From contig CAVXFA010000075.1 of assembly GCA_963760605.1 (NCBI GenBank), positions 11,237 through 75,236 of the forward strand: a stretch of DNA of 64,000 nt, given 5' to 3'. Position numbers and translations under genes: made by a program. Below the pieces are notes generated by a model that worked only from the letters and a program-made list of their open reading frames with translations, was not told where the DNA came from and did no database searches. Source of the stretch: an uncultured delta proteobacterium. GTDB lineage: Bacteria; Desulfobacterota; SM23-61. Within the stretch, counting starts at the first letter, position 1. Each line of letters opens with the position of its first letter. Below, one piece after another: positions 1 through 64,000 of this stretch.

Positions 1-3000
1 GAGATGGACTTTCCCCCGGGTGTAACGGCCGTGGTGGGGCCAAATGGGTGCGGAAAATCTAACGTCGTGGACGCCATCCGCTGGGCCCTCGGAGAACAAA
101 GCCCGAAACAGCTCCGCGGAAAAAACATGGAAGACGTCATCTTCAACGGAAGCGAAAATAGAAAACAGCAGGGCATGGCCGAAGTGATCCTAACCTTCGC
201 CAACGAGAATGGACATCCCATCGCGGATTATTTGGATTTCACTGAAATTTCTGTTGGCCGAAGGTTTTTCCGTTCCGGAGAGAGCGAATACTTTATCAAC
301 AAGGTCCCCTGCCGGCTGAAAGATATCACCGATCTCTTCCTGGGTTCCGGAGTTGGGCACCGAGCTTATTCCATTGTCGAACAAGGAAAGATAGATTTTG
401 TCTTAAACGCTAAACCCGAAGAGAGACGCATCCTCGTGGAAGAAGCCGCCGGCATCACGAAATACAAAGACCGCAAAGCTGCCGCCCTGCGTAAAATGGA
501 GGCCACCCAGCAAAACCTTCTGCGCCTTACAGATGTCACCGGGGAGATCAAACGGCAGATGAACTCCCTCAATCGGCAGGCCAGGAAAGCCGAACGGTAT
601 AGAAGTTATCGCGATGAGATGCGTACCCTGGAACTGGGCCAAGCCGCCCAGACCTGTTATACTTTGGAGTCCCAGCGCAAAGAGATGGAATCTTCCCTGC
701 AGGAGCTCAAGGATTCCGAGATCAAGGCCATAGCAGGGATCAAAGAATTAGAAGCCTCGGTTGAACAGATCAAGGTCAACCTACTCGATTTGGAACGGGA
801 CCTGGCCCTCCATCAGGAGCGACTCTCCGAGAATGAAGGAGCCATTCAGAATAGAGAAACCCAGATCGAACTGGGTTCTCGGGAGCGGGAAAATCTTCAA
901 AAGCAAACCTTACGCATTGAGGAAGAAATCGGCAAACTCAATGAGCAGAAGGCGGCGGCGGAACGGGAGGGCCAGGGATATGAAGAATTCCTTCGGGATC
1001 ACGATCAGAAGATCGCCGCCGATGCTGAGTTTCTGGCCAGGAAGGAAGAAATGCTCCTGGAAAAAAAGACCCAGCATGCCGCCGCTGAACAGGCCCTCTC
1101 TCAAGAAAAAAATGGGTTGGTGGATCTCCTCTCTTACCTGGCCCAGTTAAAGAATCTGCTCATCGATCTCCAGCGCCGCTCAGAAGAACTCTCTCGCCGC
1201 CAGGGCAAGCTGACCAACGAAAGGGAGGAAGCGCAGCTGAAAGTTGAGGAGACCCGGGCGCTCATGGCCTACCAGTCCCTACAACTGAACGATCGCCGAA
1301 CCGTGCGCAGCCAGATCGAGGAGGAACTGAATCAAAAAATTGCCCAGGGCAAAGAACTGCAATCTTCCCTAACCGACCTGCAGGAATCGTTGGCCAAGAC
1401 CAAAGAACGCCTCAACGTAGAAGGCTCACGCCTTCACTCTCTCTTGGAATTACAGAAGAATTTCGAGGGCTACCAGGAAGGGGTCCGGGCCATCCTGATC
1501 AAATACCAAACCCAGGGATCGTTCCAGAACGGAATATACGGCTTGGTGGAGGACATTGTCGAGACCGAGCCAAAGTATGAATGTGTGGTGGAGTCCGTCC
1601 TGGGCGAACGATTGCAGCACATCATCGTCCGGGATCATCAGGAAAGTTTGAAGGCCATCGATTACCTAAAGGCCCAAGGATTGGGCCGCTCGAGCTTCAT
1701 CCCCTTACAGCTCAAACAGAACCCGGCCTCTCCCCAGGCAAGATCCCTCCCAGATGAAAGGGCGATCGCTCTTCTGGACGTGATTAAAATGAAGGAGGAG
1801 TTTGCTCATCTGGCGACCTATTTATTCGAAGATGTATGGATCGTCTCGGACCTGCGCCAGGCCATCGATCTCTGGAACCGCGATTCCCTCTGGAAAACCC
1901 TGGTCGACTCTCGACGGAGAAGTGCTCCATCCCTCCGGCGTGGTCACGGGTGGGAGCAAAGAGCAGGTCGGCTCCGGAACCTTCTCCCGCAAAAGGGAGA
2001 TCCGCGATTTAACCCAAAGCACTGAGGCCCTCCGTCCGCAAGTGACTTCTCTGGAGGTCAACCAGGAGCGGCTCCTCTCGAGCATTAAAAACCTGGAAGC
2101 CTCTATCGAAGGACTCACCCAAGCCCTGCACCAGGAGGACCTGGAGATCGTCAGCGCAACGAAGGAGCTGGACCAGAACCAACTCGAATTGAAGCGGTGG
2201 ATGCAAAAGATCGAGACCCTGCAGTTCGAGGAAAGCCAGCTCGCCGAGGAGGGGATCGGAATTCAGCAACAGGCCCACCAAAATGAGGCTGCCCTCCAGG
2301 CTTCTGAACTCCTGAAAAATGAGAAAGAAATCGCGCTGCGTAGCCGGGAAGACAACCTGCAAAACTTGAAAGCCCAAATAGAAGGGCTTCTGGGCGAGGT
2401 CACGGAAGCCAGGGTGCGCTTGGTCACCCTTCAGGAAAAGCGGCAAAACCTCGACCAGAACTTAGAGCGCACCCGCAGGGTTTTGCAGGAGACCGAATCC
2501 TTTCTCTGCAAGCGCCGTGATGAAGTCCAGGAAAGTCTCCGCCTGATCGGCAGCGCCGAAGAGCAGCGACGGGTGGCTGAGGCTGAGCTCCACCGTCTTC
2601 TTTCCGCACACCAGGAGTTACAGTCTCACATGAAAGAGAAGAAAGAGGCCCTGCTCCAGGAACGCGAGAAGCTCGAAAAAGCAGAGAGTCATTGCAAGGA
2701 AGGCCGCGAAGCGCTCCAGGCCCTCCAGGAGCAGAAGAATACGCTGTCCATGAGGCTCATGGAGCTCGACCTCAACCTCAAGCATCTTCTCTCCAACGTT
2801 GAGGAAAAGCACCGCATCAGTCCCGAGGCTCTCCTGACCCGGGAAGATGAGCGGGACTACTTCTCCCCGGAAGTAGAAGCCCGCCTCGGCGAATTAAAAT
2901 CTCTGATCGAATCCATGGGCGAGGTGAACCTTTTGGCCATCCAGGAATATGAGGAATCGAAAGCCCGCCTGGAATTCCTGACCGAGCAGGAAGCCGATTT

Positions 3001-3508
3001 GGTGAACTCCCTGGAAGCTCTGGACCAGGCCATCAAGAAGATCAACCGTACTTCCCGCAAGCGTTTCTCCACAACTTTCACCGCGGTCAACGAAAAATTC
3101 AAAGAAATTTTCGCCTCCCTCTTCAACGGGGGGCGGGCGGAGCTTGTGCTGGTCGACGAATCCAACCTTCTGGAGACCGGAGTGGACATCATCGTCCAGC
3201 CTCCGGGAAAGAAGTTACAGAATCTAAGCCTTCTCTCCGGCGGGGAGAAGGCCCTGACAGCTGTCGCCCTGATCTTTTCCCTTTTCCTGATCAACCCCAG
3301 CCCCTTCTGTCTTTTGGACGAGGTAGACGCCCCCCTGGACGACGCCAACATCGGGCGGTTTAACAAGATGATCCAGCAACTGGCCGAAAAATACCAGATC
3401 ATCCTCGTCACCCACAACAAGCACACCATGGAGATCGCCCACACGCTTTATGGGGTCACCATGGAAGAGCCTGGCATCTCTAAGCTCGTCTCCGTGAGAT
3501 TGAACTGA
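1..3508 (+). CDS. smc: Chromosome segregation protein SMC. The 5' end is truncated by the window edge. The gene is split by an apparent +1 frameshift near 1906 (ORFs 4..2025 and 1802..3508).
   Basis: The N-terminus carries the Walker A motif GPNGCGKSN. Long coiled-coil stretches follow, with the hinge region TLDGEVLHPSGVVTGGS. The C-terminus has the LSGGEKALTAVALIFSLF signature and the D-loop. The two ORFs join as WKTLV|TLDGEV across frames. Confidence 0.85.
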
Positions 3509-3556
3509 TCACAACAACAGAACCAACTGGTAATGGTAAACGTTTAGGTCCCCAAT

Positions 3557-3669
3557 AGGGTGTTGGGAGTAGGGTGTAAAGTGTTACGTGTTGAGTATTA
3601 AGTTTGGGGGGTGTAGGTTGTAGCGTGTAGGGCTTTTACGCTAGGCGCTTTGCTCTTTGCGCCTTACGG
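3557..3669. repeat. Intergenic repeat cluster with the motif gggtgt(a/t)ggg..gtaaag..ttacg; a degenerate multi-copy member of this family.
   Basis: The sequence shares the core agggtgtaaag..ttacg and gtgtagg with copies at 4618-4659 and 6988-7023. It lies immediately downstream of the smc stop. Confidence 0.4.
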
Positions 3670-3690
3670 CTTTTTCATTTTGGAGGAAGG

Positions 3691-4614
3691 ATGGCGGAAG
3701 GGAAAAAGGGGGTTTTCCAGCAGCTGAAAGAGGGCCTTTTCAAAACCCACGAGGGCCTGATCAGCAAGATCGACCAGCTCATCGTCGGGAAGAAGAAAAT
3801 CGACGAGGATCTCCTTGCCCAACTCGAAGAAATCTTGATCACCAGCGACATCGGGGTGAAAAGCACTCAAGAGCTGTTGGATAACCTTGCCGCTCAGGTC
3901 CAACGAAAAGAATTCGAGGATGCCGATCTCCTGAAAAAAAACCTTCAAGAGCAAATTTTCCGTATCCTCAGCGGGCAGGAGAAGCCGATCAACGTCGATG
4001 CAGCCCGCCCCTTCATCATCATGGTTATCGGCGTCAATGGCACGGGAAAAACAACGACCATCGGCAAGATGGCCCAAAAATTTAAAGAACAGGGGAAAGC
4101 AGTGCTCCTGGTGGCCGCAGATACCTTCCGGGCAGCGGCCATCGAACAATTGGAAATTTGGGCCCAGCGGGTGAGCTGCGAGGTGATTAAACAAAAGAGC
4201 GGCTCCGACCCATCGGCTGTCGTTTTTGATGCGCTCAAGGCGGCGAAATCCCGAGGGAGCGAGGTCATCCTCGTGGATACAGCTGGCCGGCTACACACCA
4301 AGGTCAACCTGATGGAGGAGCTGAAAAAAGTCAAGCGCATCATGGACCGGGAGTTTCCCGGTGCGCCTCACGAGATTCTATTGGTCCTGGATGCCACCAC
4401 GGGGCAGAACGCCATCGCCCAGGCCAAAATGTTTAACCAAGCGTTGGGAGTAACGGGGATCGCCCTGACCAAACTGGACGGCACGGCCAAAGGGGGAATT
4501 CTCATCGCCATCTCTGAGGAGCTGAAAATTCCCCTGCGCTACATCGGGATCGGTGAGAAGGTTGACGACCTGCGCGAATTCAACGCCCGAGACTTCGTCG
4601 AAGCCCTGTTTTAA
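3691..4614 (+). CDS. ftsY: Signal recognition particle receptor FtsY (short form without the A domain).
   Basis: The protein has the GVNGTGKTTTIGK P-loop and the DTAGRLH and TKLDGTAKGG SRP-GTPase motifs. An RBS (ggaggaagg) precedes the ATG. Adjacency to smc is the usual operon arrangement. Confidence 0.9.
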   Translation: MAEGKKGVFQQLKEGLFKTHEGLISKIDQLIVGKKKIDEDLLAQLEEILITSDIGVKSTQELLDNLAAQVQRKEFEDADLLKKNLQEQIFRILSGQEKPINVDAARPFIIMVIGVNGTGKTTTIGKMAQKFKEQGKAVLLVAADTFRAAAIEQLEIWAQRVSCEVIKQKSGSDPSAVVFDALKAAKSRGSEVILVDTAGRLHTKVNLMEELKKVKRIMDREFPGAPHEILLVLDATTGQNAIAQAKMFNQALGVTGIALTKLDGTAKGGILIAISEELKIPLRYIGIGEKVDDLREFNARDFVEALF

Positions 4615-4617
4615 ATG

Positions 4618-4659
4618 CTGGGTGTAGGGCGTCGGGTGTAGGGGGTAAAGCCTTACGCC
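4618..4659. repeat. Intergenic repeat gggtgtagggcgtcgggtgtagggggtaaagccttacgcc.
   Basis: It is near-identical to 6988-7023 and related to 3557-3669. It lies right after the ftsY stop and can form an imperfect hairpin (ggcgtagg / ccttacgcc). Confidence 0.5.
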
Positions 4660-4671
4660 TTTGGCCTTGCG

Positions 4672-5124
4672 CTATTTTCTTAGGTTGATTTCTCCGCTCT
4701 GGGAGAACGGGATGGTAGTGGTGCCCAGTTTTGCTTTCACAATTGCCGCCCCTTCAATCTTATACCGCAGATCCTTACCGGAGAGAACAAGCCCCAATGG
4801 ATTTCCCAGGCTTTTGAAATCGGCTTGCAGAGGAATCTGGACCAGGGTTGAAGACGATTTGGCGATCAATACTTCCTTTTCAAGTCGACCTTTACCCACC
4901 TCCTGGTCGTCAAGGTAAGCTTTATATTCTAAGGCCCGCAGCTTCAAATCAAAACTGTTGGGGTTCTGCACCTCGATGCCGAAGAGAAAATCGATTTCCT
5001 TCAAGGAGATGTGTGTGACCGCGACCTCCTTCAGAGTGAAGGTCGGCTTCTCAAAAAACCAGTTGGCGCAAGATGGCAGGAGGGACAAAAGCCCGAAAAT
5101 CAGGATTTTCTTTTCCAGCCTCAT
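4672..5124 (-). CDS. Lipoprotein of the LEA_2 / NDR1-HIN1-like (water-stress) domain family.
   Basis: The signal peptide has a lipobox (LLPSC). The sequence resembles the LEA14-like fold (FEKPTFTLKEVAV..FGIEVQNPN). Confidence 0.55.
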   Translation of the reverse strand: MRLEKKILIFGLLSLLPSCANWFFEKPTFTLKEVAVTHISLKEIDFLFGIEVQNPNSFDLKLRALEYKAYLDDQEVGKGRLEKEVLIAKSSSTLVQIPLQADFKSLGNPLGLVLSGKDLRYKIEGAAIVKAKLGTTTIPFSQSGEINLRK

Positions 5125-5346
5125 TATTCAAAAGTTCCCCTGAATTATTAATCTATCTAATGTCATCCGTTCTGTCAACAAACTACCACCCAGGAATCTC
5201 AAAGGGTTCAAGGGGCCGAGGGTTCCCTTTCATACCACCTTTCCTTGACTCTCCTCTAGAATTCCTCTAAACTTTTACTGAGCTTCTTAGCCAGAAGAAG
5301 CCTTGGGGTTGCAAAGAATTTAGATATCCAGAAACCCTCATGGGGC

Positions 5347-6944
5347 ATGGCGATTCTGCTGAAAAATGTCATCTTATCCCTGGAGGAAAAGGAATCCACC
5401 CTTCGACAGAAGGTTGCCGACCTTCTCAAGATTTCCCCCGAACAGATCCAGAAATTAAAGATCGTCAAAAAATCGCTCGATGCCCGCAGGAAGAATCGTA
5501 TTCACTTCCTCTACACTCTCGAACTATCCCTCCCGGCTGAGCAGGAAACAAGGGTTCTCGATCAGCCTTCCCTCAACCTTCAGGTCCAAAAGGTTTTCGA
5601 AACAGCTCTGCCAGCTCCTGGGCGCATCAAGAGGAAGCCCAAATTGCGCCCCATCATCGTGGGCACTGGCCCCGCGGGCCTCTTCGCCGCCCTGAAACTG
5701 ACGGAAAACGGCCTGCCTCCCATGATCCTGGAACGCGGCAAGGAGATCCCCGGCGCGGGTCAAGGACGTGGAAAGGTTCTGGCAGGAGCGGGACCCTCGA
5801 GACGGAGAGTAACGTCCAGTTCGGAGAAGGAGGGGCAGGGACTTTCTCGGACGGCAAACTTTACACCCGTGTCAATGATCCCGGGGTTTCCGCCATACTG
5901 GAAACCTTTTTTCACTTCGGAGCCCCTTCGGAAATCCTTTTTCTTCAGAGGCCCCACATCGGCACAGACAGGCTCCGGCAAGTGGTTCTGGCCATGCGCA
6001 AACACCTGCAGGAACTGGGCGCGGAATTCAAATTTCAGGCCAAGATGACCGGATTGAAAATATTTCAAGGTGATCTGCGGGGGGCCGTCATTAACGAGCA
6101 AGAAGAGGTCGATGTTTCTATCCTCTTCCTGGCCCTCGGGAACAGCGCCCGGGACACTTTCCGGATGCTCCAAAACTCTGGGGTGGCCATGGAGCCCAAA
6201 CCCTTCGCCATCGGACTTCGGGTGGAACATCCCCAGAGAGTCATCGACCGCATCCAATATGGGCCTTCGGCTGGGCATCCCCGCTTACCGCCAGCGGAAT
6301 ACAAATTGACCTACCGCAGCTCAAAAGGGCGCGCCGTCTATTCCTTCTGCATGTGTCCGGGGGGGTTTGTGATTGCAGCCAGCTCCGAGAATCGGGGGCT
6401 GGTGACCAATGGAATGAGCCTGTTCCGCCGGAATTCTCCCTTCGCCAACAGCGCCCTGGTCGTCAGTGTGGGAGTAGAAGATTTTGGAGGAAATGGACCT
6501 TTGGCTGGAATGGAATTCCAGCGCCGATGGGAAGAGCGGGCTTATCGACTGGGAGGAGGAAATTTCAGAGCTCCTGCACAAGGAGTCCCCGATTTCCTGC
6601 AAATCCGGGACCCTTCTTCAATTCGAGAAACGAGCTTCAAGCGGGGTATCGCTCCGGCCCGTTTGGATGAATGCCTTCCCGCCTTTGTTGTGGAGAGCCT
6701 CCGGGAAGGGCTTCCTTATTTCAACCGCAGGATGCCAGGCTTTTCTTCCTCCGAGGCAATGTTGATCGGCATTGAGACGCGCACCTCTTCCCCCCTGCGC
6801 ATCCTTCGGAAAAAAGATTATCAATCCCAGAGTGTTCGAGGCCTCTACCCCATCGGCGAGGGGTCGGGTTACGCCGGGGGAATCATCAGCTCCGCGCTCG
6901 ATGGAATGAAGGCTGCGGAAGCGGTCTTGAAACGATTTGAATGA
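5347..6944 (+). CDS. FAD-dependent oxidoreductase (COG2509 family), interrupted by two closely spaced frameshifts (about 5757 and about 5808).
   Basis: The N-terminus has a GxGxxG motif (IIVGTGPAGLFAA). Three reading frames across 5760-5830 join to give ERGKEI..KDVERFWQERDPRDGE..NVQFGEGGAGTFSDGKLYTRVNDP. The C-terminal part (5982..6944) is typical of COG2509. Confidence 0.75.
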
Positions 6945-6987
6945 ATAAAAAGCAGGCGATAGGCAAGGGCTATAGGCAAAAAAGCAA

Positions 6988-7023
6988 GTAGGGCGTAGGG
7001 TGTCGGGTGTAAAGCCTTACGCC
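6988..7023. repeat. Intergenic repeat gtagggcgtagggtgtcgggtgtaaagccttacgcc.
   Basis: It belongs to the same family as 4618-4659 and sits downstream of the oxidoreductase stop. Confidence 0.5.
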
Positions 7024-7049
7024 TTACGTTTGATAAGAGAGGAGAAAGA

Positions 7050-8010
7050 CGTGGCAAAAATATTCATCAAGGAGCTTAAAAAGGGCCAGACCGTGGAAAG
7101 CATTTTCCACGTCAGGGAAAAAGTCCTCTCAAAAACCAAGACCGGTAATCCCTATCTCTCCATGCGTCTCGGCGACCGCACTGGAGAGGTCGATGGACGG
7201 ATCTGGGAGAGTGCCACGGATTTTGCCCCCCTCTTCGAATCGGATGATTTTATCAAGGTGCGGGCGGAAGTTGACGAATTTCAGGGAACGACCCAGCTGC
7301 GCATCCTCAAATTGAGAAAATGCCAGGAGGCAGAAATCCAGCTCGATGATTTTCTTCCGCAAACGCCGCGGGACATCGAAAAGATGTTTTCCGAACTGAA
7401 AAGCATCGCTTCCGACGTCCATCACCCCTTTTTACGGAGGCTTCTGGAGGACTTCTTCGCAGACGAAGATTTCGTAAAAAAATTCAAGCTGGCGCCAGCC
7501 GCCAAAGCGGCCCATCATGTTTACATTGGGGGATTGGTGGAGCACACGCTTTCGGTTGTTCAGCTGATCCTCCTTATAGGGCCTCGGTACAGGGGAATCA
7601 GCCAGGACCTTCTGATCACGGGGGGAATTCTCCATGACATCGGAAAAATCTCCGAGCTCTCCTTCGACCGGACTTTTGATTACACGGACCCGGGCCGGCT
7701 CCTGGGCCACATCACCCTCACGGTGGAGATGATCGATGAAAAAATAAGGTCCATCCCCGACTTCCCCGAAGACCTGTCCATCCTCCTCAAGCACATTGCC
7801 CTCAGCCACCATGGGGAATTCGCCTTCGGCTCTCCCAAGCGGCCTAAGACCCTGGAGGCGCTCCTCCTTCATCACCTGGATGACCTGGATGCCAAGGTCA
7901 ATGGCTTTCTGGCCTGGATCGAGAAGGAAAAAGATACTCCTTCTCGATGGACTTCCTATCATAAACTTTTTGACCGCTTCATCTTCAAGCCCGAGGAAAG
8001 CGAATCTTGA
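7050..8010 (+). CDS. YhaM-like 3'-5' exonuclease / CMP-binding factor (N-terminal OB fold plus HD domain). The start is probably the GTG at 7050.
   Basis: The HD motifs are HHVYIGGLVEHTLSV and HDIGK. An OB-fold N-terminus is present. The RBS agaggag lies 7 nt before the GTG. The upstream ATG at 7000 lies inside the intergenic repeat. Confidence 0.7.
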
Positions 8011-8148
8011 ACCTCCGCCACAGAGGACACCGATGGGCACAGAGAGCGCCTAGAATCATTGCGCACTACCCCCCATCGTTCTAATCTAACTATTGTATCT
8101 CTGTGTTCTCTGTGAGCTCTGTGGCATAATTTTAGTAAAGAATTTCTT

Positions 8149-8828
8149 ATGAATATCCCGCTTATCCATCCTTGGAAGGTCAGTCCCCGGGAGGCAATCC
8201 GAATCCAGGAAAAGCTTCGAAAGAAACTTCGCCTCCGCGCGCCAACGACCCCTTTAAGAAAAATCGCTGCCGGCGACGTGTCATACAGTCGCCTAGACGA
8301 TATGACCTATGCTGGTTTTCTTCTCTTCACCTACCCCGATTTGACCCTCCTGGAAAGGGCATCGGCCAAAGGCCGCGCCTCTTTTCCCTACATCCCTGGC
8401 CTCCTCACCTTCCGGGAAGCCCCAGTCCTGCTGAAAGCATTCTTCGGGTTGGCAGCTCGACCGGATTTGATCTTGATCGATGGCCAGGGAATTGCCCACC
8501 CCAGGTCCATGGGCATAGCCGCCCATATCGGCCTGATCCTGAATCTCCCCTCCATCGGCTGCGCCAAGAGCCGCTTGATTGGAGCCCATGGAAATTTGGC
8601 CTCGAGTCGAGGAAGCGCTCTCCCCTTGGTTAAGGGGATCGAACAGTGGGTAGGGTCGTTCGAACACGAGATGGGGTGAGGCCTGTTTATGTCTCCCCAG
8701 GGCATAAGATGGATTTAGATACCAGCGTGAAGATCGTGCTCTCCCTCTGTCGAGGCTATCGAATTCCCGAACCCCTGCGCCAGGCCCATATCTTTGTAAA
8801 TCAATTACGAGGAATGGTAAAGTCCTAG
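8149..8828 (+). CDS. nfi: Endonuclease V (deoxyinosine 3' endonuclease), split by a frameshift near 8647 (ORFs 8149..8679 and 8646..8828).
   Basis: The Endo V motifs [16 protein letters not shown] and [13 protein letters not shown] are present. The C-terminal segment [17 protein letters not shown] continues in another frame. Confidence 0.8.
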
Positions 8829-8830
8829 CC

Positions 8831-9904
8831 ATGGAGAAAAGAATCTTAGGTAAAACTGGATGGGCTCTATCTGTGATTGGATTTGGAGCCATCAAACTCC
8901 CTCGTATCGGAACGAAGGAATGCGAGCGTCTCTTAAATCGGGCGCTCGACCTGGGGATCAACTTTGTGGATACGGCAGACTGCTACGGGGATAGCGAGGA
9001 AAAAATCGGGCAGGCCTTGAAGAAAAGGCGCAAGGAGTTTTACCTCTCTACCAAGGTGGATGAGAGAGATGGCCCGGGAGTTCGCGCGAAGCTGGAACGA
9101 TGCCTTCGCCGGCTGCAAGCGGATTGGATTGACCTCATCTTATTCCACGACGTACGGGGGTCCGAATATGAAAAAATATTCAATGCCGGCGGCCTGGAAG
9201 AGCTGGAGAAGGCCCGGCAAGAAGGGAAAATCTCTCAGATCGGGATCAGCATTCATGGTTCCCTGCCCATGATGAAACGGGCAATAGAATCCGGTGTTTT
9301 TTCGGTTTTAATGGTTGCCTATAGCGCCATTGATGAGGATCGTTTAACCGCCAACCTCCTGCCCATGGCCGCTGCCAAAGGAGTGGGCTTGATCGCCATG
9401 AAGCCCCTGGCCGGGGGAAGGTTGACTCAACTCCCATCCAGAAGATGGGATGCGCGACTTTTCAAGGGAGAATCGCCTGCCCAGATTGCCCTCCGCTACG
9501 TCCTCTCTAATCCCCATATCACTTGTGCCATTCCGGGCATGATGACCCTGATTGAATTAGAAGAAAACGTAAGAGTGGGCAAGGTGTCGAGGGATCTGTC
9601 GACCGCGGAGCTCCGGAAGTTTATGGAAAAAGCTGGAGATGCCGGAAAGGGGTTTTGCCGGAATTGTGGATATTGCCTGCCGTGCCCGGAAGGAGTTCCC
9701 ATACCCGATATTTTTCGATACGAAAGCTATTACCTCAATTACGGGCTGGAGGGCTGGGCCAAAGCCCAGTACACCGCTTTACTCACCAATGCGGGGGCTT
9801 GCACCGAATGCCAAGAATGCCTGGACCGTTGTCCCTATGGGGTTTCGATTTCCTCGGGTTTGAAAAGCGCCCATAAAATCTTAAAAAGTGCAAATATCCC
9901 CTAA
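8831..9904 (+). CDS. Aldo/keto reductase fused to a C-terminal 4Fe-4S cluster-binding domain.
   Basis: The N-terminus is AKR-like (GFGAIKLP..DTADCYG). The C-terminus carries two Cys clusters, CRNCGYCLPCP and CTECQECLDRCP. Confidence 0.8.
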   Translation: MEKRILGKTGWALSVIGFGAIKLPRIGTKECERLLNRALDLGINFVDTADCYGDSEEKIGQALKKRRKEFYLSTKVDERDGPGVRAKLERCLRRLQADWIDLILFHDVRGSEYEKIFNAGGLEELEKARQEGKISQIGISIHGSLPMMKRAIESGVFSVLMVAYSAIDEDRLTANLLPMAAAKGVGLIAMKPLAGGRLTQLPSRRWDARLFKGESPAQIALRYVLSNPHITCAIPGMMTLIELEENVRVGKVSRDLSTAELRKFMEKAGDAGKGFCRNCGYCLPCPEGVPIPDIFRYESYYLNYGLEGWAKAQYTALLTNAGACTECQECLDRCPYGVSISSGLKSAHKILKSANIP

Positions 9905-10137
9905 CAGCGGAGTTAAATGATTCCCTCCTGAAAGTGCGGTTTGACAAATCTTTATTCCGGCTACGACCCTCTGGAAGCCCATCTCGAGAGTGATGGGTCG
10001 AGAGGAGTGCATCGTAAACGACCTTGCCTCAATGGCAGGTATGGCATTGCCTGCCTAACCTTGGCGTTAGCCCACTCTATGCAAATTTGAGTTGACAATC
10101 TGACCAACATCGCCCATAAATAAGGCAGAGGTGAGTT

Positions 10138-10383
10138 ATGAATCAAGAAAAAGTATGGCAGAACTTTATTAATCTTCCCCCTGAAGCCCGACGTCAAGTG
10201 ATGGACTTTATGGTTTTTTTGCGGACACGCTATGCCCCTTCCCGTCGCCGCAGGACGGCGAAGTCGACTAAACTGGCAAACGAACCCTTCATTGGAATGT
10301 GGCGTAGTCGTGAGGATTTCCAGGACAGCAGTGCCTGGGTTCGGCGTGTACGAAAAAGCGAATGGGTAAAACGCAGTGCCTGA
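10138..10383 (+). CDS. Antitoxin (DUF2281-like) of a VapBC-type toxin-antitoxin pair.
   Basis: An 81-aa basic protein sits immediately upstream of, and overlaps by 8 nt, a PIN toxin. The motif RRQVMDFMVFLRTRY is present. Confidence 0.6.
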   Translation: MNQEKVWQNFINLPPEARRQVMDFMVFLRTRYAPSRRRRTAKSTKLANEPFIGMWRSREDFQDSSAWVRRVRKSEWVKRSA

Positions 10384-10789
10384 CAACTTGGTGCTCATTG
10401 ATACCGACGTCCTAATCGAGGTCGGGCGCGGTGTCCGGGAAGCCGTGATTTGCCTTCAACAAATCGAACAACAAGCTTCCCCAGCAATCAGCGCGATTTC
10501 CCAGATGGAACTCACTATTGGCTGTTTTAGCAAATCCGAACTTCGCGCGCTGGATCGCTTCTTACTCCGCTTTCACATCGTCAAGTTGAATGAGCAGATC
10601 TCGGATACTGCCATCGATTTACTCCACCGCTATCGGCTGAGTCATGGCTTACTCATCGCTGATACGTTGATTGCCGCCACAGCATTGTCACTGAATGCAT
10701 CCTTCCTGACGAAGAATCAGCGTGACTATCGTTTCATCAAGGGGCTGAGTCTGCTTATGTATCCCCAGCCATTCGCTACCGGGGCATAG
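10376..10789 (+). CDS. vapC: PIN-domain ribonuclease toxin VapC.
   Basis: The N-terminus has LIDTDVLIEV with a conserved Asp. Size and architecture are typical of a type II TA toxin. Confidence 0.75.
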   Translation: MPDNLVLIDTDVLIEVGRGVREAVICLQQIEQQASPAISAISQMELTIGCFSKSELRALDRFLLRFHIVKLNEQISDTAIDLLHRYRLSHGLLIADTLIAATALSLNASFLTKNQRDYRFIKGLSLLMYPQPFATGA

Positions 10790-11098
10790 AAGTGTGAGGC
10801 CTTCTGTCTCGCTTTTCTCTTTGGGGCCTTCCTTCATTCTGTCATCAAATGAGATTTTTATCCTCAACCAGCGTCGTTGGCAAAAGAAGGAAAGAACCCA
10901 AAGCCAGCGAAGGCGAAGTCATCGCCATCACCGCGGAGACCTGTGACATATTCATAGGATGATCGGCATCCTCCACGCCCTCGATTATGGGGTTGGCGGA
11001 GAGCGCGAGAACGTTGAGCGACAGATTGACGAACTTGGCAAGGTAGAAGGTGTCTGAGGTGGTGATACCTGTCGTGAAACCTTAAAGTAAACTGATAT

Positions 11099-12440
11099 AC
11101 ATGCCCAGTAGTGTCCCAACGTTATTAGAGTAATTTTAGCTGGTTAAAGGAATCGGTCTCTTTTTCTTCCGGTTGAATTTGCGAAAGTAATTGCAATATT
11201 GGAGTTTTTTCAAAAAGAGACACGCTCAAAATCTGTAACATGGTATAGAGGCTAAGTTTCACTCGGAGCCCCTTTTTCACGATGGCTACCAAGACATAAA
11301 CACTGATAGCAATCCAAATCTGGGTCTTTACGGCATTCTCCGAAGTCCCATAAAACGCCTTGATCCGGAGATGCTGTTTGATCCATTTGAAGAATAATTC
11401 GATCTTCCACCGGCAGCGAAAAAGTTCGGCAATCGTGAAGGCCGGCAGTGTAAAATGGTTGGTTAGGAAGATCAACCTCTTCTTCTTTTCGGCATCGTAG
11501 TAGCGAATCCGGCGGAGCCGGTCGGGATAATCTTTGCGGGCATAAAAGCCATGGAGTTCGATGATCTGATCGGCTTGAACGCCCTTTGCTTTGTCGGCCT
11601 TCTGGGAATACAGACGCCGGAACCGGAAGTTTCTTTTAGCTCGGATGATGAAAAAAGCTCCAGCCCGATGAATCTTGTAGAGGCGTGCAAAGTCTAGATA
11701 GCCTCGGTCGAAAATGTAAATGGCTCCCGGCTCTATGAGAAGCTCGTCGAGCAGATTGACCTCGTGGACCTTGCCATGAGTTACAAAGATCAGCGTGGGA
11801 ATGCTGCCTCGCAAATCCATCAGGGTATGGAGCTTGATCGCTCCTTTTCGCTGGCGGAATTGAGCCCAAGGGAAAAGAGACAGACAAAGATCGATGGTTG
11901 TGGCATCGAAGGCATAGGCCGTTTGTTTTAACTCGACACCCAAATCTTCGTTGGCATAAAGGATTCGGGCTTGGCCGATCAAGATGTGGGCGAAATCGGC
12001 GTAGATGCGCCAATCGCGGACTAGGTTGGCGTGAGCCAAGGTGTTGCGAGACACGTTTCCACGAAAGCCCATATGATAGAGTTTTTGTTGATTGCCCCGA
12101 AGGCAGGCTTGGATGTCTCGGAGGCTTTCCCGATAGGTGAGTTGGGCAAAACCCATACAAAGGAATTGATCCCAGCAGGAAAAGGATTTGATTTTGTAGT
12201 TGCCCTGGTAGCGCTGGACACATTTTTGAAATTCGTATTGGGGAATGAACTCCATTAATTGAGAGAAGACTGTTTTTCCAACATTCATATGCCATCTCCT
12301 CGGAAAGAAGTAAAGGAGTATGGCATTTAGAGGATTTCAAATTCAAATCGAAAAATGACATTTTTTCTGAATATCAAAATGCTTTCTGTTAGTTAACTGA
12401 TTCCCCAATTACAACGTTGGGACACTACTGATACATGCCT
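11099..12440 (-). mobile_element. IS4-family (DDE) insertion sequence with terminal inverted repeats.
   Basis: The left end catgcccagtagtgtcccaacgtt (11101-11124) matches the right end (12409-12436, reverse complement) with an 18-bp perfect core cagtagtgtcccaacgtt. A single 387-aa transposase ORF lies inside. Confidence 0.75.
11125..12288 (-). CDS. IS4-family DDE transposase.
   Basis: The 387-aa protein has a DDE_Tnp_1-like organisation (FDRGY...CRWKIELFFKWIKQ). Confidence 0.8.
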   Translation of the reverse strand: MNVGKTVFSQLMEFIPQYEFQKCVQRYQGNYKIKSFSCWDQFLCMGFAQLTYRESLRDIQACLRGNQQKLYHMGFRGNVSRNTLAHANLVRDWRIYADFAHILIGQARILYANEDLGVELKQTAYAFDATTIDLCLSLFPWAQFRQRKGAIKLHTLMDLRGSIPTLIFVTHGKVHEVNLLDELLIEPGAIYIFDRGYLDFARLYKIHRAGAFFIIRAKRNFRFRRLYSQKADKAKGVQADQIIELHGFYARKDYPDRLRRIRYYDAEKKKRLIFLTNHFTLPAFTIAELFRCRWKIELFFKWIKQHLRIKAFYGTSENAVKTQIWIAISVYVLVAIVKKGLRVKLSLYTMLQILSVSLFEKTPILQLLSQIQPEEKETDSFNQLKLL

Positions 12441-12504
12441 TGTATGTGAAAGCGTTAAATTTAACGTAGGGACGCAATTTTCTTAAAAAATTGAGGACTC
12501 CTTC

Positions 12505-12612
12505 CTTGTTTTTGGTATTTTTCTTCAGAATGCAATAGTTCAAACGGAATTCAACAACTTTGGCCGTAAATGGCACCAACTTAGGGAAGCAATTTTTTTT
12601 CTTGACCACCTT
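12505..12612. repeat. Dispersed repeat of about 100 bp, with a second copy at 51175-51275.
   Basis: The sequence ttttggtatttttcttcagaatgcaatagttcaaa...ttgaccacc matches ttttggtattttctttcagaatacaataattcaaa...ttgacgaccc at about 75 percent identity. Confidence 0.5.
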
Positions 12613-12853
12613 ATTTAACTCGGTAATCCTCTGATGGAAAAAGTTGACGCTGAAGAGGGGCTTGAATTTCGATAGGGAAGGAAGCTTGGTTTAATGGAAA
12701 ATGGGAAAGCTGGTTGAAGGCGGGACAGGCTGGCTTTAATCCAACAGACAGAGGCAGATTACAACAAAAAGAGGCAGGGCCATTTCTGACCCCGCCTCTC
12801 TCCGGACACCTGCGTTCAGGTTGACTTGCTCTTAGAAGATCATTCCTAACGCC

Positions 12854-13348
12854 CTATCGTCGCGGAAGCTCAACGTCCCATTCGGCATTCGCATAAAACA
12901 GCATTTCCGCCGGATAATACATTTCAGTAGAGGTTCCCCCTCCATGGATGGCTTCAAACTTTCCGGTTCCCTTTACTATTTCCCACCGCGATATATTGTT
13001 TTTGACTTCCCCTTTGTAATAGTATTTGTCACCATCCTTGTCGGTTACATATCCATAGTAAACAATAGATCCAACTCCGGTTTTAAGGTTTACATCGGAA
13101 ATCCCCCTGTTTACATCGACCCACCCATCGTTAAACCACTTCCCTTCCCTATTATTTTGGATACCCTTGCCTTCCCAGACCGCAACTATATGTCCATCTT
13201 CGTCGCCAACATCAATTGGGTGAAATTTTGTAGTATACATCACGGTGCGGCACTTGAACTTCTCTCCAGCCAGCGCATCGCCCACCATGAAGGCACCCAT
13301 GGCGAAGGAGATTAATGCCATCATTGCAACGATTTTTGACTTAGACAT
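12854..13348 (-). CDS. Secreted hypothetical protein with a signal peptide.
   Basis: An N-terminal signal peptide (MSKSKIVAMMALISFAMGAFMVGDALA) is present. No domain was recognised. Confidence 0.5.
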   Translation of the reverse strand: MSKSKIVAMMALISFAMGAFMVGDALAGEKFKCRTVMYTTKFHPIDVGDEDGHIVAVWEGKGIQNNREGKWFNDGWVDVNRGISDVNLKTGVGSIVYYGYVTDKDGDKYYYKGEVKNNISRWEIVKGTGKFEAIHGGGTSTEMYYPAEMLFYANAEWDVELPRR

Positions 13349-13841
13349 GTTCCTTTCCTCCTTCTGATTTTGATTTGTTTGGTATGGATGAAAAATTAGT
13401 TGATTTTAGAAAGATCTCATTTGCACTTTAAGAAGGCTCCAAAGGGACGCAAAAATCCCCCTGGAGCCTTCATATTGGCACTTTTCTGTGGCTCCCTAAG
13501 ATTCCCATCGAGAATACACGATTATAAAAATGTTTCTTTCCTTTTTCGCCCCCAGACCGCAAGACTTGCAGGTGGACATCACCTCCTCTTAGACTGTAAA
13601 GAAAAAATTAACAAATACTGGAAATCATTTAATAAATTATTTCATCGAGATATCGTTTAGCTAGTAATGGAGTTTTCTATGACGATAACTCCTCTACCAT
13701 TGGCTTGACACATTGAAAAAATTGTCTTGCAATTATTACCTTTCTCGATATAAATTTCATGGTGCTAACCGTGAGATTATTTTGGACTATTCCTAACCTT
13801 CGAAAAAACCAAGAGTTACAACCGGGGCTGGGGATACAAAA

Positions 13842-16800
13842 ATGGTCCAAAGTTCGAGACCCTCCATTGAGATTGACCTGAATGAATTCAAGCTCCACCT
13901 TCATCTCAAGAGCCGAACTCAATTAACCCTCCATTTCAACTCACCTTCCCGAAGATTTTATCTCTCCGTGATTGCCTTAGTCGTCAACGAGATGAAGAAA
14001 TTGGGAAGAATCATATCCATCCCTCTACAGGAACACCTTGACCTGCTCGTCCTGTTGAACGAATCCGTAGGGAGTTTAGCCGGATCATCCGACATGAAGA
14101 ATCTGCTGCAGAGAATTTACATGAAGTGGAAGGATGCCCTTCCCAATTTGGAAGAAGCTCCTCTTTTTAAGGTGCTGGGGAAGAGAAAGGAAGAAGGGGA
14201 TGGAGCAGTCGGTAGGATCTATTCATTTACGGACGCGGAAAAGGATGGGTGGGCAAATCTTTTTGAGTATATGGGAAGCCATGAGAATGTGAGGCTCAAG
14301 TTCGCCGTAGATAAAATCGGAGTCAGTTTGAATGAAACTTCGATTCGCTTCGGGGATTCTCTAAATGCTGAGGCGTGGGATCAATTCATATCCAGTCTGA
14401 AAAATGGCAGGAAAGAAGAATCTGAGCCGGTGGAAGAGAGTGCGGCAATTGATTACTCCAACGCCAGGTCGTACACTCCGAAATCTCTCGCGGACAAGAT
14501 TCTCACCATCCGCAGTTCCGTCGAAGGAGAACGAAAGCCGGTGACGGTGTTCTTTGCGGATGTGGCCAATTATACCGCGATGTTTGAGAACCTCGACCCC
14601 GACGAAGTTCATCAGATCATGGATGGTTGTTTCAAGATCCTGATGGACGAGATCCACAAGTACGAAGGGACGATTACCCAGTTTACCGGGGATGGAGCCA
14701 TAGCCCTCTTTGGTTCCCCCATTGCTCATGAGGACCATGCTCAGAGGGCCTGCCGTGCAGCCTTAGACATTCAGAGGGCGATGGAGGGTTATGGGCAGAA
14801 GATCAAGAGGGACTATGGCCTGGATTTTCGGCTGCGGATTGGGCTCAATTCGGGTCCTGTGATTGTGGGTTCTATTGGGGATGACCTGCGGATGCACTAT
14901 ACGGCGATCGGGGATACGGCCGACCTTGCGGCGCGTGTGGAGCAGGCGTCCAACCCTGGAGAAGTCTGGATGAGCCAGGAAACACGGCATATCATCTGGG
15001 GGTATTTTAAGGAAGAATCGGTAGGGGAGATTGCTTTGAAAGGGAAAGCCCAGCTGCAGCATCTCTATCGGCTGATTTCAGACCTGCCGGAGGTACGGAC
15101 AAGTTTCGCCGTGGGTTTGGCCCGGGGGATGACAGATCTCGTCGGTCGCCGACCCGAGATGGAAGCACTTCAGTTGGCGTATGAGAGGGTGAGAGGCGGC
15201 GATGCCCAAGTGGTAGGTGTGGTTGGCGAGGCAGGTGTTGGCAAGAGCCGGCTGGTCTATGAGTTTCAAAAGAATTTAGGGACCGATGAGACTTGTCTCA
15301 CCGGCTTTTGTCTCCATTACGGCCGGAGCCTCAACTTTCTACCGGTGATCGATGTCGTCAAGGCCGCTTTTGGGATCGTAGAGGGGATGAGTGAAGAGGA
15401 AGCAGGGAATCGCATCATGGAGAGGGCCAAGAATGGCCTTACCCCGATGGTCCCTTTCTACAGGAATCTTATATCCCTAAAAGTAGACGATCCGAGATTC
15501 AACCTCCTTGATCCCGAGGGGCGCAAGTTTGGGACGTTCGAAGCTGTAAAGAAACTTCTTCTTGCCATGAGTGAGGAAAAGCCGTTGGTTATTTTCCTCG
15601 AGGACGTCCATTGGATTGACAAAATATCCGAAGAATATTTCACTTATTTTTCCCGCTGTATTCATGGCCACAAGATCATGATGATCTCAGCCTATCGTCC
15701 CGAGGGTGCTCCGCCCTGGGCCCAGGGCGCCCATTATCAGCGGCTGGGTTTGGCGACCCTCAGTTTCGATGCTTCCATTCGTCTGGTGAGAAACATCCTG
15801 GGCGGATTTCCTCTGGACCCGACACTTGAGAAGAAGATCGTGGAGAAGACTGAGGGAAATCCTTTTTTCGTTGAGGAAATCATGCGGGATCTTCACGATC
15901 GAGGGGATCTTGTGAAGTCGGGGGATCGGTACATCTGTAACCGTCCCATCAATCAGTTGGAGATCCCAAACACGATTCAGGGCGTGTTGGCCGCCCGAAT
16001 GGACCGTTTGGGTGAGGACCTCAAACAAACCATGCAGGTAGCAAGTGTCATTGGAAGGGATTTTGCCTTTCGCCCCCTCAAAAACATTATGGAGTTAGAA
16101 GAGGAGGAGCTGCGGGGGCGCCTGACGAGCCTGGTGGGGCTTGAGATTCTGTATGAGAAGGCGCTTTACCCGGAGCTGGAATACATCTTCAAACATGCCC
16201 TCACCCAGGAGGTGGCTTACGAGAGTTTGCTCAAGCAGAGGCGCCAGGAGATCCACGGTCGCATAGCCCGGGCTATCGAAGAACTTTACGCTGATCGGCT
16301 TCCCGAACGCTACGAGTTGCTTGCGTACCATTACGGGAGAAGTGGGGAGGCGGAAAAGGCCATTGAGTATTTAATCTTGGCAGGAGAAAAATCCAACCAA
16401 AATAAGGCGGTTCAGGTGGCTTATGATTTTTTTAGGCAAGCGTTAAAAGTGGTAGAAAGCGCCCATATTTCACTGGATCCGGAAAAAGAAAGAAGAATTC
16501 ATCAAGGATTGGCTTCGGCCAGTGTTGACATTGGTGATATTAATACAGGATTGGAGAATTACAAAAAAGCTCTGGAAGTCTGCCAAAAACACGGTATGAT
16601 CGCACAGGAGATGGAGATTCTGACGGGATTTGCATGGGCAAAGTGGTTTACGACTATGAAGCGTGAAGAAGTAATCAAATTCTGTGAAGAAGGAATGGCC
16701 AGAGCTAGAGAAGTGGGGGATAAAGGGGCCGAGAGTCAAATACTATCGATGAAGGCGTTCTATTTGGGTGGCCTAGGGCATTATTACGAAGGACACAAAA

Positions 16801-17798
16801 TGGCAGTCGAAGCTGAGGCAATGGCCCATCAGGGCAGGGACCAAGGAGTAGTCGGCGTTACTCGTATAGCGCTCGCGCAAGCGGAGAGATGGCTTGGCAG
16901 ACCTGGCAAAACAGTCGAATTAACAGAGGGGTTGAATGACGCGCTTGGCAAGATGTTTAGCATTTGGCTATTAGCTCTTATATTCATCCGGGGACTTGGT
17001 CTTACTGAGATAGGCCGTATACAAGATGCCTTCGAATTGCTCAAGCACGGAATTGATCTTTGTGACAAATTTGGAAGCACAGTTCACTTAGGGAGACTTT
17101 ACAACGCTCTGGGTTACTGCTACAGCGAGATTCATCATCCTGAAGAGGCTTGGAAATGCAACCTGAAAAGTGATGAGATTGCACGTAAACTCATGGAGCA
17201 ATATCCGATGGGCAGGCAAGTCAGTGCCGAGGTCCATATGAGCGCCAATGTCAACATGATGGAGAATTTGTTCGACCAAGGGAACAAGGAAGAAACATGG
17301 GATCGGATTAAATCTTTTGAAGAAGAACTGAAGATCCCCTACTATTATAGGGGGCGAGACCGCTGCGGGGCCCGGCTGGATTTCCTGGCCTCTCTTATCC
17401 TCTTGCAGCGCGAAAATATTGATGAAGCACGGGCCAGAATTATAAAAAACCTTGAATTATCAAGGAGAGAGCATACGAAAAAGATCGAAGGGCGATTTTT
17501 GCGGCTACTCGGCGAGGTGCAGATGAAACGCGACGAGTCCGACAGTGCCATTTGGAGTTTGAGCGAAGCTATTCAGATTCTTAGAGACGTAGGGAATCCC
17601 AGACAACTCTGGCAGGCTCATGCCTCTCTCGCATCTGTCTACGACAAGCTGGGGCGCGTAAGCGAAGCCAAAGAGCAATGGGGTGTCGCGGTGGAAGTCA
17701 TCCGCAAGACGGCAAAGGGCCTATCCGACTGCGAGCTTCGGGAGAGATTTCTTGGCGCCAAACCGATTCGAGAGATCCTTGCGAACGCCGGACGTTGA
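13842..17798 (+). CDS. Large signalling protein with four parts: a roughly 200-aa N-terminal domain of unknown function, a class III adenylate/guanylate cyclase domain, an AAA (AAA_16-like) ATPase, and TPR repeats.
   Basis: The cyclase motifs are VTVFFADVANYT and FTGDGAIALFG. The Walker A is GEAGVGKS. The C-terminus is long and helical/TPR-like. Confidence 0.8.
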   Translation: MVQSSRPSIEIDLNEFKLHLHLKSRTQLTLHFNSPSRRFYLSVIALVVNEMKKLGRIISIPLQEHLDLLVLLNESVGSLAGSSDMKNLLQRIYMKWKDALPNLEEAPLFKVLGKRKEEGDGAVGRIYSFTDAEKDGWANLFEYMGSHENVRLKFAVDKIGVSLNETSIRFGDSLNAEAWDQFISSLKNGRKEESEPVEESAAIDYSNARSYTPKSLADKILTIRSSVEGERKPVTVFFADVANYTAMFENLDPDEVHQIMDGCFKILMDEIHKYEGTITQFTGDGAIALFGSPIAHEDHAQRACRAALDIQRAMEGYGQKIKRDYGLDFRLRIGLNSGPVIVGSIGDDLRMHYTAIGDTADLAARVEQASNPGEVWMSQETRHIIWGYFKEESVGEIALKGKAQLQHLYRLISDLPEVRTSFAVGLARGMTDLVGRRPEMEALQLAYERVRGGDAQVVGVVGEAGVGKSRLVYEFQKNLGTDETCLTGFCLHYGRSLNFLPVIDVVKAAFGIVEGMSEEEAGNRIMERAKNGLTPMVPFYRNLISLKVDDPRFNLLDPEGRKFGTFEAVKKLLLAMSEEKPLVIFLEDVHWIDKISEEYFTYFSRCIHGHKIMMISAYRPEGAPPWAQGAHYQRLGLATLSFDASIRLVRNILGGFPLDPTLEKKIVEKTEGNPFFVEEIMRDLHDRGDLVKSGDRYICNRPINQLEIPNTIQGVLAARMDRLGEDLKQTMQVASVIGRDFAFRPLKNIMELEEEELRGRLTSLVGLEILYEKALYPELEYIFKHALTQEVAYESLLKQRRQEIHGRIARAIEELYADRLPERYELLAYHYGRSGEAEKAIEYLILAGEKSNQNKAVQVAYDFFRQALKVVESAHISLDPEKERRIHQGLASASVDIGDINTGLENYKKALEVCQKHGMIAQEMEILTGFAWAKWFTTMKREEVIKFCEEGMARAREVGDKGAESQILSMKAFYLGGLGHYYEGHKMAVEAEAMAHQGRDQGVVGVTRIALAQAERWLGRPGKTVELTEGLNDALGKMFSIWLLALIFIRGLGLTEIGRIQDAFELLKHGIDLCDKFGSTVHLGRLYNALGYCYSEIHHPEEAWKCNLKSDEIARKLMEQYPMGRQVSAEVHMSANVNMMENLFDQGNKEETWDRIKSFEEELKIPYYYRGRDRCGARLDFLASLILLQRENIDEARARIIKNLELSRREHTKKIEGRFLRLLGEVQMKRDESDSAIWSLSEAIQILRDVGNPRQLWQAHASLASVYDKLGRVSEAKEQWGVAVEVIRKTAKGLSDCELRERFLGAKPIREILANAGR

Positions 17799-18408
17799 AT
17801 GAGAAGAATGAAATGCTCAAAGTGCGAGACTGAAAATCCCGATACAAAAAAATTTTTGGCATGAGTGCCGCGCTGAACGTTGGGTCGGGAAGTATGAGAA
17901 AGAGCTGGCATCCATTTCGCAAAAAATCAACCGCAATATATTGTGGTTCAATCACTTGGCAAAAAGTTGTGTTTACTGTTATCTCCATTCAATTTATGGA
18001 AGCCCAAAAAGTTTTCAATATTCAAAACATACATAGAATCAGGATGCATGACTTCCTTCAGTAATCCTTAACCTCCTAAGCAACCCTCCGCTGAACAGTA
18101 CGTGAAGTTGTCAGTTAAGACCTAATTTGACCTTGTCTGCAAGGTTAAATTTTGACTTTTACCCATAAATTTCCTTTTCTGTTTTTAATAGGTTCAGCCC
18201 CCTTTTACTCCTTTCCGGATGACAAGCCCAGGAAGAAGAAGCGAGGGGGGTCCCATCATAAACTTTTTGACCGTTACCAATGGAGCCGGAAGGGTCCTAT
18301 GGTCCGGTCAGTTACAGATACTGCCGGAATATCGATGGATAAAGAGATTTTTCTTTTTCCCGGGCCTCTCTTAACGTAAATCTTGCATAAAAATCTCTAA
18401 CCGCATCA

Positions 18409-18468
18409 CCCCCACCCTTCCCTCCCCCCTCCGAGGGGGAGGGTTAGGGTGAGGGGGGCAAAAGTCAC
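18409..18468. repeat. GC-rich imperfect long hairpin (ccccaccc..ccctcccc / ggggaggg..gggtgagggg), followed by a small gtcacc-aaa-ggtgac hairpin.
   Basis: The palindrome is visible in the sequence. It shares the gggtgaggg / ccctcaccc motif with the hairpin at 27096-27150. Confidence 0.5.
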
Positions 18469-18677
18469 CAAAGGTGACGTCCTGCTGCCATCTATAAAAA
18501 GCATTTCCGCCACCTGAATTAAAGGACACAAAGAATATTTTGAAAAAGTTTTTGCAACAATAAGGTAAATTCGAACCATGGGTTTCTTTGGCTTTCCAAA
18601 TTTGCTATAATTCGCTCCCAAAGGGATTTTGCTCAAATCCCAGAGGTGACTTTCTTAAGCTTACCTGGAAATAAAAA

Positions 18678-21011
18678 TTGGCCAAAGTTCCTCGAGAAGA
18701 AAAGAGAAAGAAAAGACGCGAGGAAAAACGGAAGGCCTATCGTCTAAGAAGGATGCGGATACTACGTCAGAGGAAGGCCGAAGAATTTTCCTGGCTGGCC
18801 ATGGGAGCCTTTGACCGCAGGGACTATACGACGTCCTTGAACTGGGCTTTGAAGGGACTCACGATTGATCCATCCGATGGTTCTCTTATGGACATGGCCA
18901 TTCAATGCGCAGAATTTCTGGATGATGAAACTACCCTTTACTCCCTTTTACGACAATGCTGGGAGCAGGAAAGCCTCTGGGGAGGAGCAGGACACCTGAG
19001 GTTGGGGAGACTTGCTTTTCAGCGGAAAGATTTTAAGCTGGCCGCGAAGATTTTCCAAAAATTAATAGCTGGCCCGAAAACTGCGGCATGGCGCCTTCCA
19101 AAAACTCAGTTAAAAGAAGTGGAAGGGTATCTCGCGTCCTGTCAAAGGATGCAACAACCCGCTCAAACAAGAGTTGAAATCGTTGTAGGGCAACCCGAGG
19201 ATTCAGCAGAGCCAGCACCCCTGTCTTTTCCAGAGGGCAGGAGCCAGGCGGAGAAGGCAACAAACCTTGCCCCGGAAGATTCTCTGGAGCTAAAAATTTC
19301 TTTTGAGTTGAACGACAAGCCGATTTTGGAAGCAATAAAGGCAAACCGCAAGGCAGATCAGAATACATTCGATCTGGCCCTGCAAGCCTACAAACTCTCC
19401 TTCCGGGGCTCCTACGATCAGCTCCTATGTCTTTCTACGCTTCGTAACGTGCAATCCCTCTGGTATCAGGAGGAAACTGCCCGCAAAGTCATGAAGACAT
19501 TTCGCGGCCGGGCAATCCTGGCTGACGAGGTGGGCCTCGGAAAGACCATCGAAGCTGGCTTCGTCCTGAAAGAATACCTGCTGCGGGGTCTGGCGCGCTC
19601 GGTCCTGATCATCGTACCCAGCTCTCTGGTTCCCCAATGGCAAGAAGAGATGCAGGAAAAATTCAACTTGCCCTTTGTCTCCTCTAATGATCCTCTTTTC
19701 CGGGAAGAGCCGGAGCAGTTCTGGGCAGAGCCGTTTATTTTGGTTTCTTTGCAGACCGCCCGGACAAAAAACCATTTTGAGGCCATCACTTCCCGGATCT
19801 ACGATTTGGTAGTCGTGGACGAGGCCCACCACTTAAAAAACCGGACCACGCGCAATTGGAAGCTGGTCAATGCCGTCCAGAAGACTTTCCTGCTCCTGCT
19901 CACCGCCACCCCCGTGCAGAATAAGCTGGAAGAGCTCTATAACTTGGTTACCTTGCTCAGACCGGGCCATCTCAAGACCCTGAAGGCTTTCAAAGAAGAA
20001 TTCGTTACTCGCGGGAATCCCACAGATCCCCGCAACCGGGAGAAACTTAGACAGCTCCTTAAGGAAGTCATGATTCGCAACACCCGTTCGATCACCCAAC
20101 TCCACCTGCCTCCGCGTTTTGCCTTTACCACCCGGGTAAGCCCCAAGCCGGCTGAGAGCGATTTCTATCAAAAGGTCAGCGAATTTGTCACAGAGCAAGC
20201 TCATCTACCTTCGACCCACATTCCCAAGATGACCCTGCGCAGGTTGCTGGAGGCCGCCGGGTCTTCCCACATCGCCGCCCTGCGCATGCTGGAGAAAATT
20301 GCGGTTCAGAGTACGGACGGAATCCAGGACGGAGCAAAAGAAATTTTGGCCATGGGCGAGGCTATCCAGATGGGAAGCAAATCTCAAAAAGTCATGGAAA
20401 TCCTTCAGGCCTCACCCGATCAGAAGATCATTTTCGTGAATTATCTGGCTACCCTGGAATATCTCCAGAAATTGCTGGAAGAACGAAACATTCCTCATAC
20501 TGTTTTCCAGGGGAATTTGACCCCGTCCGAGAAACAAGCGGCTATGAATTCCTTCAAGGATGGATGTCCCGTCCTCCTCACTACGGGTATAGGCGGGGAA
20601 GGCTACAATTTACAATTCTGCCACATGATGATCAATTACGATCTCCCCTGGAACCCCATGCAAATTGAACAACGGATCGGACGCATCCATCGCATCGGGC
20701 AGGAAAAGGAGGTCCAGGTCTATAATTTTTGCGCTGCGGGGAGCCTGGAAGACCATATTCTGGATGTCCTTGATCGGAAGATCAATATGTTCGAGCTGGT
20801 GGTGGGGGAAATCGAGATGATCTTGGGCCGTATCGAAGGAGAACAGGAGTTCAGCGACCGGGTCTATGAAATCTGGGTCCGAAACGCGGATGAATCTCAG
20901 CGAAAGAAAGCTTTTGATTCCCTGGGGTCGCTTTTAAAACGGGCGAGGGCCGCCTATGAAAAGAGCAAGGAATTGGATGAAAAGCTCTTCCATGAGGATT
21001 TCGGGGTATGA
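18678..21011 (+). CDS. SNF2-family (RapA/HepA-like) helicase. The start codon is uncertain (TTG at 18678 or a downstream ATG).
   Basis: The protein has ADEVGLGKTIEAG (motif I), DEAHHLKN (motif II) and a helicase C domain (QRIGRIHRIGQ). Confidence 0.85.
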   Translation: MAKVPREEKRKKRREEKRKAYRLRRMRILRQRKAEEFSWLAMGAFDRRDYTTSLNWALKGLTIDPSDGSLMDMAIQCAEFLDDETTLYSLLRQCWEQESLWGGAGHLRLGRLAFQRKDFKLAAKIFQKLIAGPKTAAWRLPKTQLKEVEGYLASCQRMQQPAQTRVEIVVGQPEDSAEPAPLSFPEGRSQAEKATNLAPEDSLELKISFELNDKPILEAIKANRKADQNTFDLALQAYKLSFRGSYDQLLCLSTLRNVQSLWYQEETARKVMKTFRGRAILADEVGLGKTIEAGFVLKEYLLRGLARSVLIIVPSSLVPQWQEEMQEKFNLPFVSSNDPLFREEPEQFWAEPFILVSLQTARTKNHFEAITSRIYDLVVVDEAHHLKNRTTRNWKLVNAVQKTFLLLLTATPVQNKLEELYNLVTLLRPGHLKTLKAFKEEFVTRGNPTDPRNREKLRQLLKEVMIRNTRSITQLHLPPRFAFTTRVSPKPAESDFYQKVSEFVTEQAHLPSTHIPKMTLRRLLEAAGSSHIAALRMLEKIAVQSTDGIQDGAKEILAMGEAIQMGSKSQKVMEILQASPDQKIIFVNYLATLEYLQKLLEERNIPHTVFQGNLTPSEKQAAMNSFKDGCPVLLTTGIGGEGYNLQFCHMMINYDLPWNPMQIEQRIGRIHRIGQEKEVQVYNFCAAGSLEDHILDVLDRKINMFELVVGEIEMILGRIEGEQEFSDRVYEIWVRNADESQRKKAFDSLGSLLKRARAAYEKSKELDEKLFHEDFGV

Positions 21012-21397
21012 ACAAAGTTTTTGATCCAGAGCTTTTCTCTTTTTCAGTCCAGTTGCTCGAAAAGAATGGCGGGCTAGTTGAACAGCGCTCTGACCATCTA
21101 ATGACATTGCTCCCCGGGCATCTAGCCCATTCATTAGAACTCCCCGAAGAGGTTCGACTGGGGGGAGATGGGGTGCCACTCCTTTACGGGAGCCCCTTAC
21201 TGGACCGCCTCACTCACCTGGCTACCCGAGAAGTACCCATTGTTTACGGCCAGGTGGAAATTCCCTATTTGAAAAAGGCTGGGTTCGAGCAGCTCATCGG
21301 CCAAGATCTGTCGTTCACGGACGGCCAGGCCCACATGACCAGCCGGGGGAGGCCCGCACGAGTTATATGGTGCTGGTTTGTCATTACGTTGCCCTAA
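21008..21397 (+). CDS. Hypothetical protein, translationally coupled to the SNF2 helicase (ATGA overlap).
   Basis: The ORF start overlaps the helicase stop. No domain was recognised. Confidence 0.45.
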   Translation: MNKVFDPELFSFSVQLLEKNGGLVEQRSDHLMTLLPGHLAHSLELPEEVRLGGDGVPLLYGSPLLDRLTHLATREVPIVYGQVEIPYLKKAGFEQLIGQDLSFTDGQAHMTSRGRPARVIWCWFVITLP

Positions 21398-22047
21398 GTG
21401 ATGAACGGAAGGAAGGCCTGGTTCAAGTAGGTGTGCACGAGGCAAGCGGGGCGCTGATCCCTGATCTTGAGGAAGGCCTGTCCGAATTTCAGCTCCAATT
21501 TTTTGAACCGGGAAAGGTTCCGCCCCACTTTCCTGTGCATCTAGAACGGGCTCTCTCCTGCGCCCTGAAAAGCGCAAGAACCCGCACGGAAACTGAACTT
21601 TCCGACTTTTTCAGCAGCATGCGCAGACGGCTCCGCCGCGACGTGAGGAATACCCGGGAATATTATGAAGCCTTGAAAAAAGAGATGGAAGACAGCCTGG
21701 GCCGCCCGCATCTCACCGATGCCCAGCGGCAGGAAAGGATGGCTAAGATTCGGGAACTTCCGCAAGAAATGGCCAACAAGATCGCCGACCTCGGAAACAA
21801 ATACCAGGTGCAAGTTACTCTGACGGGATGCGCCGCTCTCCGCTTTATCCTGCCCGTGGTGCAGATCATGATCGGAATTAATTACCGCAAGCTCCAACGA
21901 ACGACCCGAGCCACCTGGAATCCCATGACGCGGTGTCTGGATCCTTTGGTTTGCGAATGTTGCCAAGGGACCATCCGCACAGTACACCTTCGGGAAAAAG
22001 ACTCTCAAATTTCGCTGCTCTGCACATCCTGCAGCGCGCGGTCTTGA
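21367..22047 (+). CDS. Hypothetical protein with a C-terminal Cys-rich (zinc-ribbon-like) motif. It may be the continuation of 21008..21397 across a frameshift.
   Basis: The C-terminus contains CECCQGTIRTVH...CTSCS. Both frames are open across the 21330-21397 overlap. Confidence 0.4.
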   Translation: MVLVCHYVALSDERKEGLVQVGVHEASGALIPDLEEGLSEFQLQFFEPGKVPPHFPVHLERALSCALKSARTRTETELSDFFSSMRRRLRRDVRNTREYYEALKKEMEDSLGRPHLTDAQRQERMAKIRELPQEMANKIADLGNKYQVQVTLTGCAALRFILPVVQIMIGINYRKLQRTTRATWNPMTRCLDPLVCECCQGTIRTVHLREKDSQISLLCTSCSARS

Positions 22048-22645
22048 CGAAAGCCCCCACGGGGCACCTACAAGGCACCGCTGGACCTACCTTGTCTGGT
22101 TTTTCAGGCTATATAAACTCATTAGACTTTTTATGGGAGGTTAACAAATTGAATTAAAACCTATGTCCTGCTTTCCAGATTTTTTTGAAATAAGAAAAGG
22201 AAGGAACATCATTTCAATGGTGCAACAAATAAAAGCGGGTATTATACCTAATTATAAAAAGTGGAAATAGATATGACAAAGAGTGGTAAAGGAGGGATTA
22301 ACTTCTTCCAGAAAGTGTGATTTTTAGAACTCTTCCTTTCATACAACATTTAGGGCATTAATCGATAAGATAAAGTTACATATCAGGACGATGAGGCGTA
22401 GGAAATAATTCTTGTTGACGTTTCCGCTCAAAATGAGTAGCGTTTTGTTAAACCATAAACTTTCAAATCAACCTGCCAATCCAATCTCAACCTTTTGGAG
22501 TGGGTTATGAAGTGGGATTTCCCGAAGATTCCATTTTGAAGCCCCCAAGGGGACTTTTTTGTCCAGCGATTCGGAGAGGGGTGGCGAGAGTGGAATAGAG
22601 CTACTTGTCATTCTATCAAGATAAGAAACCCAGAGGAGGTGAACG

Positions 22646-23527
22646 ATGGTGGAAAGAACCATAGACGCAGCTGAAATCAAATGGCCGAGGCCAAGAAATG
22701 TTCAAATGCTCATTTTGCTTATCATCATCCTTATCGTTGTTTGGGGCACCTTTGTCATCGTCCCGGCTGGCCACAGGGGGGTTGCCCTCTGGTGGGGGAG
22801 TGTAGAGAAGAGAATCATGGGGGAAGGGCTCAACTTCAAGGTTCCCATTGCCGAAAGAGTCATCAAGGTGGATGTCAAGGTTCAACCCCATCCGTTCAAG
22901 GAGATCGATGCCTCTTCAAAAGAATACCAGATGGTGAAAATGACCGGAATGATGAACTTCCATATCGATCCGGCGTATGTCAATGACCTTTACCAGAAAG
23001 TGGGGCTCGATTTTGCCGACAAGGTGATCGACCCGGCCTTCAACGACTTCGTCAAGGAGGTTGTCCCGACCTACCCGATCGGGGAGATTCTTCCCAAGAG
23101 GGAGGAGATCCGGAAGAGGGCGATGACAAAATTGGGAGATAACCTGTCGAGGTATCACATCATCGTCGATGACATCTACTTTGCCAATATCCGATTCTCT
23201 CCTGAATATGAAGGGGCCGTGGAGGCCAAACAGGTGGCCCAACAACAGGTGGAAACCCAGAAACAGGTCTTGGCCCAACGCGAGATTGAAGCTCAGCAAA
23301 AGGTTGCCACCGCAAAAGGAGAGGCGGAATCCATTCTAGTGGTGGCTCAGGGACAGGCCAAAGCCAATGATGCCCTATCACGGTCGATCAGCCCGATCCT
23401 CGTGCAGTACAAGGGAATCGAGAAATGGAATGGGATTTTACCTCAAGTCTCTGGAGGAGCTGTCCCCTTCATCGACCTGAGCAAGAAGGGTAGCCTGTCG
23501 GGCGCAACGGAAGGAGGTAAGAGATAA
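22646..23527 (+). CDS. SPFH/band-7 (prohibitin/HflC-like) membrane protein.
   Basis: An N-terminal transmembrane helix is followed by an SPFH domain and a coiled-coil C-terminus. An RBS (gaggagg) is present. Confidence 0.8.
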   Translation: MVERTIDAAEIKWPRPRNVQMLILLIIILIVVWGTFVIVPAGHRGVALWWGSVEKRIMGEGLNFKVPIAERVIKVDVKVQPHPFKEIDASSKEYQMVKMTGMMNFHIDPAYVNDLYQKVGLDFADKVIDPAFNDFVKEVVPTYPIGEILPKREEIRKRAMTKLGDNLSRYHIIVDDIYFANIRFSPEYEGAVEAKQVAQQQVETQKQVLAQREIEAQQKVATAKGEAESILVVAQGQAKANDALSRSISPILVQYKGIEKWNGILPQVSGGAVPFIDLSKKGSLSGATEGGKR

Positions 23528-23701
23528 GGCCATCATTCATGACGGCCACGTCACCCACGAGCCGCCTGCCCGGGAAGGGCCCGAACCTACAGCCTAACGG
23601 TCAACATCTCAACAGGTCGCTAAGGCGCGGGTACAGTTCCGTATACACTGCGTAGCGGGGAATAGGGGACGTTCCGCGTGCTCACCTCATTTCTAAATTT
23701 T

Positions 23702-25798
23702 TTATTGTTCTGGCACTTCCATCACCCAGATGTCGAAGTTGCCCATGCGGTCAGACTCGAAGGCGATCTTCTTGCCGTCCGGGGACCAGGCCGCGTGGAC
23801 ATCCCATGACAAATTGTCGGTGAGTTGCGTCAGTCCGCTCCCATCGGCATTGGCAATGTAGATCTCCGGATTCCCCGTCTGCCAGGAGGTAAAGAGGATC
23901 TTCTGCCCATCGGGGCGCCACCTGGGGGTCATCTCGTCGCGAGGAGAGATCACGATATCCCGCTTGGCGCCGCCCTGGGGATTCATGGTCACCAGGTCAT
24001 AGCTCCCCTGGAGGGCCTTGTACTTTCCCCCGCGCCATCCCGAATAGAGGATCTGCTTGCCATCCGGCCTCCACTGGGGCACCACATTGGCCTGCCCCTC
24101 GGGGGTAAGGTGATGCCTCTCCAGAGTCTCCACATCCACCACCCAAATCTCGAATTGACCCGTCTCATCGGAGATGTAAGCCACCTTCTTCCCATCGGGG
24201 CTCCAATGGGGCGTCCAATCGAAGGCATCCGTGGGGGTCAGCCGCTTGAGGTGGGATCCATCTGCATCCATCACATAGAGGTCACCCTTTCCTGTCCGCT
24301 CCGAGACGAAAACGATGCGTTTGCCATCGGGGGACCACTCCGCATCCCCATCCAATGCCGGATGATCGGTCAGCCGCCTCTTGTTCGATCCATCCGCATC
24401 CATCACCCAGACATCCTGGTTGCCATCCCGGCAGCCCCAGTAAAGGATCTTCTTCCCATCCGGGCTCCAGGAAGGCCAGCCGGCGTCCTCATCGTCTCCG
24501 GTCAGTTGGCGCTTGTTCTTACCATTGGGATCCATCGTCCAAATGCTCCAATGTCCATTCGCATCCGAGTTGTAGGCAATCTTCCTCCCATCCGGGCTCC
24601 AGATGGCGCCCACCTCCCGGGCCTCGCTGTCGGTCAAGCGCTTGAGCGGGCTGCGAGATGGATCGACCATGGAGGCATCCACCTGCATTCGCAGAATGTC
24701 CCATCTTCCGCGTATGTCCGAGGAGAAGATCACCCACTTGCCATCGGGGCTCCAGTGAGGGTCCGTCTCTGCCGAAGGGGAGGTGGTCAGCCGCATCTGC
24801 TCCGACCCATCTGGATTCATCACCCAGAGATCCTGGTTGCCGGCCCTCTGACGGGAGAAGATAACCTTCTTTCCATCTGGACTCCAGCTAGGAGCCGTAT
24901 CCTCGTCTGGCCCCTGGATGAGCGCCCTCTGGCCCGAGCCATCTGCGTTCATCACCCAGATATTCTTATTTCCCGAGCGGTCGGAGACGAAAACGATCTG
25001 ATCCCCTTTTGGGCCGAAGACCGGATTCTCATTCTTTGCCCGGTCCTGGGTGAGCTGGGTCCATTTGCCCGTGGCAATCTCTAAAAGCCAGATTCCTTCA
25101 TTGCCAGACCGATTAGACTGGAAGACGATCTTCTTCCCATCGGGAGACCATTTCGGCATAGTCTCTTCACTTGGCTCGTTGGTCAGTTGGGTCAACTCCT
25201 CGGTGGCTATTTCCATTATCCATATGTCGAAATTTCCTGAGCGATTCGATTGAAAGACAATAAATTTGCCATCTGGACTCCAATCCGGGGCCATGTCTAT
25301 GGTAGGGCCGGAGAGGAGCGGAGTCCGATTCTTACCATTTGCATCCATGATCCAGAGATCCCAATCGTTCTGGAAGAGGTTGACGGAATAGACGATCCTC
25401 TTTCCGTCCGGGCTCCAGCCCCCCATCTTTTTGTTGAAGGGATACGGCAGAGCTGTGAGGAGCTGCCATCCGCCCGGGGGGCTGATCTGAATAGAGGAAA
25501 AGGGTTGCTCTCCCGGCCTCTCCGGCTTCTGGGGAGCAGTGGGATAGGGCATGCGGTGACAAGCCAGGCAGACAGCCCCTTTGTTGGCATCGATGATTTG
25601 TCGCCGAGATGGGAGCGGGAAGGGCACGGAGTCAGCCTCCAGCACTATATCCACTTTGGCGATCTCCTTGCTTTCCTTGCTTTCTTTCCTGGGCTCATCT
25701 TTTAGCTTCTCATAGGCTCCTGACTCCATGCGCAGGAGGAGAAGAGAACCCAGGATCCAGGCGATGAGGAAGAGGAAGATGAGTCGATGGCTTCTCAT
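23702..25798 (-). CDS. Periplasmic TolB-like beta-propeller protein with about 14 PD40/WD40-like repeats and an N-terminal CxxCH motif.
   Basis: A signal peptide is followed by CLACH. SPDGK(K/R)I(V/A)F repeats run throughout. Confidence 0.75.
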   Translation of the reverse strand: MRSHRLIFLFLIAWILGSLLLLRMESGAYEKLKDEPRKESKESKEIAKVDIVLEADSVPFPLPSRRQIIDANKGAVCLACHRMPYPTAPQKPERPGEQPFSSIQISPPGGWQLLTALPYPFNKKMGGWSPDGKRIVYSVNLFQNDWDLWIMDANGKNRTPLLSGPTIDMAPDWSPDGKFIVFQSNRSGNFDIWIMEIATEELTQLTNEPSEETMPKWSPDGKKIVFQSNRSGNEGIWLLEIATGKWTQLTQDRAKNENPVFGPKGDQIVFVSDRSGNKNIWVMNADGSGQRALIQGPDEDTAPSWSPDGKKVIFSRQRAGNQDLWVMNPDGSEQMRLTTSPSAETDPHWSPDGKWVIFSSDIRGRWDILRMQVDASMVDPSRSPLKRLTDSEAREVGAIWSPDGRKIAYNSDANGHWSIWTMDPNGKNKRQLTGDDEDAGWPSWSPDGKKILYWGCRDGNQDVWVMDADGSNKRRLTDHPALDGDAEWSPDGKRIVFVSERTGKGDLYVMDADGSHLKRLTPTDAFDWTPHWSPDGKKVAYISDETGQFEIWVVDVETLERHHLTPEGQANVVPQWRPDGKQILYSGWRGGKYKALQGSYDLVTMNPQGGAKRDIVISPRDEMTPRWRPDGQKILFTSWQTGNPEIYIANADGSGLTQLTDNLSWDVHAAWSPDGKKIAFESDRMGNFDIWVMEVPEQ

Positions 25799-26351
25799 GA
25801 GCTACCTCCCGAATCGAGAGCATGATGGTTGGACGAATCGATCAAACAGGCACGCACAAGTTATCATTCCTCCCTACTTAAGTCAATACTCCTGTTAAGG
25901 ACTCCTGTTAAGGAACGGAAAAAATGGTAAGAACTCACTCTTGGGGGAGTTGAGTATACAAAAAAGCGGGTCGGGGGTCAAGAAGAAAAGACTCCCAAAT
26001 ATGGGGGGCTTCACAGGAGGCGGATTAACGATGTCAACCATTCTTTCTCAAGAGAAATTCCCTTGGCTGCCGCTTTCCCGAACCTTTGCGCCCGGCCCAC
26101 TAATTTGCCAAAGGGTCGCCAGCTAAGCGGATCATCTGAAATGGCAAAAAGTATATTTTCAAGAAAGAATTTGTGTTAGAATTCTTCTATCTTTACCCTC
26201 CTGGCCGAATATACAAAAGTGCGTGGTTTAAAAAGCACCCGAGAATGGAAAAATTTCCGGAGTGAAGGTCCCAAAGGGTAGATTAGGAGGATTCCAGCGG
26301 GCCTGCATTTATCCATCCCAATTTTCTTTATGAATGAGAAAGGAGAAAATA

Positions 26352-26921
26352 ATGGTAGATTTTTTTGATCTCTTGGTGAAGCGGCGAGCCATCAGAGACT
26401 TTGAGAACAAGGAAGTCTCTCTGGAAACGATCAAGGAAATTATCAGGGATGGCTGTTTGGCTCCGAGCTCGGGAAACGGGCAGCCCTGGAGGTTCATCAT
26501 CGTCAACAATAAGGAGTGGATCAGAAAGCTTTCCGATGAGAGCAAGAAGAACATTCTTTACTTCATCGATAAGAACCCGGATTCGCCCCTAAAAAGCTAT
26601 GAAGCCCGCCTGAAAAACAAGAACTTCAACGTCTTTTATAATGCTCCCTGTCTAGTTTATATCGCCGCCCCCAAAGAAGTTAGGTCTGCCCAGGTTGATT
26701 GCGCTCTGGCCGCCTGTTACTTCATGTTCTCAGCAGCGGCGTTGGGCTTGGGCACCTGCTGGGTGGATTTAGGGTCGGAGATCAGAGACCCCGAGATCCT
26801 CGCCGAGATCGGGATGCCCTATGACTGCAAAATTGTCGCTCCCATCATCCTAGGTTATCCCAAAAGTATCCCCCCTTCGCCGACGAGGAACGAACCCCAG
26901 ATTCTCAAGATCATTACCTGA
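26352..26921 (+). CDS. Nitroreductase-family protein.
   Basis: The protein matches the NAD(P)H nitroreductase fold (RRAIRDF...PSSGNGQPWRFIIV). An RBS (aggag) lies before the ATG at 26352. Confidence 0.8.
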   Translation: MVDFFDLLVKRRAIRDFENKEVSLETIKEIIRDGCLAPSSGNGQPWRFIIVNNKEWIRKLSDESKKNILYFIDKNPDSPLKSYEARLKNKNFNVFYNAPCLVYIAAPKEVRSAQVDCALAACYFMFSAAALGLGTCWVDLGSEIRDPEILAEIGMPYDCKIVAPIILGYPKSIPPSPTRNEPQILKIIT

Positions 26922-27095
26922 AAAATTATTCTGCCGCGGAGAACACGGAGGTCACGAAACCCCGTGCTTCGGAGGTTAGAACCAAAGCCCAAGAACCAAA
27001 ATTCAAAAGTGAAATTTAAATTATTGCCCTGTCTTCTCTGTACTACTAATTTTCGATTTCTTGAAATTTTGTTAAGCAAATTTGCCTGTCGTTAT

Positions 27096-27150
27096 CGCCC
27101 TCACCCTCCCCTCTCCCCCGGACCCGGGGGAGAGGGATGGGGTGAGGGCG
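27096..27150. repeat. Near-perfect GC-rich hairpin with a 24-bp stem (cgccctcaccctcccctctccccc-ggaccc-gggggagagggatggggtgagggcg).
   Basis: The palindrome is visible in the sequence. It lies between the nitroreductase and the OMT, so it is probably a terminator or REP-like element. Confidence 0.55.
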
Positions 27151-27228
27151 CATTAAGGTCCGTTATTTGGTTGCGGCTCTGCCGCGCTGTAATCTCTTTG
27201 GCAAAATGTTTTTGAGACGGGGGTCGTC

Positions 27229-28221
27229 ATGAATAATGCCAGTTTAGAGGCGATCTTAGGCTTGTCCCGGAACTTTATGGAAAGCCGTATCTTGCTTTCC
27301 GCGGCAGAGCTGAAGCTTTTCACCCTCCTCACTCCTGACCCACTCTCCGCTCAGGAAGTTGCGAGCAGGATCGGAGCCAACCTGCGGGGATTAACCGTTC
27401 TCCTGGATGCCCTAACGGCCATGGCCCTTCTCGTCAAGGAGGAGGGAAAGTATTTATGTGCTCCCGCAGTATCGCCCTTTTTCTCCGCGGATTCTCCCCG
27501 TACAATTCTACCCATGGTCCTTCATATGGCCCACTTGTGGGAGAGATGGTCCACGCTTACAAAAACTGTTCAAGGCTCAAGCGTTCCAGGGAGACCCGTT
27601 TCCGCTTGTCGGGATGCGGGCGAACAGCAGGCCTTCATCGAGGCCATGCACGTCATCGCCGCACCGCAGGCTGCGCGGATTGTGGCCGCGGTTCATCCCG
27701 CATCATCGAGGGCCCTGATAGACGTCGGGGGCGCGTCGGGGACTTATACCCTGGCTTTTCTTCAGGCCGTACCTGAAATGAAGGCGACCCTTTTCGACCG
27801 GCCCGAGGTTGTCGAGATGGCCCGAAAACGTCTGGGCAAGGAAGGGATGCTGCACCGGGTCACCCTCGTTCCTGGAGATTTTTACCAGGACGAGCTTCCC
27901 CACGGCCACGACCTTGCTTTTCTCTCCGCCATCATTCACCAGAATAGCCCGGAACAAAACTTGAATCTTTTTAGCAAGGTGTTCCGGTCTCTGGGCCCAG
28001 GCGGACGGATTGTTATTCGGGATCACGTCATGGCGCCCGACCGGACCAGTCCGAAAGATGGGGCCATCTTCGCCGTGAATATGCTTCTGGGCACCGCTGG
28101 CGGAAGTACTTATACGTACGATGAGATTAAGGATGGCCTGACGCAAGCAGGGTTCATCGGCGTCCGCCTCCTCCAGGCAGGGCAACAGATGGATGCCTTA
28201 GTCGAGGCTTTTAAACCGTAA
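27229..28221 (+). CDS. Class I SAM-dependent O-methyltransferase (COMT-like, with a dimerisation domain).
   Basis: The SAM-binding motif LIDVGGASG is present, and the organisation matches O-MTase family 2. Confidence 0.8.
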   Translation: MNNASLEAILGLSRNFMESRILLSAAELKLFTLLTPDPLSAQEVASRIGANLRGLTVLLDALTAMALLVKEEGKYLCAPAVSPFFSADSPRTILPMVLHMAHLWERWSTLTKTVQGSSVPGRPVSACRDAGEQQAFIEAMHVIAAPQAARIVAAVHPASSRALIDVGGASGTYTLAFLQAVPEMKATLFDRPEVVEMARKRLGKEGMLHRVTLVPGDFYQDELPHGHDLAFLSAIIHQNSPEQNLNLFSKVFRSLGPGGRIVIRDHVMAPDRTSPKDGAIFAVNMLLGTAGGSTYTYDEIKDGLTQAGFIGVRLLQAGQQMDALVEAFKP

Positions 28222-28281
28222 ATTCCCCATCTTTCCCCGCTGAGGAAAAGGGGATGGAGAGGGAGCGAAAGGAGGCTTGAG

Positions 28282-28494
28282 ATGGGAACGAAAAAAAGTT
28301 TGCAGGTAAAAACCTTCACGAATGAGCTAAAGATTTTTCAGACCATGAAAGAGCTGGCGACCTTAGATGAGCAGGTGAATCTTTTTATCGCCAAGAATGG
28401 GGTGAAAAAAGTGATCTCGGTCAGCGATACCACGACGACGGACCAGACCGGGGCCACGATTGGATTGATCCGCGTGTTGGCCTACGAGGCGTAA
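28282..28494 (+). CDS. Small hypothetical protein (70 aa).
   Basis: The ORF is compact and has an RBS-like ggaggcttgag upstream. No domain was recognised. Confidence 0.4.
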   Translation: MGTKKSLQVKTFTNELKIFQTMKELATLDEQVNLFIAKNGVKKVISVSDTTTTDQTGATIGLIRVLAYEA

Positions 28495-28533
28495 AAAAGA
28501 AAAAATCCCTTACTCGTAGTAAGGTAGATCCAT

Positions 28534-29037
28534 CTAATAAGGGTACCCGTACCACCCGTAGGGATAACCCCACCAATAGGGATAGTAGGGGCTAGCAAGC
28601 TGCCGTTTTTCCCAGAGGTAAATTTCCTTGGCTAGAATAACCGGATAGGAATACTGCGTATCTCCCAAGGGGAGGACTTCTTTCCCACGCACCTCCCCCC
28701 CGACGGTGATTTCCCGTCCCTCCTTATAAATTTCTGGGTCCAGAAAGCCGGCAGATATAACTAAAAACCGTCCAGCGGAGCGATCTAAAGTCTGGGGTCT
28801 CTTTTCAAAGTCTAACTCTGTCTGCCTGACTTTCATCACCGTCTCATCTGTTTTGTTGACGGTCTCAATAATCACTCCTCCCCATAAGACGGTCTTCCCC
28901 ACGTACCGCTGCGGATCCTGCTGAACAACCTGGTAGGTCAGGGATTCGTCAACCTGGCGCATGATTTCTATGGATAGAGGGGCGCACGAAGCGATCAACC
29001 CAACAAACCAGAGGATGAGCAAAAGCTTTCTTTTCAA
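28534..29037 (-). CDS. Slp/YeaY-family outer-membrane lipoprotein (paralog 2). The start is likely the TTG at 29037.
   Basis: From the TTG start the protein has a clean lipoprotein signal MKRKLLLILWFVGLIASC, with a GGAGG RBS and a start that overlaps the upstream stop. It is paralogous to the adjacent gene. Confidence 0.65.
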   Translation of the reverse strand: MKRKLLLILWFVGLIASCAPLSIEIMRQVDESLTYQVVQQDPQRYVGKTVLWGGVIIETVNKTDETVMKVRQTELDFEKRPQTLDRSAGRFLVISAGFLDPEIYKEGREITVGGEVRGKEVLPLGDTQYSYPVILAKEIYLWEKRQLASPYYPYWWGYPYGWYGYPY

Positions 29038-29528
29038 TGGATCACGCCTCCGATCCCGATGCCAATATGAAAGGAAGGTCCGAGGCCGTTTTCGGGCTCC
29101 CAAAGGTAATGTTCGCGGGGGAGCAGCACAGGGTAGGTGTACTCCATCTCCCTAAGAGGCAACACTTTTTTCCCCTGTACCTCCCCCAGAACCGTTATGC
29201 TCCTTCCCGCCGCATAGATGGCCGGGTCACGAAAATCTGCAAAGCGGATGAAAAAGCGCCCGTACGAAACGTCGGTGTCTCCCGGCTTTTGTTGCCAGTT
29301 TAATAGCTGTTGCAGAACTTCCACCCATGTTTCCCCCTCCTTGACGGTGGTGGCCACAATCCTTCCTCCCAGAAGTATCACTTTTCCCTTGTATTTTTCC
29401 GGATTTTTGAGCAACTCCTGAAAAGTGATCGCTGGATCTACTTCCCTGAGCGACTGTTTGGAGATCACCGGTGCACAGGCATAGAGCAAAGCAACCAGAC
29501 TAAACGTCAATAAAATCTGCCTTCTCAT
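29034..29528 (-). CDS. Slp/YeaY-family outer-membrane lipoprotein (paralog 1).
   Basis: A lipobox (LLYAC) is present. The body (KYKGKVILLGGRIV...VLGEVQGKKVLPL) is paralogous to 28534..29037. Confidence 0.7.
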   Translation of the reverse strand: MRRQILLTFSLVALLYACAPVISKQSLREVDPAITFQELLKNPEKYKGKVILLGGRIVATTVKEGETWVEVLQQLLNWQQKPGDTDVSYGRFFIRFADFRDPAIYAAGRSITVLGEVQGKKVLPLREMEYTYPVLLPREHYLWEPENGLGPSFHIGIGIGGVIH

Positions 29529-29864
29529 TCTTTCCTCTTAAAGAAAAGGACTTTTTGCTGCCCAGAACATTTTTCCCGACAGCATCATGGCTCGTTCTGC
29601 TGGAAAACGCCCAATTTTGGGACGCTTCGCCCTGCCATGGGCCGTTTCCGGAAAAAGTATTCGCGCTCATCGCCCCCTCTTTGCCTTTTCAGCAACCTGC
29701 AAATAATTTATTATACCAAAATTTCAGTAACTTTACTTCCATCTATCCGAGTAATCACTCCACTCTTCCTTTGACATTTAGGCCGGATTAAAATAGTATT
29801 TTTAAGATTCATTCTTAATATTGCAAAAAGGCGCCCCTCATGCCTCGAGATATCCCAGTGGGTA

Positions 29865-30113
29865 ATGGCAGCCCGGACTGCGGTTCTTCCCCGATGGGGC
29901 GAAGCCGCACAGAAGACTGGGTTGAGCAATGGTTTGCTCAAGGCGGCCACGCCATTCACGGCAGTTGGCCTTATCTCTTCATTGGGCAATATAGGGCCTC
30001 TGGTGATACCGGTGGTCTTCGGGCTACTCATCGATTTTACCGGTACCTTCCATGCTTCAGTTTTTTCTGTTGCGCCCCCTCCGGAATCACCTTTGTGCTG
30101 GGCTCAAGACTGA
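29865..30113 (+). pseudogene. Probable C-terminal remnant of an MFS transporter.
   Basis: The fragment LGNIGPLVIPVVFGLLIDFTGTFHASVFSV resembles the last transmembrane helices of an MFS transporter. No plausible N-terminus is present. Confidence 0.3.
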
Positions 30114-30249
30114 GTCAAGGGGTTAAGCTTTTTCAGAAACATCCGGAGCATCGTCAACGGGATTAAGTTCCTTTGCGGCGGAGGCAGAAATTCGGGTATG
30201 GAAAACCGTTGACCGATTCAATAAAATCATTTTCAGAAGGGGGATCATC

Positions 30250-30507
30250 ATGGATGCCATCAGACCTGAATTGGCAGCCTTCGCGAGCGTCATGGAATCA
30301 AGGCTCAAAGAGAACGCCGACCGGGGAGATTGGAGGACTCTGAATTTTTATTACCTCGTTGCCGCCTTGACCTCTAACGTGGGTCAGTTGATCAGATCTT
30401 TTCAGGTGGACAAGCCCGATATCGTGCTGCGGTCAGCAGCGGACACAGCCAATTATGCCATGATGATCGCCGATCTCTATGGGGAATTGGCTAAAAGGAA
30501 AAAGTAA
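30250..30507 (+). CDS. Small hypothetical protein (85 aa, helical; possibly MazG-like).
   Basis: An RBS (agaaggggg) is present. There is weak resemblance to the MazG-like all-alpha fold. Confidence 0.4.
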   Translation: MDAIRPELAAFASVMESRLKENADRGDWRTLNFYYLVAALTSNVGQLIRSFQVDKPDIVLRSAADTANYAMMIADLYGELAKRKK

Positions 30508-30573
30508 AGATCGTGGGGTTCTCCAGCCGGTCTGTTTCAAGAAACAACAGGAGTCCGCATTCCTATCGTTCAA

Positions 30574-31371
30574 ATGACCGATTTCTTTCTTCTTAAACTC
30601 TTGCTCGCCTTCGTAGTTGGCAGTTCTATTGTCACCCTTTCCACTGTGGCGGCGGAAAAATTTGGCAGTAAAGTGGGTGGGTTTATTGGCGGCCTTCCCA
30701 GCACGGTGGCCATAACGTTATTTTTTATCGGGTTCGTACAGACTCCCCAGGTGGCCTCGGAAGCAACAAACATCATCCCCCTGGTCGTCGGATTTAATGG
30801 CTTGTTCTTGGTCATCTATGCTGTTCTGGCCAGATGGGGTTTCGCCACGGGATTCGCCGGAGCTTTATCGGTCTGGTTGTTTTTGTCGTTTTTGGCCGTA
30901 ATTCTGGACGTACAGAGCTTTTGGTTTTCAATTTCTATATTCTTAATCCTTTTGATTGGATCGTATTCCTTCCTCGAAAAAAAGCTGAGGCTGAGATCGG
31001 GTGGCAAGGTGGAGGTTCGCATTACGCCCTCCCAAATCGCTTTCCGTGCCTTTTTCAGCGGCTCCATTGTGACGGCGGGGGTTTATTTAAGTAAAGTGGG
31101 AGGAATCATTTGGGGAGGGATCTTATCACCCTTCCCCGCAGTATTCATCACCACTTTGGTTATCACCTGGAAATCAAGGGGGGTGGAGTTCTCCCGGATG
31201 ATTACAAAACCTTTGCTGATTAGCGGGATGGTAAACACAGTCGTATTCGCGGTGGCCGCGCGATATTTCTATCTTCTTTCCGGGCTGGTCCTGGGAACCA
31301 TCCTGGCTTATGCGATTTCCGGGATCAGTGCCTACGGGACCTATGTTTTCATCAAAGCCAAAATGACTTAG
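30574..31371 (+). CDS. Integral membrane protein of unknown function.
   Basis: Several hydrophobic helices are predicted. Confidence 0.5.
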   Translation: MTDFFLLKLLLAFVVGSSIVTLSTVAAEKFGSKVGGFIGGLPSTVAITLFFIGFVQTPQVASEATNIIPLVVGFNGLFLVIYAVLARWGFATGFAGALSVWLFLSFLAVILDVQSFWFSISIFLILLIGSYSFLEKKLRLRSGGKVEVRITPSQIAFRAFFSGSIVTAGVYLSKVGGIIWGGILSPFPAVFITTLVITWKSRGVEFSRMITKPLLISGMVNTVVFAVAARYFYLLSGLVLGTILAYAISGISAYGTYVFIKAKMT

Positions 31372-31522
31372 CCTTAGATCCTATCGGTGAACCTGTTCCA
31401 ATGAAAGGAAAGTAGCGAGCGGTCTTCCCCGCTTCTTAGGAAAAGAGGAGCGAGAGAATTTTGGAAAAGCGATCCCTCAAATTCACTCTTTTCTTGCCCA
31501 GAGAATCTCTTAAGGGGAACCG

Positions 31523-32668
31523 ATGAGACTTTTTTTACTGATCTTTTTCCTGCTCTACGGCGGGCTGCATTACTATTTATTCCTAAAAGCCAGTGCCACT
31601 TTGGCTTTAGGAACGATGTCCAGTATTCTTCTGATCCTGGTCATGTTGTTCATGGTATTCACCCCGCTGATTGTGCATAGTTCTGAAAGACATGGATTTG
31701 CTTCTGCAGCCCGCCTGTTGTCTTTCGTTGGATATAGCTGGATGGGATTTGTTTTTCTATGGTTCTCTTTTTCTATCCTTATAGATTTTTATCGTCTGTT
31801 GATCTACGCCGGGAGGCTGATCGTTCCGGGCTTCTTCTCTCATCTCAATCCTTCTCCGCAGTATTCTTTTTTGCTCTCCTTCCTCCTTTCCCTGTCCATC
31901 GCCCTCTATGGCTATTTCGAGGCAAAGCAAATCCGCACCGAGAGGATTGCGTTGAAAAGCTCTAAAATTCCCAAAGAGGCCGGCAGGCTGAAGATCGCTC
32001 AGATATCGGATGTTCATCTGGGGATGATGGTTCGGGAAGAACGTCTCACCAGGATTCTAAAGGAAGTGAAAAAGGCAACCCCTGATATTTTTGTATCCAC
32101 GGGCGACCTGGTGGATGGGCAGATTAACAACCTTTCTGGGCTGGCCGAAATCCTGAGAGAAATCAATCCCCGATATGGAAAATTTGCCATAACAGGAAAT
32201 CATGAATTTTATGCGGGGCTTTCTCAGTCTCTGGTTTTCACCCAAAATGCCGGATTCTCCGTCCTGAGAGGACAGGGTCTAACCGTTGCCGGCCTCATCA
32301 ATCTCGCCGGAGTGGACGACCCGGCTGGGCAAAGCTTCGGTCTTTTCAGGGGAGTCTCCGAAAAGGAATTGCTCCTCGGCCTGCCACGGGAGAAATTTAC
32401 CTTGTTGCTCAAACACAGGCCGGATCTGGATAAAAGTGCTCTCGGGCTTTTTGATTTACAGATTTCCGGCCATACCCACCAAGGACAGATTTTTCCATTT
32501 CGCCTCATCACCCGGCTTTTTTACGCTTATGACGGCGGGTCCTTTCATCTCCCCAATCATTCTTATCTGCATGTAAGCAGGGGCTCAGGAACCTGGGGGC
32601 CTCCGATCCGTTTTTTAGCGCCCCCGGAAGTGACGATCTATGAATTGATTCATGAGGATCAGCCCTAA
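31523..32668 (+). CDS. Membrane-anchored metallophosphoesterase (calcineurin-like).
   Basis: The phosphoesterase motifs are DVHLG, GDLVDG, GNHEF and GHTHQ. N-terminal transmembrane helices are present. Confidence 0.8.
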   Translation: MRLFLLIFFLLYGGLHYYLFLKASATLALGTMSSILLILVMLFMVFTPLIVHSSERHGFASAARLLSFVGYSWMGFVFLWFSFSILIDFYRLLIYAGRLIVPGFFSHLNPSPQYSFLLSFLLSLSIALYGYFEAKQIRTERIALKSSKIPKEAGRLKIAQISDVHLGMMVREERLTRILKEVKKATPDIFVSTGDLVDGQINNLSGLAEILREINPRYGKFAITGNHEFYAGLSQSLVFTQNAGFSVLRGQGLTVAGLINLAGVDDPAGQSFGLFRGVSEKELLLGLPREKFTLLLKHRPDLDKSALGLFDLQISGHTHQGQIFPFRLITRLFYAYDGGSFHLPNHSYLHVSRGSGTWGPPIRFLAPPEVTIYELIHEDQP

Positions 32669-32692
32669 AGTCCCAAAATAGGAGGAACGCCC

Positions 32693-34126
32693 ATGGCGAA
32701 ACTGGACGAATTCACTTCTCTCGATGCGATGGCCCTGGCCGAGCTGGTACGGCGAAGGCAGGTTAAGCCGATCGAGCTCGTGGATGCTGCTATTGAGCTT
32801 ATCGAGCGCCTCAACCCCACCCTCAACGCGGTGGTTACCCCGATGTATGAACAAGCTCGCATTGCGGCCGCCGGCAAACTTCCCGATGGCCCCTTTACCG
32901 GGGTACCCTTTCTGATCAAAGACCTGGGGGCTATGTATAGCGGAGTACGTATGACCATGGGTGCGGCAATTATGCGCAGCTTCGTACCTGATCATGACAA
33001 TGAGCTGGTAGCGCGGCTGAAGCGCGCCGGCCTGATTATCCTTGGAAAGACCAACACGCCGGAGCTCGGCATTCTGCCAACCACAGAACCCCGCTTGTTT
33101 GGACCCACCCATAACCCCTGGGATCTAAGCCGCACCCCGGGTGGCTCCAGCGGGGGCTCGGCCGCTGCTGTAGCCGCCCGTTTGGTACCCATGGCCCATG
33201 CCAGCGATGGCGGCGGGTCTATTCGTATTCCGGCCTCGTGCTGCGGGATCCTCGGTCTCAAGCCCACCCGGGCGCGCAATCCCCTCGGACCTGATTTTGG
33301 TGACATTTTTGGCGGACTGGTGGTGGATCACGCTGTCACCCGCTCGGTTCGTGACGGCGCTGCTCTGCTCGACGCCACCGCAGGCCCTGATGTGGGAGAT
33401 CCCTACTGGGCACCGCCTCCGGTGCGCCCATTCCTTCAAGAGGTGGGCGCTGACCCCGGAAGGCTGCGCATCGCTTTCACGACGACAGCAGCTACGGGTG
33501 TTAAAGTGCACCCGGAATGCGTCAGCGCGGTGCGCGATGCAGCGGCCCTATGCGCCAGCCTGGGACACGAGGTGATGGAGGCCGCCCCTTCGCTAAACGC
33601 GGAATTGGTGACCCACAGTTTTATGGTCTTGTGGTCGTCGGGTTTCGCCTGGAGCATAGACGGCATAGGCCTAGCAACGGGGCAGCCCCTCTCTCCAGAC
33701 CAGTTTGAACCGCTCACCTGGGGTTTATATGAGATGGGACGCCAGCAAAGCGCATCAGCCTACCTGCTTTCTTTGACTTTTCTCCAGAGGGTCGCCAGGG
33801 ACATCGCCCGCTTTTTCCTCAAGTACGATGTCTTGCTCACTCCCACCCTCAGTGAGCCTCCCGTACCGTTGGGCACTTTTGATTCGCCTCCGGAAGAGCC
33901 CCTGCGAGGTCTCCGCCGGGCAGAGGCCTTCGCTCCCTTCACGCCCATCTGCAACGCCACAGGGCAGCCGGCTATGTCAGTCCCCCTGTACTGGAATGCT
34001 GACGGGCTTCCTGTGGGGACTCATTTCATCGGTCGGTTTGGGGATGAAGCCACCCTGTTCCGTCTGGCCGCACAGCTTGAGGCCGCACGGCCATGGGCCG
34101 GCCGCCGTCCACCGGTATCAGCCTGA
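32693..34126 (+). CDS. Amidase-signature family amidase.
   Basis: The protein has the [12 protein letters not shown] motif and the catalytic Ser block [12 protein letters not shown]. Confidence 0.85.
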
Positions 34127-34276
34127 GCTGGCTGCCGGGGGGGGCTGTATCTTTTATTAAATTTCCTCATCTAAAAGACAGAGGATAGTAAGGGGGGAGA
34201 AGTGAAATTGTATTTCCCCTTTCCACCTATATTTGGGGATGTATCCTAAGACGAGAGTAGAGAGGAGGCGATAAAC

Positions 34277-34471
34277 ATGGCCGAGAAAGAATATAAGCAA
34301 CTAAGCTGCCGAGATGCGGGGGCGGATTGTGATTTTCTGGTTCGAGCCGAGACCAAGGAAGAAGTCATGGCAGTGGCGGCAGGTCACGGTGCTCGTGTCC
34401 ATGGGATGAAGGAAGTTACGCCCGAGTTGAAGAACAAGATGGAGTCCATTATTAAGACCGTGCGGGTCTAG
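34277..34471 (+). CDS. DUF1059-family small protein.
   Basis: The 64-aa protein (CRDAGADCDF...) is typical of DUF1059. Confidence 0.6.
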   Translation: MAEKEYKQLSCRDAGADCDFLVRAETKEEVMAVAAGHGARVHGMKEVTPELKNKMESIIKTVRV

Positions 34472-34567
34472 CTTCGGGGGGTTGCCCAGGGAGGAGACTC
34501 AGATAATCGGGTCTCTTTTCCTGGGAACGGTTTGGGTTTAAGGGGAAAGTTTGGGTGAAAACTAAGC

Positions 34568-35323
34568 CTAAGCTTGTAGGGGATTGCGCAGGGTACCGAT
34601 CCCCTCGATGCTCACTTCGACTACGTCCCCCGGTTTTATCGCGCCGATCCCTTTGGGAGTTCCTGTGCTGATGATGTCTCCCGGGAAGAGAGTCATACAT
34701 TGGGAGAGGTAGTGGACCAAAAAGGGCACGGAAAAAACTAGATTTCTGGTGTGGCCCTCTTGTACCTTTTTTCCGTTCAGAAAAGTCCGAACAATAAGCT
34801 GGGAAGGATCAAGGCCGGTGGCAATGCATGGACCGAAGGGAGCGAAGGAATCGAACCCCTTGGAACGGGTGAGCTGGCCCTGAACTTTGGTCAGCACCCG
34901 TTCGGTTACGTCGTTAAAGCAGGTGTATCCCAGAACATGGTCCAGGGCTTCCTCTGGAGAGACATCTTTCACCCGATTTTTGATGACCAGGGCTAACTCC
35001 CCTTCGTAGTCCACTCGTTGGGCGACCCTGGGGTAAAGGATCGGGTCCTCCGGCCCGATGACTGCGGAAAGAGGTTTGATGAAATGGCTGGGAAATTTGG
35101 GGATCTCATCGCCGAGTTCCTCGATATGATCCCGAAAATTCAAGCCGACGCACAAGATCTTCGAAGGTTCGGCAGGCGGAAGAAGACGTACTTCCGAAAT
35201 TTTATGCTTCGAAGAAGTGGTCTCAAATTTTCCGAAGATGGAGCCGGAGATCTCCCGAATGAAAGCATCTTCCCAGATTCCGTAACTTGCCCGTTCCCCA
35301 ATTTGATAGCGTACAAATTTCAT
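34568..35323 (-). CDS. Fumarylacetoacetate hydrolase (FAH) family hydratase/isomerase.
   Basis: The FAH C-terminal domain motifs (GLNFRDH...DYEGELA) are present. The start is at MKFVRY. Confidence 0.8.
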   Translation of the reverse strand: MKFVRYQIGERASYGIWEDAFIREISGSIFGKFETTSSKHKISEVRLLPPAEPSKILCVGLNFRDHIEELGDEIPKFPSHFIKPLSAVIGPEDPILYPRVAQRVDYEGELALVIKNRVKDVSPEEALDHVLGYTCFNDVTERVLTKVQGQLTRSKGFDSFAPFGPCIATGLDPSQLIVRTFLNGKKVQEGHTRNLVFSVPFLVHYLSQCMTLFPGDIISTGTPKGIGAIKPGDVVEVSIEGIGTLRNPLQA

Positions 35324-35643
35324 CTTCGCTCCCTCCTTTGAAGTGCAACGCAATCGCTTCCCTTGTCACATTCAGTCCCTACTCTGATTCCAATATAAAG
35401 ATGGGACTTCCAGGTTCGATTTTTACTCGTCCCCTTTCTTCCTTAAAAGCAGGTCTATCCTCACATCATCAACCCTTTGTATGAAGGTGAGGTATTGGGG
35501 CTTATTTATTTCATTGTAACATACCCTAGGACAAAAATCTTCTGCCTCTTGCCGAACAATGATTGCTGTATCGCCCGAGCGAAACCCCTCGCTCCGGTCG
35601 GGTTCGATCATCGATATTGTGATTAATTCCGAATCGGTTTAAA

Positions 35644-36489
35644 ATGTCTGAAAACCTTTATCCTGCAAAGACTGGGAGCCCGTCGGAGACACGAAGGGGA
35701 CTGAGTAATATGGGTTTGGCTAGAGACGACCTTAAGGATTTGAGATACGCCAGAGATCTTCTGGAAAATCCCGGTTTAGCTGCCAAAATTGCCAATCGCT
35801 TTGGGACTCCGATCGAGAAGGGGTTTAAGCTTCTTCCCGTAGGGTGGTCCGAGGCCGTACTCGAAGCCACCCGAGTCGCCTTGCGCAAAGTTTTAGACTT
35901 GGCCGTGATTACCCTGAACGAAAAAACGGATACCCCGTCTACCGATTGGATCCATAAAATAATGGTTGCGACCACCGGGGCCGCAGGCGGTGCCTTCGGC
36001 CTGATGGCCCTTTCGGTGGAATTGCCCCTTTCCACGATGATCATGTTCCGTTCCGTCGCCGACATAGCCCGAAGCGAGGGAGAAGAGATTAGAAGTATAT
36101 ACACAAAATTGGCCTGCTTAGAGGTCTTTGCCCTAGGAGGGAAATCTTCAAAGGACGACGCCACGGAAACCGGATATTTCGCAGTCCGGATGGCTCTGGC
36201 TTCTGCGCTGTCCAAGGCGATAAATTATATCGCCCAAAAGGGCCTGATGGAGGAAGGCGCCCCCGTGCTTGTCGGACTCATCACGAAGATCGCCAGCCGA
36301 TTTAGCGTAGTGGTTTCAGAGAAAGTCGCCGCCCAGGCCGTGCCCATCGTAGGTGCAGTCGGCGGAGCTCTCGTCAATACGATCTTTATGGATCACTTCC
36401 AGGACATCGCCCGCGGCCATTTTATCATCCGTAGACTCGAAAGGTTTTATGGCCCGAAGGAGGTTCAACGTCAATATGAGAGCCTTTAG
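35644..36489 (+). CDS. EcsC-family protein.
   Basis: The protein has the EcsC-like organisation (DLKDLRYARDLLENPGLAAKIANRFG). Confidence 0.65.
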   Translation: MSENLYPAKTGSPSETRRGLSNMGLARDDLKDLRYARDLLENPGLAAKIANRFGTPIEKGFKLLPVGWSEAVLEATRVALRKVLDLAVITLNEKTDTPSTDWIHKIMVATTGAAGGAFGLMALSVELPLSTMIMFRSVADIARSEGEEIRSIYTKLACLEVFALGGKSSKDDATETGYFAVRMALASALSKAINYIAQKGLMEEGAPVLVGLITKIASRFSVVVSEKVAAQAVPIVGAVGGALVNTIFMDHFQDIARGHFIIRRLERFYGPKEVQRQYESL

Positions 36490-36500
36490 GGAATGCCCAG

Positions 36501-37205
36501 TTACCTGAACAGAGCCTTCCGACCGACGACCTCTTGCTTTATGGACCACCTCTGGACAGCCTCAATGACCTCCTCCGGTTGGTCGCAAACTCTTAGATTA
36601 TGAAAATCTTCTTCAGAAACGAACCCTTTGGCCAAGATTGAATCCTTCAGCCAATCCAGAAACCCCCCCCAGTATTCGCTATTGAACAAGATCACCGGAA
36701 AAGGTCTTATTTTATGAGTCTGCATCAGAGTCAGCACCTCGGTAAGCTCGTCGAGCGTGCCCAGGCCCCCTGGCATAATGATAAAAGCTATGGCATACTT
36801 CACGAGCATTACTTTGCGAACAAAGAAATGATTAAACGTGATGGTCTTTGTGGAGTAAGGATTACAAGCTTGCTCCTGGGGTAATTCAATATTCAGTCCC
36901 ACAGATGTCACCCCCGCTGCCAGCGCTCCCTTATTGGCTGCCTCCATGACCCCAGGCCCCCCGCCAGTTATGATGGAAAAGCCCAGCTCCCCAAGTCGAC
37001 GGGTAATCTCCTCTGTCTGAACGTACAGTGGATCCCCGGGATGAATGCGAGCTGAACCGTATATAGTTACGGCCGGCCCGATTCCCGAAAGTTTATCAAA
37101 GCCCTCCACCAGTTCCCCGATGATCCGGAACATGCGCCAGGATTCTCCCTTGGCCAAATCGTTTATCTCATACTCCAGTTGCATATAACCCTCCTCAAGA
37201 GGCAA
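36501..37205 (-). CDS. LOG-family (TIGR00730) cytokinin-riboside-5'-monophosphate phosphoribohydrolase-like protein.
   Basis: The motifs GGGPGVMEA and PGGLGTLDEL are present. Confidence 0.8.
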   Translation of the reverse strand: MPLEEGYMQLEYEINDLAKGESWRMFRIIGELVEGFDKLSGIGPAVTIYGSARIHPGDPLYVQTEEITRRLGELGFSIITGGGPGVMEAANKGALAAGVTSVGLNIELPQEQACNPYSTKTITFNHFFVRKVMLVKYAIAFIIMPGGLGTLDELTEVLTLMQTHKIRPFPVILFNSEYWGGFLDWLKDSILAKGFVSEEDFHNLRVCDQPEEVIEAVQRWSIKQEVVGRKALFR

Positions 37206-37381
37206 TGTCTCTTAATATCCAAGTCCTGGAAAGAGAATAAGAGGAGCCATCAGTCCTGTCAAGTTCAAATTGACATTTGAACATGGGACCCCCAGCATTC
37301 CTCGTTTTATTGCTCCCGATCCAAACGCAGGTTAGGAATATGCCTATGAAGGATATTGCCTGCATACTGAAGACTGGATGA

Positions 37382-37593
37382 CCTGACGAGAAACTCAGAG
37401 AGAGGATAACGCCGGTGAGGTCCAATTTAAAGAGGAAATACCTTGGGGGAATGATCGGCAGTGCCCTGGGCGCGATGGCTTGTGCCATCTCGGGGGCCTA
37501 TCTGGGCATCGATGCCATTCCGGTGGCCTGGCAGGAAAAACTCGAAAATCGAGCTTATATAAAAGGGCCGGCAACAGGACCGGACCAAAGCTG
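37382..37593 (+). pseudogene. Possible C-terminal remnant of an ADP-ribosylglycohydrolase-family gene.
   Basis: The fragment GGMIGSALGAMACAISGAYLGIDAIPVAWQEKLE resembles the conserved C-terminus of DraG-like hydrolases. There is no upstream ORF. Confidence 0.3.
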
Positions 37594-37615
37594 ACTTGAA
37601 AATAGGATCATTCCC

Positions 37616-38038
37616 CTAATCGGCGTCCAGGCGCAGGGACATCCTTTTTCCTCCGATCTCGAGGGTGGTCTTGGAATAAGTGCTTTTCCGGATGATCTTA
37701 CCGTCTTGGAAGTGGATGACATCAAGACCGCGTCTCCGCTCGGGCTTTCCTTCGTATCCTTTTTCTTTAGATGGCCAGTCAAGATACCACTGGTAAAGAA
37801 CCTTCTGCTCGATCTCATCGATAAAGATGTCCTCCCCGGTGAATCGAAAGCCCCGATGGTCTTCAAACCAAGGTTTCCATGCTCCGTGTAAGGCCTGCTT
37901 GCCCTGAACTTTTGCACCCGTCCAGTTTTCGAAGAGGATATCCTCATGAAAAAGCCCCATGACGCCATTGAGGTCATGTTGATCCCAGGCCTGATTCCAT
38001 CGTGTCAACGATTCTATGATTTCCTTCCGAGAAAGCAT
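37616..38038 (-). CDS. SnoaL/NTF2-like family protein.
   Basis: The 140-aa protein has the NTF2-like pattern (LTRWNQAWDQHDL). Confidence 0.6.
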   Translation of the reverse strand: MLSRKEIIESLTRWNQAWDQHDLNGVMGLFHEDILFENWTGAKVQGKQALHGAWKPWFEDHRGFRFTGEDIFIDEIEQKVLYQWYLDWPSKEKGYEGKPERRRGLDVIHFQDGKIIRKSTYSKTTLEIGGKRMSLRLDAD

Positions 38039-38482
38039 GATCCACCTCCCTCTTGGCTAACAATAAGAAGGTCAACTCGGCTCAACCGACTCTTATAAAC
38101 ACCTCATTTCTCACATTAGATTAGCAAAAATTGCCGATGCGAGTCCATTCGTAATATCATAATTTGTACAAAATTAGGCTTGGGAATTGTACAGAAGTGA
38201 ACAAATTCTTTCCCTTTTTACCTATCAAAAAGCCCAAACCATACAGCGAAGAGGCTTTTTCCCGTATGGGCAGAAAAAGGAAGAACGAAATTTATTAAAA
38301 AAATCAACAATTAAAATCCGTCCGGGCCATCAGGAAAGCTCCCATCCCAAAATTTTCATCATCTATCTTGCAGCCTTAAATCCGATTGCGGCATAGGAAT
38401 TGCTGGAATATCTGTTTTTGAATAAAGAATCAAAGGTTAGACTATTTTCACAACTCATATTCATTTTCGGCGGTTCAGGAGA

Positions 38483-39445
38483 TTGGCGAACGAAGATTAT
38501 ACAGTCCTGATTCTTTCTCAGCAGTCTTCGGAAATCAAAAAGTTAAGGCTTCCTCCGTTCACCCTGAAGATGGCGGCAGCTCTGGGGGGGATCTTGACCT
38601 TTCTCGGGGCTTTCATCATCTACGACTACACGGCAAACAAGCAGGAATTTGGGGACCCGACCCGACTCCGCGCTGAAATCCATGCCCGTAATTTAGCAAT
38701 CCGCGCTTTTGGGGAAAAAGTAGCCCTCTTGGAAGAAAGACTGACCCATCTCAAAAATATGGAAAAGCAGACCAAGCTGACCCTTTATGAAGTAGACGAA
38801 CTAAAAAAACTAAGGAAAGATTCTCAGGTGGTTCGCCGAAAGGGGAACTCCCTGGGAACGAAAGATGCGCTTCAGGAGGCAGCCTGTTTCCGGGAAGAAC
38901 AAATATGCTTTTTCGAGAGCGAGCGGCCCCCCCTGCTTAGCCGCCTCCAACATGACCTGCTTGTACTGCGCAAAGAAGCTTTTCGAGCAGAGCAACATCT
39001 GAAGGGGCTCCAGCAATTCCTCCAGAGCAAAAAGGCGATTCTCCTGGCCACTCCTTTCCTCTGGCCTGTTTGGGGCCAGATCACTTCGAAGTTCGGGGAC
39101 ACCCGCTTATCCGCCTATTCAGGGGGTACGAGACCGCATAAGGGAGTCGACATCGCTGCGCCACGAGGAACTCCCATTGTCGCCCCCTCAGATGGGGTGG
39201 TCAGTTTCGTCGGCCAGGAATTAGACGTCGGACGCCTGATCTTCATCGATCATGGTCACGGGTTTACCACCATGTACGGCCATTTGAATAAAGCTTTTGT
39301 CCACCGAGGCGATAAAGTCAGAAAAGGGCAAACCATCGGAGCCGTAGGCGCGTCAGGCAAATGCACAGGGCCTCACCTCCACTACGAAGTGCGCCTCCAG
39401 GGCAAACATGTCAACCCCGCTTTCTATCTCAACCAAGCTCCATGA
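38483..39445 (+). CDS. M23-family metallopeptidase with an N-terminal transmembrane helix and coiled coil.
   Basis: The M23 motifs HKGVDIAAPRGTPI, HGHGFTTMYGHL and GPHLHYEV are present. Confidence 0.85.
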   Translation: MANEDYTVLILSQQSSEIKKLRLPPFTLKMAAALGGILTFLGAFIIYDYTANKQEFGDPTRLRAEIHARNLAIRAFGEKVALLEERLTHLKNMEKQTKLTLYEVDELKKLRKDSQVVRRKGNSLGTKDALQEAACFREEQICFFESERPPLLSRLQHDLLVLRKEAFRAEQHLKGLQQFLQSKKAILLATPFLWPVWGQITSKFGDTRLSAYSGGTRPHKGVDIAAPRGTPIVAPSDGVVSFVGQELDVGRLIFIDHGHGFTTMYGHLNKAFVHRGDKVRKGQTIGAVGASGKCTGPHLHYEVRLQGKHVNPAFYLNQAP

Positions 39446-39636
39446 ACCCCTTTTGCCGTGCCGTTCTTTTTTTCCTACTCAAATGATTCTGGATTTAGCG
39501 AGATTTTCTAAAGCGCTAAGAATCATCTCCTCCCAATTTTAAGGGCCCCATTCTTTTTGCCTGAAACAAGGTTACAAATAAAACTAACTTAAAACAATGA
39601 AGCTCGACGCATTGGACAGGGCCGGGAGTCTAGCCT

Positions 39637-40227
39637 CTACGAGGCGGCATTCCCCTTTAACCCGATTCCCTCTGCGACTTCTTGCATTCCTTTTATGGTA
39701 TCTTCGATAAGTTCGTCAATTCCAACTTGCAGCAGCTCCGCGCCTTTTTCGATAATGGACCTGTCCACGCCTGCGGCAAACCTTTTGTCGTTCCATTTCT
39801 TTCTTACTGACTTCACGTTTACATCCATTACGCTTTTAGAGGGGCGAACTAAAGCCGTTGTTACCACAAGCCCAGTAAGCTCATCGATGGCATATAGGAC
39901 CTTTTCCAGTTCAGTCTGGGGTACTACCTCTGAGCATATACCCCATCCGTGAGAAACGGCGGCACGGATATACTCCTCCGGCCAAGCATTTCCTTCGAGG
40001 ATTTCTTTCGTTTTAGAGCAGTGCTGGTCGGGGAACTTTTCATAATCGAGATCATGAATGAGGCCGATGATTCCCCACTTTTCCACGTCCTCGCCGCGTT
40101 TTCTCGCCATGTAGCGCATGACTCCTTCGACGGCATAAGCATGCTTGCGCAAGCTATCGCTCTCGTTATATTGGTGCAGAAGTTCTAACGCCTCTTTGCG
40201 AGTTGGCACTTTTCGTTCCATCGTCAT
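39637..40227 (-). CDS. HD/HDIG-domain phosphohydrolase.
   Basis: The HD motif is in GLIHDLDYEKF, with His residues upstream. Confidence 0.7.
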   Translation of the reverse strand: MTMERKVPTRKEALELLHQYNESDSLRKHAYAVEGVMRYMARKRGEDVEKWGIIGLIHDLDYEKFPDQHCSKTKEILEGNAWPEEYIRAAVSHGWGICSEVVPQTELEKVLYAIDELTGLVVTTALVRPSKSVMDVNVKSVRKKWNDKRFAAGVDRSIIEKGAELLQVGIDELIEDTIKGMQEVAEGIGLKGNAAS

Positions 40228-40582
40228 ATCCCCTCCCCGATCATTTAAAATGTCGTGTATTTCTTAACATCGCACGCCAAGTTTATCAGGCTCTAGTGCC
40301 CGTCCAGGTTCATCAAAAAAAGATCCTCTTCCCTATCGATCAATTTAGCATAGATTGTAAAGCGTGGAGGCAAATTTTCTTATTGATATTTGAATGAGTT
40401 TGGGATATTTTTCAATAAATATTGGCAGGGTCCGTTCAGTCTTTCTCCAGGCATTTAACGGAGGACCAAAATGGGGCGAAAAAAAACCGCTTCCAAAACT
40501 GAGGCGGGTTTTTTCCAGAGATTCTCATGGGTCTCCTGTGCCCTGATCACAAAGCTTCAGATAGACAGGTAGAGGTGCGCAC

Positions 40583-41992
40583 ATGGAAAAAGAGAGCATC
40601 CTTAGGGAATTGCAAAAAATCGTGGGGAGTCAGAATGTCCTGTGGAAGGATGTGGATCTGGCCGTCTATGAGTATGATGCCGGATTGGACAGGGGCAAAC
40701 CTCGCTTTGTGGTTTTTACCCGCACGGCGGAGGAAGTCGCGAACATCGTCAAATTCCTTTATCAAGAAGGGATCAGCTATGTGGCCCGGGGTTCAGGAAC
40801 GAATCTCAGCGGTGGCACGGTGCCCTTAAACGGCGGTGTCGTGATCGAACTCTCCAGGATGAATAAGATTCTGGAGATGGATCTCCCAAACGAAAGGGCG
40901 CTGGTGGAGCCGGGGGTTTACAACTTGACCCTGCAAAATGCCCTGGCACCCCTGGGATACTATTATGCCCCGGATCCTGCCAGCCAGAAGGTTTCCACAA
41001 TGGGCGGAAATTTGGGGGAGAACGCGGGTGGACCCCACTGTCTCAAGTATGGAGTGACCAGCAACCACGTGCTCGGGGCAGAAGTGGTTTTGCCCAATGG
41101 CGAGAAGATCTGGCTGGGAAGCAAATCCGTCGATCCCCCGGGCCCGGACCTGCTGGGTCTGTTTAACGGATCGGAGGGCACGCTGGGGATTGCCACAAAA
41201 ATCCTCGTGCGCATCATGCGGGCACCTGAACGGGTCTTGACGATGCTGGCGATCTTTAAGTCCGTTGAAGATGCGGGTCAGACCGTTTCCGACATCATCG
41301 GAGAGGGGATCATTCCGGCGACCCTGGAGATCATGGATAACCTTGTCATTCGGGCCGTCGAGGAATCTGTTCACGCCGGGTACCCGATGGATGCCGAAGC
41401 GGTCCTCATCATCGAACTGGACGGCCTCACCGATGGCATGGATGAGCAGGTCCAAAAAATTCTGGAAATCTGTCAAAAGAATGGAGTGGTTAACGCCAGA
41501 CGGGCGAAGGATGCCTCCGAACGGGCGGATTTGTGGGCGGGGCGGAGAGGCGCTTTCGGAGCGGTGGCCCGGCTCAGGCCCTCATTTCTCGTGTGTGATG
41601 GGACCGTTCCGCGAACGAAACTTCCTGCAGCCTTGGCGGCGGTGAAGAAGGTCGCGGAGAAATACAACCTCTCCATCGGGAATGTCTTTCATGCCGGCGA
41701 CGGTAACCTCCATCCTCTGATTATGTTCGACGAACGGGATGCCGGCGAGCTGGCACGGGTGCACAAGGCAGGGAGCGAGATCCTCAAGGTTTGTGTCGAT
41801 CTGGGAGGGACCATAAGCGGGGAACACGGCATCGGCACGGAAAAGCTGGTCGAGATGTCCCTGATCTTCAGAGAATCTGACATCGACATCATACGCAGCA
41901 TTAAGGCGGCCCTTGACCCGAAAGGGCTTTGCAATCCCGGGAAGCTGATTCCTCCGGCCGCCAAAGCGATGGCCGATTCCGGGACCGTTTAA
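40583..41992 (+). CDS. glcD: FAD-linked oxidase, glycolate oxidase subunit GlcD-like.
   Basis: The protein has an FAD-binding PCMH domain plus a FAD-oxidase C-terminus. It is the first gene of a three-gene D/E/F arrangement. Confidence 0.8.
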   Translation: MEKESILRELQKIVGSQNVLWKDVDLAVYEYDAGLDRGKPRFVVFTRTAEEVANIVKFLYQEGISYVARGSGTNLSGGTVPLNGGVVIELSRMNKILEMDLPNERALVEPGVYNLTLQNALAPLGYYYAPDPASQKVSTMGGNLGENAGGPHCLKYGVTSNHVLGAEVVLPNGEKIWLGSKSVDPPGPDLLGLFNGSEGTLGIATKILVRIMRAPERVLTMLAIFKSVEDAGQTVSDIIGEGIIPATLEIMDNLVIRAVEESVHAGYPMDAEAVLIIELDGLTDGMDEQVQKILEICQKNGVVNARRAKDASERADLWAGRRGAFGAVARLRPSFLVCDGTVPRTKLPAALAAVKKVAEKYNLSIGNVFHAGDGNLHPLIMFDERDAGELARVHKAGSEILKVCVDLGGTISGEHGIGTEKLVEMSLIFRESDIDIIRSIKAALDPKGLCNPGKLIPPAAKAMADSGTV

Positions 41993-42011
41993 AAAGAGAG
42001 GAGGAGATAGA

Positions 42012-43313
42012 TTGGCCTCAAACACCGAATTATTAGCAAAGTCCGCGGGCGAAACTGGGGCCGTGTCTTCAGCGATTCAGGAACTGGATTTCCTGGGTGT
42101 ACAAGCGAAACGCACCGAAATGCCAGGCACAGAGCGCGAAGCCCAACGAATATTAGCCCAGGCTTTTCAAGAAAAGAAGACGGTTCTTCCCTATGGCGGT
42201 GGCACAGCGATGGGTGTGGGGTTGCTCCCGGGAACCGTGGATATCGCCTTGGCCATGACCGGAATGAACCGGGTGTTGGCGTTTGACCCTCAGAACTTGA
42301 ACATGGCAGTCCTGGGAGGCATGACGCTTGACGCCATTAACGATTACCTGGCTGGACAGGGAAAAGGGTTTTTCCTTCCTTTAGATCCACCGCTGTCTCA
42401 TCGGGCTACTATGGGCGGGGTTTATGTTACCAATGCCAGTGGTTCCTCGAGGCTTCGCTATGGAACCGTCAGGGACCAGGTTCTCGGCGTGCGCGGGGCT
42501 GATGCGCGGGGGCGGGAGGTGGGTTTCGGGGGAAAGACAGTCAAAAACGTGTCGGGCTACGACCTGACCAAGTTTTTCATAGGATCGGCCGGAAGCTTGT
42601 GCCTGATTACGAGTATATCCTTTCGTGTTCTCCCCCTACCGGATGCCTCCTCGCTCTGTGACCTGATCTTCGGTAGACTGGAAGAGCTGGAGAAATTCCT
42701 TACAGCTCTGCGCTCTTCGATTCTGGTCCCCTCCGCTGTTGTGCTTACCGGTCCCGCTCCGAAACCCGGCCTTCCTGACCCGGGCGGTTTGCAGTTCCGG
42801 GTGTTGATTAGTTTTGAGGGTCACTGCCAGGCCGTTGAACGCCAGAACAATGATTTGCTAAGCCTGGCCCGGGAGTCCGGCGGAACCGGAGGGGCGAAGA
42901 CAGGGCGGGACAATATGGTGAAAAGCCTGCGGGCGGCCGTTGATCCAGATGGATTGACCCGGGATCTGCTGGCCCTGAAAGTCTCAGTGCCTATCGCCCA
43001 GGGCCCTCGCACCTATGTAGCCATCGGAAAATTGTCAAAGGAACAGGGCCTAGAGGCAAAGATCGCCCTTTTTGCCGGGAATGGGGTGATTTCCGTTTAC
43101 CTAAAAGGGACCCATAAAGAAGGACTATCTCGCTTCATCGCGGGAGTAAAAGACATCGGCCAGGCCGCTGGCGGCTATTCCGCGCCGATCTGGGGGCATC
43201 GTACCTTGCTTTCCGGCTGGGGGCCGAGGGTGGAGCCGGCCTTACACCGGTATGTGTTGCAACCCCTGAAGGATAAACTGGACCCAACGGGCGTTTTTCC
43301 ACCGATCATCTAA
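42012..43313 (+). CDS. glcE: FAD-binding subunit, GlcE-like.
   Basis: It is the second FAD-binding PCMH-type protein in the operon. Confidence 0.65.
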   Translation: MASNTELLAKSAGETGAVSSAIQELDFLGVQAKRTEMPGTEREAQRILAQAFQEKKTVLPYGGGTAMGVGLLPGTVDIALAMTGMNRVLAFDPQNLNMAVLGGMTLDAINDYLAGQGKGFFLPLDPPLSHRATMGGVYVTNASGSSRLRYGTVRDQVLGVRGADARGREVGFGGKTVKNVSGYDLTKFFIGSAGSLCLITSISFRVLPLPDASSLCDLIFGRLEELEKFLTALRSSILVPSAVVLTGPAPKPGLPDPGGLQFRVLISFEGHCQAVERQNNDLLSLARESGGTGGAKTGRDNMVKSLRAAVDPDGLTRDLLALKVSVPIAQGPRTYVAIGKLSKEQGLEAKIALFAGNGVISVYLKGTHKEGLSRFIAGVKDIGQAAGGYSAPIWGHRTLLSGWGPRVEPALHRYVLQPLKDKLDPTGVFPPII

Positions 43314-43336
43314 GATAGAAAGACCTGGGGTATACC

Positions 43337-44641
43337 ATGAATCAGCCATTGCAAACAGTCTATGATGAAGTTTCCAAGTGTAACCGCTGTGGCTTTTGCC
43401 AGGCCCACTGTCCGATATTCGAAATTACAGGAGATGAGCGCAATGTGGCCCGGGGCCACAATGTGCACATCCGTAAGCTCGTGGAAGGAAGCCTGGAAAT
43501 GAACCCGGACTTCAAAGATCCTCTCTTTGAATGCCTGCTATGCAAGGCCTGCGTGGCTAACTGCTTCCCCGCGGTGCGCACGGACAAAAACGTGATCGCG
43601 GGACGCGCCGAATACATGAAGCGCGTGGGCCAGCCGAAGGTTATGCATTTCCTTTTCCACCAGCTGCTCCCCGACCATGCCAAACTCTCCAAATATGTCC
43701 GGCTGGCTGCCCGGGGAAAAAACTCGGGGATGACCAAGATCGCCAGGGCCATGGGAATCCTGAAATGGTTCGGGAAAGATTTTGACAAGGTGGAGGGAAT
43801 CGTTGAAAAAATTCCCAAGACCTTCTTCCGGGAGCAGGCGGCTTCTCTTAACTTAGAGCCCGCCCAGCCAAATCTGAAGGTGGCCTACTTCGTCGGATGC
43901 GGTTTCAACTTCGTACTACCCCAGGTCAGCGAGGCGACTCTGGCGGTGTTGGTCCACACGGGGGCAAAAGTCCAAATCGCCGACAACTGCTGCTGCGGTC
44001 TTCCAGCTTACGGCTACGGCGATCTGGAGGCAGCGCGGAAAATGGCCCGGATTAACATTGAGGTTCTGGAAAAGCTGGATGCGCCTGTGGTCGTCACAGA
44101 ATGCGGCAGCTGCTCGTCTTTCCTCAAAGAATACACCCTTCTCTTCCAGGACGATCCGGACATGCTGGAGCGAGCCAAGGGCCTGGCAAAACGTGTGCGG
44201 GGATTCAGCGAGTTCCTCCAGGATCGAATGCCTGCCTCTATCCCCGCAAATGCGGTCTCAGGCAAGGTCACCTATCATGATCCCTGCCACATGAGCCGGT
44301 ACCAGAGCGTGGTGAAGCAACCCCGAGCCTTGCTCAAAAAGATTCCCGGCTTGACCTATACGGAGCTGCCCGAAGCGGATCTTTGCTGTGGAGCGGCCGG
44401 CAGCTACAACGTTCTGCACTATGAGCAATCCATGAAGGTCCTCGACCGCAAGATGAAAAATTTGCAGAAAATAGGGGCAGATATCCTAACGACCGAGTGC
44501 CCCGGGTGCATCATCCAATTAAGCTATGGCGCCCGCCGCGCCGGCCTCCCCGTCAGGGTCATTCATATAAGCGAGCTTATCCAACAAGTCTTTCAAGGAT
44601 CTTTATCCGCCATAGGGAAGTCTGACCCCAGATCCACATAA
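43337..44641 (+). CDS. glcF: Iron-sulfur subunit, GlcF-like (2x[4Fe-4S] plus two CCG domains).
   Basis: The ferredoxin-type motifs are CNRCGFCQAHCP and CLLCKACVANC. CCG-type Cys motifs lie in the C-terminal half. Confidence 0.8.
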   Translation: MNQPLQTVYDEVSKCNRCGFCQAHCPIFEITGDERNVARGHNVHIRKLVEGSLEMNPDFKDPLFECLLCKACVANCFPAVRTDKNVIAGRAEYMKRVGQPKVMHFLFHQLLPDHAKLSKYVRLAARGKNSGMTKIARAMGILKWFGKDFDKVEGIVEKIPKTFFREQAASLNLEPAQPNLKVAYFVGCGFNFVLPQVSEATLAVLVHTGAKVQIADNCCCGLPAYGYGDLEAARKMARINIEVLEKLDAPVVVTECGSCSSFLKEYTLLFQDDPDMLERAKGLAKRVRGFSEFLQDRMPASIPANAVSGKVTYHDPCHMSRYQSVVKQPRALLKKIPGLTYTELPEADLCCGAAGSYNVLHYEQSMKVLDRKMKNLQKIGADILTTECPGCIIQLSYGARRAGLPVRVIHISELIQQVFQGSLSAIGKSDPRST

Positions 44642-44652
44642 AATTCAGACGC

Positions 44653-44755
44653 AATGATGGGATATTGGGGATTGGAAAAAGATCTTTCCGTTATATTTAC
44701 CTATGACGAAAAGGATTATAAGAAGATTGAAGACCTCGAGGTTCGAAAACCATGA
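44653..44755 (+). pseudogene. 3'-terminal remnant of a PIN toxin gene (last about 34 codons), homologous to 58177-58278 and 61297-61398.
   Basis: At the nucleotide level, gatgggatattggggattggaaaaagatctttccgtt...gaggttcgaaaaccatga matches the 3' ends of both full-length copies. It marks the start of the accessory island right after the glcF stop. Confidence 0.7.
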
Positions 44756-44949
44756 CATGCCTTAGCCCGAAAATCCCAAAACAATTCCCGAAACCAATCG
44801 GTAGTTTCCGTTACCAACGCCTCACCAGAATTCTCTTCGCCCAGTCTTGACGTCGCTCGGTAGTTTTCTTCAATAGCGTATTTCCGTACCCTGATCCCAC
44901 CCTGCTGCAATAAGCATGCAAAGAAAATAGGCCTGACCCCGCTCGTGTT

Positions 44950-45051
44950 TTCCTGAAATCCGGGTTCGTTTTGCGAAGAACGATAAGGGATTATTACCGT
45001 CCTGGGGTGGATGGATATTTTATTGCTTTCGATGGAAAAACCAAGGATTAG
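44950..45051 (+). pseudogene. 3'-terminal remnant of the GNAT acetyltransferase cassette gene.
   Basis: At the nucleotide level, ttcctgaaatccgggttcgttttgcgaagaacgataagggattattaccgtcctggggtggatggatattttattgctttcgatggaaaaaccaaggattag is identical to the 3' ends of 58731..59162 and 61843..62274. Confidence 0.7.
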
Positions 45052-45139
45052 TATAAAAGGATCATCTCCGAAATAGTTGGCAAGAGCTTGGAGAATTTTA
45101 AGAGAGAAATAACGTTAATCCTGAAAGCTATATTTAAAG

Positions 45140-45190
45140 GGGACGATTCTATTTATTGCAGTCCTCAATTTCGGAAAATAGAACCGTCCC
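45140..45190 (+). repeat. Hairpin junction element copy H1 (15-bp stem, 21-nt loop; one stem mismatch).
   Basis: The sequence is gggacgattctattt-attgcagtcctcaatttcgga-aaatagaaccgtccc. It is preceded by the conserved arm ...gagaattttaagagagaaataacgttaatcctgaaagctatatttaaagg. Confidence 0.7.
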
Positions 45191-45290
45191 GATTTTCCAC
45201 TCCCTGCCGTCGAACTGACTCAATTTTTAAGTCAGCTTCTGGCCATTAGCCTCTTGCCACTGTACCGGCTTTCCTTTTCTGCCGCTCTAA

Positions 45291-46067
45291 TTACTGTTCT
45301 TTCCCTTCGATGATTTGAATAAAATCCACCTCCATATGCTGGTGATGTTCCACACTACTGGGTAATACCCCCAGCACGCTTAATTGCTGAATGAAGTCGA
45401 TACTCTGCAAATAGAAAGGCCCTTCAGGAATGACAATCCCCCAACCCTGAAACATTTTATGGATATTATCCAAGATCGCAACTCCAAGAGGAAAGGTGTA
45501 ATAAGCAGTGGTGGGATTCCAGTACACCATCTGTTCCTCCTGGGATATTTGCAGAACCAGACCTTGATTGAAATACAACCACAAACCTTGCCACTGATTG
45601 GTTTCCCCCGGCGGCGCAGGAGGAATCTGGTTTATAGACAGGGCGTCTATCTTATACATCAAATAGGTGTTGGGGGTTACAAGGATGGGCAAAATGTCTT
45701 TAAACTGACCATTACAACAAAGCATACTCACTGCGGACTCATTGACCCGAGCCTCACCCTCGCCCTTAAACCTTATGTTGTCTTTGATAAGGGTGTCCCC
45801 TACGATGACGTTACCCGTACTTCCATTATCAGGGTTTTGATTGTCTAGATTAAAGCCTGTATGGCCCCAGGCGTGATTCCCAGTAAGGCCATTATCCCAC
45901 TCTTCATTGAATACGACCTCTCCTGGGCTAAAAGCTTTGCCCACCACCGCGCCGACTTCGTTTCCCAGGGTTCCCTGAAATGCAAGCATAAACTTTATGG
46001 AATCATATTCTTTCTTGGGGAGCGGGGGATAGATCATAAAGTCAACCAGCATCTCACCCCACTCCAT
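45291..46067 (-). CDS. Hypothetical protein (258 aa), divergently transcribed from the Hxs cluster.
   Basis: It is a long clean ORF in an AT-rich island. No domain was recognised. Confidence 0.45.
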   Translation of the reverse strand: MEWGEMLVDFMIYPPLPKKEYDSIKFMLAFQGTLGNEVGAVVGKAFSPGEVVFNEEWDNGLTGNHAWGHTGFNLDNQNPDNGSTGNVIVGDTLIKDNIRFKGEGEARVNESAVSMLCCNGQFKDILPILVTPNTYLMYKIDALSINQIPPAPPGETNQWQGLWLYFNQGLVLQISQEEQMVYWNPTTAYYTFPLGVAILDNIHKMFQGWGIVIPEGPFYLQSIDFIQQLSVLGVLPSSVEHHQHMEVDFIQIIEGKEQ

Positions 46068-46348
46068 TGTCCCATCCGCCTTCTTACTCGCCCCTTTAAG
46101 TTCGATACAGGGAACGACAGCAGAACCATCGAGACCCCTAAAGCTTTTTTTAAAAGATACATCAATCCATTAACTTATATAAAAAAGTAGGGCCAGGGGG
46201 AGTTACGGGAAACGAGTGAGAAACCCGTCATGAAAGAATTTACTAAAAGAGATAATTTTGTTCTTGACATTTTATTTTGTAGGTTTATAATGCATACGGA
46301 ATAAAAGGACCAGTGTAATACATCCTCTTGCGTGGAGCGGGGTGGATT

Positions 46349-46618
46349 ATGAAGAGAATATGGAATAAATTAATTTTCCTGCTGTTTGGAATTCTTTCGC
46401 TCATTGGAATTAGCATCTCACCTTCCTTATCCGCAACGCGGTACACCCAGCAGATTACAGAGGTCAAAAAAACAACCCCACTTTTTTTGCAGCTCGGTAG
46501 TGATATGGGTTCCAGACTGGATAACCAAGGGACTTCATTTGCCCAGCATGAATCTCATTATTCCCACACGTCTCACTATTCTCATTCTTCTCATTACTCT
46601 CATTACTCCCGCTACTAG
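46349..46618 (+). CDS. hxsA: His-Xaa-Ser repeat precursor-like peptide (HxsA-like). It has a hydrophobic leader and a C-terminal (H-x-S)x7 repeat.
   Basis: The C-terminus HESHYSHTSHYSHSSHYSHYSRY is made of seven consecutive His-Xaa-Ser triplets. The N-terminus MKRIWNKLIFLLFGILSLIGISIS is hydrophobic. The gene lies directly upstream of two radical SAM/SPASM enzymes. Confidence 0.7.
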   Translation: MKRIWNKLIFLLFGILSLIGISISPSLSATRYTQQITEVKKTTPLFLQLGSDMGSRLDNQGTSFAQHESHYSHTSHYSHSSHYSHYSRY

Positions 46619-46800
46619 TTTTAAGGAAGGGGGGGCAACGTAATCTGCCAATTCAACCTCTGATGCAGGGCTGAATTGTTACAATTTTCCATCGTATCTG
46701 ATTTGTAACCCACCAGGAAAGAGGGAATTGCGATCTAAATCAGCCAGCTAGAGTGGGCACTTGATTTCTGCCGATTTGGAAAACATTGTGACAGACATGA

Positions 46801-47151
46801 ATGGTTGTTATGAAAGAGCAAAGCAAAACGTTAGAAATACGAGTTAGTAAAGCCCTCTATGATAGAGAAGCTATTATCGCGGCTGCTTACGCACTATCTG
46901 GGTTGTGCGGAATCAAAATCGAACCTGCATCTGAGCAGTTTTTAAAAGTGTCATTAGAACCACTTGAACCCCATAATGATTTAGACCTTTCGGAGTTGGA
47001 GCATAAGTTTACGAATGAGCTAATTGATCAACAACTGAGAATTGATCTTGAGAGACGATATGGCCCAATTCGCCAGCTGATTGTACAACATGCCTTCTCT
47101 CCCCTTGAAAATCTCAAGGCCGAGGTCAAGAAAATTGTCGGTCGTGAGTAG
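46801..47151 (+). CDS. hxsD: HxsD-like accessory protein of the His-Xaa-Ser system (tentative).
   Basis: The 116-aa protein sits between the precursor and the rSAM genes. The assignment rests on this context and a general family resemblance. Confidence 0.45.
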   Translation: MVVMKEQSKTLEIRVSKALYDREAIIAAAYALSGLCGIKIEPASEQFLKVSLEPLEPHNDLDLSELEHKFTNELIDQQLRIDLERRYGPIRQLIVQHAFSPLENLKAEVKKIVGRE

Positions 47152-48610
47152 CCGCTATCTGCTCTTACCCTTCCGATTCTGCCGTTTCCCTGGTAAGCCA
47201 GTTCTTTTGGTTAACGAAGTGGGCGAATACATTTTTTTAGATACAGAAGCTTTCGAGAGGATTATCTCTTACCGTCTTGACCGCAGTGAACCGATATTTC
47301 TGGACTTGAAGGGTAAGCACATCCTCACGGACACGGCTGTCACGCCCGTAATCAACCTCCTTTCTACCAAATATAGGACGAAAAAAGCCTTTCTAAAAAC
47401 CTTTACTGCTCTTCATATGATTGTCGTAACACTTCGTTGTAACCACCACTGTAACTACTGTCATGCTTCAAGCCAAGCAGCAGATAGACGCCATTGGGAT
47501 ATGAACCAAGAGACAGCGGAAAATGTGGTCCGAATTATAATGGAAACACCATCTCCGGTAGTCAAAATAGAATTTCAAGGAGGGGAACCACTTCTTAATT
47601 TCGAGATCGTAAAAACTATTGTCCGGGAAGCAAAAAGGATCAATCGACGAAAGGGTAAAGATCTCTCTTTTGTGCTCTGCACTAATCTTACCCTCCTCGA
47701 TAAGCCTACCTTGACATTCCTCAAGAAAGAAAAAATCCTGGTTTCCACGTCGCTAGATGGACCTAAGGAAATCCATGATCGGCACAGGATTATGCGAGAG
47801 GGAGGAAGTAGTTATGATGAATTCATCCATAAACTTAATTACTGCAAGAGTGTATTGGGTCATGAAAGTGTGTCTGCTCTTATGACTGCTACCAAAGATA
47901 GCCTTCCTAACATACAGTCGATTATAGATGAATATGTCAGACTCAATTTTCAGGGCATCTTTTTGCGAAGCCTTAATCCTTACGGTTATGCACGTACTGA
48001 GGCAAATAGGAAAATCTTAGAATATCAAATGGATGAGTTCGTTGAGGCATATAAAAAAGCCTTACTCTATATAATTAAGGTCAACCAAGAAGGAAGGCGT
48101 CTTGTCGAAAATTACGCCACTGTGCTTCTAACAAAAATTCTTACTCCATTTTCCACGGGCTTTGTGGACTTACAATCTCCCACAGGGGCAGGGATAAGTG
48201 GGGCGGTATATAACCATAATGGGGATGTTTATCCTTCTGATGAATCCAGGATGCTGGCCCAGATGGGTGATCGACGATTCTTTATGGGTAATGTAAATAG
48301 GGATTCATACCTATCCATTTTCAAATCTAATGTGCTACATGAACTGATTAAAACTTCCTGTGTAGAAACGCTACCCGGTTGCCATTCATGCGCTCTGCAA
48401 ACCTATTGTGGCGCCGATCCCGTAAGGAATTATGCTACCCAAGGGAACTTAGTCGGGCACCGCCCAACGAGTGATTTCTGTTTCAAACATAGGGAGATAA
48501 TCAGTTTTTTGTTGGACCTCATCGAGCAGGATAATCCAGATACTATTGACGTTTTCTGGTCATGGATAACTAACCGATCCCTCGCTGAGGTAAAAGGTAG
48601 GAACCAATGA
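47144..48610 (+). CDS. hxsB: Radical SAM/SPASM-domain maturase (HxsB-like; anSME-like). The likely start is the GTG at 47144, overlapping the hxsD stop.
   Basis: The CX3CX2C motif is CNHHCNYC. The C-terminal SPASM-like cysteines are in CHSCALQTYCGADP. The start lies in the same frame as ORF 47081..48610. Confidence 0.75.
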   Translation: MSSRYLLLPFRFCRFPGKPVLLVNEVGEYIFLDTEAFERIISYRLDRSEPIFLDLKGKHILTDTAVTPVINLLSTKYRTKKAFLKTFTALHMIVVTLRCNHHCNYCHASSQAADRRHWDMNQETAENVVRIIMETPSPVVKIEFQGGEPLLNFEIVKTIVREAKRINRRKGKDLSFVLCTNLTLLDKPTLTFLKKEKILVSTSLDGPKEIHDRHRIMREGGSSYDEFIHKLNYCKSVLGHESVSALMTATKDSLPNIQSIIDEYVRLNFQGIFLRSLNPYGYARTEANRKILEYQMDEFVEAYKKALLYIIKVNQEGRRLVENYATVLLTKILTPFSTGFVDLQSPTGAGISGAVYNHNGDVYPSDESRMLAQMGDRRFFMGNVNRDSYLSIFKSNVLHELIKTSCVETLPGCHSCALQTYCGADPVRNYATQGNLVGHRPTSDFCFKHREIISFLLDLIEQDNPDTIDVFWSWITNRSLAEVKGRNQ

Positions 48611-49800
48611 GAGAGTTTACCGGGAAGCCAGTGGGCATACTCAAGCCAATTATGGGGATGGTTACTACAAAGTCGTCCGCCAGGAGGGCACAGCAAGTGC
48701 TTTTAGTGTTCCAGCCACGCAATATAGCCCGAAGGCTATTTTCCCGTGTCTCACCTAGTCGTTACACGGCGGCCTGTATGATTTCTGATCACGGTGGCCT
48801 CCCCTTACAAAAGAACATCCCCCATTTGCTCGATTTGTCAGAGGATAATCTCTTTCAATTGCACGATGGCGACATCGTTAAAATAGAGCCCAGCGGCAGG
48901 GTGACTGTGGTTTATGAAGCTAATTCCTTACACAATACTATATTTTTTACGAACATCTGCAATTGCTCATGCGTCATGTGCTCACAGCCTCCGGCCAAGG
49001 ATTCAGAGGACCTCTTGGAGCAGAACCTGATGCTCATTTCCCTACTGGAAAGGCGCAAGGAAAGACATTTGGGGATAACCGGAGGAGAACCTACTATATT
49101 AGCTGAAAACCTTATAAAGTTTATCCAGACGTGCAGGGCGGAATTGCCCAAAACGTCACTAACTTTACTTACCAATGGTAGAAAACTCCAAGATTTCGAG
49201 TTCGCCAGGGCGCTTGTACTTTCTGGATACCCCCGCTTGTTTATGGAGATACCAGTATATGGAGACAATGATACGGAACATGATTCCATAATGGGTGCAA
49301 GTGGGAGCTTCTACGAGACCATACAAGGTCTCCACAACCTTGCACTCTTAAGTCAACCAGTGGGCCTGCGAACAGTACTCCACAGCATGACCATAAAACG
49401 CTTGTGCCAGTACGCCGAATTTGTCTATCGTAACTTACCATTTGTTGTCCAAGTGGCATTCATGGGAATGGAAACTACCGGAGCAGCTAAGGCGAATCTG
49501 GATTGTTTATGGGTAGATCCATATGATTATCGCCATCAACTCGAGTCTGCTGTCAGGTATCTCAATCAAAGAAAGGTGCCAGTTTCAATCTATAATCATC
49601 AACTCTGTACGCTACCTAAAGATTTATGGCCATTTGCCAGGCGGTCCATTAGTACCTGGAAAGAAACTTTCCTGCCACTTTGCGATGAATGCTACGTGAA
49701 GAACTTCTGTTGTGGTATTTTTGGCACGGGCGGAAGGCCTAGCGCCTTTCTCCGTCCCCTTTTCAAGAATGAGCTGCCGAAAGCGTGGCAAGATAACTAG
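48607..49800 (+). CDS. hxsC: Second radical SAM maturase (HxsC-like), translationally coupled to hxsB (ATGA overlap).
   Basis: The CX3CX2C motif lies within NICNCSCVMC. The C-terminus has a Cys cluster CDECYVKNFCCG. Confidence 0.7.
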   Translation: MREFTGKPVGILKPIMGMVTTKSSARRAQQVLLVFQPRNIARRLFSRVSPSRYTAACMISDHGGLPLQKNIPHLLDLSEDNLFQLHDGDIVKIEPSGRVTVVYEANSLHNTIFFTNICNCSCVMCSQPPAKDSEDLLEQNLMLISLLERRKERHLGITGGEPTILAENLIKFIQTCRAELPKTSLTLLTNGRKLQDFEFARALVLSGYPRLFMEIPVYGDNDTEHDSIMGASGSFYETIQGLHNLALLSQPVGLRTVLHSMTIKRLCQYAEFVYRNLPFVVQVAFMGMETTGAAKANLDCLWVDPYDYRHQLESAVRYLNQRKVPVSIYNHQLCTLPKDLWPFARRSISTWKETFLPLCDECYVKNFCCGIFGTGGRPSAFLRPLFKNELPKAWQDN

Positions 49801-49929
49801 CCATTTTTTATAGCAGTAATTTACAAATTCCGGGCAAATAAATAGTCTTTTCCAAGTATAGACCAAAGAAAAATAAACAAATGAGGCCGATTGGCGGTAA
49901 AACTCCAGGAAAACCGAAAGGCTATATAG

Positions 49930-50109
49930 ATGGCAGAGAAACTCGACCGCAAAGAAATAGTCAGCTTTGAGGAGCTTCTGCTAAGCAATGTTATTGAGCA
50001 GGAGGCCTTGGTCAATTTGCTGGAAGCCAAAGGAGTTATCACAAAAGCCGGCCTGCTCGAAGAAATTAAGAATCTCCGAAATAAGCGCAGAAAACTGAGA
50101 AAAGAATGA
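49930..50109 (+). CDS. Small helical hypothetical protein (59 aa) that is absent from the supplied ORF track because it is under 60 aa.
   Basis: It is a clean ATG..TGA ORF encoding MAEKLDRKEIVSFEELLLSNVIEQEALVNLLEAKGVITKAGLLEEIKNLRNKRRKLRKE, lying 20 nt upstream of the HExxH peptidase gene. Confidence 0.4.
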   Translation: MAEKLDRKEIVSFEELLLSNVIEQEALVNLLEAKGVITKAGLLEEIKNLRNKRRKLRKE

Positions 50110-50129
50110 TAATAAAGGCCTAAGAGGCA

Positions 50130-50537
50130 ATGGAGCTGGATAAGGTTTTTACTGAAGTTGAAATTGAAACCCCGTATTTAGAAAACACCCTCAAGAAGGT
50201 GCTTTCAATCATCAATGGGTATATGGATATTTATACCAACGGATTTGGCTCAATTCACGAAGGTCGAATTTTCGGGAATGAAGGGGTGGTTAGCGAGGCG
50301 GGGGATATTTATTTAGACTCAAAACAATTGCAGAGGCATGACGATGATGTGGCGATGGCGATCATTGCCCACGAGCTTGCTCATTATTATCTTGGCCATC
50401 ACATTAAGTCGGGTAGGGAAGCAGAAAACGAGAAAGATGCTGATGACCTTGCAAAACAATGGGGTTTCAATATTGATAAGATGCGACAAATATTTAGATT
50501 AAGAGGTGTCCAAATAGTTGGCTTGGAGAAAGAATGA
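50130..50537 (+). CDS. ImmA/IrrE-like HExxH zinc metallopeptidase (small).
   Basis: The motif AIIAHELAHYYLGHH (HExxH..H) is present in a protein of 135 aa. Confidence 0.55.
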   Translation: MELDKVFTEVEIETPYLENTLKKVLSIINGYMDIYTNGFGSIHEGRIFGNEGVVSEAGDIYLDSKQLQRHDDDVAMAIIAHELAHYYLGHHIKSGREAENEKDADDLAKQWGFNIDKMRQIFRLRGVQIVGLEKE

Positions 50538-50541
50538 GACA

Positions 50542-51099
50542 AAGATGAAGGCTACAAGAAATCATTTTTTGCGGCTGCTTTTAGCTTTTTTCATACTGCT
50601 CTTTTTCCTACCACTTCAGGCCCAGGAAAAACCGACTCCATGCCCCTCGTTGTCCGTATACTTTTCGCCCAGTCGTGGAAGCACAGAAGCCATCATTAAG
50701 GAATTGGATAATTCTAAAACCTCCGTCCTGGTTCAGGCATTCTCCTTTACCTCTGCTCCTATCGCTAAGGCCCTGCTGAATGCCCACAAACGAGGGGTTA
50801 AGGTCGAAATTATTCTGGACAAAAGCCAAAAGCGGGAGAAATATACTGCCGCTGATTTCTTCGCTAACTCCGGTATTCCGACCAAGATAGACGCAGCCCA
50901 TGCCAAGGCTCATAACAAGGTGATGGTTATTGACGGGGCGACCGTCATCACAGGATCATTCAACTTTACGCGTGCAGCAGAAGAGAAAAACGCCGAGAAT
51001 CTTCTCATCATCAGGGACAAAGCACTGGCCGAGAAGTATACTAAAAACTGGCAGGACCATGCGGGGCATTCAGAGCAGTATGCTGGAAGGGCGCGATAA
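50542..51099 (+). CDS. Secreted phospholipase-D-superfamily nuclease (Nuc-like, HKD motif).
   Basis: A signal peptide is present. The HKD motif lies in AHAKAHNKVMVIDG. The size is typical of Nuc endonucleases. Confidence 0.75.
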   Translation, partial: KMKATRNHFLRLLLAFFILLFFLPLQAQEKPTPCPSLSVYFSPSRGSTEAIIKELDNSKTSVLVQAFSFTSAPIAKALLNAHKRGVKVEIILDKSQKREKYTAADFFANSGIPTKIDAAHAKAHNKVMVIDGATVITGSFNFTRAAEEKNAENLLIIRDKALAEKYTKNWQDHAGHSEQYAGRAR

Positions 51100-51174
51100 G
51101 AGTCATGAAAGATGGGACTTAATACGACTGAAAATAATAGGGCGCATTATCAAGTTCTTCCTGAAGGAGTGATT

Positions 51175-51275
51175 TTGGTATTTTCTTTCAGAATACAATA
51201 ATTCAAAGAGAAATCATTAGCTTTGACCGAAGAATAAATGGACTGGGGGGCAATTTCCCCTTGACGACCCATTCC
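51175..51275. repeat. Second copy of the roughly 100-bp dispersed repeat (see 12505-12612).
   Basis: It aligns to 12505-12612 at about 75 percent identity. Confidence 0.5.
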
Positions 51276-51507
51276 CAGGAGAGCATTTTTTAGGCATGCG
51301 ATTCGACATCTTTTCGATTAACCCATCAAGCTAACCTTTAACCTTCTGGAGGATGTAATTAAAAATAGTTAATTTGCTCGAGGTGGATTTTTGAATAATT
51401 ATTTTAGTCCTTTATTAATTTTCGGAATGTCCCATTTTAAGGTAGTATTTTTCTCTTGACAAGGTTTTTGGGATTTGGTAAGATGTCCTATAAGGAGGTA
51501 GAGATAA

Positions 51508-52383
51508 ATGGACATCACAGAAATCTATGAATTGTATCCTACCCATGATGATTGCCTCGATCACCTTGAAAAAGTTAGGTGGCATGGCACCCCGAAATGT
51601 CCTTACTGTCAATCAAGCAGAACCAGCCCTCTCCCAAAGGAAAAAAGACATCATTGTAATGCTTGTAATACCACATTTAGTGTTACTGTCAAGACCATCT
51701 TTCATCATACCCATTTACCTCTTCAAAAATGGTTTCTGGCTGTTTGCTTAACGCTGAATGCTAAAAAGGGCGTAGCCGCTAGGCAAATGGCCCGTCACGT
51801 TCACGCTAATAAAGATACGGCTTGGCGGATCAACATGAAGATCCGAGAGGCAATGTCTGAAAGAGAACAAAGAGAGCTTTTAACTGGCCTTGTGGAGTGC
51901 GATGAAACGTACATTGGAGGAAAGCCACGGCCTGGGAGTGGACCACATACAAGAGGACGCGGAACAAAGAAAACTCCCGTTGTCGCATTGGCCAAAAGAG
52001 GGGTAAACAATATAAGAGCTGAGGTATTTAAAAACCGGAAGAGATTGAGCGGTAAAAACCTTAAAATGTTAGTCCGAAAAAACGTGGACACCGAGAACGC
52101 AACATTGATTACCGATGAATATAAAGGATACATTGGGATTCAAACTCTTATGCCCCATAAGATCGTTGACCATAGCGTTTGGTATGTCAATGGCGATGCT
52201 CACACCAACACCGTTGAATCTTTTTGGGCTCTCCTAAAACGGGGCATCGTTGGACAGTATCATAAAGTCAGTATGAAGCACTTACCAAAGTACGTTGATG
52301 AGTTTTCTTGTCGTTGGAACCATAGAGAGGACGAAAACCTGTGGGCAACAACTCTACAAAGAGCGCTGGAGGTGAGAGCATGA
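51508..52383 (+). CDS. IS1595-family transposase (N-terminal zinc ribbon plus DDE domain).
   Basis: The zinc ribbon is CPYCQS...CNACNT. The DDE_Tnp_IS1595-like core includes ECDETYIGGK and DEFSCRWNHRE. Confidence 0.8.
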   Translation: MDITEIYELYPTHDDCLDHLEKVRWHGTPKCPYCQSSRTSPLPKEKRHHCNACNTTFSVTVKTIFHHTHLPLQKWFLAVCLTLNAKKGVAARQMARHVHANKDTAWRINMKIREAMSEREQRELLTGLVECDETYIGGKPRPGSGPHTRGRGTKKTPVVALAKRGVNNIRAEVFKNRKRLSGKNLKMLVRKNVDTENATLITDEYKGYIGIQTLMPHKIVDHSVWYVNGDAHTNTVESFWALLKRGIVGQYHKVSMKHLPKYVDEFSCRWNHREDENLWATTLQRALEVRA

Positions 52384-53297
52384 CAAACGATAACCTACAG
52401 ACAATCCATCCAGGAAGTAAACCTGGGGAAATAATAATAGGGGATACTCGGATTCCGTGTTTCGTTTTAGAAGATGGAACAAGGATTTTGTCTGAACTCG
52501 GCGTAACTAAAGCAATGAAATCAAGAAGTGGAGCTTCAAAACGACGCAAAAAGGTGGAGCAAGAAGAGGGGCGTGCCCATTTACCGGTTTTTATGTCCTC
52601 AAATAACCTTGAACCTTTTATTTCTAATGAGTTACGAGCGGGGCTCATTAATCCAATAAAATATCGCATCGGGAAAAGAATCGCCCAGGGGTATCCAGCA
52701 GAATTACTACCGAAAATATGTGAGGTTTGGTTATCAGCCCGAGATGAGAAAAAGCTTCGTAAGGATCAATTAAGAAAATGTAAACAAGCTGAAATCTTAA
52801 TGCGAGCATTGGCCCATGTTGGGATAATTGCACTGGTTGATGAGGCTACAAATTATCAAGAAGTAAGGGACAAGATTGCACTCCAAAAGATTCTTGATAA
52901 ATATCTCTTAGCAGAATACGCAAAGTGGGCAAAGAGATTTCCAGACGAGTTTTATGAGTTAATGTTCAAATTTAAAGGATGGCAATGGAAAGGGATGTCG
53001 GTCAATCGACCAAGTGTGGTAGGAAAATATACTAACGATTTGGTATATGAGCGCTTAGCTCCGGGACTTTTGACGGAGCTAAGAAAACTAAATCCGCCAG
53101 ACGAACAAGGCAGAAGAAAATCAAAACATCAACAATGGCTTACGGAAGATATTGGACATCCCGCACTTCAAAAGCACTTAGCCATTTTGATTGCATTCAT
53201 GAGGGCGGCCCCCAATTGGACGATATTCCATCGAAACGTAGAAAGAGCATTACCAAAACTTGGGGAAACAATTCCAATGGCTTTGGATGAGGATTAA
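52380..53297 (+). CDS. P63C-domain-like protein (tentative; phage-associated family).
   Basis: The ATG overlaps the transposase stop (ATGA). The family resemblance is recalled from memory and is low-confidence. Confidence 0.35.
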   Translation: MTNDNLQTIHPGSKPGEIIIGDTRIPCFVLEDGTRILSELGVTKAMKSRSGASKRRKKVEQEEGRAHLPVFMSSNNLEPFISNELRAGLINPIKYRIGKRIAQGYPAELLPKICEVWLSARDEKKLRKDQLRKCKQAEILMRALAHVGIIALVDEATNYQEVRDKIALQKILDKYLLAEYAKWAKRFPDEFYELMFKFKGWQWKGMSVNRPSVVGKYTNDLVYERLAPGLLTELRKLNPPDEQGRRKSKHQQWLTEDIGHPALQKHLAILIAFMRAAPNWTIFHRNVERALPKLGETIPMALDED

Positions 53298-53300
53298 AAA

Positions 53301-54179
53301 TTGACTACTTTGAAGAAAATGACCAACCTTCGCCCCTTTTTCCACACAAATCGTGGTTTGCTCTATAATACAGATTGTTTCAATCTTTTTGCGTCGCTCA
53401 AGGACGAAACCCTGGACTGCATCTTTGCCGATCCGCCTTTTAATTTGGGAAAGGATTATGGAAACGGTTTTGTCAAAGATGATTTAAAGAGAGATGACTA
53501 TATAGAATGGTGTTTTTCTTGGCTCAATGAATTTGTTCGCCTTATCAAGCCAGGGGGAGCGGTATTTTTATACACGCTTCCACAGTGGGGTTATCATCTA
53601 GCTTTGCACTTAGAAAAATCTAAAATGACCTTTCGGCATTGGATTGCTCTTTCAATGAAGGGAACTTTCCCGAGAGGAAAGAAACTATATCCGGCTCATT
53701 ATGCCCTGCTATATTTTACCAAAGGAATGCCCAAGACATTTAACCGCGTCCGTTTGCCTATTCCCAAATGCCGACACTGCGGAAAGGATATCAAGGATTA
53801 TGGTGGACACAGAAAATATCTTAATCCTCTTGGCCTAAATCTGACGGACTTTTGGGACGACACGGCACCGGCTAGGCATCAAAAGTTCAAATCTCGTTGG
53901 CATATAAACGAACTCAAACCTATGATTCCATCAAGGTGTATAGAAATCTCAACTACTCCCGGAGAAATCGTAATGGATCCGTTTGGTGGTGGAGGATCAA
54001 CTTACGAATCGGCACAGCGGCTTGACCGTTATTGGATTGGAACGGAAATTGGAGATTGCGCAATAATTGAAGAAAGACTTCGAAGAAATTTTTCAAACCT
54101 AGAGAATGATGTGCCCAAGAAGCTAATTAATATCCTACAGAAAGGAAATCGAAAGTTTTCGATTCCACTATCCAAATGA
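53301..54179 (+). CDS. Beta-class DNA methyltransferase (N4-cytosine or N6-adenine), the M subunit of a type II R-M system.
   Basis: The N-terminal DPPF motif (FADPPFNLG) and the C-terminal FxGxG motif (MDPFGGGGST) give a beta-group order. This is the class to which M.BglII and M.BamHI belong. Confidence 0.8.
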   Translation: MTTLKKMTNLRPFFHTNRGLLYNTDCFNLFASLKDETLDCIFADPPFNLGKDYGNGFVKDDLKRDDYIEWCFSWLNEFVRLIKPGGAVFLYTLPQWGYHLALHLEKSKMTFRHWIALSMKGTFPRGKKLYPAHYALLYFTKGMPKTFNRVRLPIPKCRHCGKDIKDYGGHRKYLNPLGLNLTDFWDDTAPARHQKFKSRWHINELKPMIPSRCIEISTTPGEIVMDPFGGGGSTYESAQRLDRYWIGTEIGDCAIIEERLRRNFSNLENDVPKKLINILQKGNRKFSIPLSK

Positions 54180-54724
54180 CAAAAATAGTTGAGGAAGAGT
54201 CCTATAATGGGGCTAAAGAGAGGATTAAAAGACTTGGTCTTGATCCTCTCCTAAGTGAAATCCGTTCAATCATAACCGATTTTAGCCTTCTGGTTAAGGA
54301 ATCAAGGGATGCGAACGGTGGCGCAGCAGTTCGCAAGTTGATGGATGCCCAATTTCAGAAATCAAAGGGATGGTCAAAAAATCAAACGGGTGATGTGGAT
54401 TGGACTAAATGTCAGGTTGTAAATGGTACAAAGGTATGCATTGGTGTTGAGATTCAATTTTCGGCTAGGAGTGATCTATTGGTCATTGATTTGATACACT
54501 TACGGAAAGCTATCGTTAAAGGGCAGATAGATGTTGGCATACTCGTAGTTCCAAGCAATAAACTAGGGGTCTTTCTTACAGATCGGGGTCCTAAAATGGC
54601 AGATGCCAAAAGGCATGTAGTCGAAGCTAAAGCCGAAGATCTTCCTCTGATTCTGATAGCTATTGAACATGATGGCCCTGGCCCGCCGTTGGCCAAGCAG
54701 TTCAAGAGAACATCTGCGGTATAG
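54176..54724 (+). CDS. Type II restriction endonuclease of the BglII/BamHI fold.
   Basis: IGVEIQFSA matches the BglII active-site block LVEVQFSN (the E-x-Q variant of PD-(D/E)xK). The start overlaps the methyltransferase stop. Confidence 0.65.
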   Translation: MTKIVEEESYNGAKERIKRLGLDPLLSEIRSIITDFSLLVKESRDANGGAAVRKLMDAQFQKSKGWSKNQTGDVDWTKCQVVNGTKVCIGVEIQFSARSDLLVIDLIHLRKAIVKGQIDVGILVVPSNKLGVFLTDRGPKMADAKRHVVEAKAEDLPLILIAIEHDGPGPPLAKQFKRTSAV

Positions 54725-54780
54725 ATAATGACTACCTTAAAATGGGACATTCCGTTAATTTTTTCAAGGAGGATTCCACT

Positions 54781-57078
54781 ATGCCACTTCTCCCTGGAAT
54801 TGTTCAAACGTTGTTTGAGTTAGAGGATAATCCAATTCGGTTCGAGCGTGTGTGCCTCGATTTGTACAAAGACGCCGAGGGAGTCGAATTGGTTCCTACT
54901 TCCCGAACCTGGGATTTAGGCCGAGACGGGCGAAGCATTTCGATTTCGAAAAATGGGACTCTTTTAGGGATCCTTTGTGCAACATTGTCTATCGATATAG
55001 ATGGTAAAGTCGAGGCAGATATTCTTCGCCTCGCCGAAACAACAAATACTAGAGCAATAATATATTCTACATCCCGATCGTTGACGGAACACGCTTGTAA
55101 TGTGCTCGAGGCTAAAATTCGGAAATTGTACCCAGCGGTTAAATCCGTCCGTATTTTGGGTCAAATTCAACTTGTTGCTCTAGCAGAACGCTTCGAAAAT
55201 ACAATTCGTAAACATTATGCGGCAGAGATTAAAATTAGCGAGCAAGCTCTTCTGACTGTTCCCAATGAGCCAGAAAATATCGGGCTTCGTCTTGCCCTAA
55301 TTACTCAAACGGGCGATGATGCTCGAATCCTCCGAACCGAACTAACCAGGCGCCTTGTATTAGAAAGTCTTCATAGCCGAGGCTCCCAGAGCGCCGGTAG
55401 TCTTGCCGTGGCGATTTCAGGGCAACTACACCTTTCACGATCAATGACAACTAGTTACATAACTATTATTATATCATCACTAATCGAAGAGGGACTGGTA
55501 TCGAGTGACAAGGATGGCACAATATGCATTACTCCAAACGGCATAACATTTATAAGTGGGGTCCCAAAAGAGGCCAGTGCGAAATTGTTAGAAGGCCGCA
55601 CCGCAATTCGCAGAGAAATAAAAAGGCTGTCTGGGCATACGCTTACAGAGGAACAGTTTGAACGTCTTTGGGATTACTTCCAAGACGGACTTTCGGAAGT
55701 CTTTTATTCCCATGGAGCTGCTATTGTTCGCATGGTAGGTTCCTTGATCACAGGGGAACGAGGCAAACCAGAGCCAAAAACCTATTTGCTCCTCGAAGAA
55801 GTTGGCAACCACATCGGGTCCTTATTCTCTGACCCCATCCAGGGCGATGAGGTACGGCAGGCCATAATCGACATGTTCTCCGAAAAGGAAAGCGAAGCTT
55901 TTAATTGGCTAACGCAGATTTGCAGCGTATATGTGATGATGTGTTCACTAGGATTTGAGGCTTTAAGTTCTGAACAAATTACAAGAGTTCTCAGAAACTT
56001 CCGTCTTGTCCCAGATACTGACATCATTATTTCATTATTATGCGAGGGAGAAAATAACCATAAAGAGGTTTCACATATTGTTAATGGATGGAGACTCTTG
56101 GGCGGAAAAATTCTAATGTCAACCCCTGTCTTGGAGGAAACGGCTTTTCACGCTTGGATTAGTGAACACGATTATGTCCAAATGTGGGAACAGCTTGATC
56201 AAATATCAGATTCAGAAGCCTATCATTTAATTGAAAATGCATTCGTTCGCTCGTTTAGAATTTTATCAAGAGAAAATACGAGTAGGAGGTACTGGAACCA
56301 ATACATCAACCAGTATCGCGGTGAATCAGAACGTGATTACAGTCGTGTAATGCTAATTTTAAGAGAAGATTATGGGTTTGATAGGCTACCTGATGCCGAG
56401 GAGAATTACCAAAATTTTCCCAATAAAGTCAGGATTTTTTTGGCTCAGAAATTGGCCGAAAATATTGGAATAAGTTTTGAAGATTTAAGTTTTAAGATGC
56501 ATGACAAAAGTAGACGTGATGGATCTCTTTTTGGCTCCGTGCTTAGAGCAAGGGATGCATCACGACGGTCAGCGATACAATCTACTACGATTATTCTTTC
56601 CTCTTCGAGATTACTAAAACAGGCAGATCAAGCCTTCCGAAGTGAGCTTGGTGAGCCAGATGCAGTAGTCTCTACGGCCGCAGTGGGGTGTCTGTTGACT
56701 TTAACTCCGGGAGTACTTATGGGGATGGGGACCCTTCGTGAGGTACTTTTCGACTTAGGTTTAGCCACACGGCTAACGCCCATGCAGAGATATGCTTATC
56801 GGCTGATCACAGCATCCGGAGAATTTGACCTTCCTTGGTCCAGACGGGTAACTCTACAGAGGGAATTAGGCGAAAGACTCCTTTCGGACGCAAGAGCAAC
56901 TGGCGACCCTGTGCCTAAGGTCATTGAAAGGGTAATGAAATCTGAAGATCCGGAATTTTCCGTAAAGATGATTGTAAAAGCCTTGGACAATATGGCAGTC
57001 ACGCCCAAAACTGAAAAGGAGCTGCAAAGACTTAGAAAGGAAGTCAAAATATTGGAAGAGAAATTAAAAGCCAGGTAA
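54781..57078 (+). CDS. Large hypothetical protein (about 765 aa) with an N-terminal Mrr-cat-like (restriction-endonuclease-like) motif.
   Basis: FERVCLDLYKDAEGVELVPTSRTWDLGRDGRSIS fits the Mrr_cat pattern (F-E-x-L..G..V..T..D.G.D). The AGGAGG RBS lies 7 nt before the ATG at 54781. No P-loop was seen. The remainder is helical and of unknown function. Confidence 0.5.
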   Translation: MPLLPGIVQTLFELEDNPIRFERVCLDLYKDAEGVELVPTSRTWDLGRDGRSISISKNGTLLGILCATLSIDIDGKVEADILRLAETTNTRAIIYSTSRSLTEHACNVLEAKIRKLYPAVKSVRILGQIQLVALAERFENTIRKHYAAEIKISEQALLTVPNEPENIGLRLALITQTGDDARILRTELTRRLVLESLHSRGSQSAGSLAVAISGQLHLSRSMTTSYITIIISSLIEEGLVSSDKDGTICITPNGITFISGVPKEASAKLLEGRTAIRREIKRLSGHTLTEEQFERLWDYFQDGLSEVFYSHGAAIVRMVGSLITGERGKPEPKTYLLLEEVGNHIGSLFSDPIQGDEVRQAIIDMFSEKESEAFNWLTQICSVYVMMCSLGFEALSSEQITRVLRNFRLVPDTDIIISLLCEGENNHKEVSHIVNGWRLLGGKILMSTPVLEETAFHAWISEHDYVQMWEQLDQISDSEAYHLIENAFVRSFRILSRENTSRRYWNQYINQYRGESERDYSRVMLILREDYGFDRLPDAEENYQNFPNKVRIFLAQKLAENIGISFEDLSFKMHDKSRRDGSLFGSVLRARDASRRSAIQSTTIILSSSRLLKQADQAFRSELGEPDAVVSTAAVGCLLTLTPGVLMGMGTLREVLFDLGLATRLTPMQRYAYRLITASGEFDLPWSRRVTLQRELGERLLSDARATGDPVPKVIERVMKSEDPEFSVKMIVKALDNMAVTPKTEKELQRLRKEVKILEEKLKAR

Positions 57079-57413
57079 ATACCGACAAATACAAGTGGGA
57101 AGGAAATGAGCGCTTATCACTTTCAATCCGTAATTTTCAACGCCCCAACATAGTTCCCCTTATTGATTTGTAACTGTTACCAAAGGTCGCGTTTAAAAAG
57201 CTAGGCGTCAAAACCCGGGTTTTTTTCAACAAGCATTCGTGAAGGGTTGAGTAGTCTCTCACTGCGGAGGGCAGGGATTAAGGTTAAGCCACCAAAAGCT
57301 TTTCAACTTTCACTTTGTCCGGGCTGATAAAAACTGTCTTCTGGTGGGAAAAGGTCACGAAGCCGGGCCCGGCCCCTTTAGGTTTATGTAGATTCTTGAC
57401 GGGCAGGGTAAAG

Positions 57414-57468
57414 GGGACGGTCCTATTTATTGCAGTCCTCAATTTCAAAAAATTGACCCGCCCCGATT
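57414..57468 (+). repeat. Hairpin junction element copy H2 (degenerate variant).
   Basis: The sequence gggacggtcctattt-attgcagtcctcaatttc-aaaaaattgacccgcccc shares the 5' stem and loop start. The 3' half is diverged. Confidence 0.5.
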
Positions 57469-57578
57469 TTCACCAGTTTTCACGGGGGGCGTCGGGCAGC
57501 CGATTTCCTACCGCGGCCACTCATATTTTAGAAATTTATGTTCCTCCGACAATTTCCTTTTAAAGGAATAATATTTAA

Positions 57579-57607
57579 TTGACTACTTTTAAATAAAGTA
57601 GTAATAT
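57579..57607 (+). promoter_or_regulatory. Sigma70-like promoter with an embedded operator palindrome for the AbrB-PIN TA cassette.
   Basis: The -35 box is TTGACT and the -10 box is TAATAT, with a 17-nt spacer. The inverted repeat ACTACTTTtaaatAAAGTAGT spans the spacer. Confidence 0.55.
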
Positions 57608-57641
57608 AAAATGAATGTCAGAAAAAGGAGGTGGATTTGCC

Positions 57642-57875
57642 ATGCAGACTGTCAAGGTATTGCCCAAAGGGCAAATTACCCTTCCCAAACAAGTTAGAAA
57701 AAAGCTTAAGATTGGGGTGGGAGATCGGTTGCTCCTCGAGGAAGACGAAGAAAAAATCGTTCTGAAAAAAGGGAAAACGATATTCGATTATATCGGAAGC
57801 CTGCCCAGTCTGGGAATGTCTACTGAAAAGATGCGCGAAAAAGCTGTCGGGGAGGCAGCCAAGGAAAATGACTAA
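57642..57875 (+). CDS. AbrB/SpoVT-type antitoxin (VapB-like).
   Basis: The swapped-hairpin DNA-binding N-terminus is MQTVKVLPKGQITLPKQVRKKL. The RBS aaggagg is present. The gene overlaps the PIN gene by 8 nt. Confidence 0.75.
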   Translation: MQTVKVLPKGQITLPKQVRKKLKIGVGDRLLLEEDEEKIVLKKGKTIFDYIGSLPSLGMSTEKMREKAVGEAAKEND

Positions 57876-58278
57876 AGCGTTCATTGACACCAGCGTGATT
57901 CTCAGGCTGCTGATCAAGGATGACCGGGCAAAAGCCAGATCTAGCGAAAAACTGTTGAAAGAAGCAGAAAAGCGGGGACTGATCCTGTATTTATTGCCGG
58001 TAGCCATAATGGAGACAGTATGGGTGCTGGAAAAAATTTATAAATTCGAGAGAAAAACCATAAGGGAAATCATAGAAGCCATCCTTAATACCCCGCAGTT
58101 GAAGATTGAGATGGAGACCGTTTTTAGGAAGGCCATAAGGAACTACGAAGAAAAGAATATAAAATTTGCGGATGCCATGATGGGATACTGGGGATTGGAA
58201 AAAGATCTTTCCGTTATGTTTACCTATGACGAAAAGGATTATAAGAGGATTGAAGGCCTCGAGGTTCGAAGACCATGA
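57868..58278 (+). CDS. vapC: PIN-domain toxin VapC (copy 1).
   Basis: The PIN motif FIDTSVIL with acidic residues is present. The gene is paired with the upstream antitoxin. Confidence 0.8.
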   Translation: MTKAFIDTSVILRLLIKDDRAKARSSEKLLKEAEKRGLILYLLPVAIMETVWVLEKIYKFERKTIREIIEAILNTPQLKIEMETVFRKAIRNYEEKNIKFADAMMGYWGLEKDLSVMFTYDEKDYKRIEGLEVRRP

Positions 58279-58546
58279 CCTGCCTGAGCCCGAAAATCCC
58301 AAAGCAATTCCCGAAACCAATCGGTAGTTTCCGTTACCAACGCCTCACCAGAATTCTCTTCGCCCAGTCTTGACGTCGCTCGGTAGTTTTCTTCAATGGC
58401 ATATTTCCGTAACCTCTCCCCTCCCCCCCGGAATAAGCAGGCAAAGAAAATAGAGCTGACCCCGCTGGTGGTTGGCAAAAGCTTGGAAAATTTTAGGAGA
58501 GAGAAAACGTTAATCATGAAAGCTATATTTAAAGGGGACGTTAAAG

Positions 58547-58597
58547 GGGACGGTTCTGTTTATTGCAGTCCTCAATTTCGGAAAATAGTACCGCCCC
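58547..58597 (+). repeat. Hairpin junction element copy H3.
   Basis: The sequence is gggacggttctgttt-attgcagtcctcaatttcgga-aaatagtaccgcccc. It is preceded by the conserved arm ...cttggaaaattttaggagagagaaaacgttaatcatgaaagctatatttaaagg. Confidence 0.7.
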
Positions 58598-58730
58598 AAT
58601 TTTCCAAAGGTCAAACTTTCTCTCAGCGTCCCAGCCTGGCCGCGTACGGGACAAAGCAAACAAGTCGGATTTCCTTGGACTCCTGCAGGCCTGCGGGACA
58701 AAAGGAAATTTCCAATCGGGCATTTTGCAA

Positions 58731-59162
58731 ATGAAAATCGAGCTACGAGAAGACCTCGCTCCGGATCCGGATTTCTATTACCATCAACAATTCAAAATCT
58801 ATGACGAACCCTATTTGATTTGGGGCCGAGAAACATGGAAGGCAGCGCTCAGCGCATGCAGCGTCTATCAGATCGAAGCAGATGGGAGATACGCCGGAGA
58901 CCTGTTATTGGAGGACCAGAGGAAAGGCACCAAGTACATCCTTGACTTCGGCCTTTTGCCCGAGTATCAAGGGAAGGGGGTGGGGAAAGCGGTTGTTGAG
59001 CAGTTCAAGAAATTGGGCGGGAAATTCACTGCTGTCACACGAAAGGAAACTCTTGGTTTCTTCCTGAAATCCGGGTTCGTTTTGCGAAGAACGATAAGGG
59101 ATTATTACCGTCCTGGGGTGGATGGATATTTTATTGCTTTCGATGGAAAAACCAAGGATTAG
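58731..59162 (+). CDS. GNAT-family N-acetyltransferase (copy 1).
   Basis: Motif A is QGKGVGKAVVEQF. The gene is 143 codons long. Confidence 0.7.
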   Translation: MKIELREDLAPDPDFYYHQQFKIYDEPYLIWGRETWKAALSACSVYQIEADGRYAGDLLLEDQRKGTKYILDFGLLPEYQGKGVGKAVVEQFKKLGGKFTAVTRKETLGFFLKSGFVLRRTIRDYYRPGVDGYFIAFDGKTKD

Positions 59163-59277
59163 TATAAAAGGATCATCTCCGAAATAGTTGGCAAGAGCTT
59201 GGAGAATTTTAAGAGAGAAAAAACGTTAGTCATGAAAGCTATAAGCCTTCGGCCTGATGACCTTGATTTTGTTTAAA

Positions 59278-59328
59278 GGGGGCGGGTCTATTTATTGCAG
59301 TCCTCAATTTCGGAAAATAGAACCGTCC
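59278..59328 (+). repeat. Hairpin junction element copy H4.
   Basis: The sequence is ggggcgggtctattt-attgcagtcctcaatttcgga-aaatagaaccgtccc. The conserved arm upstream carries a 35-bp insertion. Confidence 0.65.
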
Positions 59329-59605
59329 CGATTTTCCACTGGCCATTAACCTCTTGTCACTGTGCCGGAGAAAGAACAACCGAATCCGTGTCCCCCTCAT
59401 ACCCATTATTTCATTCCCGTCGAAAACCCGCGAATGCGCGGGAAACCAGCCATAAAAAGAACGGCCGTTTAAAAATTTCTCCCCGCCAATGGATCAAAAT
59501 CGAGGGATTTTATCAAATGCAGAGCCGTCACTCCATAGCCCTTTTCACACCTTACACAAAAAATCAATAATCAAGACTTGAATCCGGATATGAACATTAA
59601 TCTAA

Positions 59606-60019
59606 TTATGGACGTGCCTCAAGGGGTAACTTCGCGAGAATCTGATTATAAATTTCGTGACTGATCTGAAGGGCCTCTTCAGCTTCTTGGTTTGTAGGTT
59701 CTTCCGTCCCTCCGGGGTAGCGGAATTTCCAAGCGTACTCAGTGAGGGGAGCGGCCTTATCAACTAAATCCTTCAAAGTGGGCTCTATTTTGACACATTG
59801 TCGCCCGATTTCCTCCAGACTATGGGTTTTGCGAAACGGAATATCATGCCAGGCCAGAAATCCCTTAAGCGCCTTTTCGATTGCCTGCTGGCAGTGAAAA
59901 ACCACATCTTCAAGCAGTGGAGGCGCCGCCGAAAGTCCGTGTTCAGCACTCCTTAGGTCCTTCTGGGCGTTAACAAGCCAACCGCGAGTGTCTTCCATGC
60001 GAACAGGATCAGGCTGCAT
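59606..60019 (-). CDS. HEPN-domain protein (toxin of a HEPN/MNT pair).
   Basis: The motif HCQQAIEKALKGFLAWHDIPFRKTHSLEEI matches the HEPN signature. The likely start MQPDP at 60019 overlaps the MNT stop by 11 nt. Confidence 0.7.
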   Translation of the reverse strand: MQPDPVRMEDTRGWLVNAQKDLRSAEHGLSAAPPLLEDVVFHCQQAIEKALKGFLAWHDIPFRKTHSLEEIGRQCVKIEPTLKDLVDKAAPLTEYAWKFRYPGGTEEPTNQEAEEALQISHEIYNQILAKLPLEARP

Positions 60020-60374
60020 AAAGCAACCTCCCTTCCGATATGACAGTAAATGGGAGCGAGGCACGGAGGTGAAGTCGGCGATCAAAGGCATCCTGAGTCC
60101 AAACCAGAACATCTGCAGCTATACCCGTACCCCGGAGTACTTCATAGGCTAAACGACTTCGTCTTCGCTCAGGGGGCGCAGACTCGGGGACAACGACCAT
60201 CAGGTCATAGTCACTGTCGCCACCAAAATCACTTCTGGCCCGGGAGCCAAAAAGATAGATACGTTCAGGAAGATATGCGTCAATTAAACGACACACAATC
60301 TCAGCCAGTTTCTTATCGTCCAGGCTTTTTACAGCGTCTTTCCCATCCACTCCATTATGATTCATAAGATCCAC
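60009..60374 (-). CDS. Minimal nucleotidyltransferase (MNT), the antitoxin partner of the HEPN protein.
   Basis: The nucleotidyltransferase motif GSRARSDFGGDSDYDL is present. Confidence 0.75.
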   Translation of the reverse strand: MDLMNHNGVDGKDAVKSLDDKKLAEIVCRLIDAYLPERIYLFGSRARSDFGGDSDYDLMVVVPESAPPERRRSRLAYEVLRGTGIAADVLVWTQDAFDRRLHLRASLPFTVISEGRLLYAA

Positions 60375-60515
60375 CTTTTCTATTATACCTCAGCCAATCC
60401 CATGCCACCAGAATAAGTTAACTTGTGTGATATCCCCGAGCTCTCTTTCTTCTTTGCCCATTATGACCCGGAAGGTTTCGCCCGGAAGACGGAATTATGG
60501 TAAATGGTGGTAAAT

Positions 60516-60566
60516 GGGACGGCTCTATTTATTGCAGTCCTCAATTTCGGAAAATAGAACCGTCCC
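60516..60566 (+). repeat. Hairpin junction element copy H5.
   Basis: The sequence is gggacggctctattt-attgcagtcctcaatttcgga-aaatagaaccgtccc. It is followed by the gattttcaccaattttcacgggggg arm shared with H2. Confidence 0.7.
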
Positions 60567-60698
60567 GATTTTCACCAATTTTCACGGGGGGTGTCGGTCA
60601 GCCAGATCCCTACCGTGACTTCTCATATTGGAAAATTATGATATTACGGATGTTTTAAGATCGTCCGGACAATATATTTTTAGAGGAATAATATTTAA

Positions 60699-60727
60699 TT
60701 GACTACTTTTCAATAAAGTAGTAAAAT
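60699..60727 (+). promoter_or_regulatory. Promoter/operator of the second AbrB-PIN cassette.
   Basis: The -35 box TTGACT and -10 box TAAAAT are separated by 17 nt. The palindrome ACTACTTTtcaatAAAGTAGT is present. Confidence 0.5.
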
Positions 60728-60761
60728 AAAGCCAATGTCAGAAAAAGGAGGCGGATTTGCC

Positions 60762-60995
60762 ATGCAGACTGTCAAGGTATTGCCCAAAGGGCAGATTACC
60801 CTTCCCAAACAAGTTAGAAAAAAGCTTAAGATCGATGTGGGAGATCGGTTGCTCGTTGAGGAAGACGAAGAAAAAATCGTTCTGAAAAAAGGGAAAACAA
60901 TATTCGATTATATCGGAAGCCTGCCCAATCTGGGAATGTCTACTGAAAAGATGCGCGAAAAAGCTGTCGGGGAGGCAGCCAAGGAAAATGACTAA
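60762..60995 (+). CDS. AbrB/SpoVT-type antitoxin (copy 2).
   Basis: It is about 95 percent identical to 57642..57875. Confidence 0.75.
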   Translation: MQTVKVLPKGQITLPKQVRKKLKIDVGDRLLVEEDEEKIVLKKGKTIFDYIGSLPNLGMSTEKMREKAVGEAAKEND

Positions 60996-61398
60996 AGCGT
61001 TCATTGACACCAGCGTGATTCTCAGGCTGCTGATCAAGGATGACCCGGTGAAAGCCAGATCTTGCGAAAAACTGTTGAAAGAAGCAGAACAGCGGGGACT
61101 GATTCTATATTTATTACCGGTAGCCATAATGGAGACTGTATGGGTGTTGGAAAAAATTTATAAATTCGAGAGAAAAACCATAAGGGAAATCATAGAAGCC
61201 ATCCTTAATACCCCGCAGTTGAAGATTGAGATGGAGACCGTTTTTAGGAAGGCCATAAGGAACTACGAAGAAAAGAATATAAAATTTGCGGATGCCATGA
61301 TGGGATACTGGGGACTGGAAAAAGATCTTTCCATTATATTTACCTATGACGAAAAGGATTATAAGAAGATTGAAGGCCTCGAGGTTCGAAAACCATGA
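60988..61398 (+). CDS. vapC: PIN-domain toxin VapC (copy 2).
   Basis: It is about 93 percent identical to 57868..58278. Confidence 0.8.
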   Translation: MTKAFIDTSVILRLLIKDDPVKARSCEKLLKEAEQRGLILYLLPVAIMETVWVLEKIYKFERKTIREIIEAILNTPQLKIEMETVFRKAIRNYEEKNIKFADAMMGYWGLEKDLSIIFTYDEKDYKKIEGLEVRKP

Positions 61399-61658
61399 CA
61401 GGCCCTAGTCCGAAAATCCCAAAGCAATTCCCAAAACCAATCGGTAGTTTCCGTTACCAACGCCTCACCTGAATTCTCTTCGCCCAGTCTTGACGTCGCT
61501 CGGTAGTTTTCTTCAATAGCGTATTTCCATAACCTGTCCCTGCCCCCTGGAATAAGCAGGCAAAGAAAATAGACCCCGCTGGTGGTTGGCAAAAGCTTGG
61601 AAAATTTTAAGAGAGAAATAACGTTAATCATGAAAGCTATATTTAAAGGTATTTAAAG

Positions 61659-61709
61659 GGGACGGTTCTATTTATTGCAGTCCTCAATTTCGGAAAATAG
61701 AACCGTCCC
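61659..61709 (+). repeat. Hairpin junction element copy H6 (perfect consensus).
   Basis: The sequence is gggacggttctattt-attgcagtcctcaatttcgga-aaatagaaccgtccc. The upstream tatttaaagg is tandemly duplicated. Confidence 0.75.
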
Positions 61710-61842
61710 AATTTTCCAAAGGTCAAACTTTCTCCCAGCATCCCACCCTAGCCGTGTACGGGACAAAGTAGACAAGTCGGATTTCCTTGGACTCCGGTAG
61801 GCCTGCGGGACAAAAGGGAATTTCCAATCGGGCATTTTGCAA

Positions 61843-62274
61843 ATGAAAATCAAGTTACGACAAGACCTCGCTCCAGACCCGGATTTCTATTACCATCAAC
61901 AGTTTAAAATCTATCACGAGCCCTATTTGATTTGGGACAAAGAAACATGCGAGTTGGCGCTCAGCGCATGCAGCGTCTATCAGATCGAAGTAGATGGGAG
62001 ATACGCCGGAGACCTGTTATTGGAGGACCAGAGGGAAGGTACCAAGTACATCCTTGACTTCGGCCTTTTGCCCGAGTATCAGGGGAAGGGGTTGGGAAAA
62101 GCGGTTGTTGAGCAGTTCAACAAAATGGGCGGGAAATTCACTGCTGTCACGCGAAAGGAAACTCTTGGTTTTTTCCTGAAATCCGGGTTCGTTTTGCGAA
62201 GAACGATAAGGGATTATTACCGTCCTGGGGTGGATGGATATTTTATTGCTTTCGATGGAAAAACCAAGGATTAG
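61843..62274 (+). CDS. GNAT-family N-acetyltransferase (copy 2).
   Basis: It is about 93 percent identical to 58731..59162. Confidence 0.7.
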   Translation: MKIKLRQDLAPDPDFYYHQQFKIYHEPYLIWDKETCELALSACSVYQIEVDGRYAGDLLLEDQREGTKYILDFGLLPEYQGKGLGKAVVEQFNKMGGKFTAVTRKETLGFFLKSGFVLRRTIRDYYRPGVDGYFIAFDGKTKD

Positions 62275-62362
62275 TATAAAAGGATCATCTCCGAAATAGT
62301 TGGCAAGAGCTTGGAGAATTTTAAGAGAGAAAAAACGTTAATCATGAAAGCTATATTTAAAG

Positions 62363-62413
62363 GGGACGGGTCTATTTATTGCAGTCCTCAATTTCGGAAA
62401 ATAGAACCGTCCC
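62363..62413 (+). repeat. Hairpin junction element copy H7.
   Basis: The sequence is gggacgggtctattt-attgcagtcctcaatttcgga-aaatagaaccgtccc, with the conserved upstream arm. Confidence 0.7.
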
Positions 62414-62474
62414 AATTTCCCATTGTTATCGATTTATTGCCACCTGGGACACGACGTCCCCATTTCCATTCATT

Positions 62475-63158
62475 TCACTTTGTCTTTTTTAGTTCGTCAA
62501 ATTCGTCTTTTGGCATATTCATTATGGTGTCCGCTGCTTCGTTTAATTTCTGGACCGACTCGTTCATCTCAGCGCGGCCCCGTTCCATTAATGCCATTTC
62601 TACCTCGAAAAGACGTTGAAATATGGCGTGAGCTTTCGTCTTGTTCGGCTCCACTCCTTCGCCACCCAGGGAATAGTTTCTCGCTAACGCGAGCAGGTTC
62701 ACCCGTGCCATAGGCGCTAACCATCCGCCACTTCTTCCAACTCTCACATACCATTCTATGGCTTTCTCTTCATTTTGTTGAACACCTTCCCCCTTGAGAT
62801 ACATATCCGCCAGTGTTAGCGCGGCATAAAAGTCTCCCCTTTCGGCCCCTAGGCGATACCACTTGGCAGCTTCGACGAGGTTCTTCTTGACGCCTTCCCC
62901 GTGTTGGTAACAGAACCCAAGCTGAAACGGAGCATAAGCATCGCCTTGGTTGACTTTGTCTTTCCATGATTGAATCATTTCGGCTGTTGCGCCTTCTGCG
63001 CGAGAAAGGGATGGTATAAAAAGGATCATCCAGCAAATCAGCCCAAGAATAAGAAATCGTATCATTTCTTTGAGGTTTATATTTGGGACCAAAGCTCGCC
63101 ACTTAGAACATGTATCAGTGTTCATTTCAGTCCTCCTATTTTTATTATTGTTACGCAC
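62475..63158 (-). CDS. Sel1-repeat (TPR-like) protein with an N-terminal membrane/signal segment.
   Basis: Repeated Sel1-like units are present (GDAYAPFQLGFCYQHGEGVKKNLVEAAKWY, GDFYAALTLADMYLKGEGV). Confidence 0.6.
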   Translation of the reverse strand: MRNNNKNRRTEMNTDTCSKWRALVPNINLKEMIRFLILGLICWMILFIPSLSRAEGATAEMIQSWKDKVNQGDAYAPFQLGFCYQHGEGVKKNLVEAAKWYRLGAERGDFYAALTLADMYLKGEGVQQNEEKAIEWYVRVGRSGGWLAPMARVNLLALARNYSLGGEGVEPNKTKAHAIFQRLFEVEMALMERGRAEMNESVQKLNEAADTIMNMPKDEFDELKKTK

Positions 63159-63269
63159 AACGACCAGGCTAACCCGCCGGGAACCGGACGGCGCGAAGGA
63201 CGTCGATCTGAGGCCACACTCAACTCGCCGGCCGGTTCCCGGTCAGGTTGAGCGTCTTGATGTTTCGCT

Positions 63270-63788
63270 TCATTTGAGGCTGATTTTCAATCCGTCTTCT
63301 TTCATTTGTAGCAACGCTTCTGCATTGCCACGAGCATCATCAACAGGATGATGGGTATGCTTCGTTTTTCGCAGGTGCTTGAAGTTGGTGAATGCGTCCT
63401 TCACGAGGCCTTTGTAAAGCGAGCCTAGATTGGACGAGCTGTGCCCGAAAGGATTAGTGCCAAGGAAATGATGAAAATACCAATTGATGAATTGCCAATC
63501 GAACCCATTGTTATCGGAGATGAAGAACGGACGCCCGCTGCTGTTGGCCTCGATCCAGGAGTTGAATTGATCCATGACGGTTTTGGGGTCTGCAAACTGG
63601 AGCGTTTCCTCGCGGGTGAATCCGCTGACGGCGAGCGCCTCGGGGAGCCATTTGTCGGAAATTGGCTTCAATTTACCGCAAAACGACTTTTGGAGCGATG
63701 GTTCGACGACGATGGCACCGAAGCAGATCATCGAGTAGTCGCCCGGTATCGGACCATCGGATTCGACATCGATCATGATGTAGCTCAT
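63270..63788 (-). CDS. DEDDh-family 3'-5' exonuclease domain protein.
   Basis: The Exo I motif MIDVESDG is present, with Exo II/III-like blocks (FISDNNGFD, HHPVDDARGNA). Confidence 0.6.
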   Translation of the reverse strand: MSYIMIDVESDGPIPGDYSMICFGAIVVEPSLQKSFCGKLKPISDKWLPEALAVSGFTREETLQFADPKTVMDQFNSWIEANSSGRPFFISDNNGFDWQFINWYFHHFLGTNPFGHSSSNLGSLYKGLVKDAFTNFKHLRKTKHTHHPVDDARGNAEALLQMKEDGLKISLK

Positions 63789-63818
63789 GCGATATCCTGT
63801 ATTTAAAGTATTTAAAGG

Positions 63819-63869
63819 GGACGGTTCTATTTATTGCGGTCCGCAATTTCGGAAAATAGAACCGTCCCA
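63819..63869 (+). repeat. Hairpin junction element copy H8 (compensated loop variant).
   Basis: The sequence is gggacggttctattt-attgcggtccgcaatttcgga-aaatagaaccgtccc. The upstream tatttaaag is tandemly duplicated. Confidence 0.7.
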
Positions 63870-64000
63870 ATTTTCACTGCATGGATCGCCACAGCCGTAC
63901 GGGATGGGGCCGTTGTGTCCAAGATTTCTTTATTACCTTTGTCCGACAGGTGCTCTCTTACTTCGTTATTCTTGTTATCGATTTATTGCCACCTGGGATG

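Follow-up and report, generated by a model that had tools for sequence, protein, structure and literature searches.

How did a block made of a toxin–antitoxin (TA) operon and an acetyltransferase gene come to stand twice, at 94% identity, in one genomic island, and what part did the hairpins at its ends play? The island, in the window (the whole 64-kb stretch of DNA that was analysed), is a low-GC hypervariable cassette array that starts just past glcF in an uncultured Syntrophaceae-like (Thermodesulfobacteriota) bacterium. We favour, with a probability of about 0.6, a segmental duplication within the lineage that was bounded by hairpins and followed by retention of both copies, gene conversion and decay of a further copy at the island edge.

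Extent and layout of the duplicated block

A repeat search and local alignment of the window bore out the two copies of the original prediction and placed the direct repeat at 57407-59341 and 60509-62425; the extents first given, 57553-59215 and 60673-62335, cover the repeat core, but the full copies are longer. Over 1898 aligned positions the copies share 93.9% identity with 56 gap bases, and 1.9 kb at such identity is beyond what chance can produce. Each block consists of a hairpin, a linker, a TA operon with its own promoter/operator, a 180-nt spacer, a junction and a second hairpin, and then of the GNAT acetyltransferase, another junction and a third hairpin (Table 1). Together with a decayed third copy, the two full ones probably represent three paralogues of a single two-cassette block.

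The left repeat ends lie inside H2 and H5, and the right ends are the hairpins H4 and H7. The block thus ends exactly at hairpin repeats, while the sequence outside the two blocks differs, with HEPN/MNT to the right of copy 1 and Sel1 to the right of copy 2. In our judgement, this is rather likely to be an ordinary segmental duplication bounded by repeats.

Table 1 Features of the island (R1, covariance model of the hairpin; D1, D2 and D6, repeat families)
Feature	Position	Strand	Evidence
Third copy, part 1: PIN 3' end (to ~44755), post-PIN spacer	44648/44654-44944	+	Family D1
Third copy, part 2: GNAT 3' end, ~75-nt junction D6 (45063-45140)	44945-45133	+	Families D2, D6
H1	45134-45202	+	R1 93.9 bits; core pattern match
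H2, left end of block 1, most degenerate copy	57408-57476	+	R1 81 bits; poor fold
Linker and TA promoter/operator, copy 1	57477-57641	+	84-89% identical to 60579-60761, small indels
Antitoxin copy 1, AbrB/MazE-type SpoVT fold, 77 aa	57642-57875	+	PF04014, E 6e-11
PIN-domain toxin copy 1, 136 aa	57868-58278	+	PF01850, E 3e-10; ORF intact
Post-PIN spacer (to ~58457) and junction D6 (58458-58535), copy 1	58279-58540	+	Repeat families
H3, TTAAAGGGGACG twice in front	58541-58609	+	R1 92.3 bits
GNAT acetyltransferase copy 1, 143 aa	58731-59162	+	PF00583/PF13508; intact
Junction D6, 28-nt extra segment and H4	59174-59341	+	Repeat families, alignment
H4, right end of block 1	59273-59341	+	R1 match
HEPN, cassette between both copies	59606 to ~60019 or 60112	-	PF05168, E 5e-23
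MNT nucleotidyltransferase, paired with HEPN	60009-60374	-	PF01909, E 5e-11
H5, left end of block 2, GGTAAATGG twice in front	60510-60578	+	R1 91.5 bits
Antitoxin copy 2 (AbrB/MazE)	60762-60995	+	Pfam
PIN toxin copy 2	60988-61398	+	Pfam
Junction D6 and H6	61572-61721	+	Repeat families, R1
H6, with TATTTAAAGG twice	61653-61721	+	R1 100.2 bits
GNAT acetyltransferase copy 2	61843-62274	+	Pfam
Junction D6 and H7	62286-62425	+	Repeat families, R1
H7, right end of block 2	62357-62425	+	R1 match
Sel1-repeat protein cassette	62475-63125	-	PF08238, E 1e-18
Integron-type canonical attC of exonuclease cassette	63155-63262	-	Fold -29.4 kcal/mol, z -3.7
RNase T/DEDD-type exonuclease cassette	63270-63788	-	PF00929
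H8, GTATTTAAA twice in front	63812-63880	+	R1 93 bits; fold -20.7 kcal/mol

The hairpin repeat and the cassettes around it

The hairpin is a repeat of ~69 nt with exactly eight copies, all on the plus strand and all in the island, and its core pattern gives eight matches in the window where none is expected. The copies follow each other at 0.7-1.5 kb across 57.4-63.9 kb, with one more at 45.1 kb, and neither the core pattern nor R1 found any in 1-44 kb. The conserved unit is sharp-ended (TAAAGG...ATTTTC) and folds into a bulged two-step stem, the apical part of which is a perfect palindrome in H8. The tandem duplications predicted for H6 and H8 are present; H3 and H5 also carry such duplications, and in these four of the eight hairpins the 9-12 nt lie exactly at the 5' boundary. 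The supposed 35-bp insertion in the H4 arm is in fact a 28-nt segment (59244-59271) between junction and hairpin, and since a metagenomic relative (L007b) has the same allele, it was inherited and does not mark a fresh hot-spot event.

An assignment of the hairpin as integron attC was rejected, since its 5' arm carries GTT and its 3' arm AAC, a polarity opposite to that of attC, and the R/L box, unpaired spacer and extrahelical-base arrangement are missing. The terminator scan of the window did not call the hairpins, and among the eight copies no covariation was found in the stem, where variants merely break pairs. On the favoured reading, the hairpin, which is not an integron attC site, is a lineage-specific palindromic element that would supply homology for recombination and probably also stalls replication.

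The array nevertheless took in at least one genuine integron cassette, that of the exonuclease. In its attC, which ranks among the strongest hairpins of the window, the L boxes pair and leave a C extrahelical, R' is GTTGTGC and R'' has a 2-nt deletion. The GTT core of this site, to the right of the Sel1 cassette, is where that cassette starts. An unrelated contig (L008) encodes an exonuclease protein of 98% identity, and its homology to the cassette stops exactly at GGTCGTT. The array is broken by a repeat-free block of 12 kb that holds an Hxs system, a PLD nuclease and an IS1595 together with a restriction-modification system.

The sharp ends, the single orientation and the boundary duplications of half the hairpins count against a purely homologous route, as they would also fit a site-specific enzyme. 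Accordingly, the hairpins might serve a dedicated, integron-like system of cassettes as recombination sites, its recombinase being encoded beyond the window, which we consider unlikely. A divergent tyrosine recombinase would be one candidate, an HUH/Y1 enzyme that acts on folded single strands another; that such an enzyme excised the block between two hairpins and re-inserted it at another is equally doubtful. Such a system would suit the confinement of the hairpins to the island, their cassette-like spacing with one gene or TA pair per interval, and the cassette ORFs, mostly on the minus strand and starting 14-125 nt from a hairpin. The true attC cassette implies that cassette traffic reaches the locus, and because the array continues past 64 kb an integrase could sit just outside. 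However, no integrase, Y1 transposase or other recombinase candidate was found among the island ORFs and the other tested ORFs, and both the reversed polarity without R box or unpaired spacer and the pair-breaking stem variants without covariation speak against such a system. Hairpin-less junctions in relatives are microhomology deletions and not clean site-specific products, and the TA module and GNAT family occur elsewhere without hairpins. Cassette shuffling by a dedicated mechanism is unlikely on this evidence.

Comparison with known systems

REP/BIME-type elements, short imperfect palindromes between genes, delimit segmental duplications and deletions. REPs measure ~35 nt, are found throughout the genome in either orientation, and have RAYT transposases associated with them. 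Their copies decay by pair-breaking mutations, as do those studied here. In contrast, the window element has ~69 nt and a bulged two-step stem, its copies share a single orientation in one island within the 64 kb seen, and the scanned window ORFs include no Y1 transposase. In T4-type phages, small gene cassettes lie between recurring regulatory stem-loops (promoter/stem-loop or PeSL cassettes), which shuffle modules by homologous recombination. There the genome is that of a phage and a regulatory function of the repeats has been shown, whereas our hairpins lie in a bacterial chromosome and were not called by the terminator scan.

Sedentary chromosomal integron and CALIN arrays, for instance the superintegron of Vibrio cholerae, whose attC repeats are of the VCR type, are built alike: their short cassettes mostly carry one gene each, and between them stand palindromic repeats that are highly similar and lie on one strand. 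They share with our array interspersed TA cassettes with own promoters, some duplicated, as well as acetyltransferase cassettes, and a canonical attC with a crossover boundary at GTT is found in one cassette of the window. The superintegron holds three duplicated toxins, and homologous recombination can act on its repeats (PMC13108822); in the latter respect we liken the hairpins to them. However, the eight repeats of the window are not attC sites, given their reversed AAC/GTT polarity, the 64-kb window has neither IntI nor attI, and the repeat-free block splits the array. The definition of a CALIN needs at least two attC sites (PMC4889954), while a single attC-like site was found in the window.

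Age and origin of the copies

None of the duplicated ORFs is disrupted, and a dN/dS of ~0.27 at a dS of ~0.115-0.12 shows that both copies are under purifying selection. If the recombination first proposed is read as recent, it does not hold for the copies, since dS is ~0.12 and the two GNAT copies of the window (93.8%) are no closer to each other than to those of other metagenomes (92.6-93.8%). The duplication is consequently old, or GNAT parts were exchanged with other strains. Among 91 differences, two stretches of 168 and 167 nt show none at all; by permutation, P is 0.005 for the longer stretch and <5e-5 for the other, which indicates gene conversion or mosaicism. Divergence as patchy as this would be expected if the duplication is old and gene conversion followed.

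There is a small chance that the blocks are two alleles of one mobile block, acquired separately from different strains and inserted side by side. The star-like GNAT identities would be expected then, and related contigs with the same cassettes in many arrangements, as well as the recent horizontal transfer of the exonuclease cassette into the array, point in the same direction. The TA ORFs, however, are mutually closest (96.4%, versus 93% to L016), and the long identical tracts indicate exchange between copies inside one genome. Moreover, in another genome (L016/L017) the TA module stands without linker, junction sequences or hairpins. Since both copies share these lineage-specific parts, the block was probably copied within the lineage and not acquired twice as a bare TA module.

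An assembly artefact, with strain variants of one locus joined in series at the hairpins or a mis-expanded repeat, is very improbable: short-read assemblies of relatives do break at these repeats (contigs of 1.2-2.8 kb) and 94% identity lies within the range of strain variants, but the 6% divergence, the indels and the unlike flanks argue against it, as do an independent contig (L007), which has one complete GNAT and in addition the 3' fragment of another, and the partial third copy 13 kb away. L007 and this third copy suggest that multiple copies per genome are typical of the lineage.

The third copy and the island edge

The internally deleted third copy was recovered at 44648-45202 by repeat families and alignment. 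Its first part is 93-95% identical to both full copies, with a spacer of ~180-190 nt after the PIN 3' end, and its GNAT 3' end (44945-45051, stop at ~45049-45051) is 98-99% identical. The glcF stop TAA lies at 44639-44641, so the remnant does not directly abut it but begins 7-13 nt downstream. An island boundary at ~44.65 kb was nevertheless correctly proposed: homology to the glcF locus of the closest relative (L009, GlcF 94%) stops there, and GC falls from ~0.52 to 0.42-0.48.

The deletion was thought to have arisen through the junction elements, which the breakpoint alignment contradicts. The deletion connects the post-PIN spacer with mid-GNAT, and its junction at 44940-44948 reads GACCCCGCT|CGTG|TTTTCC with a 3-5-nt TGGT microhomology. 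In relatives (L006, L007, L009, L010 and L015) the cassettes are the same but differ in their order and in what has been deleted, which shows that the region is recombination-prone. In L007, L010 and L015, hairpins or cassette parts were lost at short microhomologies. Recombination at the repeats thus fits the block ends, which coincide with hairpins, but not what was deleted from the third copy and from the arrays of relatives.

Proposed course of events

We propose that the segmental duplication took place within the lineage with the ~70-nt same-orientation hairpins as end points. Most likely, RecA-type unequal exchange between hairpin/junction repeats of sister chromosomes would have come first, and a second HEPN/MNT unit would then have been lost; alternatively, the block may have been excised between two repeats and re-inserted at a third. 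Selection kept both copies, and the resistance of TA modules to loss may explain their retention. The copies would then have drifted to ~6% divergence while gene conversion homogenised patches, and the copy at the island edge would have decayed by illegitimate, microhomology-mediated deletions. Against this reading, a lone unequal crossover predicts a repeat of the whole TA-GNAT-HEPN/MNT unit; since copy 2 is followed by Sel1 instead, at least two events are needed. In addition, repeats of ~70-140 nt are short for efficient RecA recombination.

Genes of the block

Pfam confirmed the predicted gene content, AbrB-PIN TA and GNAT in both copies with HEPN/MNT between them. Nucleotide identity between the copies is 96.6% for the antitoxin, and identity is 96.4% for the PIN toxin. 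GNAT retains the QxxGxG motif (QGKGVG in copy 1). For an antisense ORF at 58239-58517, a family search gave no hit and 1.8 billion representatives held only eight close matches; it is probably spurious.

The putative TA module resembles type II systems of the VapBC type. PF04014 and PF01850 both score above gathering, and the antitoxin ORF lies upstream of the toxin ORF and overlaps it, by 8 nt in copy 1. Predicted sigma-70-like promoters at 57579-57607 (copy 1, TTGACT-17-TAATAT) and 60699-60727 (copy 2) overlap a palindromic operator, ACTACTTT..AAAGTAGT in copy 1. The conserved acidic positions of PIN (N-terminal IDTS, METV, FADA and TYDE), as judged by eye, are the same in both copies. Unlike VapBC-type systems, the module of the window is always accompanied by a conserved 3' spacer of ~150-180 nt, which is present too in the hairpin-free homologue L016.

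The duplicated block

Two near-identical copies had been predicted at 57553-59215 and 60673-62335, and self-alignment confirmed them, these coordinates being the core of a longer direct repeat with 93.9% identity over 1898 aligned bases and 56 gap bases (Table). Each copy starts inside one hairpin (H2 or H5), contains a second (H3 or H6) and ends at a third (H4 or H7). The antitoxin, PIN toxin and GNAT acetyltransferase genes expected in each copy were all recovered by Pfam, as was the HEPN/MNT module between the copies, and the three ORFs are intact in both. Nucleotide identity between the copies is 96.6% for the antitoxin, 96.4% for PIN and 93.8% for GNAT; for the three genes pooled, dS is 0.115, dN 0.032 and dN/dS 0.27 (Nei-Gojobori). 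These values show that purifying selection acts on both full copies and that the duplication did not happen recently. The differences are unevenly distributed, with two zero-difference tracts, 168 and 167 nt long, and an identity of 87-92% in other 100-nt windows. By permutation (20,000 rounds), P was 0.005 for the longest identical run, and the second longest was never reached. We read this as gene conversion between the copies, or mosaic exchange.

By family and layout, the AbrB/MazE and PIN pair is a predicted VapBC-like type II toxin-antitoxin (TA) system: adjacent genes of one operon (PF04014, 42.5 bits, cut-off 24.7; PF01850, 41.1 bits, cut-off 23.6) overlap by 8 nt, and each antitoxin has a sigma-70-like promoter upstream with an overlapping palindrome. 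In HEPN-MNT systems a minimal nucleotidyltransferase is followed by a HEPN protein in one operon, and the pair between the copies fits this type with overlapping minus-strand genes matching PF01909 (43.3 bits) and PF05168 (82 bits). GNAT toxins of the TacT/AtaT/KacT type have an upstream RHH/DUF1778 antitoxin. The GNAT of the block has no antitoxin partner, and the 120 nt between hairpin and GNAT start contain no ORF with a family match, so it was rejected as a TA toxin. Homologues at a greater distance (68-71%) stand alone in stable or conserved core contexts.

A spacer of ∼150-180 nt after PIN is conserved in every occurrence of the TA module, including the hairpin-free contig L016 (3800-3935). 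An antisense ORF within it had only 8 close matches in 1.8 billion representatives and no family, and was treated as spurious. The spacer may belong to the TA module as a conserved non-coding segment.

Table. Positions of features in the window
Feature	Position	Strand	Basis
Direct repeat, copy 1	57407-59341		repeat search, local alignment
Direct repeat, copy 2	60509-62425		repeat search, local alignment
MazE/AbrB-type antitoxin	57642-57875, 60762-60995		Pfam
PIN toxin	57868-58278, 60988-61398		Pfam
GNAT, 143 aa	58731-59162, 61843-62274		Pfam
Post-PIN spacer	58279-58457, 61399-61571, 44756-44944		
Hairpins H1 to H8 (starts)	45134, 57408, 58541, 59273, 60510, 61653, 62357, 63812	+	covariance model
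CTTGTTATCGATTTATTGCCACCTGGGA after H7 and H8	62423-62452, 63965-64000		
Post-hairpin segment	45205-45275, 59337-59365		
glcF stop (TAA)	44639-44641		
Third copy, PIN 3′ end and spacer	44648/44654-44944		
Third copy, GNAT 3′ end	44945-45051		
258-aa protein	45291-46067	-	
His-Xaa-Ser system	46801-49800		
SprT/Lit-like metallopeptidase	50130-50537		
DrmC/NucT-like nuclease	50518-51099		
IS1595-family element	51417-54760		
778-aa protein	54742-57078	-	
attC site	63155-63262	-	
Exonuclease cassette	63155-63788	-	
IS4/IS5-like transposase	11125-12288	-	
GC-rich hairpins	18381-18490, 27081-27190		

The hairpin repeats

The hairpin has a core of ∼69 nt, TAAAGGGGACGGTTCTATTT-ATTGCAGTCCTCAAT-TTCGGA-AAATAGAACCGTCCCRATTTTC, which as single-stranded DNA forms a 15-bp stem with a 6-nt bulge on one side and an apical stem of 4-6 bp; the free energies of good copies lie between -16 and -21 kcal/mol (z about -5 to -6). 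Twelve copies went into a covariance model, which gave exactly eight matches in the window, all on the plus strand and none in 1-44 kb or 45.2-57.4 kb, which means no copies in 44 kb of core DNA versus eight on one strand in 19 kb of island. A junction sequence of ∼75 nt (family D6) lies upstream of five of the eight. Tandem duplications of 9-12 nt are present exactly at the 5′ boundary of half of them: those of H6 and H8 were as originally predicted, and those of H3 and H5 had been missed. The supposed 35-bp insertion in the H4 arm is actually a 28-nt segment between junction sequence and hairpin, and since it also occurs in the metagenomic relative L007b, it is an inherited allele.

The copies are too similar to give covariation support, their variation only breaking pairs, and Rfam 15 had no match at gathering score in the whole window, with chance-level matches only at E up to 5. 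The terminator scan did not call the hairpin as an intrinsic terminator, its tail being only AATTTTC. MITEs have terminal inverted repeats matching an IS and target-site duplications around each copy. No direct repeats flank the hairpins, whose duplications are tandem and one-sided, and they were rejected as a MITE of the local IS1595, with which they share only a motif resemblance, the arms being the wrong way round for abutted IS1595 ends. REP palindromes are dispersed genome-wide in both orientations together with a Y1 (RAYT) transposase, and Y1_Tnp was absent among the ORFs scanned. A pattern scan of genome contigs returned five single matches, about the chance expectation; metagenomes yielded two true relatives and viral contigs no match. 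The hairpin is an unclassified lineage-specific element.

Further repeats lie next to it. The motif CTTGTTATCGATTTATTGCCACCTGGGA stands directly after H7 and ∼90 nt after H8, and in the related contig L007 (2605-2635) an AATA microhomology marks its fusion with a half-deleted hairpin. A post-hairpin segment, (CTGACTCAATTTTTAAGTCAG)-CTGGCCATTARCCTCTTGNCACTG, is common to two sites of the window and to L007 (660-740). Its CTCTTGCCA can pair with TGGCAAGAG of the junction sequence before the hairpin, and the segment could be an outer inverted repeat around H1 and H4. In the core region, two GC-rich hairpins of very high stability (-54 and -67 kcal/mol in 110-nt windows), with the common motif CCCTCACCC..CCCTC...GGGGAGAGGG/GGGTGAGGG, look like a separate interspersed palindromic repeat of the core genome.

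The third copy and the island edge

A third, internally deleted copy near 44.65-45.2 kb, also predicted originally, is real and begins 7-13 nt past the glcF stop. It consists of the PIN 3′ end with the post-PIN spacer (93-95% match to the full copies) and the GNAT 3′ end (98-99%), followed by the junction sequence and H1. The deletion had been ascribed to recombination between junction elements, but its breakpoint joins GACCCCGCT/CGTG/TTTTCC at a TGGT microhomology and involves no hairpin. On the relative L015, PIN, spacer, other DNA and the GNAT 3′ part adjoin, without a hairpin, the 258-aa gene found after H1 in the window. The third copy is therefore an old resident which decayed differently among lineages.

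The contig with the closest GlcF (L009, 94%) continues after glcF with other DNA, namely two secreted-protein genes and then a 5′-truncated GNAT pseudogene, and GC falls here from ∼0.52 to 0.42-0.48. Both observations support an island edge at ∼44.645 kb, in agreement with the boundary proposed at 44.65 kb. GlcF has 434 aa compared to 429 aa in this relative, its final codons have diverged and the stop is shifted (window 44560-44641, L009 1470-1550). The island junction therefore lies within a few bases of the gene end and may have remodelled it. The names on the GlcF homologues indicate a Syntrophaceae/Deltaproteobacteria-like host.

Origin of the duplication

We propose, with a probability of about 0.6, that the duplication was repeat-mediated and depended on host recombination. 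The block ends fall on same-orientation repeats, selection has retained both copies, and their identity is mosaic. Unequal homologous exchange between the hairpin/junction repeats would have duplicated the block, with later loss of a second HEPN/MNT unit; as another route, the hairpin-bounded block could have been excised and re-inserted. REP-mediated duplication and phage PeSL cassettes are functional analogues, and the duplication adds a new instance to a known kind of event.

A dedicated site-specific system acting on the hairpins appears unlikely. Their uniform orientation, the sharp ends and the boundary duplications would suit it, but the ORFs scanned in the window include no such enzyme, the hairpins are no attC sites, and illegitimate junctions are numerous. 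Somewhat more doubtful still is that the hairpin is the recombination site of an undescribed cassette-array system, integron-like with another site architecture and a recombinase outside the window. If so, the TA-GNAT duplication and the 9-12-nt boundary duplications would be footprints of its activity, and the finding would matter more should the hairpins prove to be sites of a new recombinase.

The relatives bear on a further alternative, that two alleles were acquired separately, which we consider improbable. On L006, L007 and L010 the same hairpin and GNAT cassette have other neighbours, and several junctions of these contigs lack the hairpin and have breakpoints at 2-5-nt microhomologies. 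L016 and L017 carry the TA module with its 3′ spacer at 93% identity and neither hairpin nor junction sequence, next to an apparent tRNA 3′ end at which ARAGORN called no tRNA. The hairpins are therefore not part of the TA module, and since linker, junction sequences and hairpins are common to both window copies, duplication of the block most likely took place within this lineage. For the TA parts, each copy has the other as its closest relative (96.4% versus 93%); the GNAT parts are star-like, with 92.6-93.8% identity both within and between samples. An assembly artefact is very improbable, because the copies are 6% apart with indels, their neighbours differ, and multi-copy GNAT pieces exist on an independent contig as well.

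The locus illustrates clearly how TA modules and short palindromic repeats shape a variable cassette island, here in a syntrophic deltaproteobacterial lineage that is uncultured. It shows repeat-bounded duplication, selected retention of both copies, patchy gene conversion and decay by microhomology deletion.

Comparison with integrons

To our knowledge, integrons are the only well-described general cassette-capture platform at present. They are marked by IntI, a tyrosine recombinase with an extra domain, next to the array, and their attC sites read 5′ R″ (RYYYAAC)-L″ ... L′-R′ (GTTRRRY) 3′ with an unpaired central spacer and extrahelical bases. The island resembles them in its intervals of 0.7-1.5 kb with one gene or TA pair each, the same-strand palindromes between these, TA cassettes with their own promoters, and acetyltransferases. 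Its nearest analogue is the sedentary chromosomal integron array, which has cassette-sized intervals, same-strand palindromes, self-promoted TA cassettes and acetyltransferases (PMC13108822, PMC4889954), some TA cassettes being duplicated among repeats that invite homologous recombination (PMC13108822).

Within the window, beyond whose 64-kb end the array continues, no integrase was found by Pfam, NCBIfam, PADLOC and PHROGs among the ORFs of at least 100 aa taken as genes in 45-64 kb and ten ORFs in 1-44 kb, and the recombinase search detected nothing but DDE transposases (IS1595 and one IS4/IS5-like). On both strands the hairpin has the arms 5′ GGGACGGTTCTATTT ... AAATAGAACCGTCCC 3′, with flanks TTTAAAG and AATTTTC, and GTT therefore lies 5′ and AAC 3′. 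This polarity is the reverse of attC, and the hairpin has neither an R box nor an unpaired spacer. Scans of the island gave no strict R/L-box site and, with a relaxed constrained fold (AAC...GTT), one site only, at 63.2 kb on the minus strand, while a CALIN comprises at least two attC sites within 4 kb on one strand (PMC4889954). Since the hairpins lack the defining features of an integron or CALIN, the array is not filed as an integron; it behaves like a cassette island punctuated by repeats.

The single site, downstream of an exonuclease gene, is a canonical attC with paired L boxes, an extrahelical C and R′ GTTGTGC. The exonuclease protein is 98% identical to one on the unrelated ENA contig L008, where the unit (9990-10630) lies between attC sites of the layout GCCTAAC ... 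GTTATGT. The nucleotide alignment extends over ∼640 nt at 98%, and its 3′ homology ends exactly at GGTCGTT, the integron crossover point. The unit thus has an ORF with its own attC and a boundary at the G/TT core, and recurs in another array. A genuine integron cassette has therefore entered the array and sits embedded among non-attC repeats. In the window its first (5′) 23 nt are replaced by H8, and its R″ is 2 nt shorter through a deletion. Proteins of this family are very widely distributed, with 8000+ matches and ∼80% identity across Planctomycetota and cyanobacteria.

Other loci in the window

The 778-aa and 258-aa island proteins had no match in Pfam, NCBIfam, PADLOC or PHROGs, nor the former among PDB sequences. 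The His-Xaa-Ser system comprises HxsD (TIGR03976) and the radical SAM maturases HxsB (TIGR03978, 586 bits) and HxsC (TIGR03977, 350 bits); HxsA was not identified in this region. Genes for a SprT/Lit-like metallopeptidase and a PLD-family DrmC/NucT-like nuclease come next. The IS1595-family element has 38-nt inverted repeats at its ends (87% complementary) and encodes, besides the transposase, a P63C-domain protein, an N6/N4 DNA methylase and a BglII-like restriction endonuclease; it is therefore an IS with a type II restriction-modification system as passenger. In the core region, an IS4/IS5-like DDE transposase (DUF4372 and DDE_Tnp_1) adjoins a low-GC patch (GC 0.42) at 12-14 kb, and the two may represent a second small insertion.
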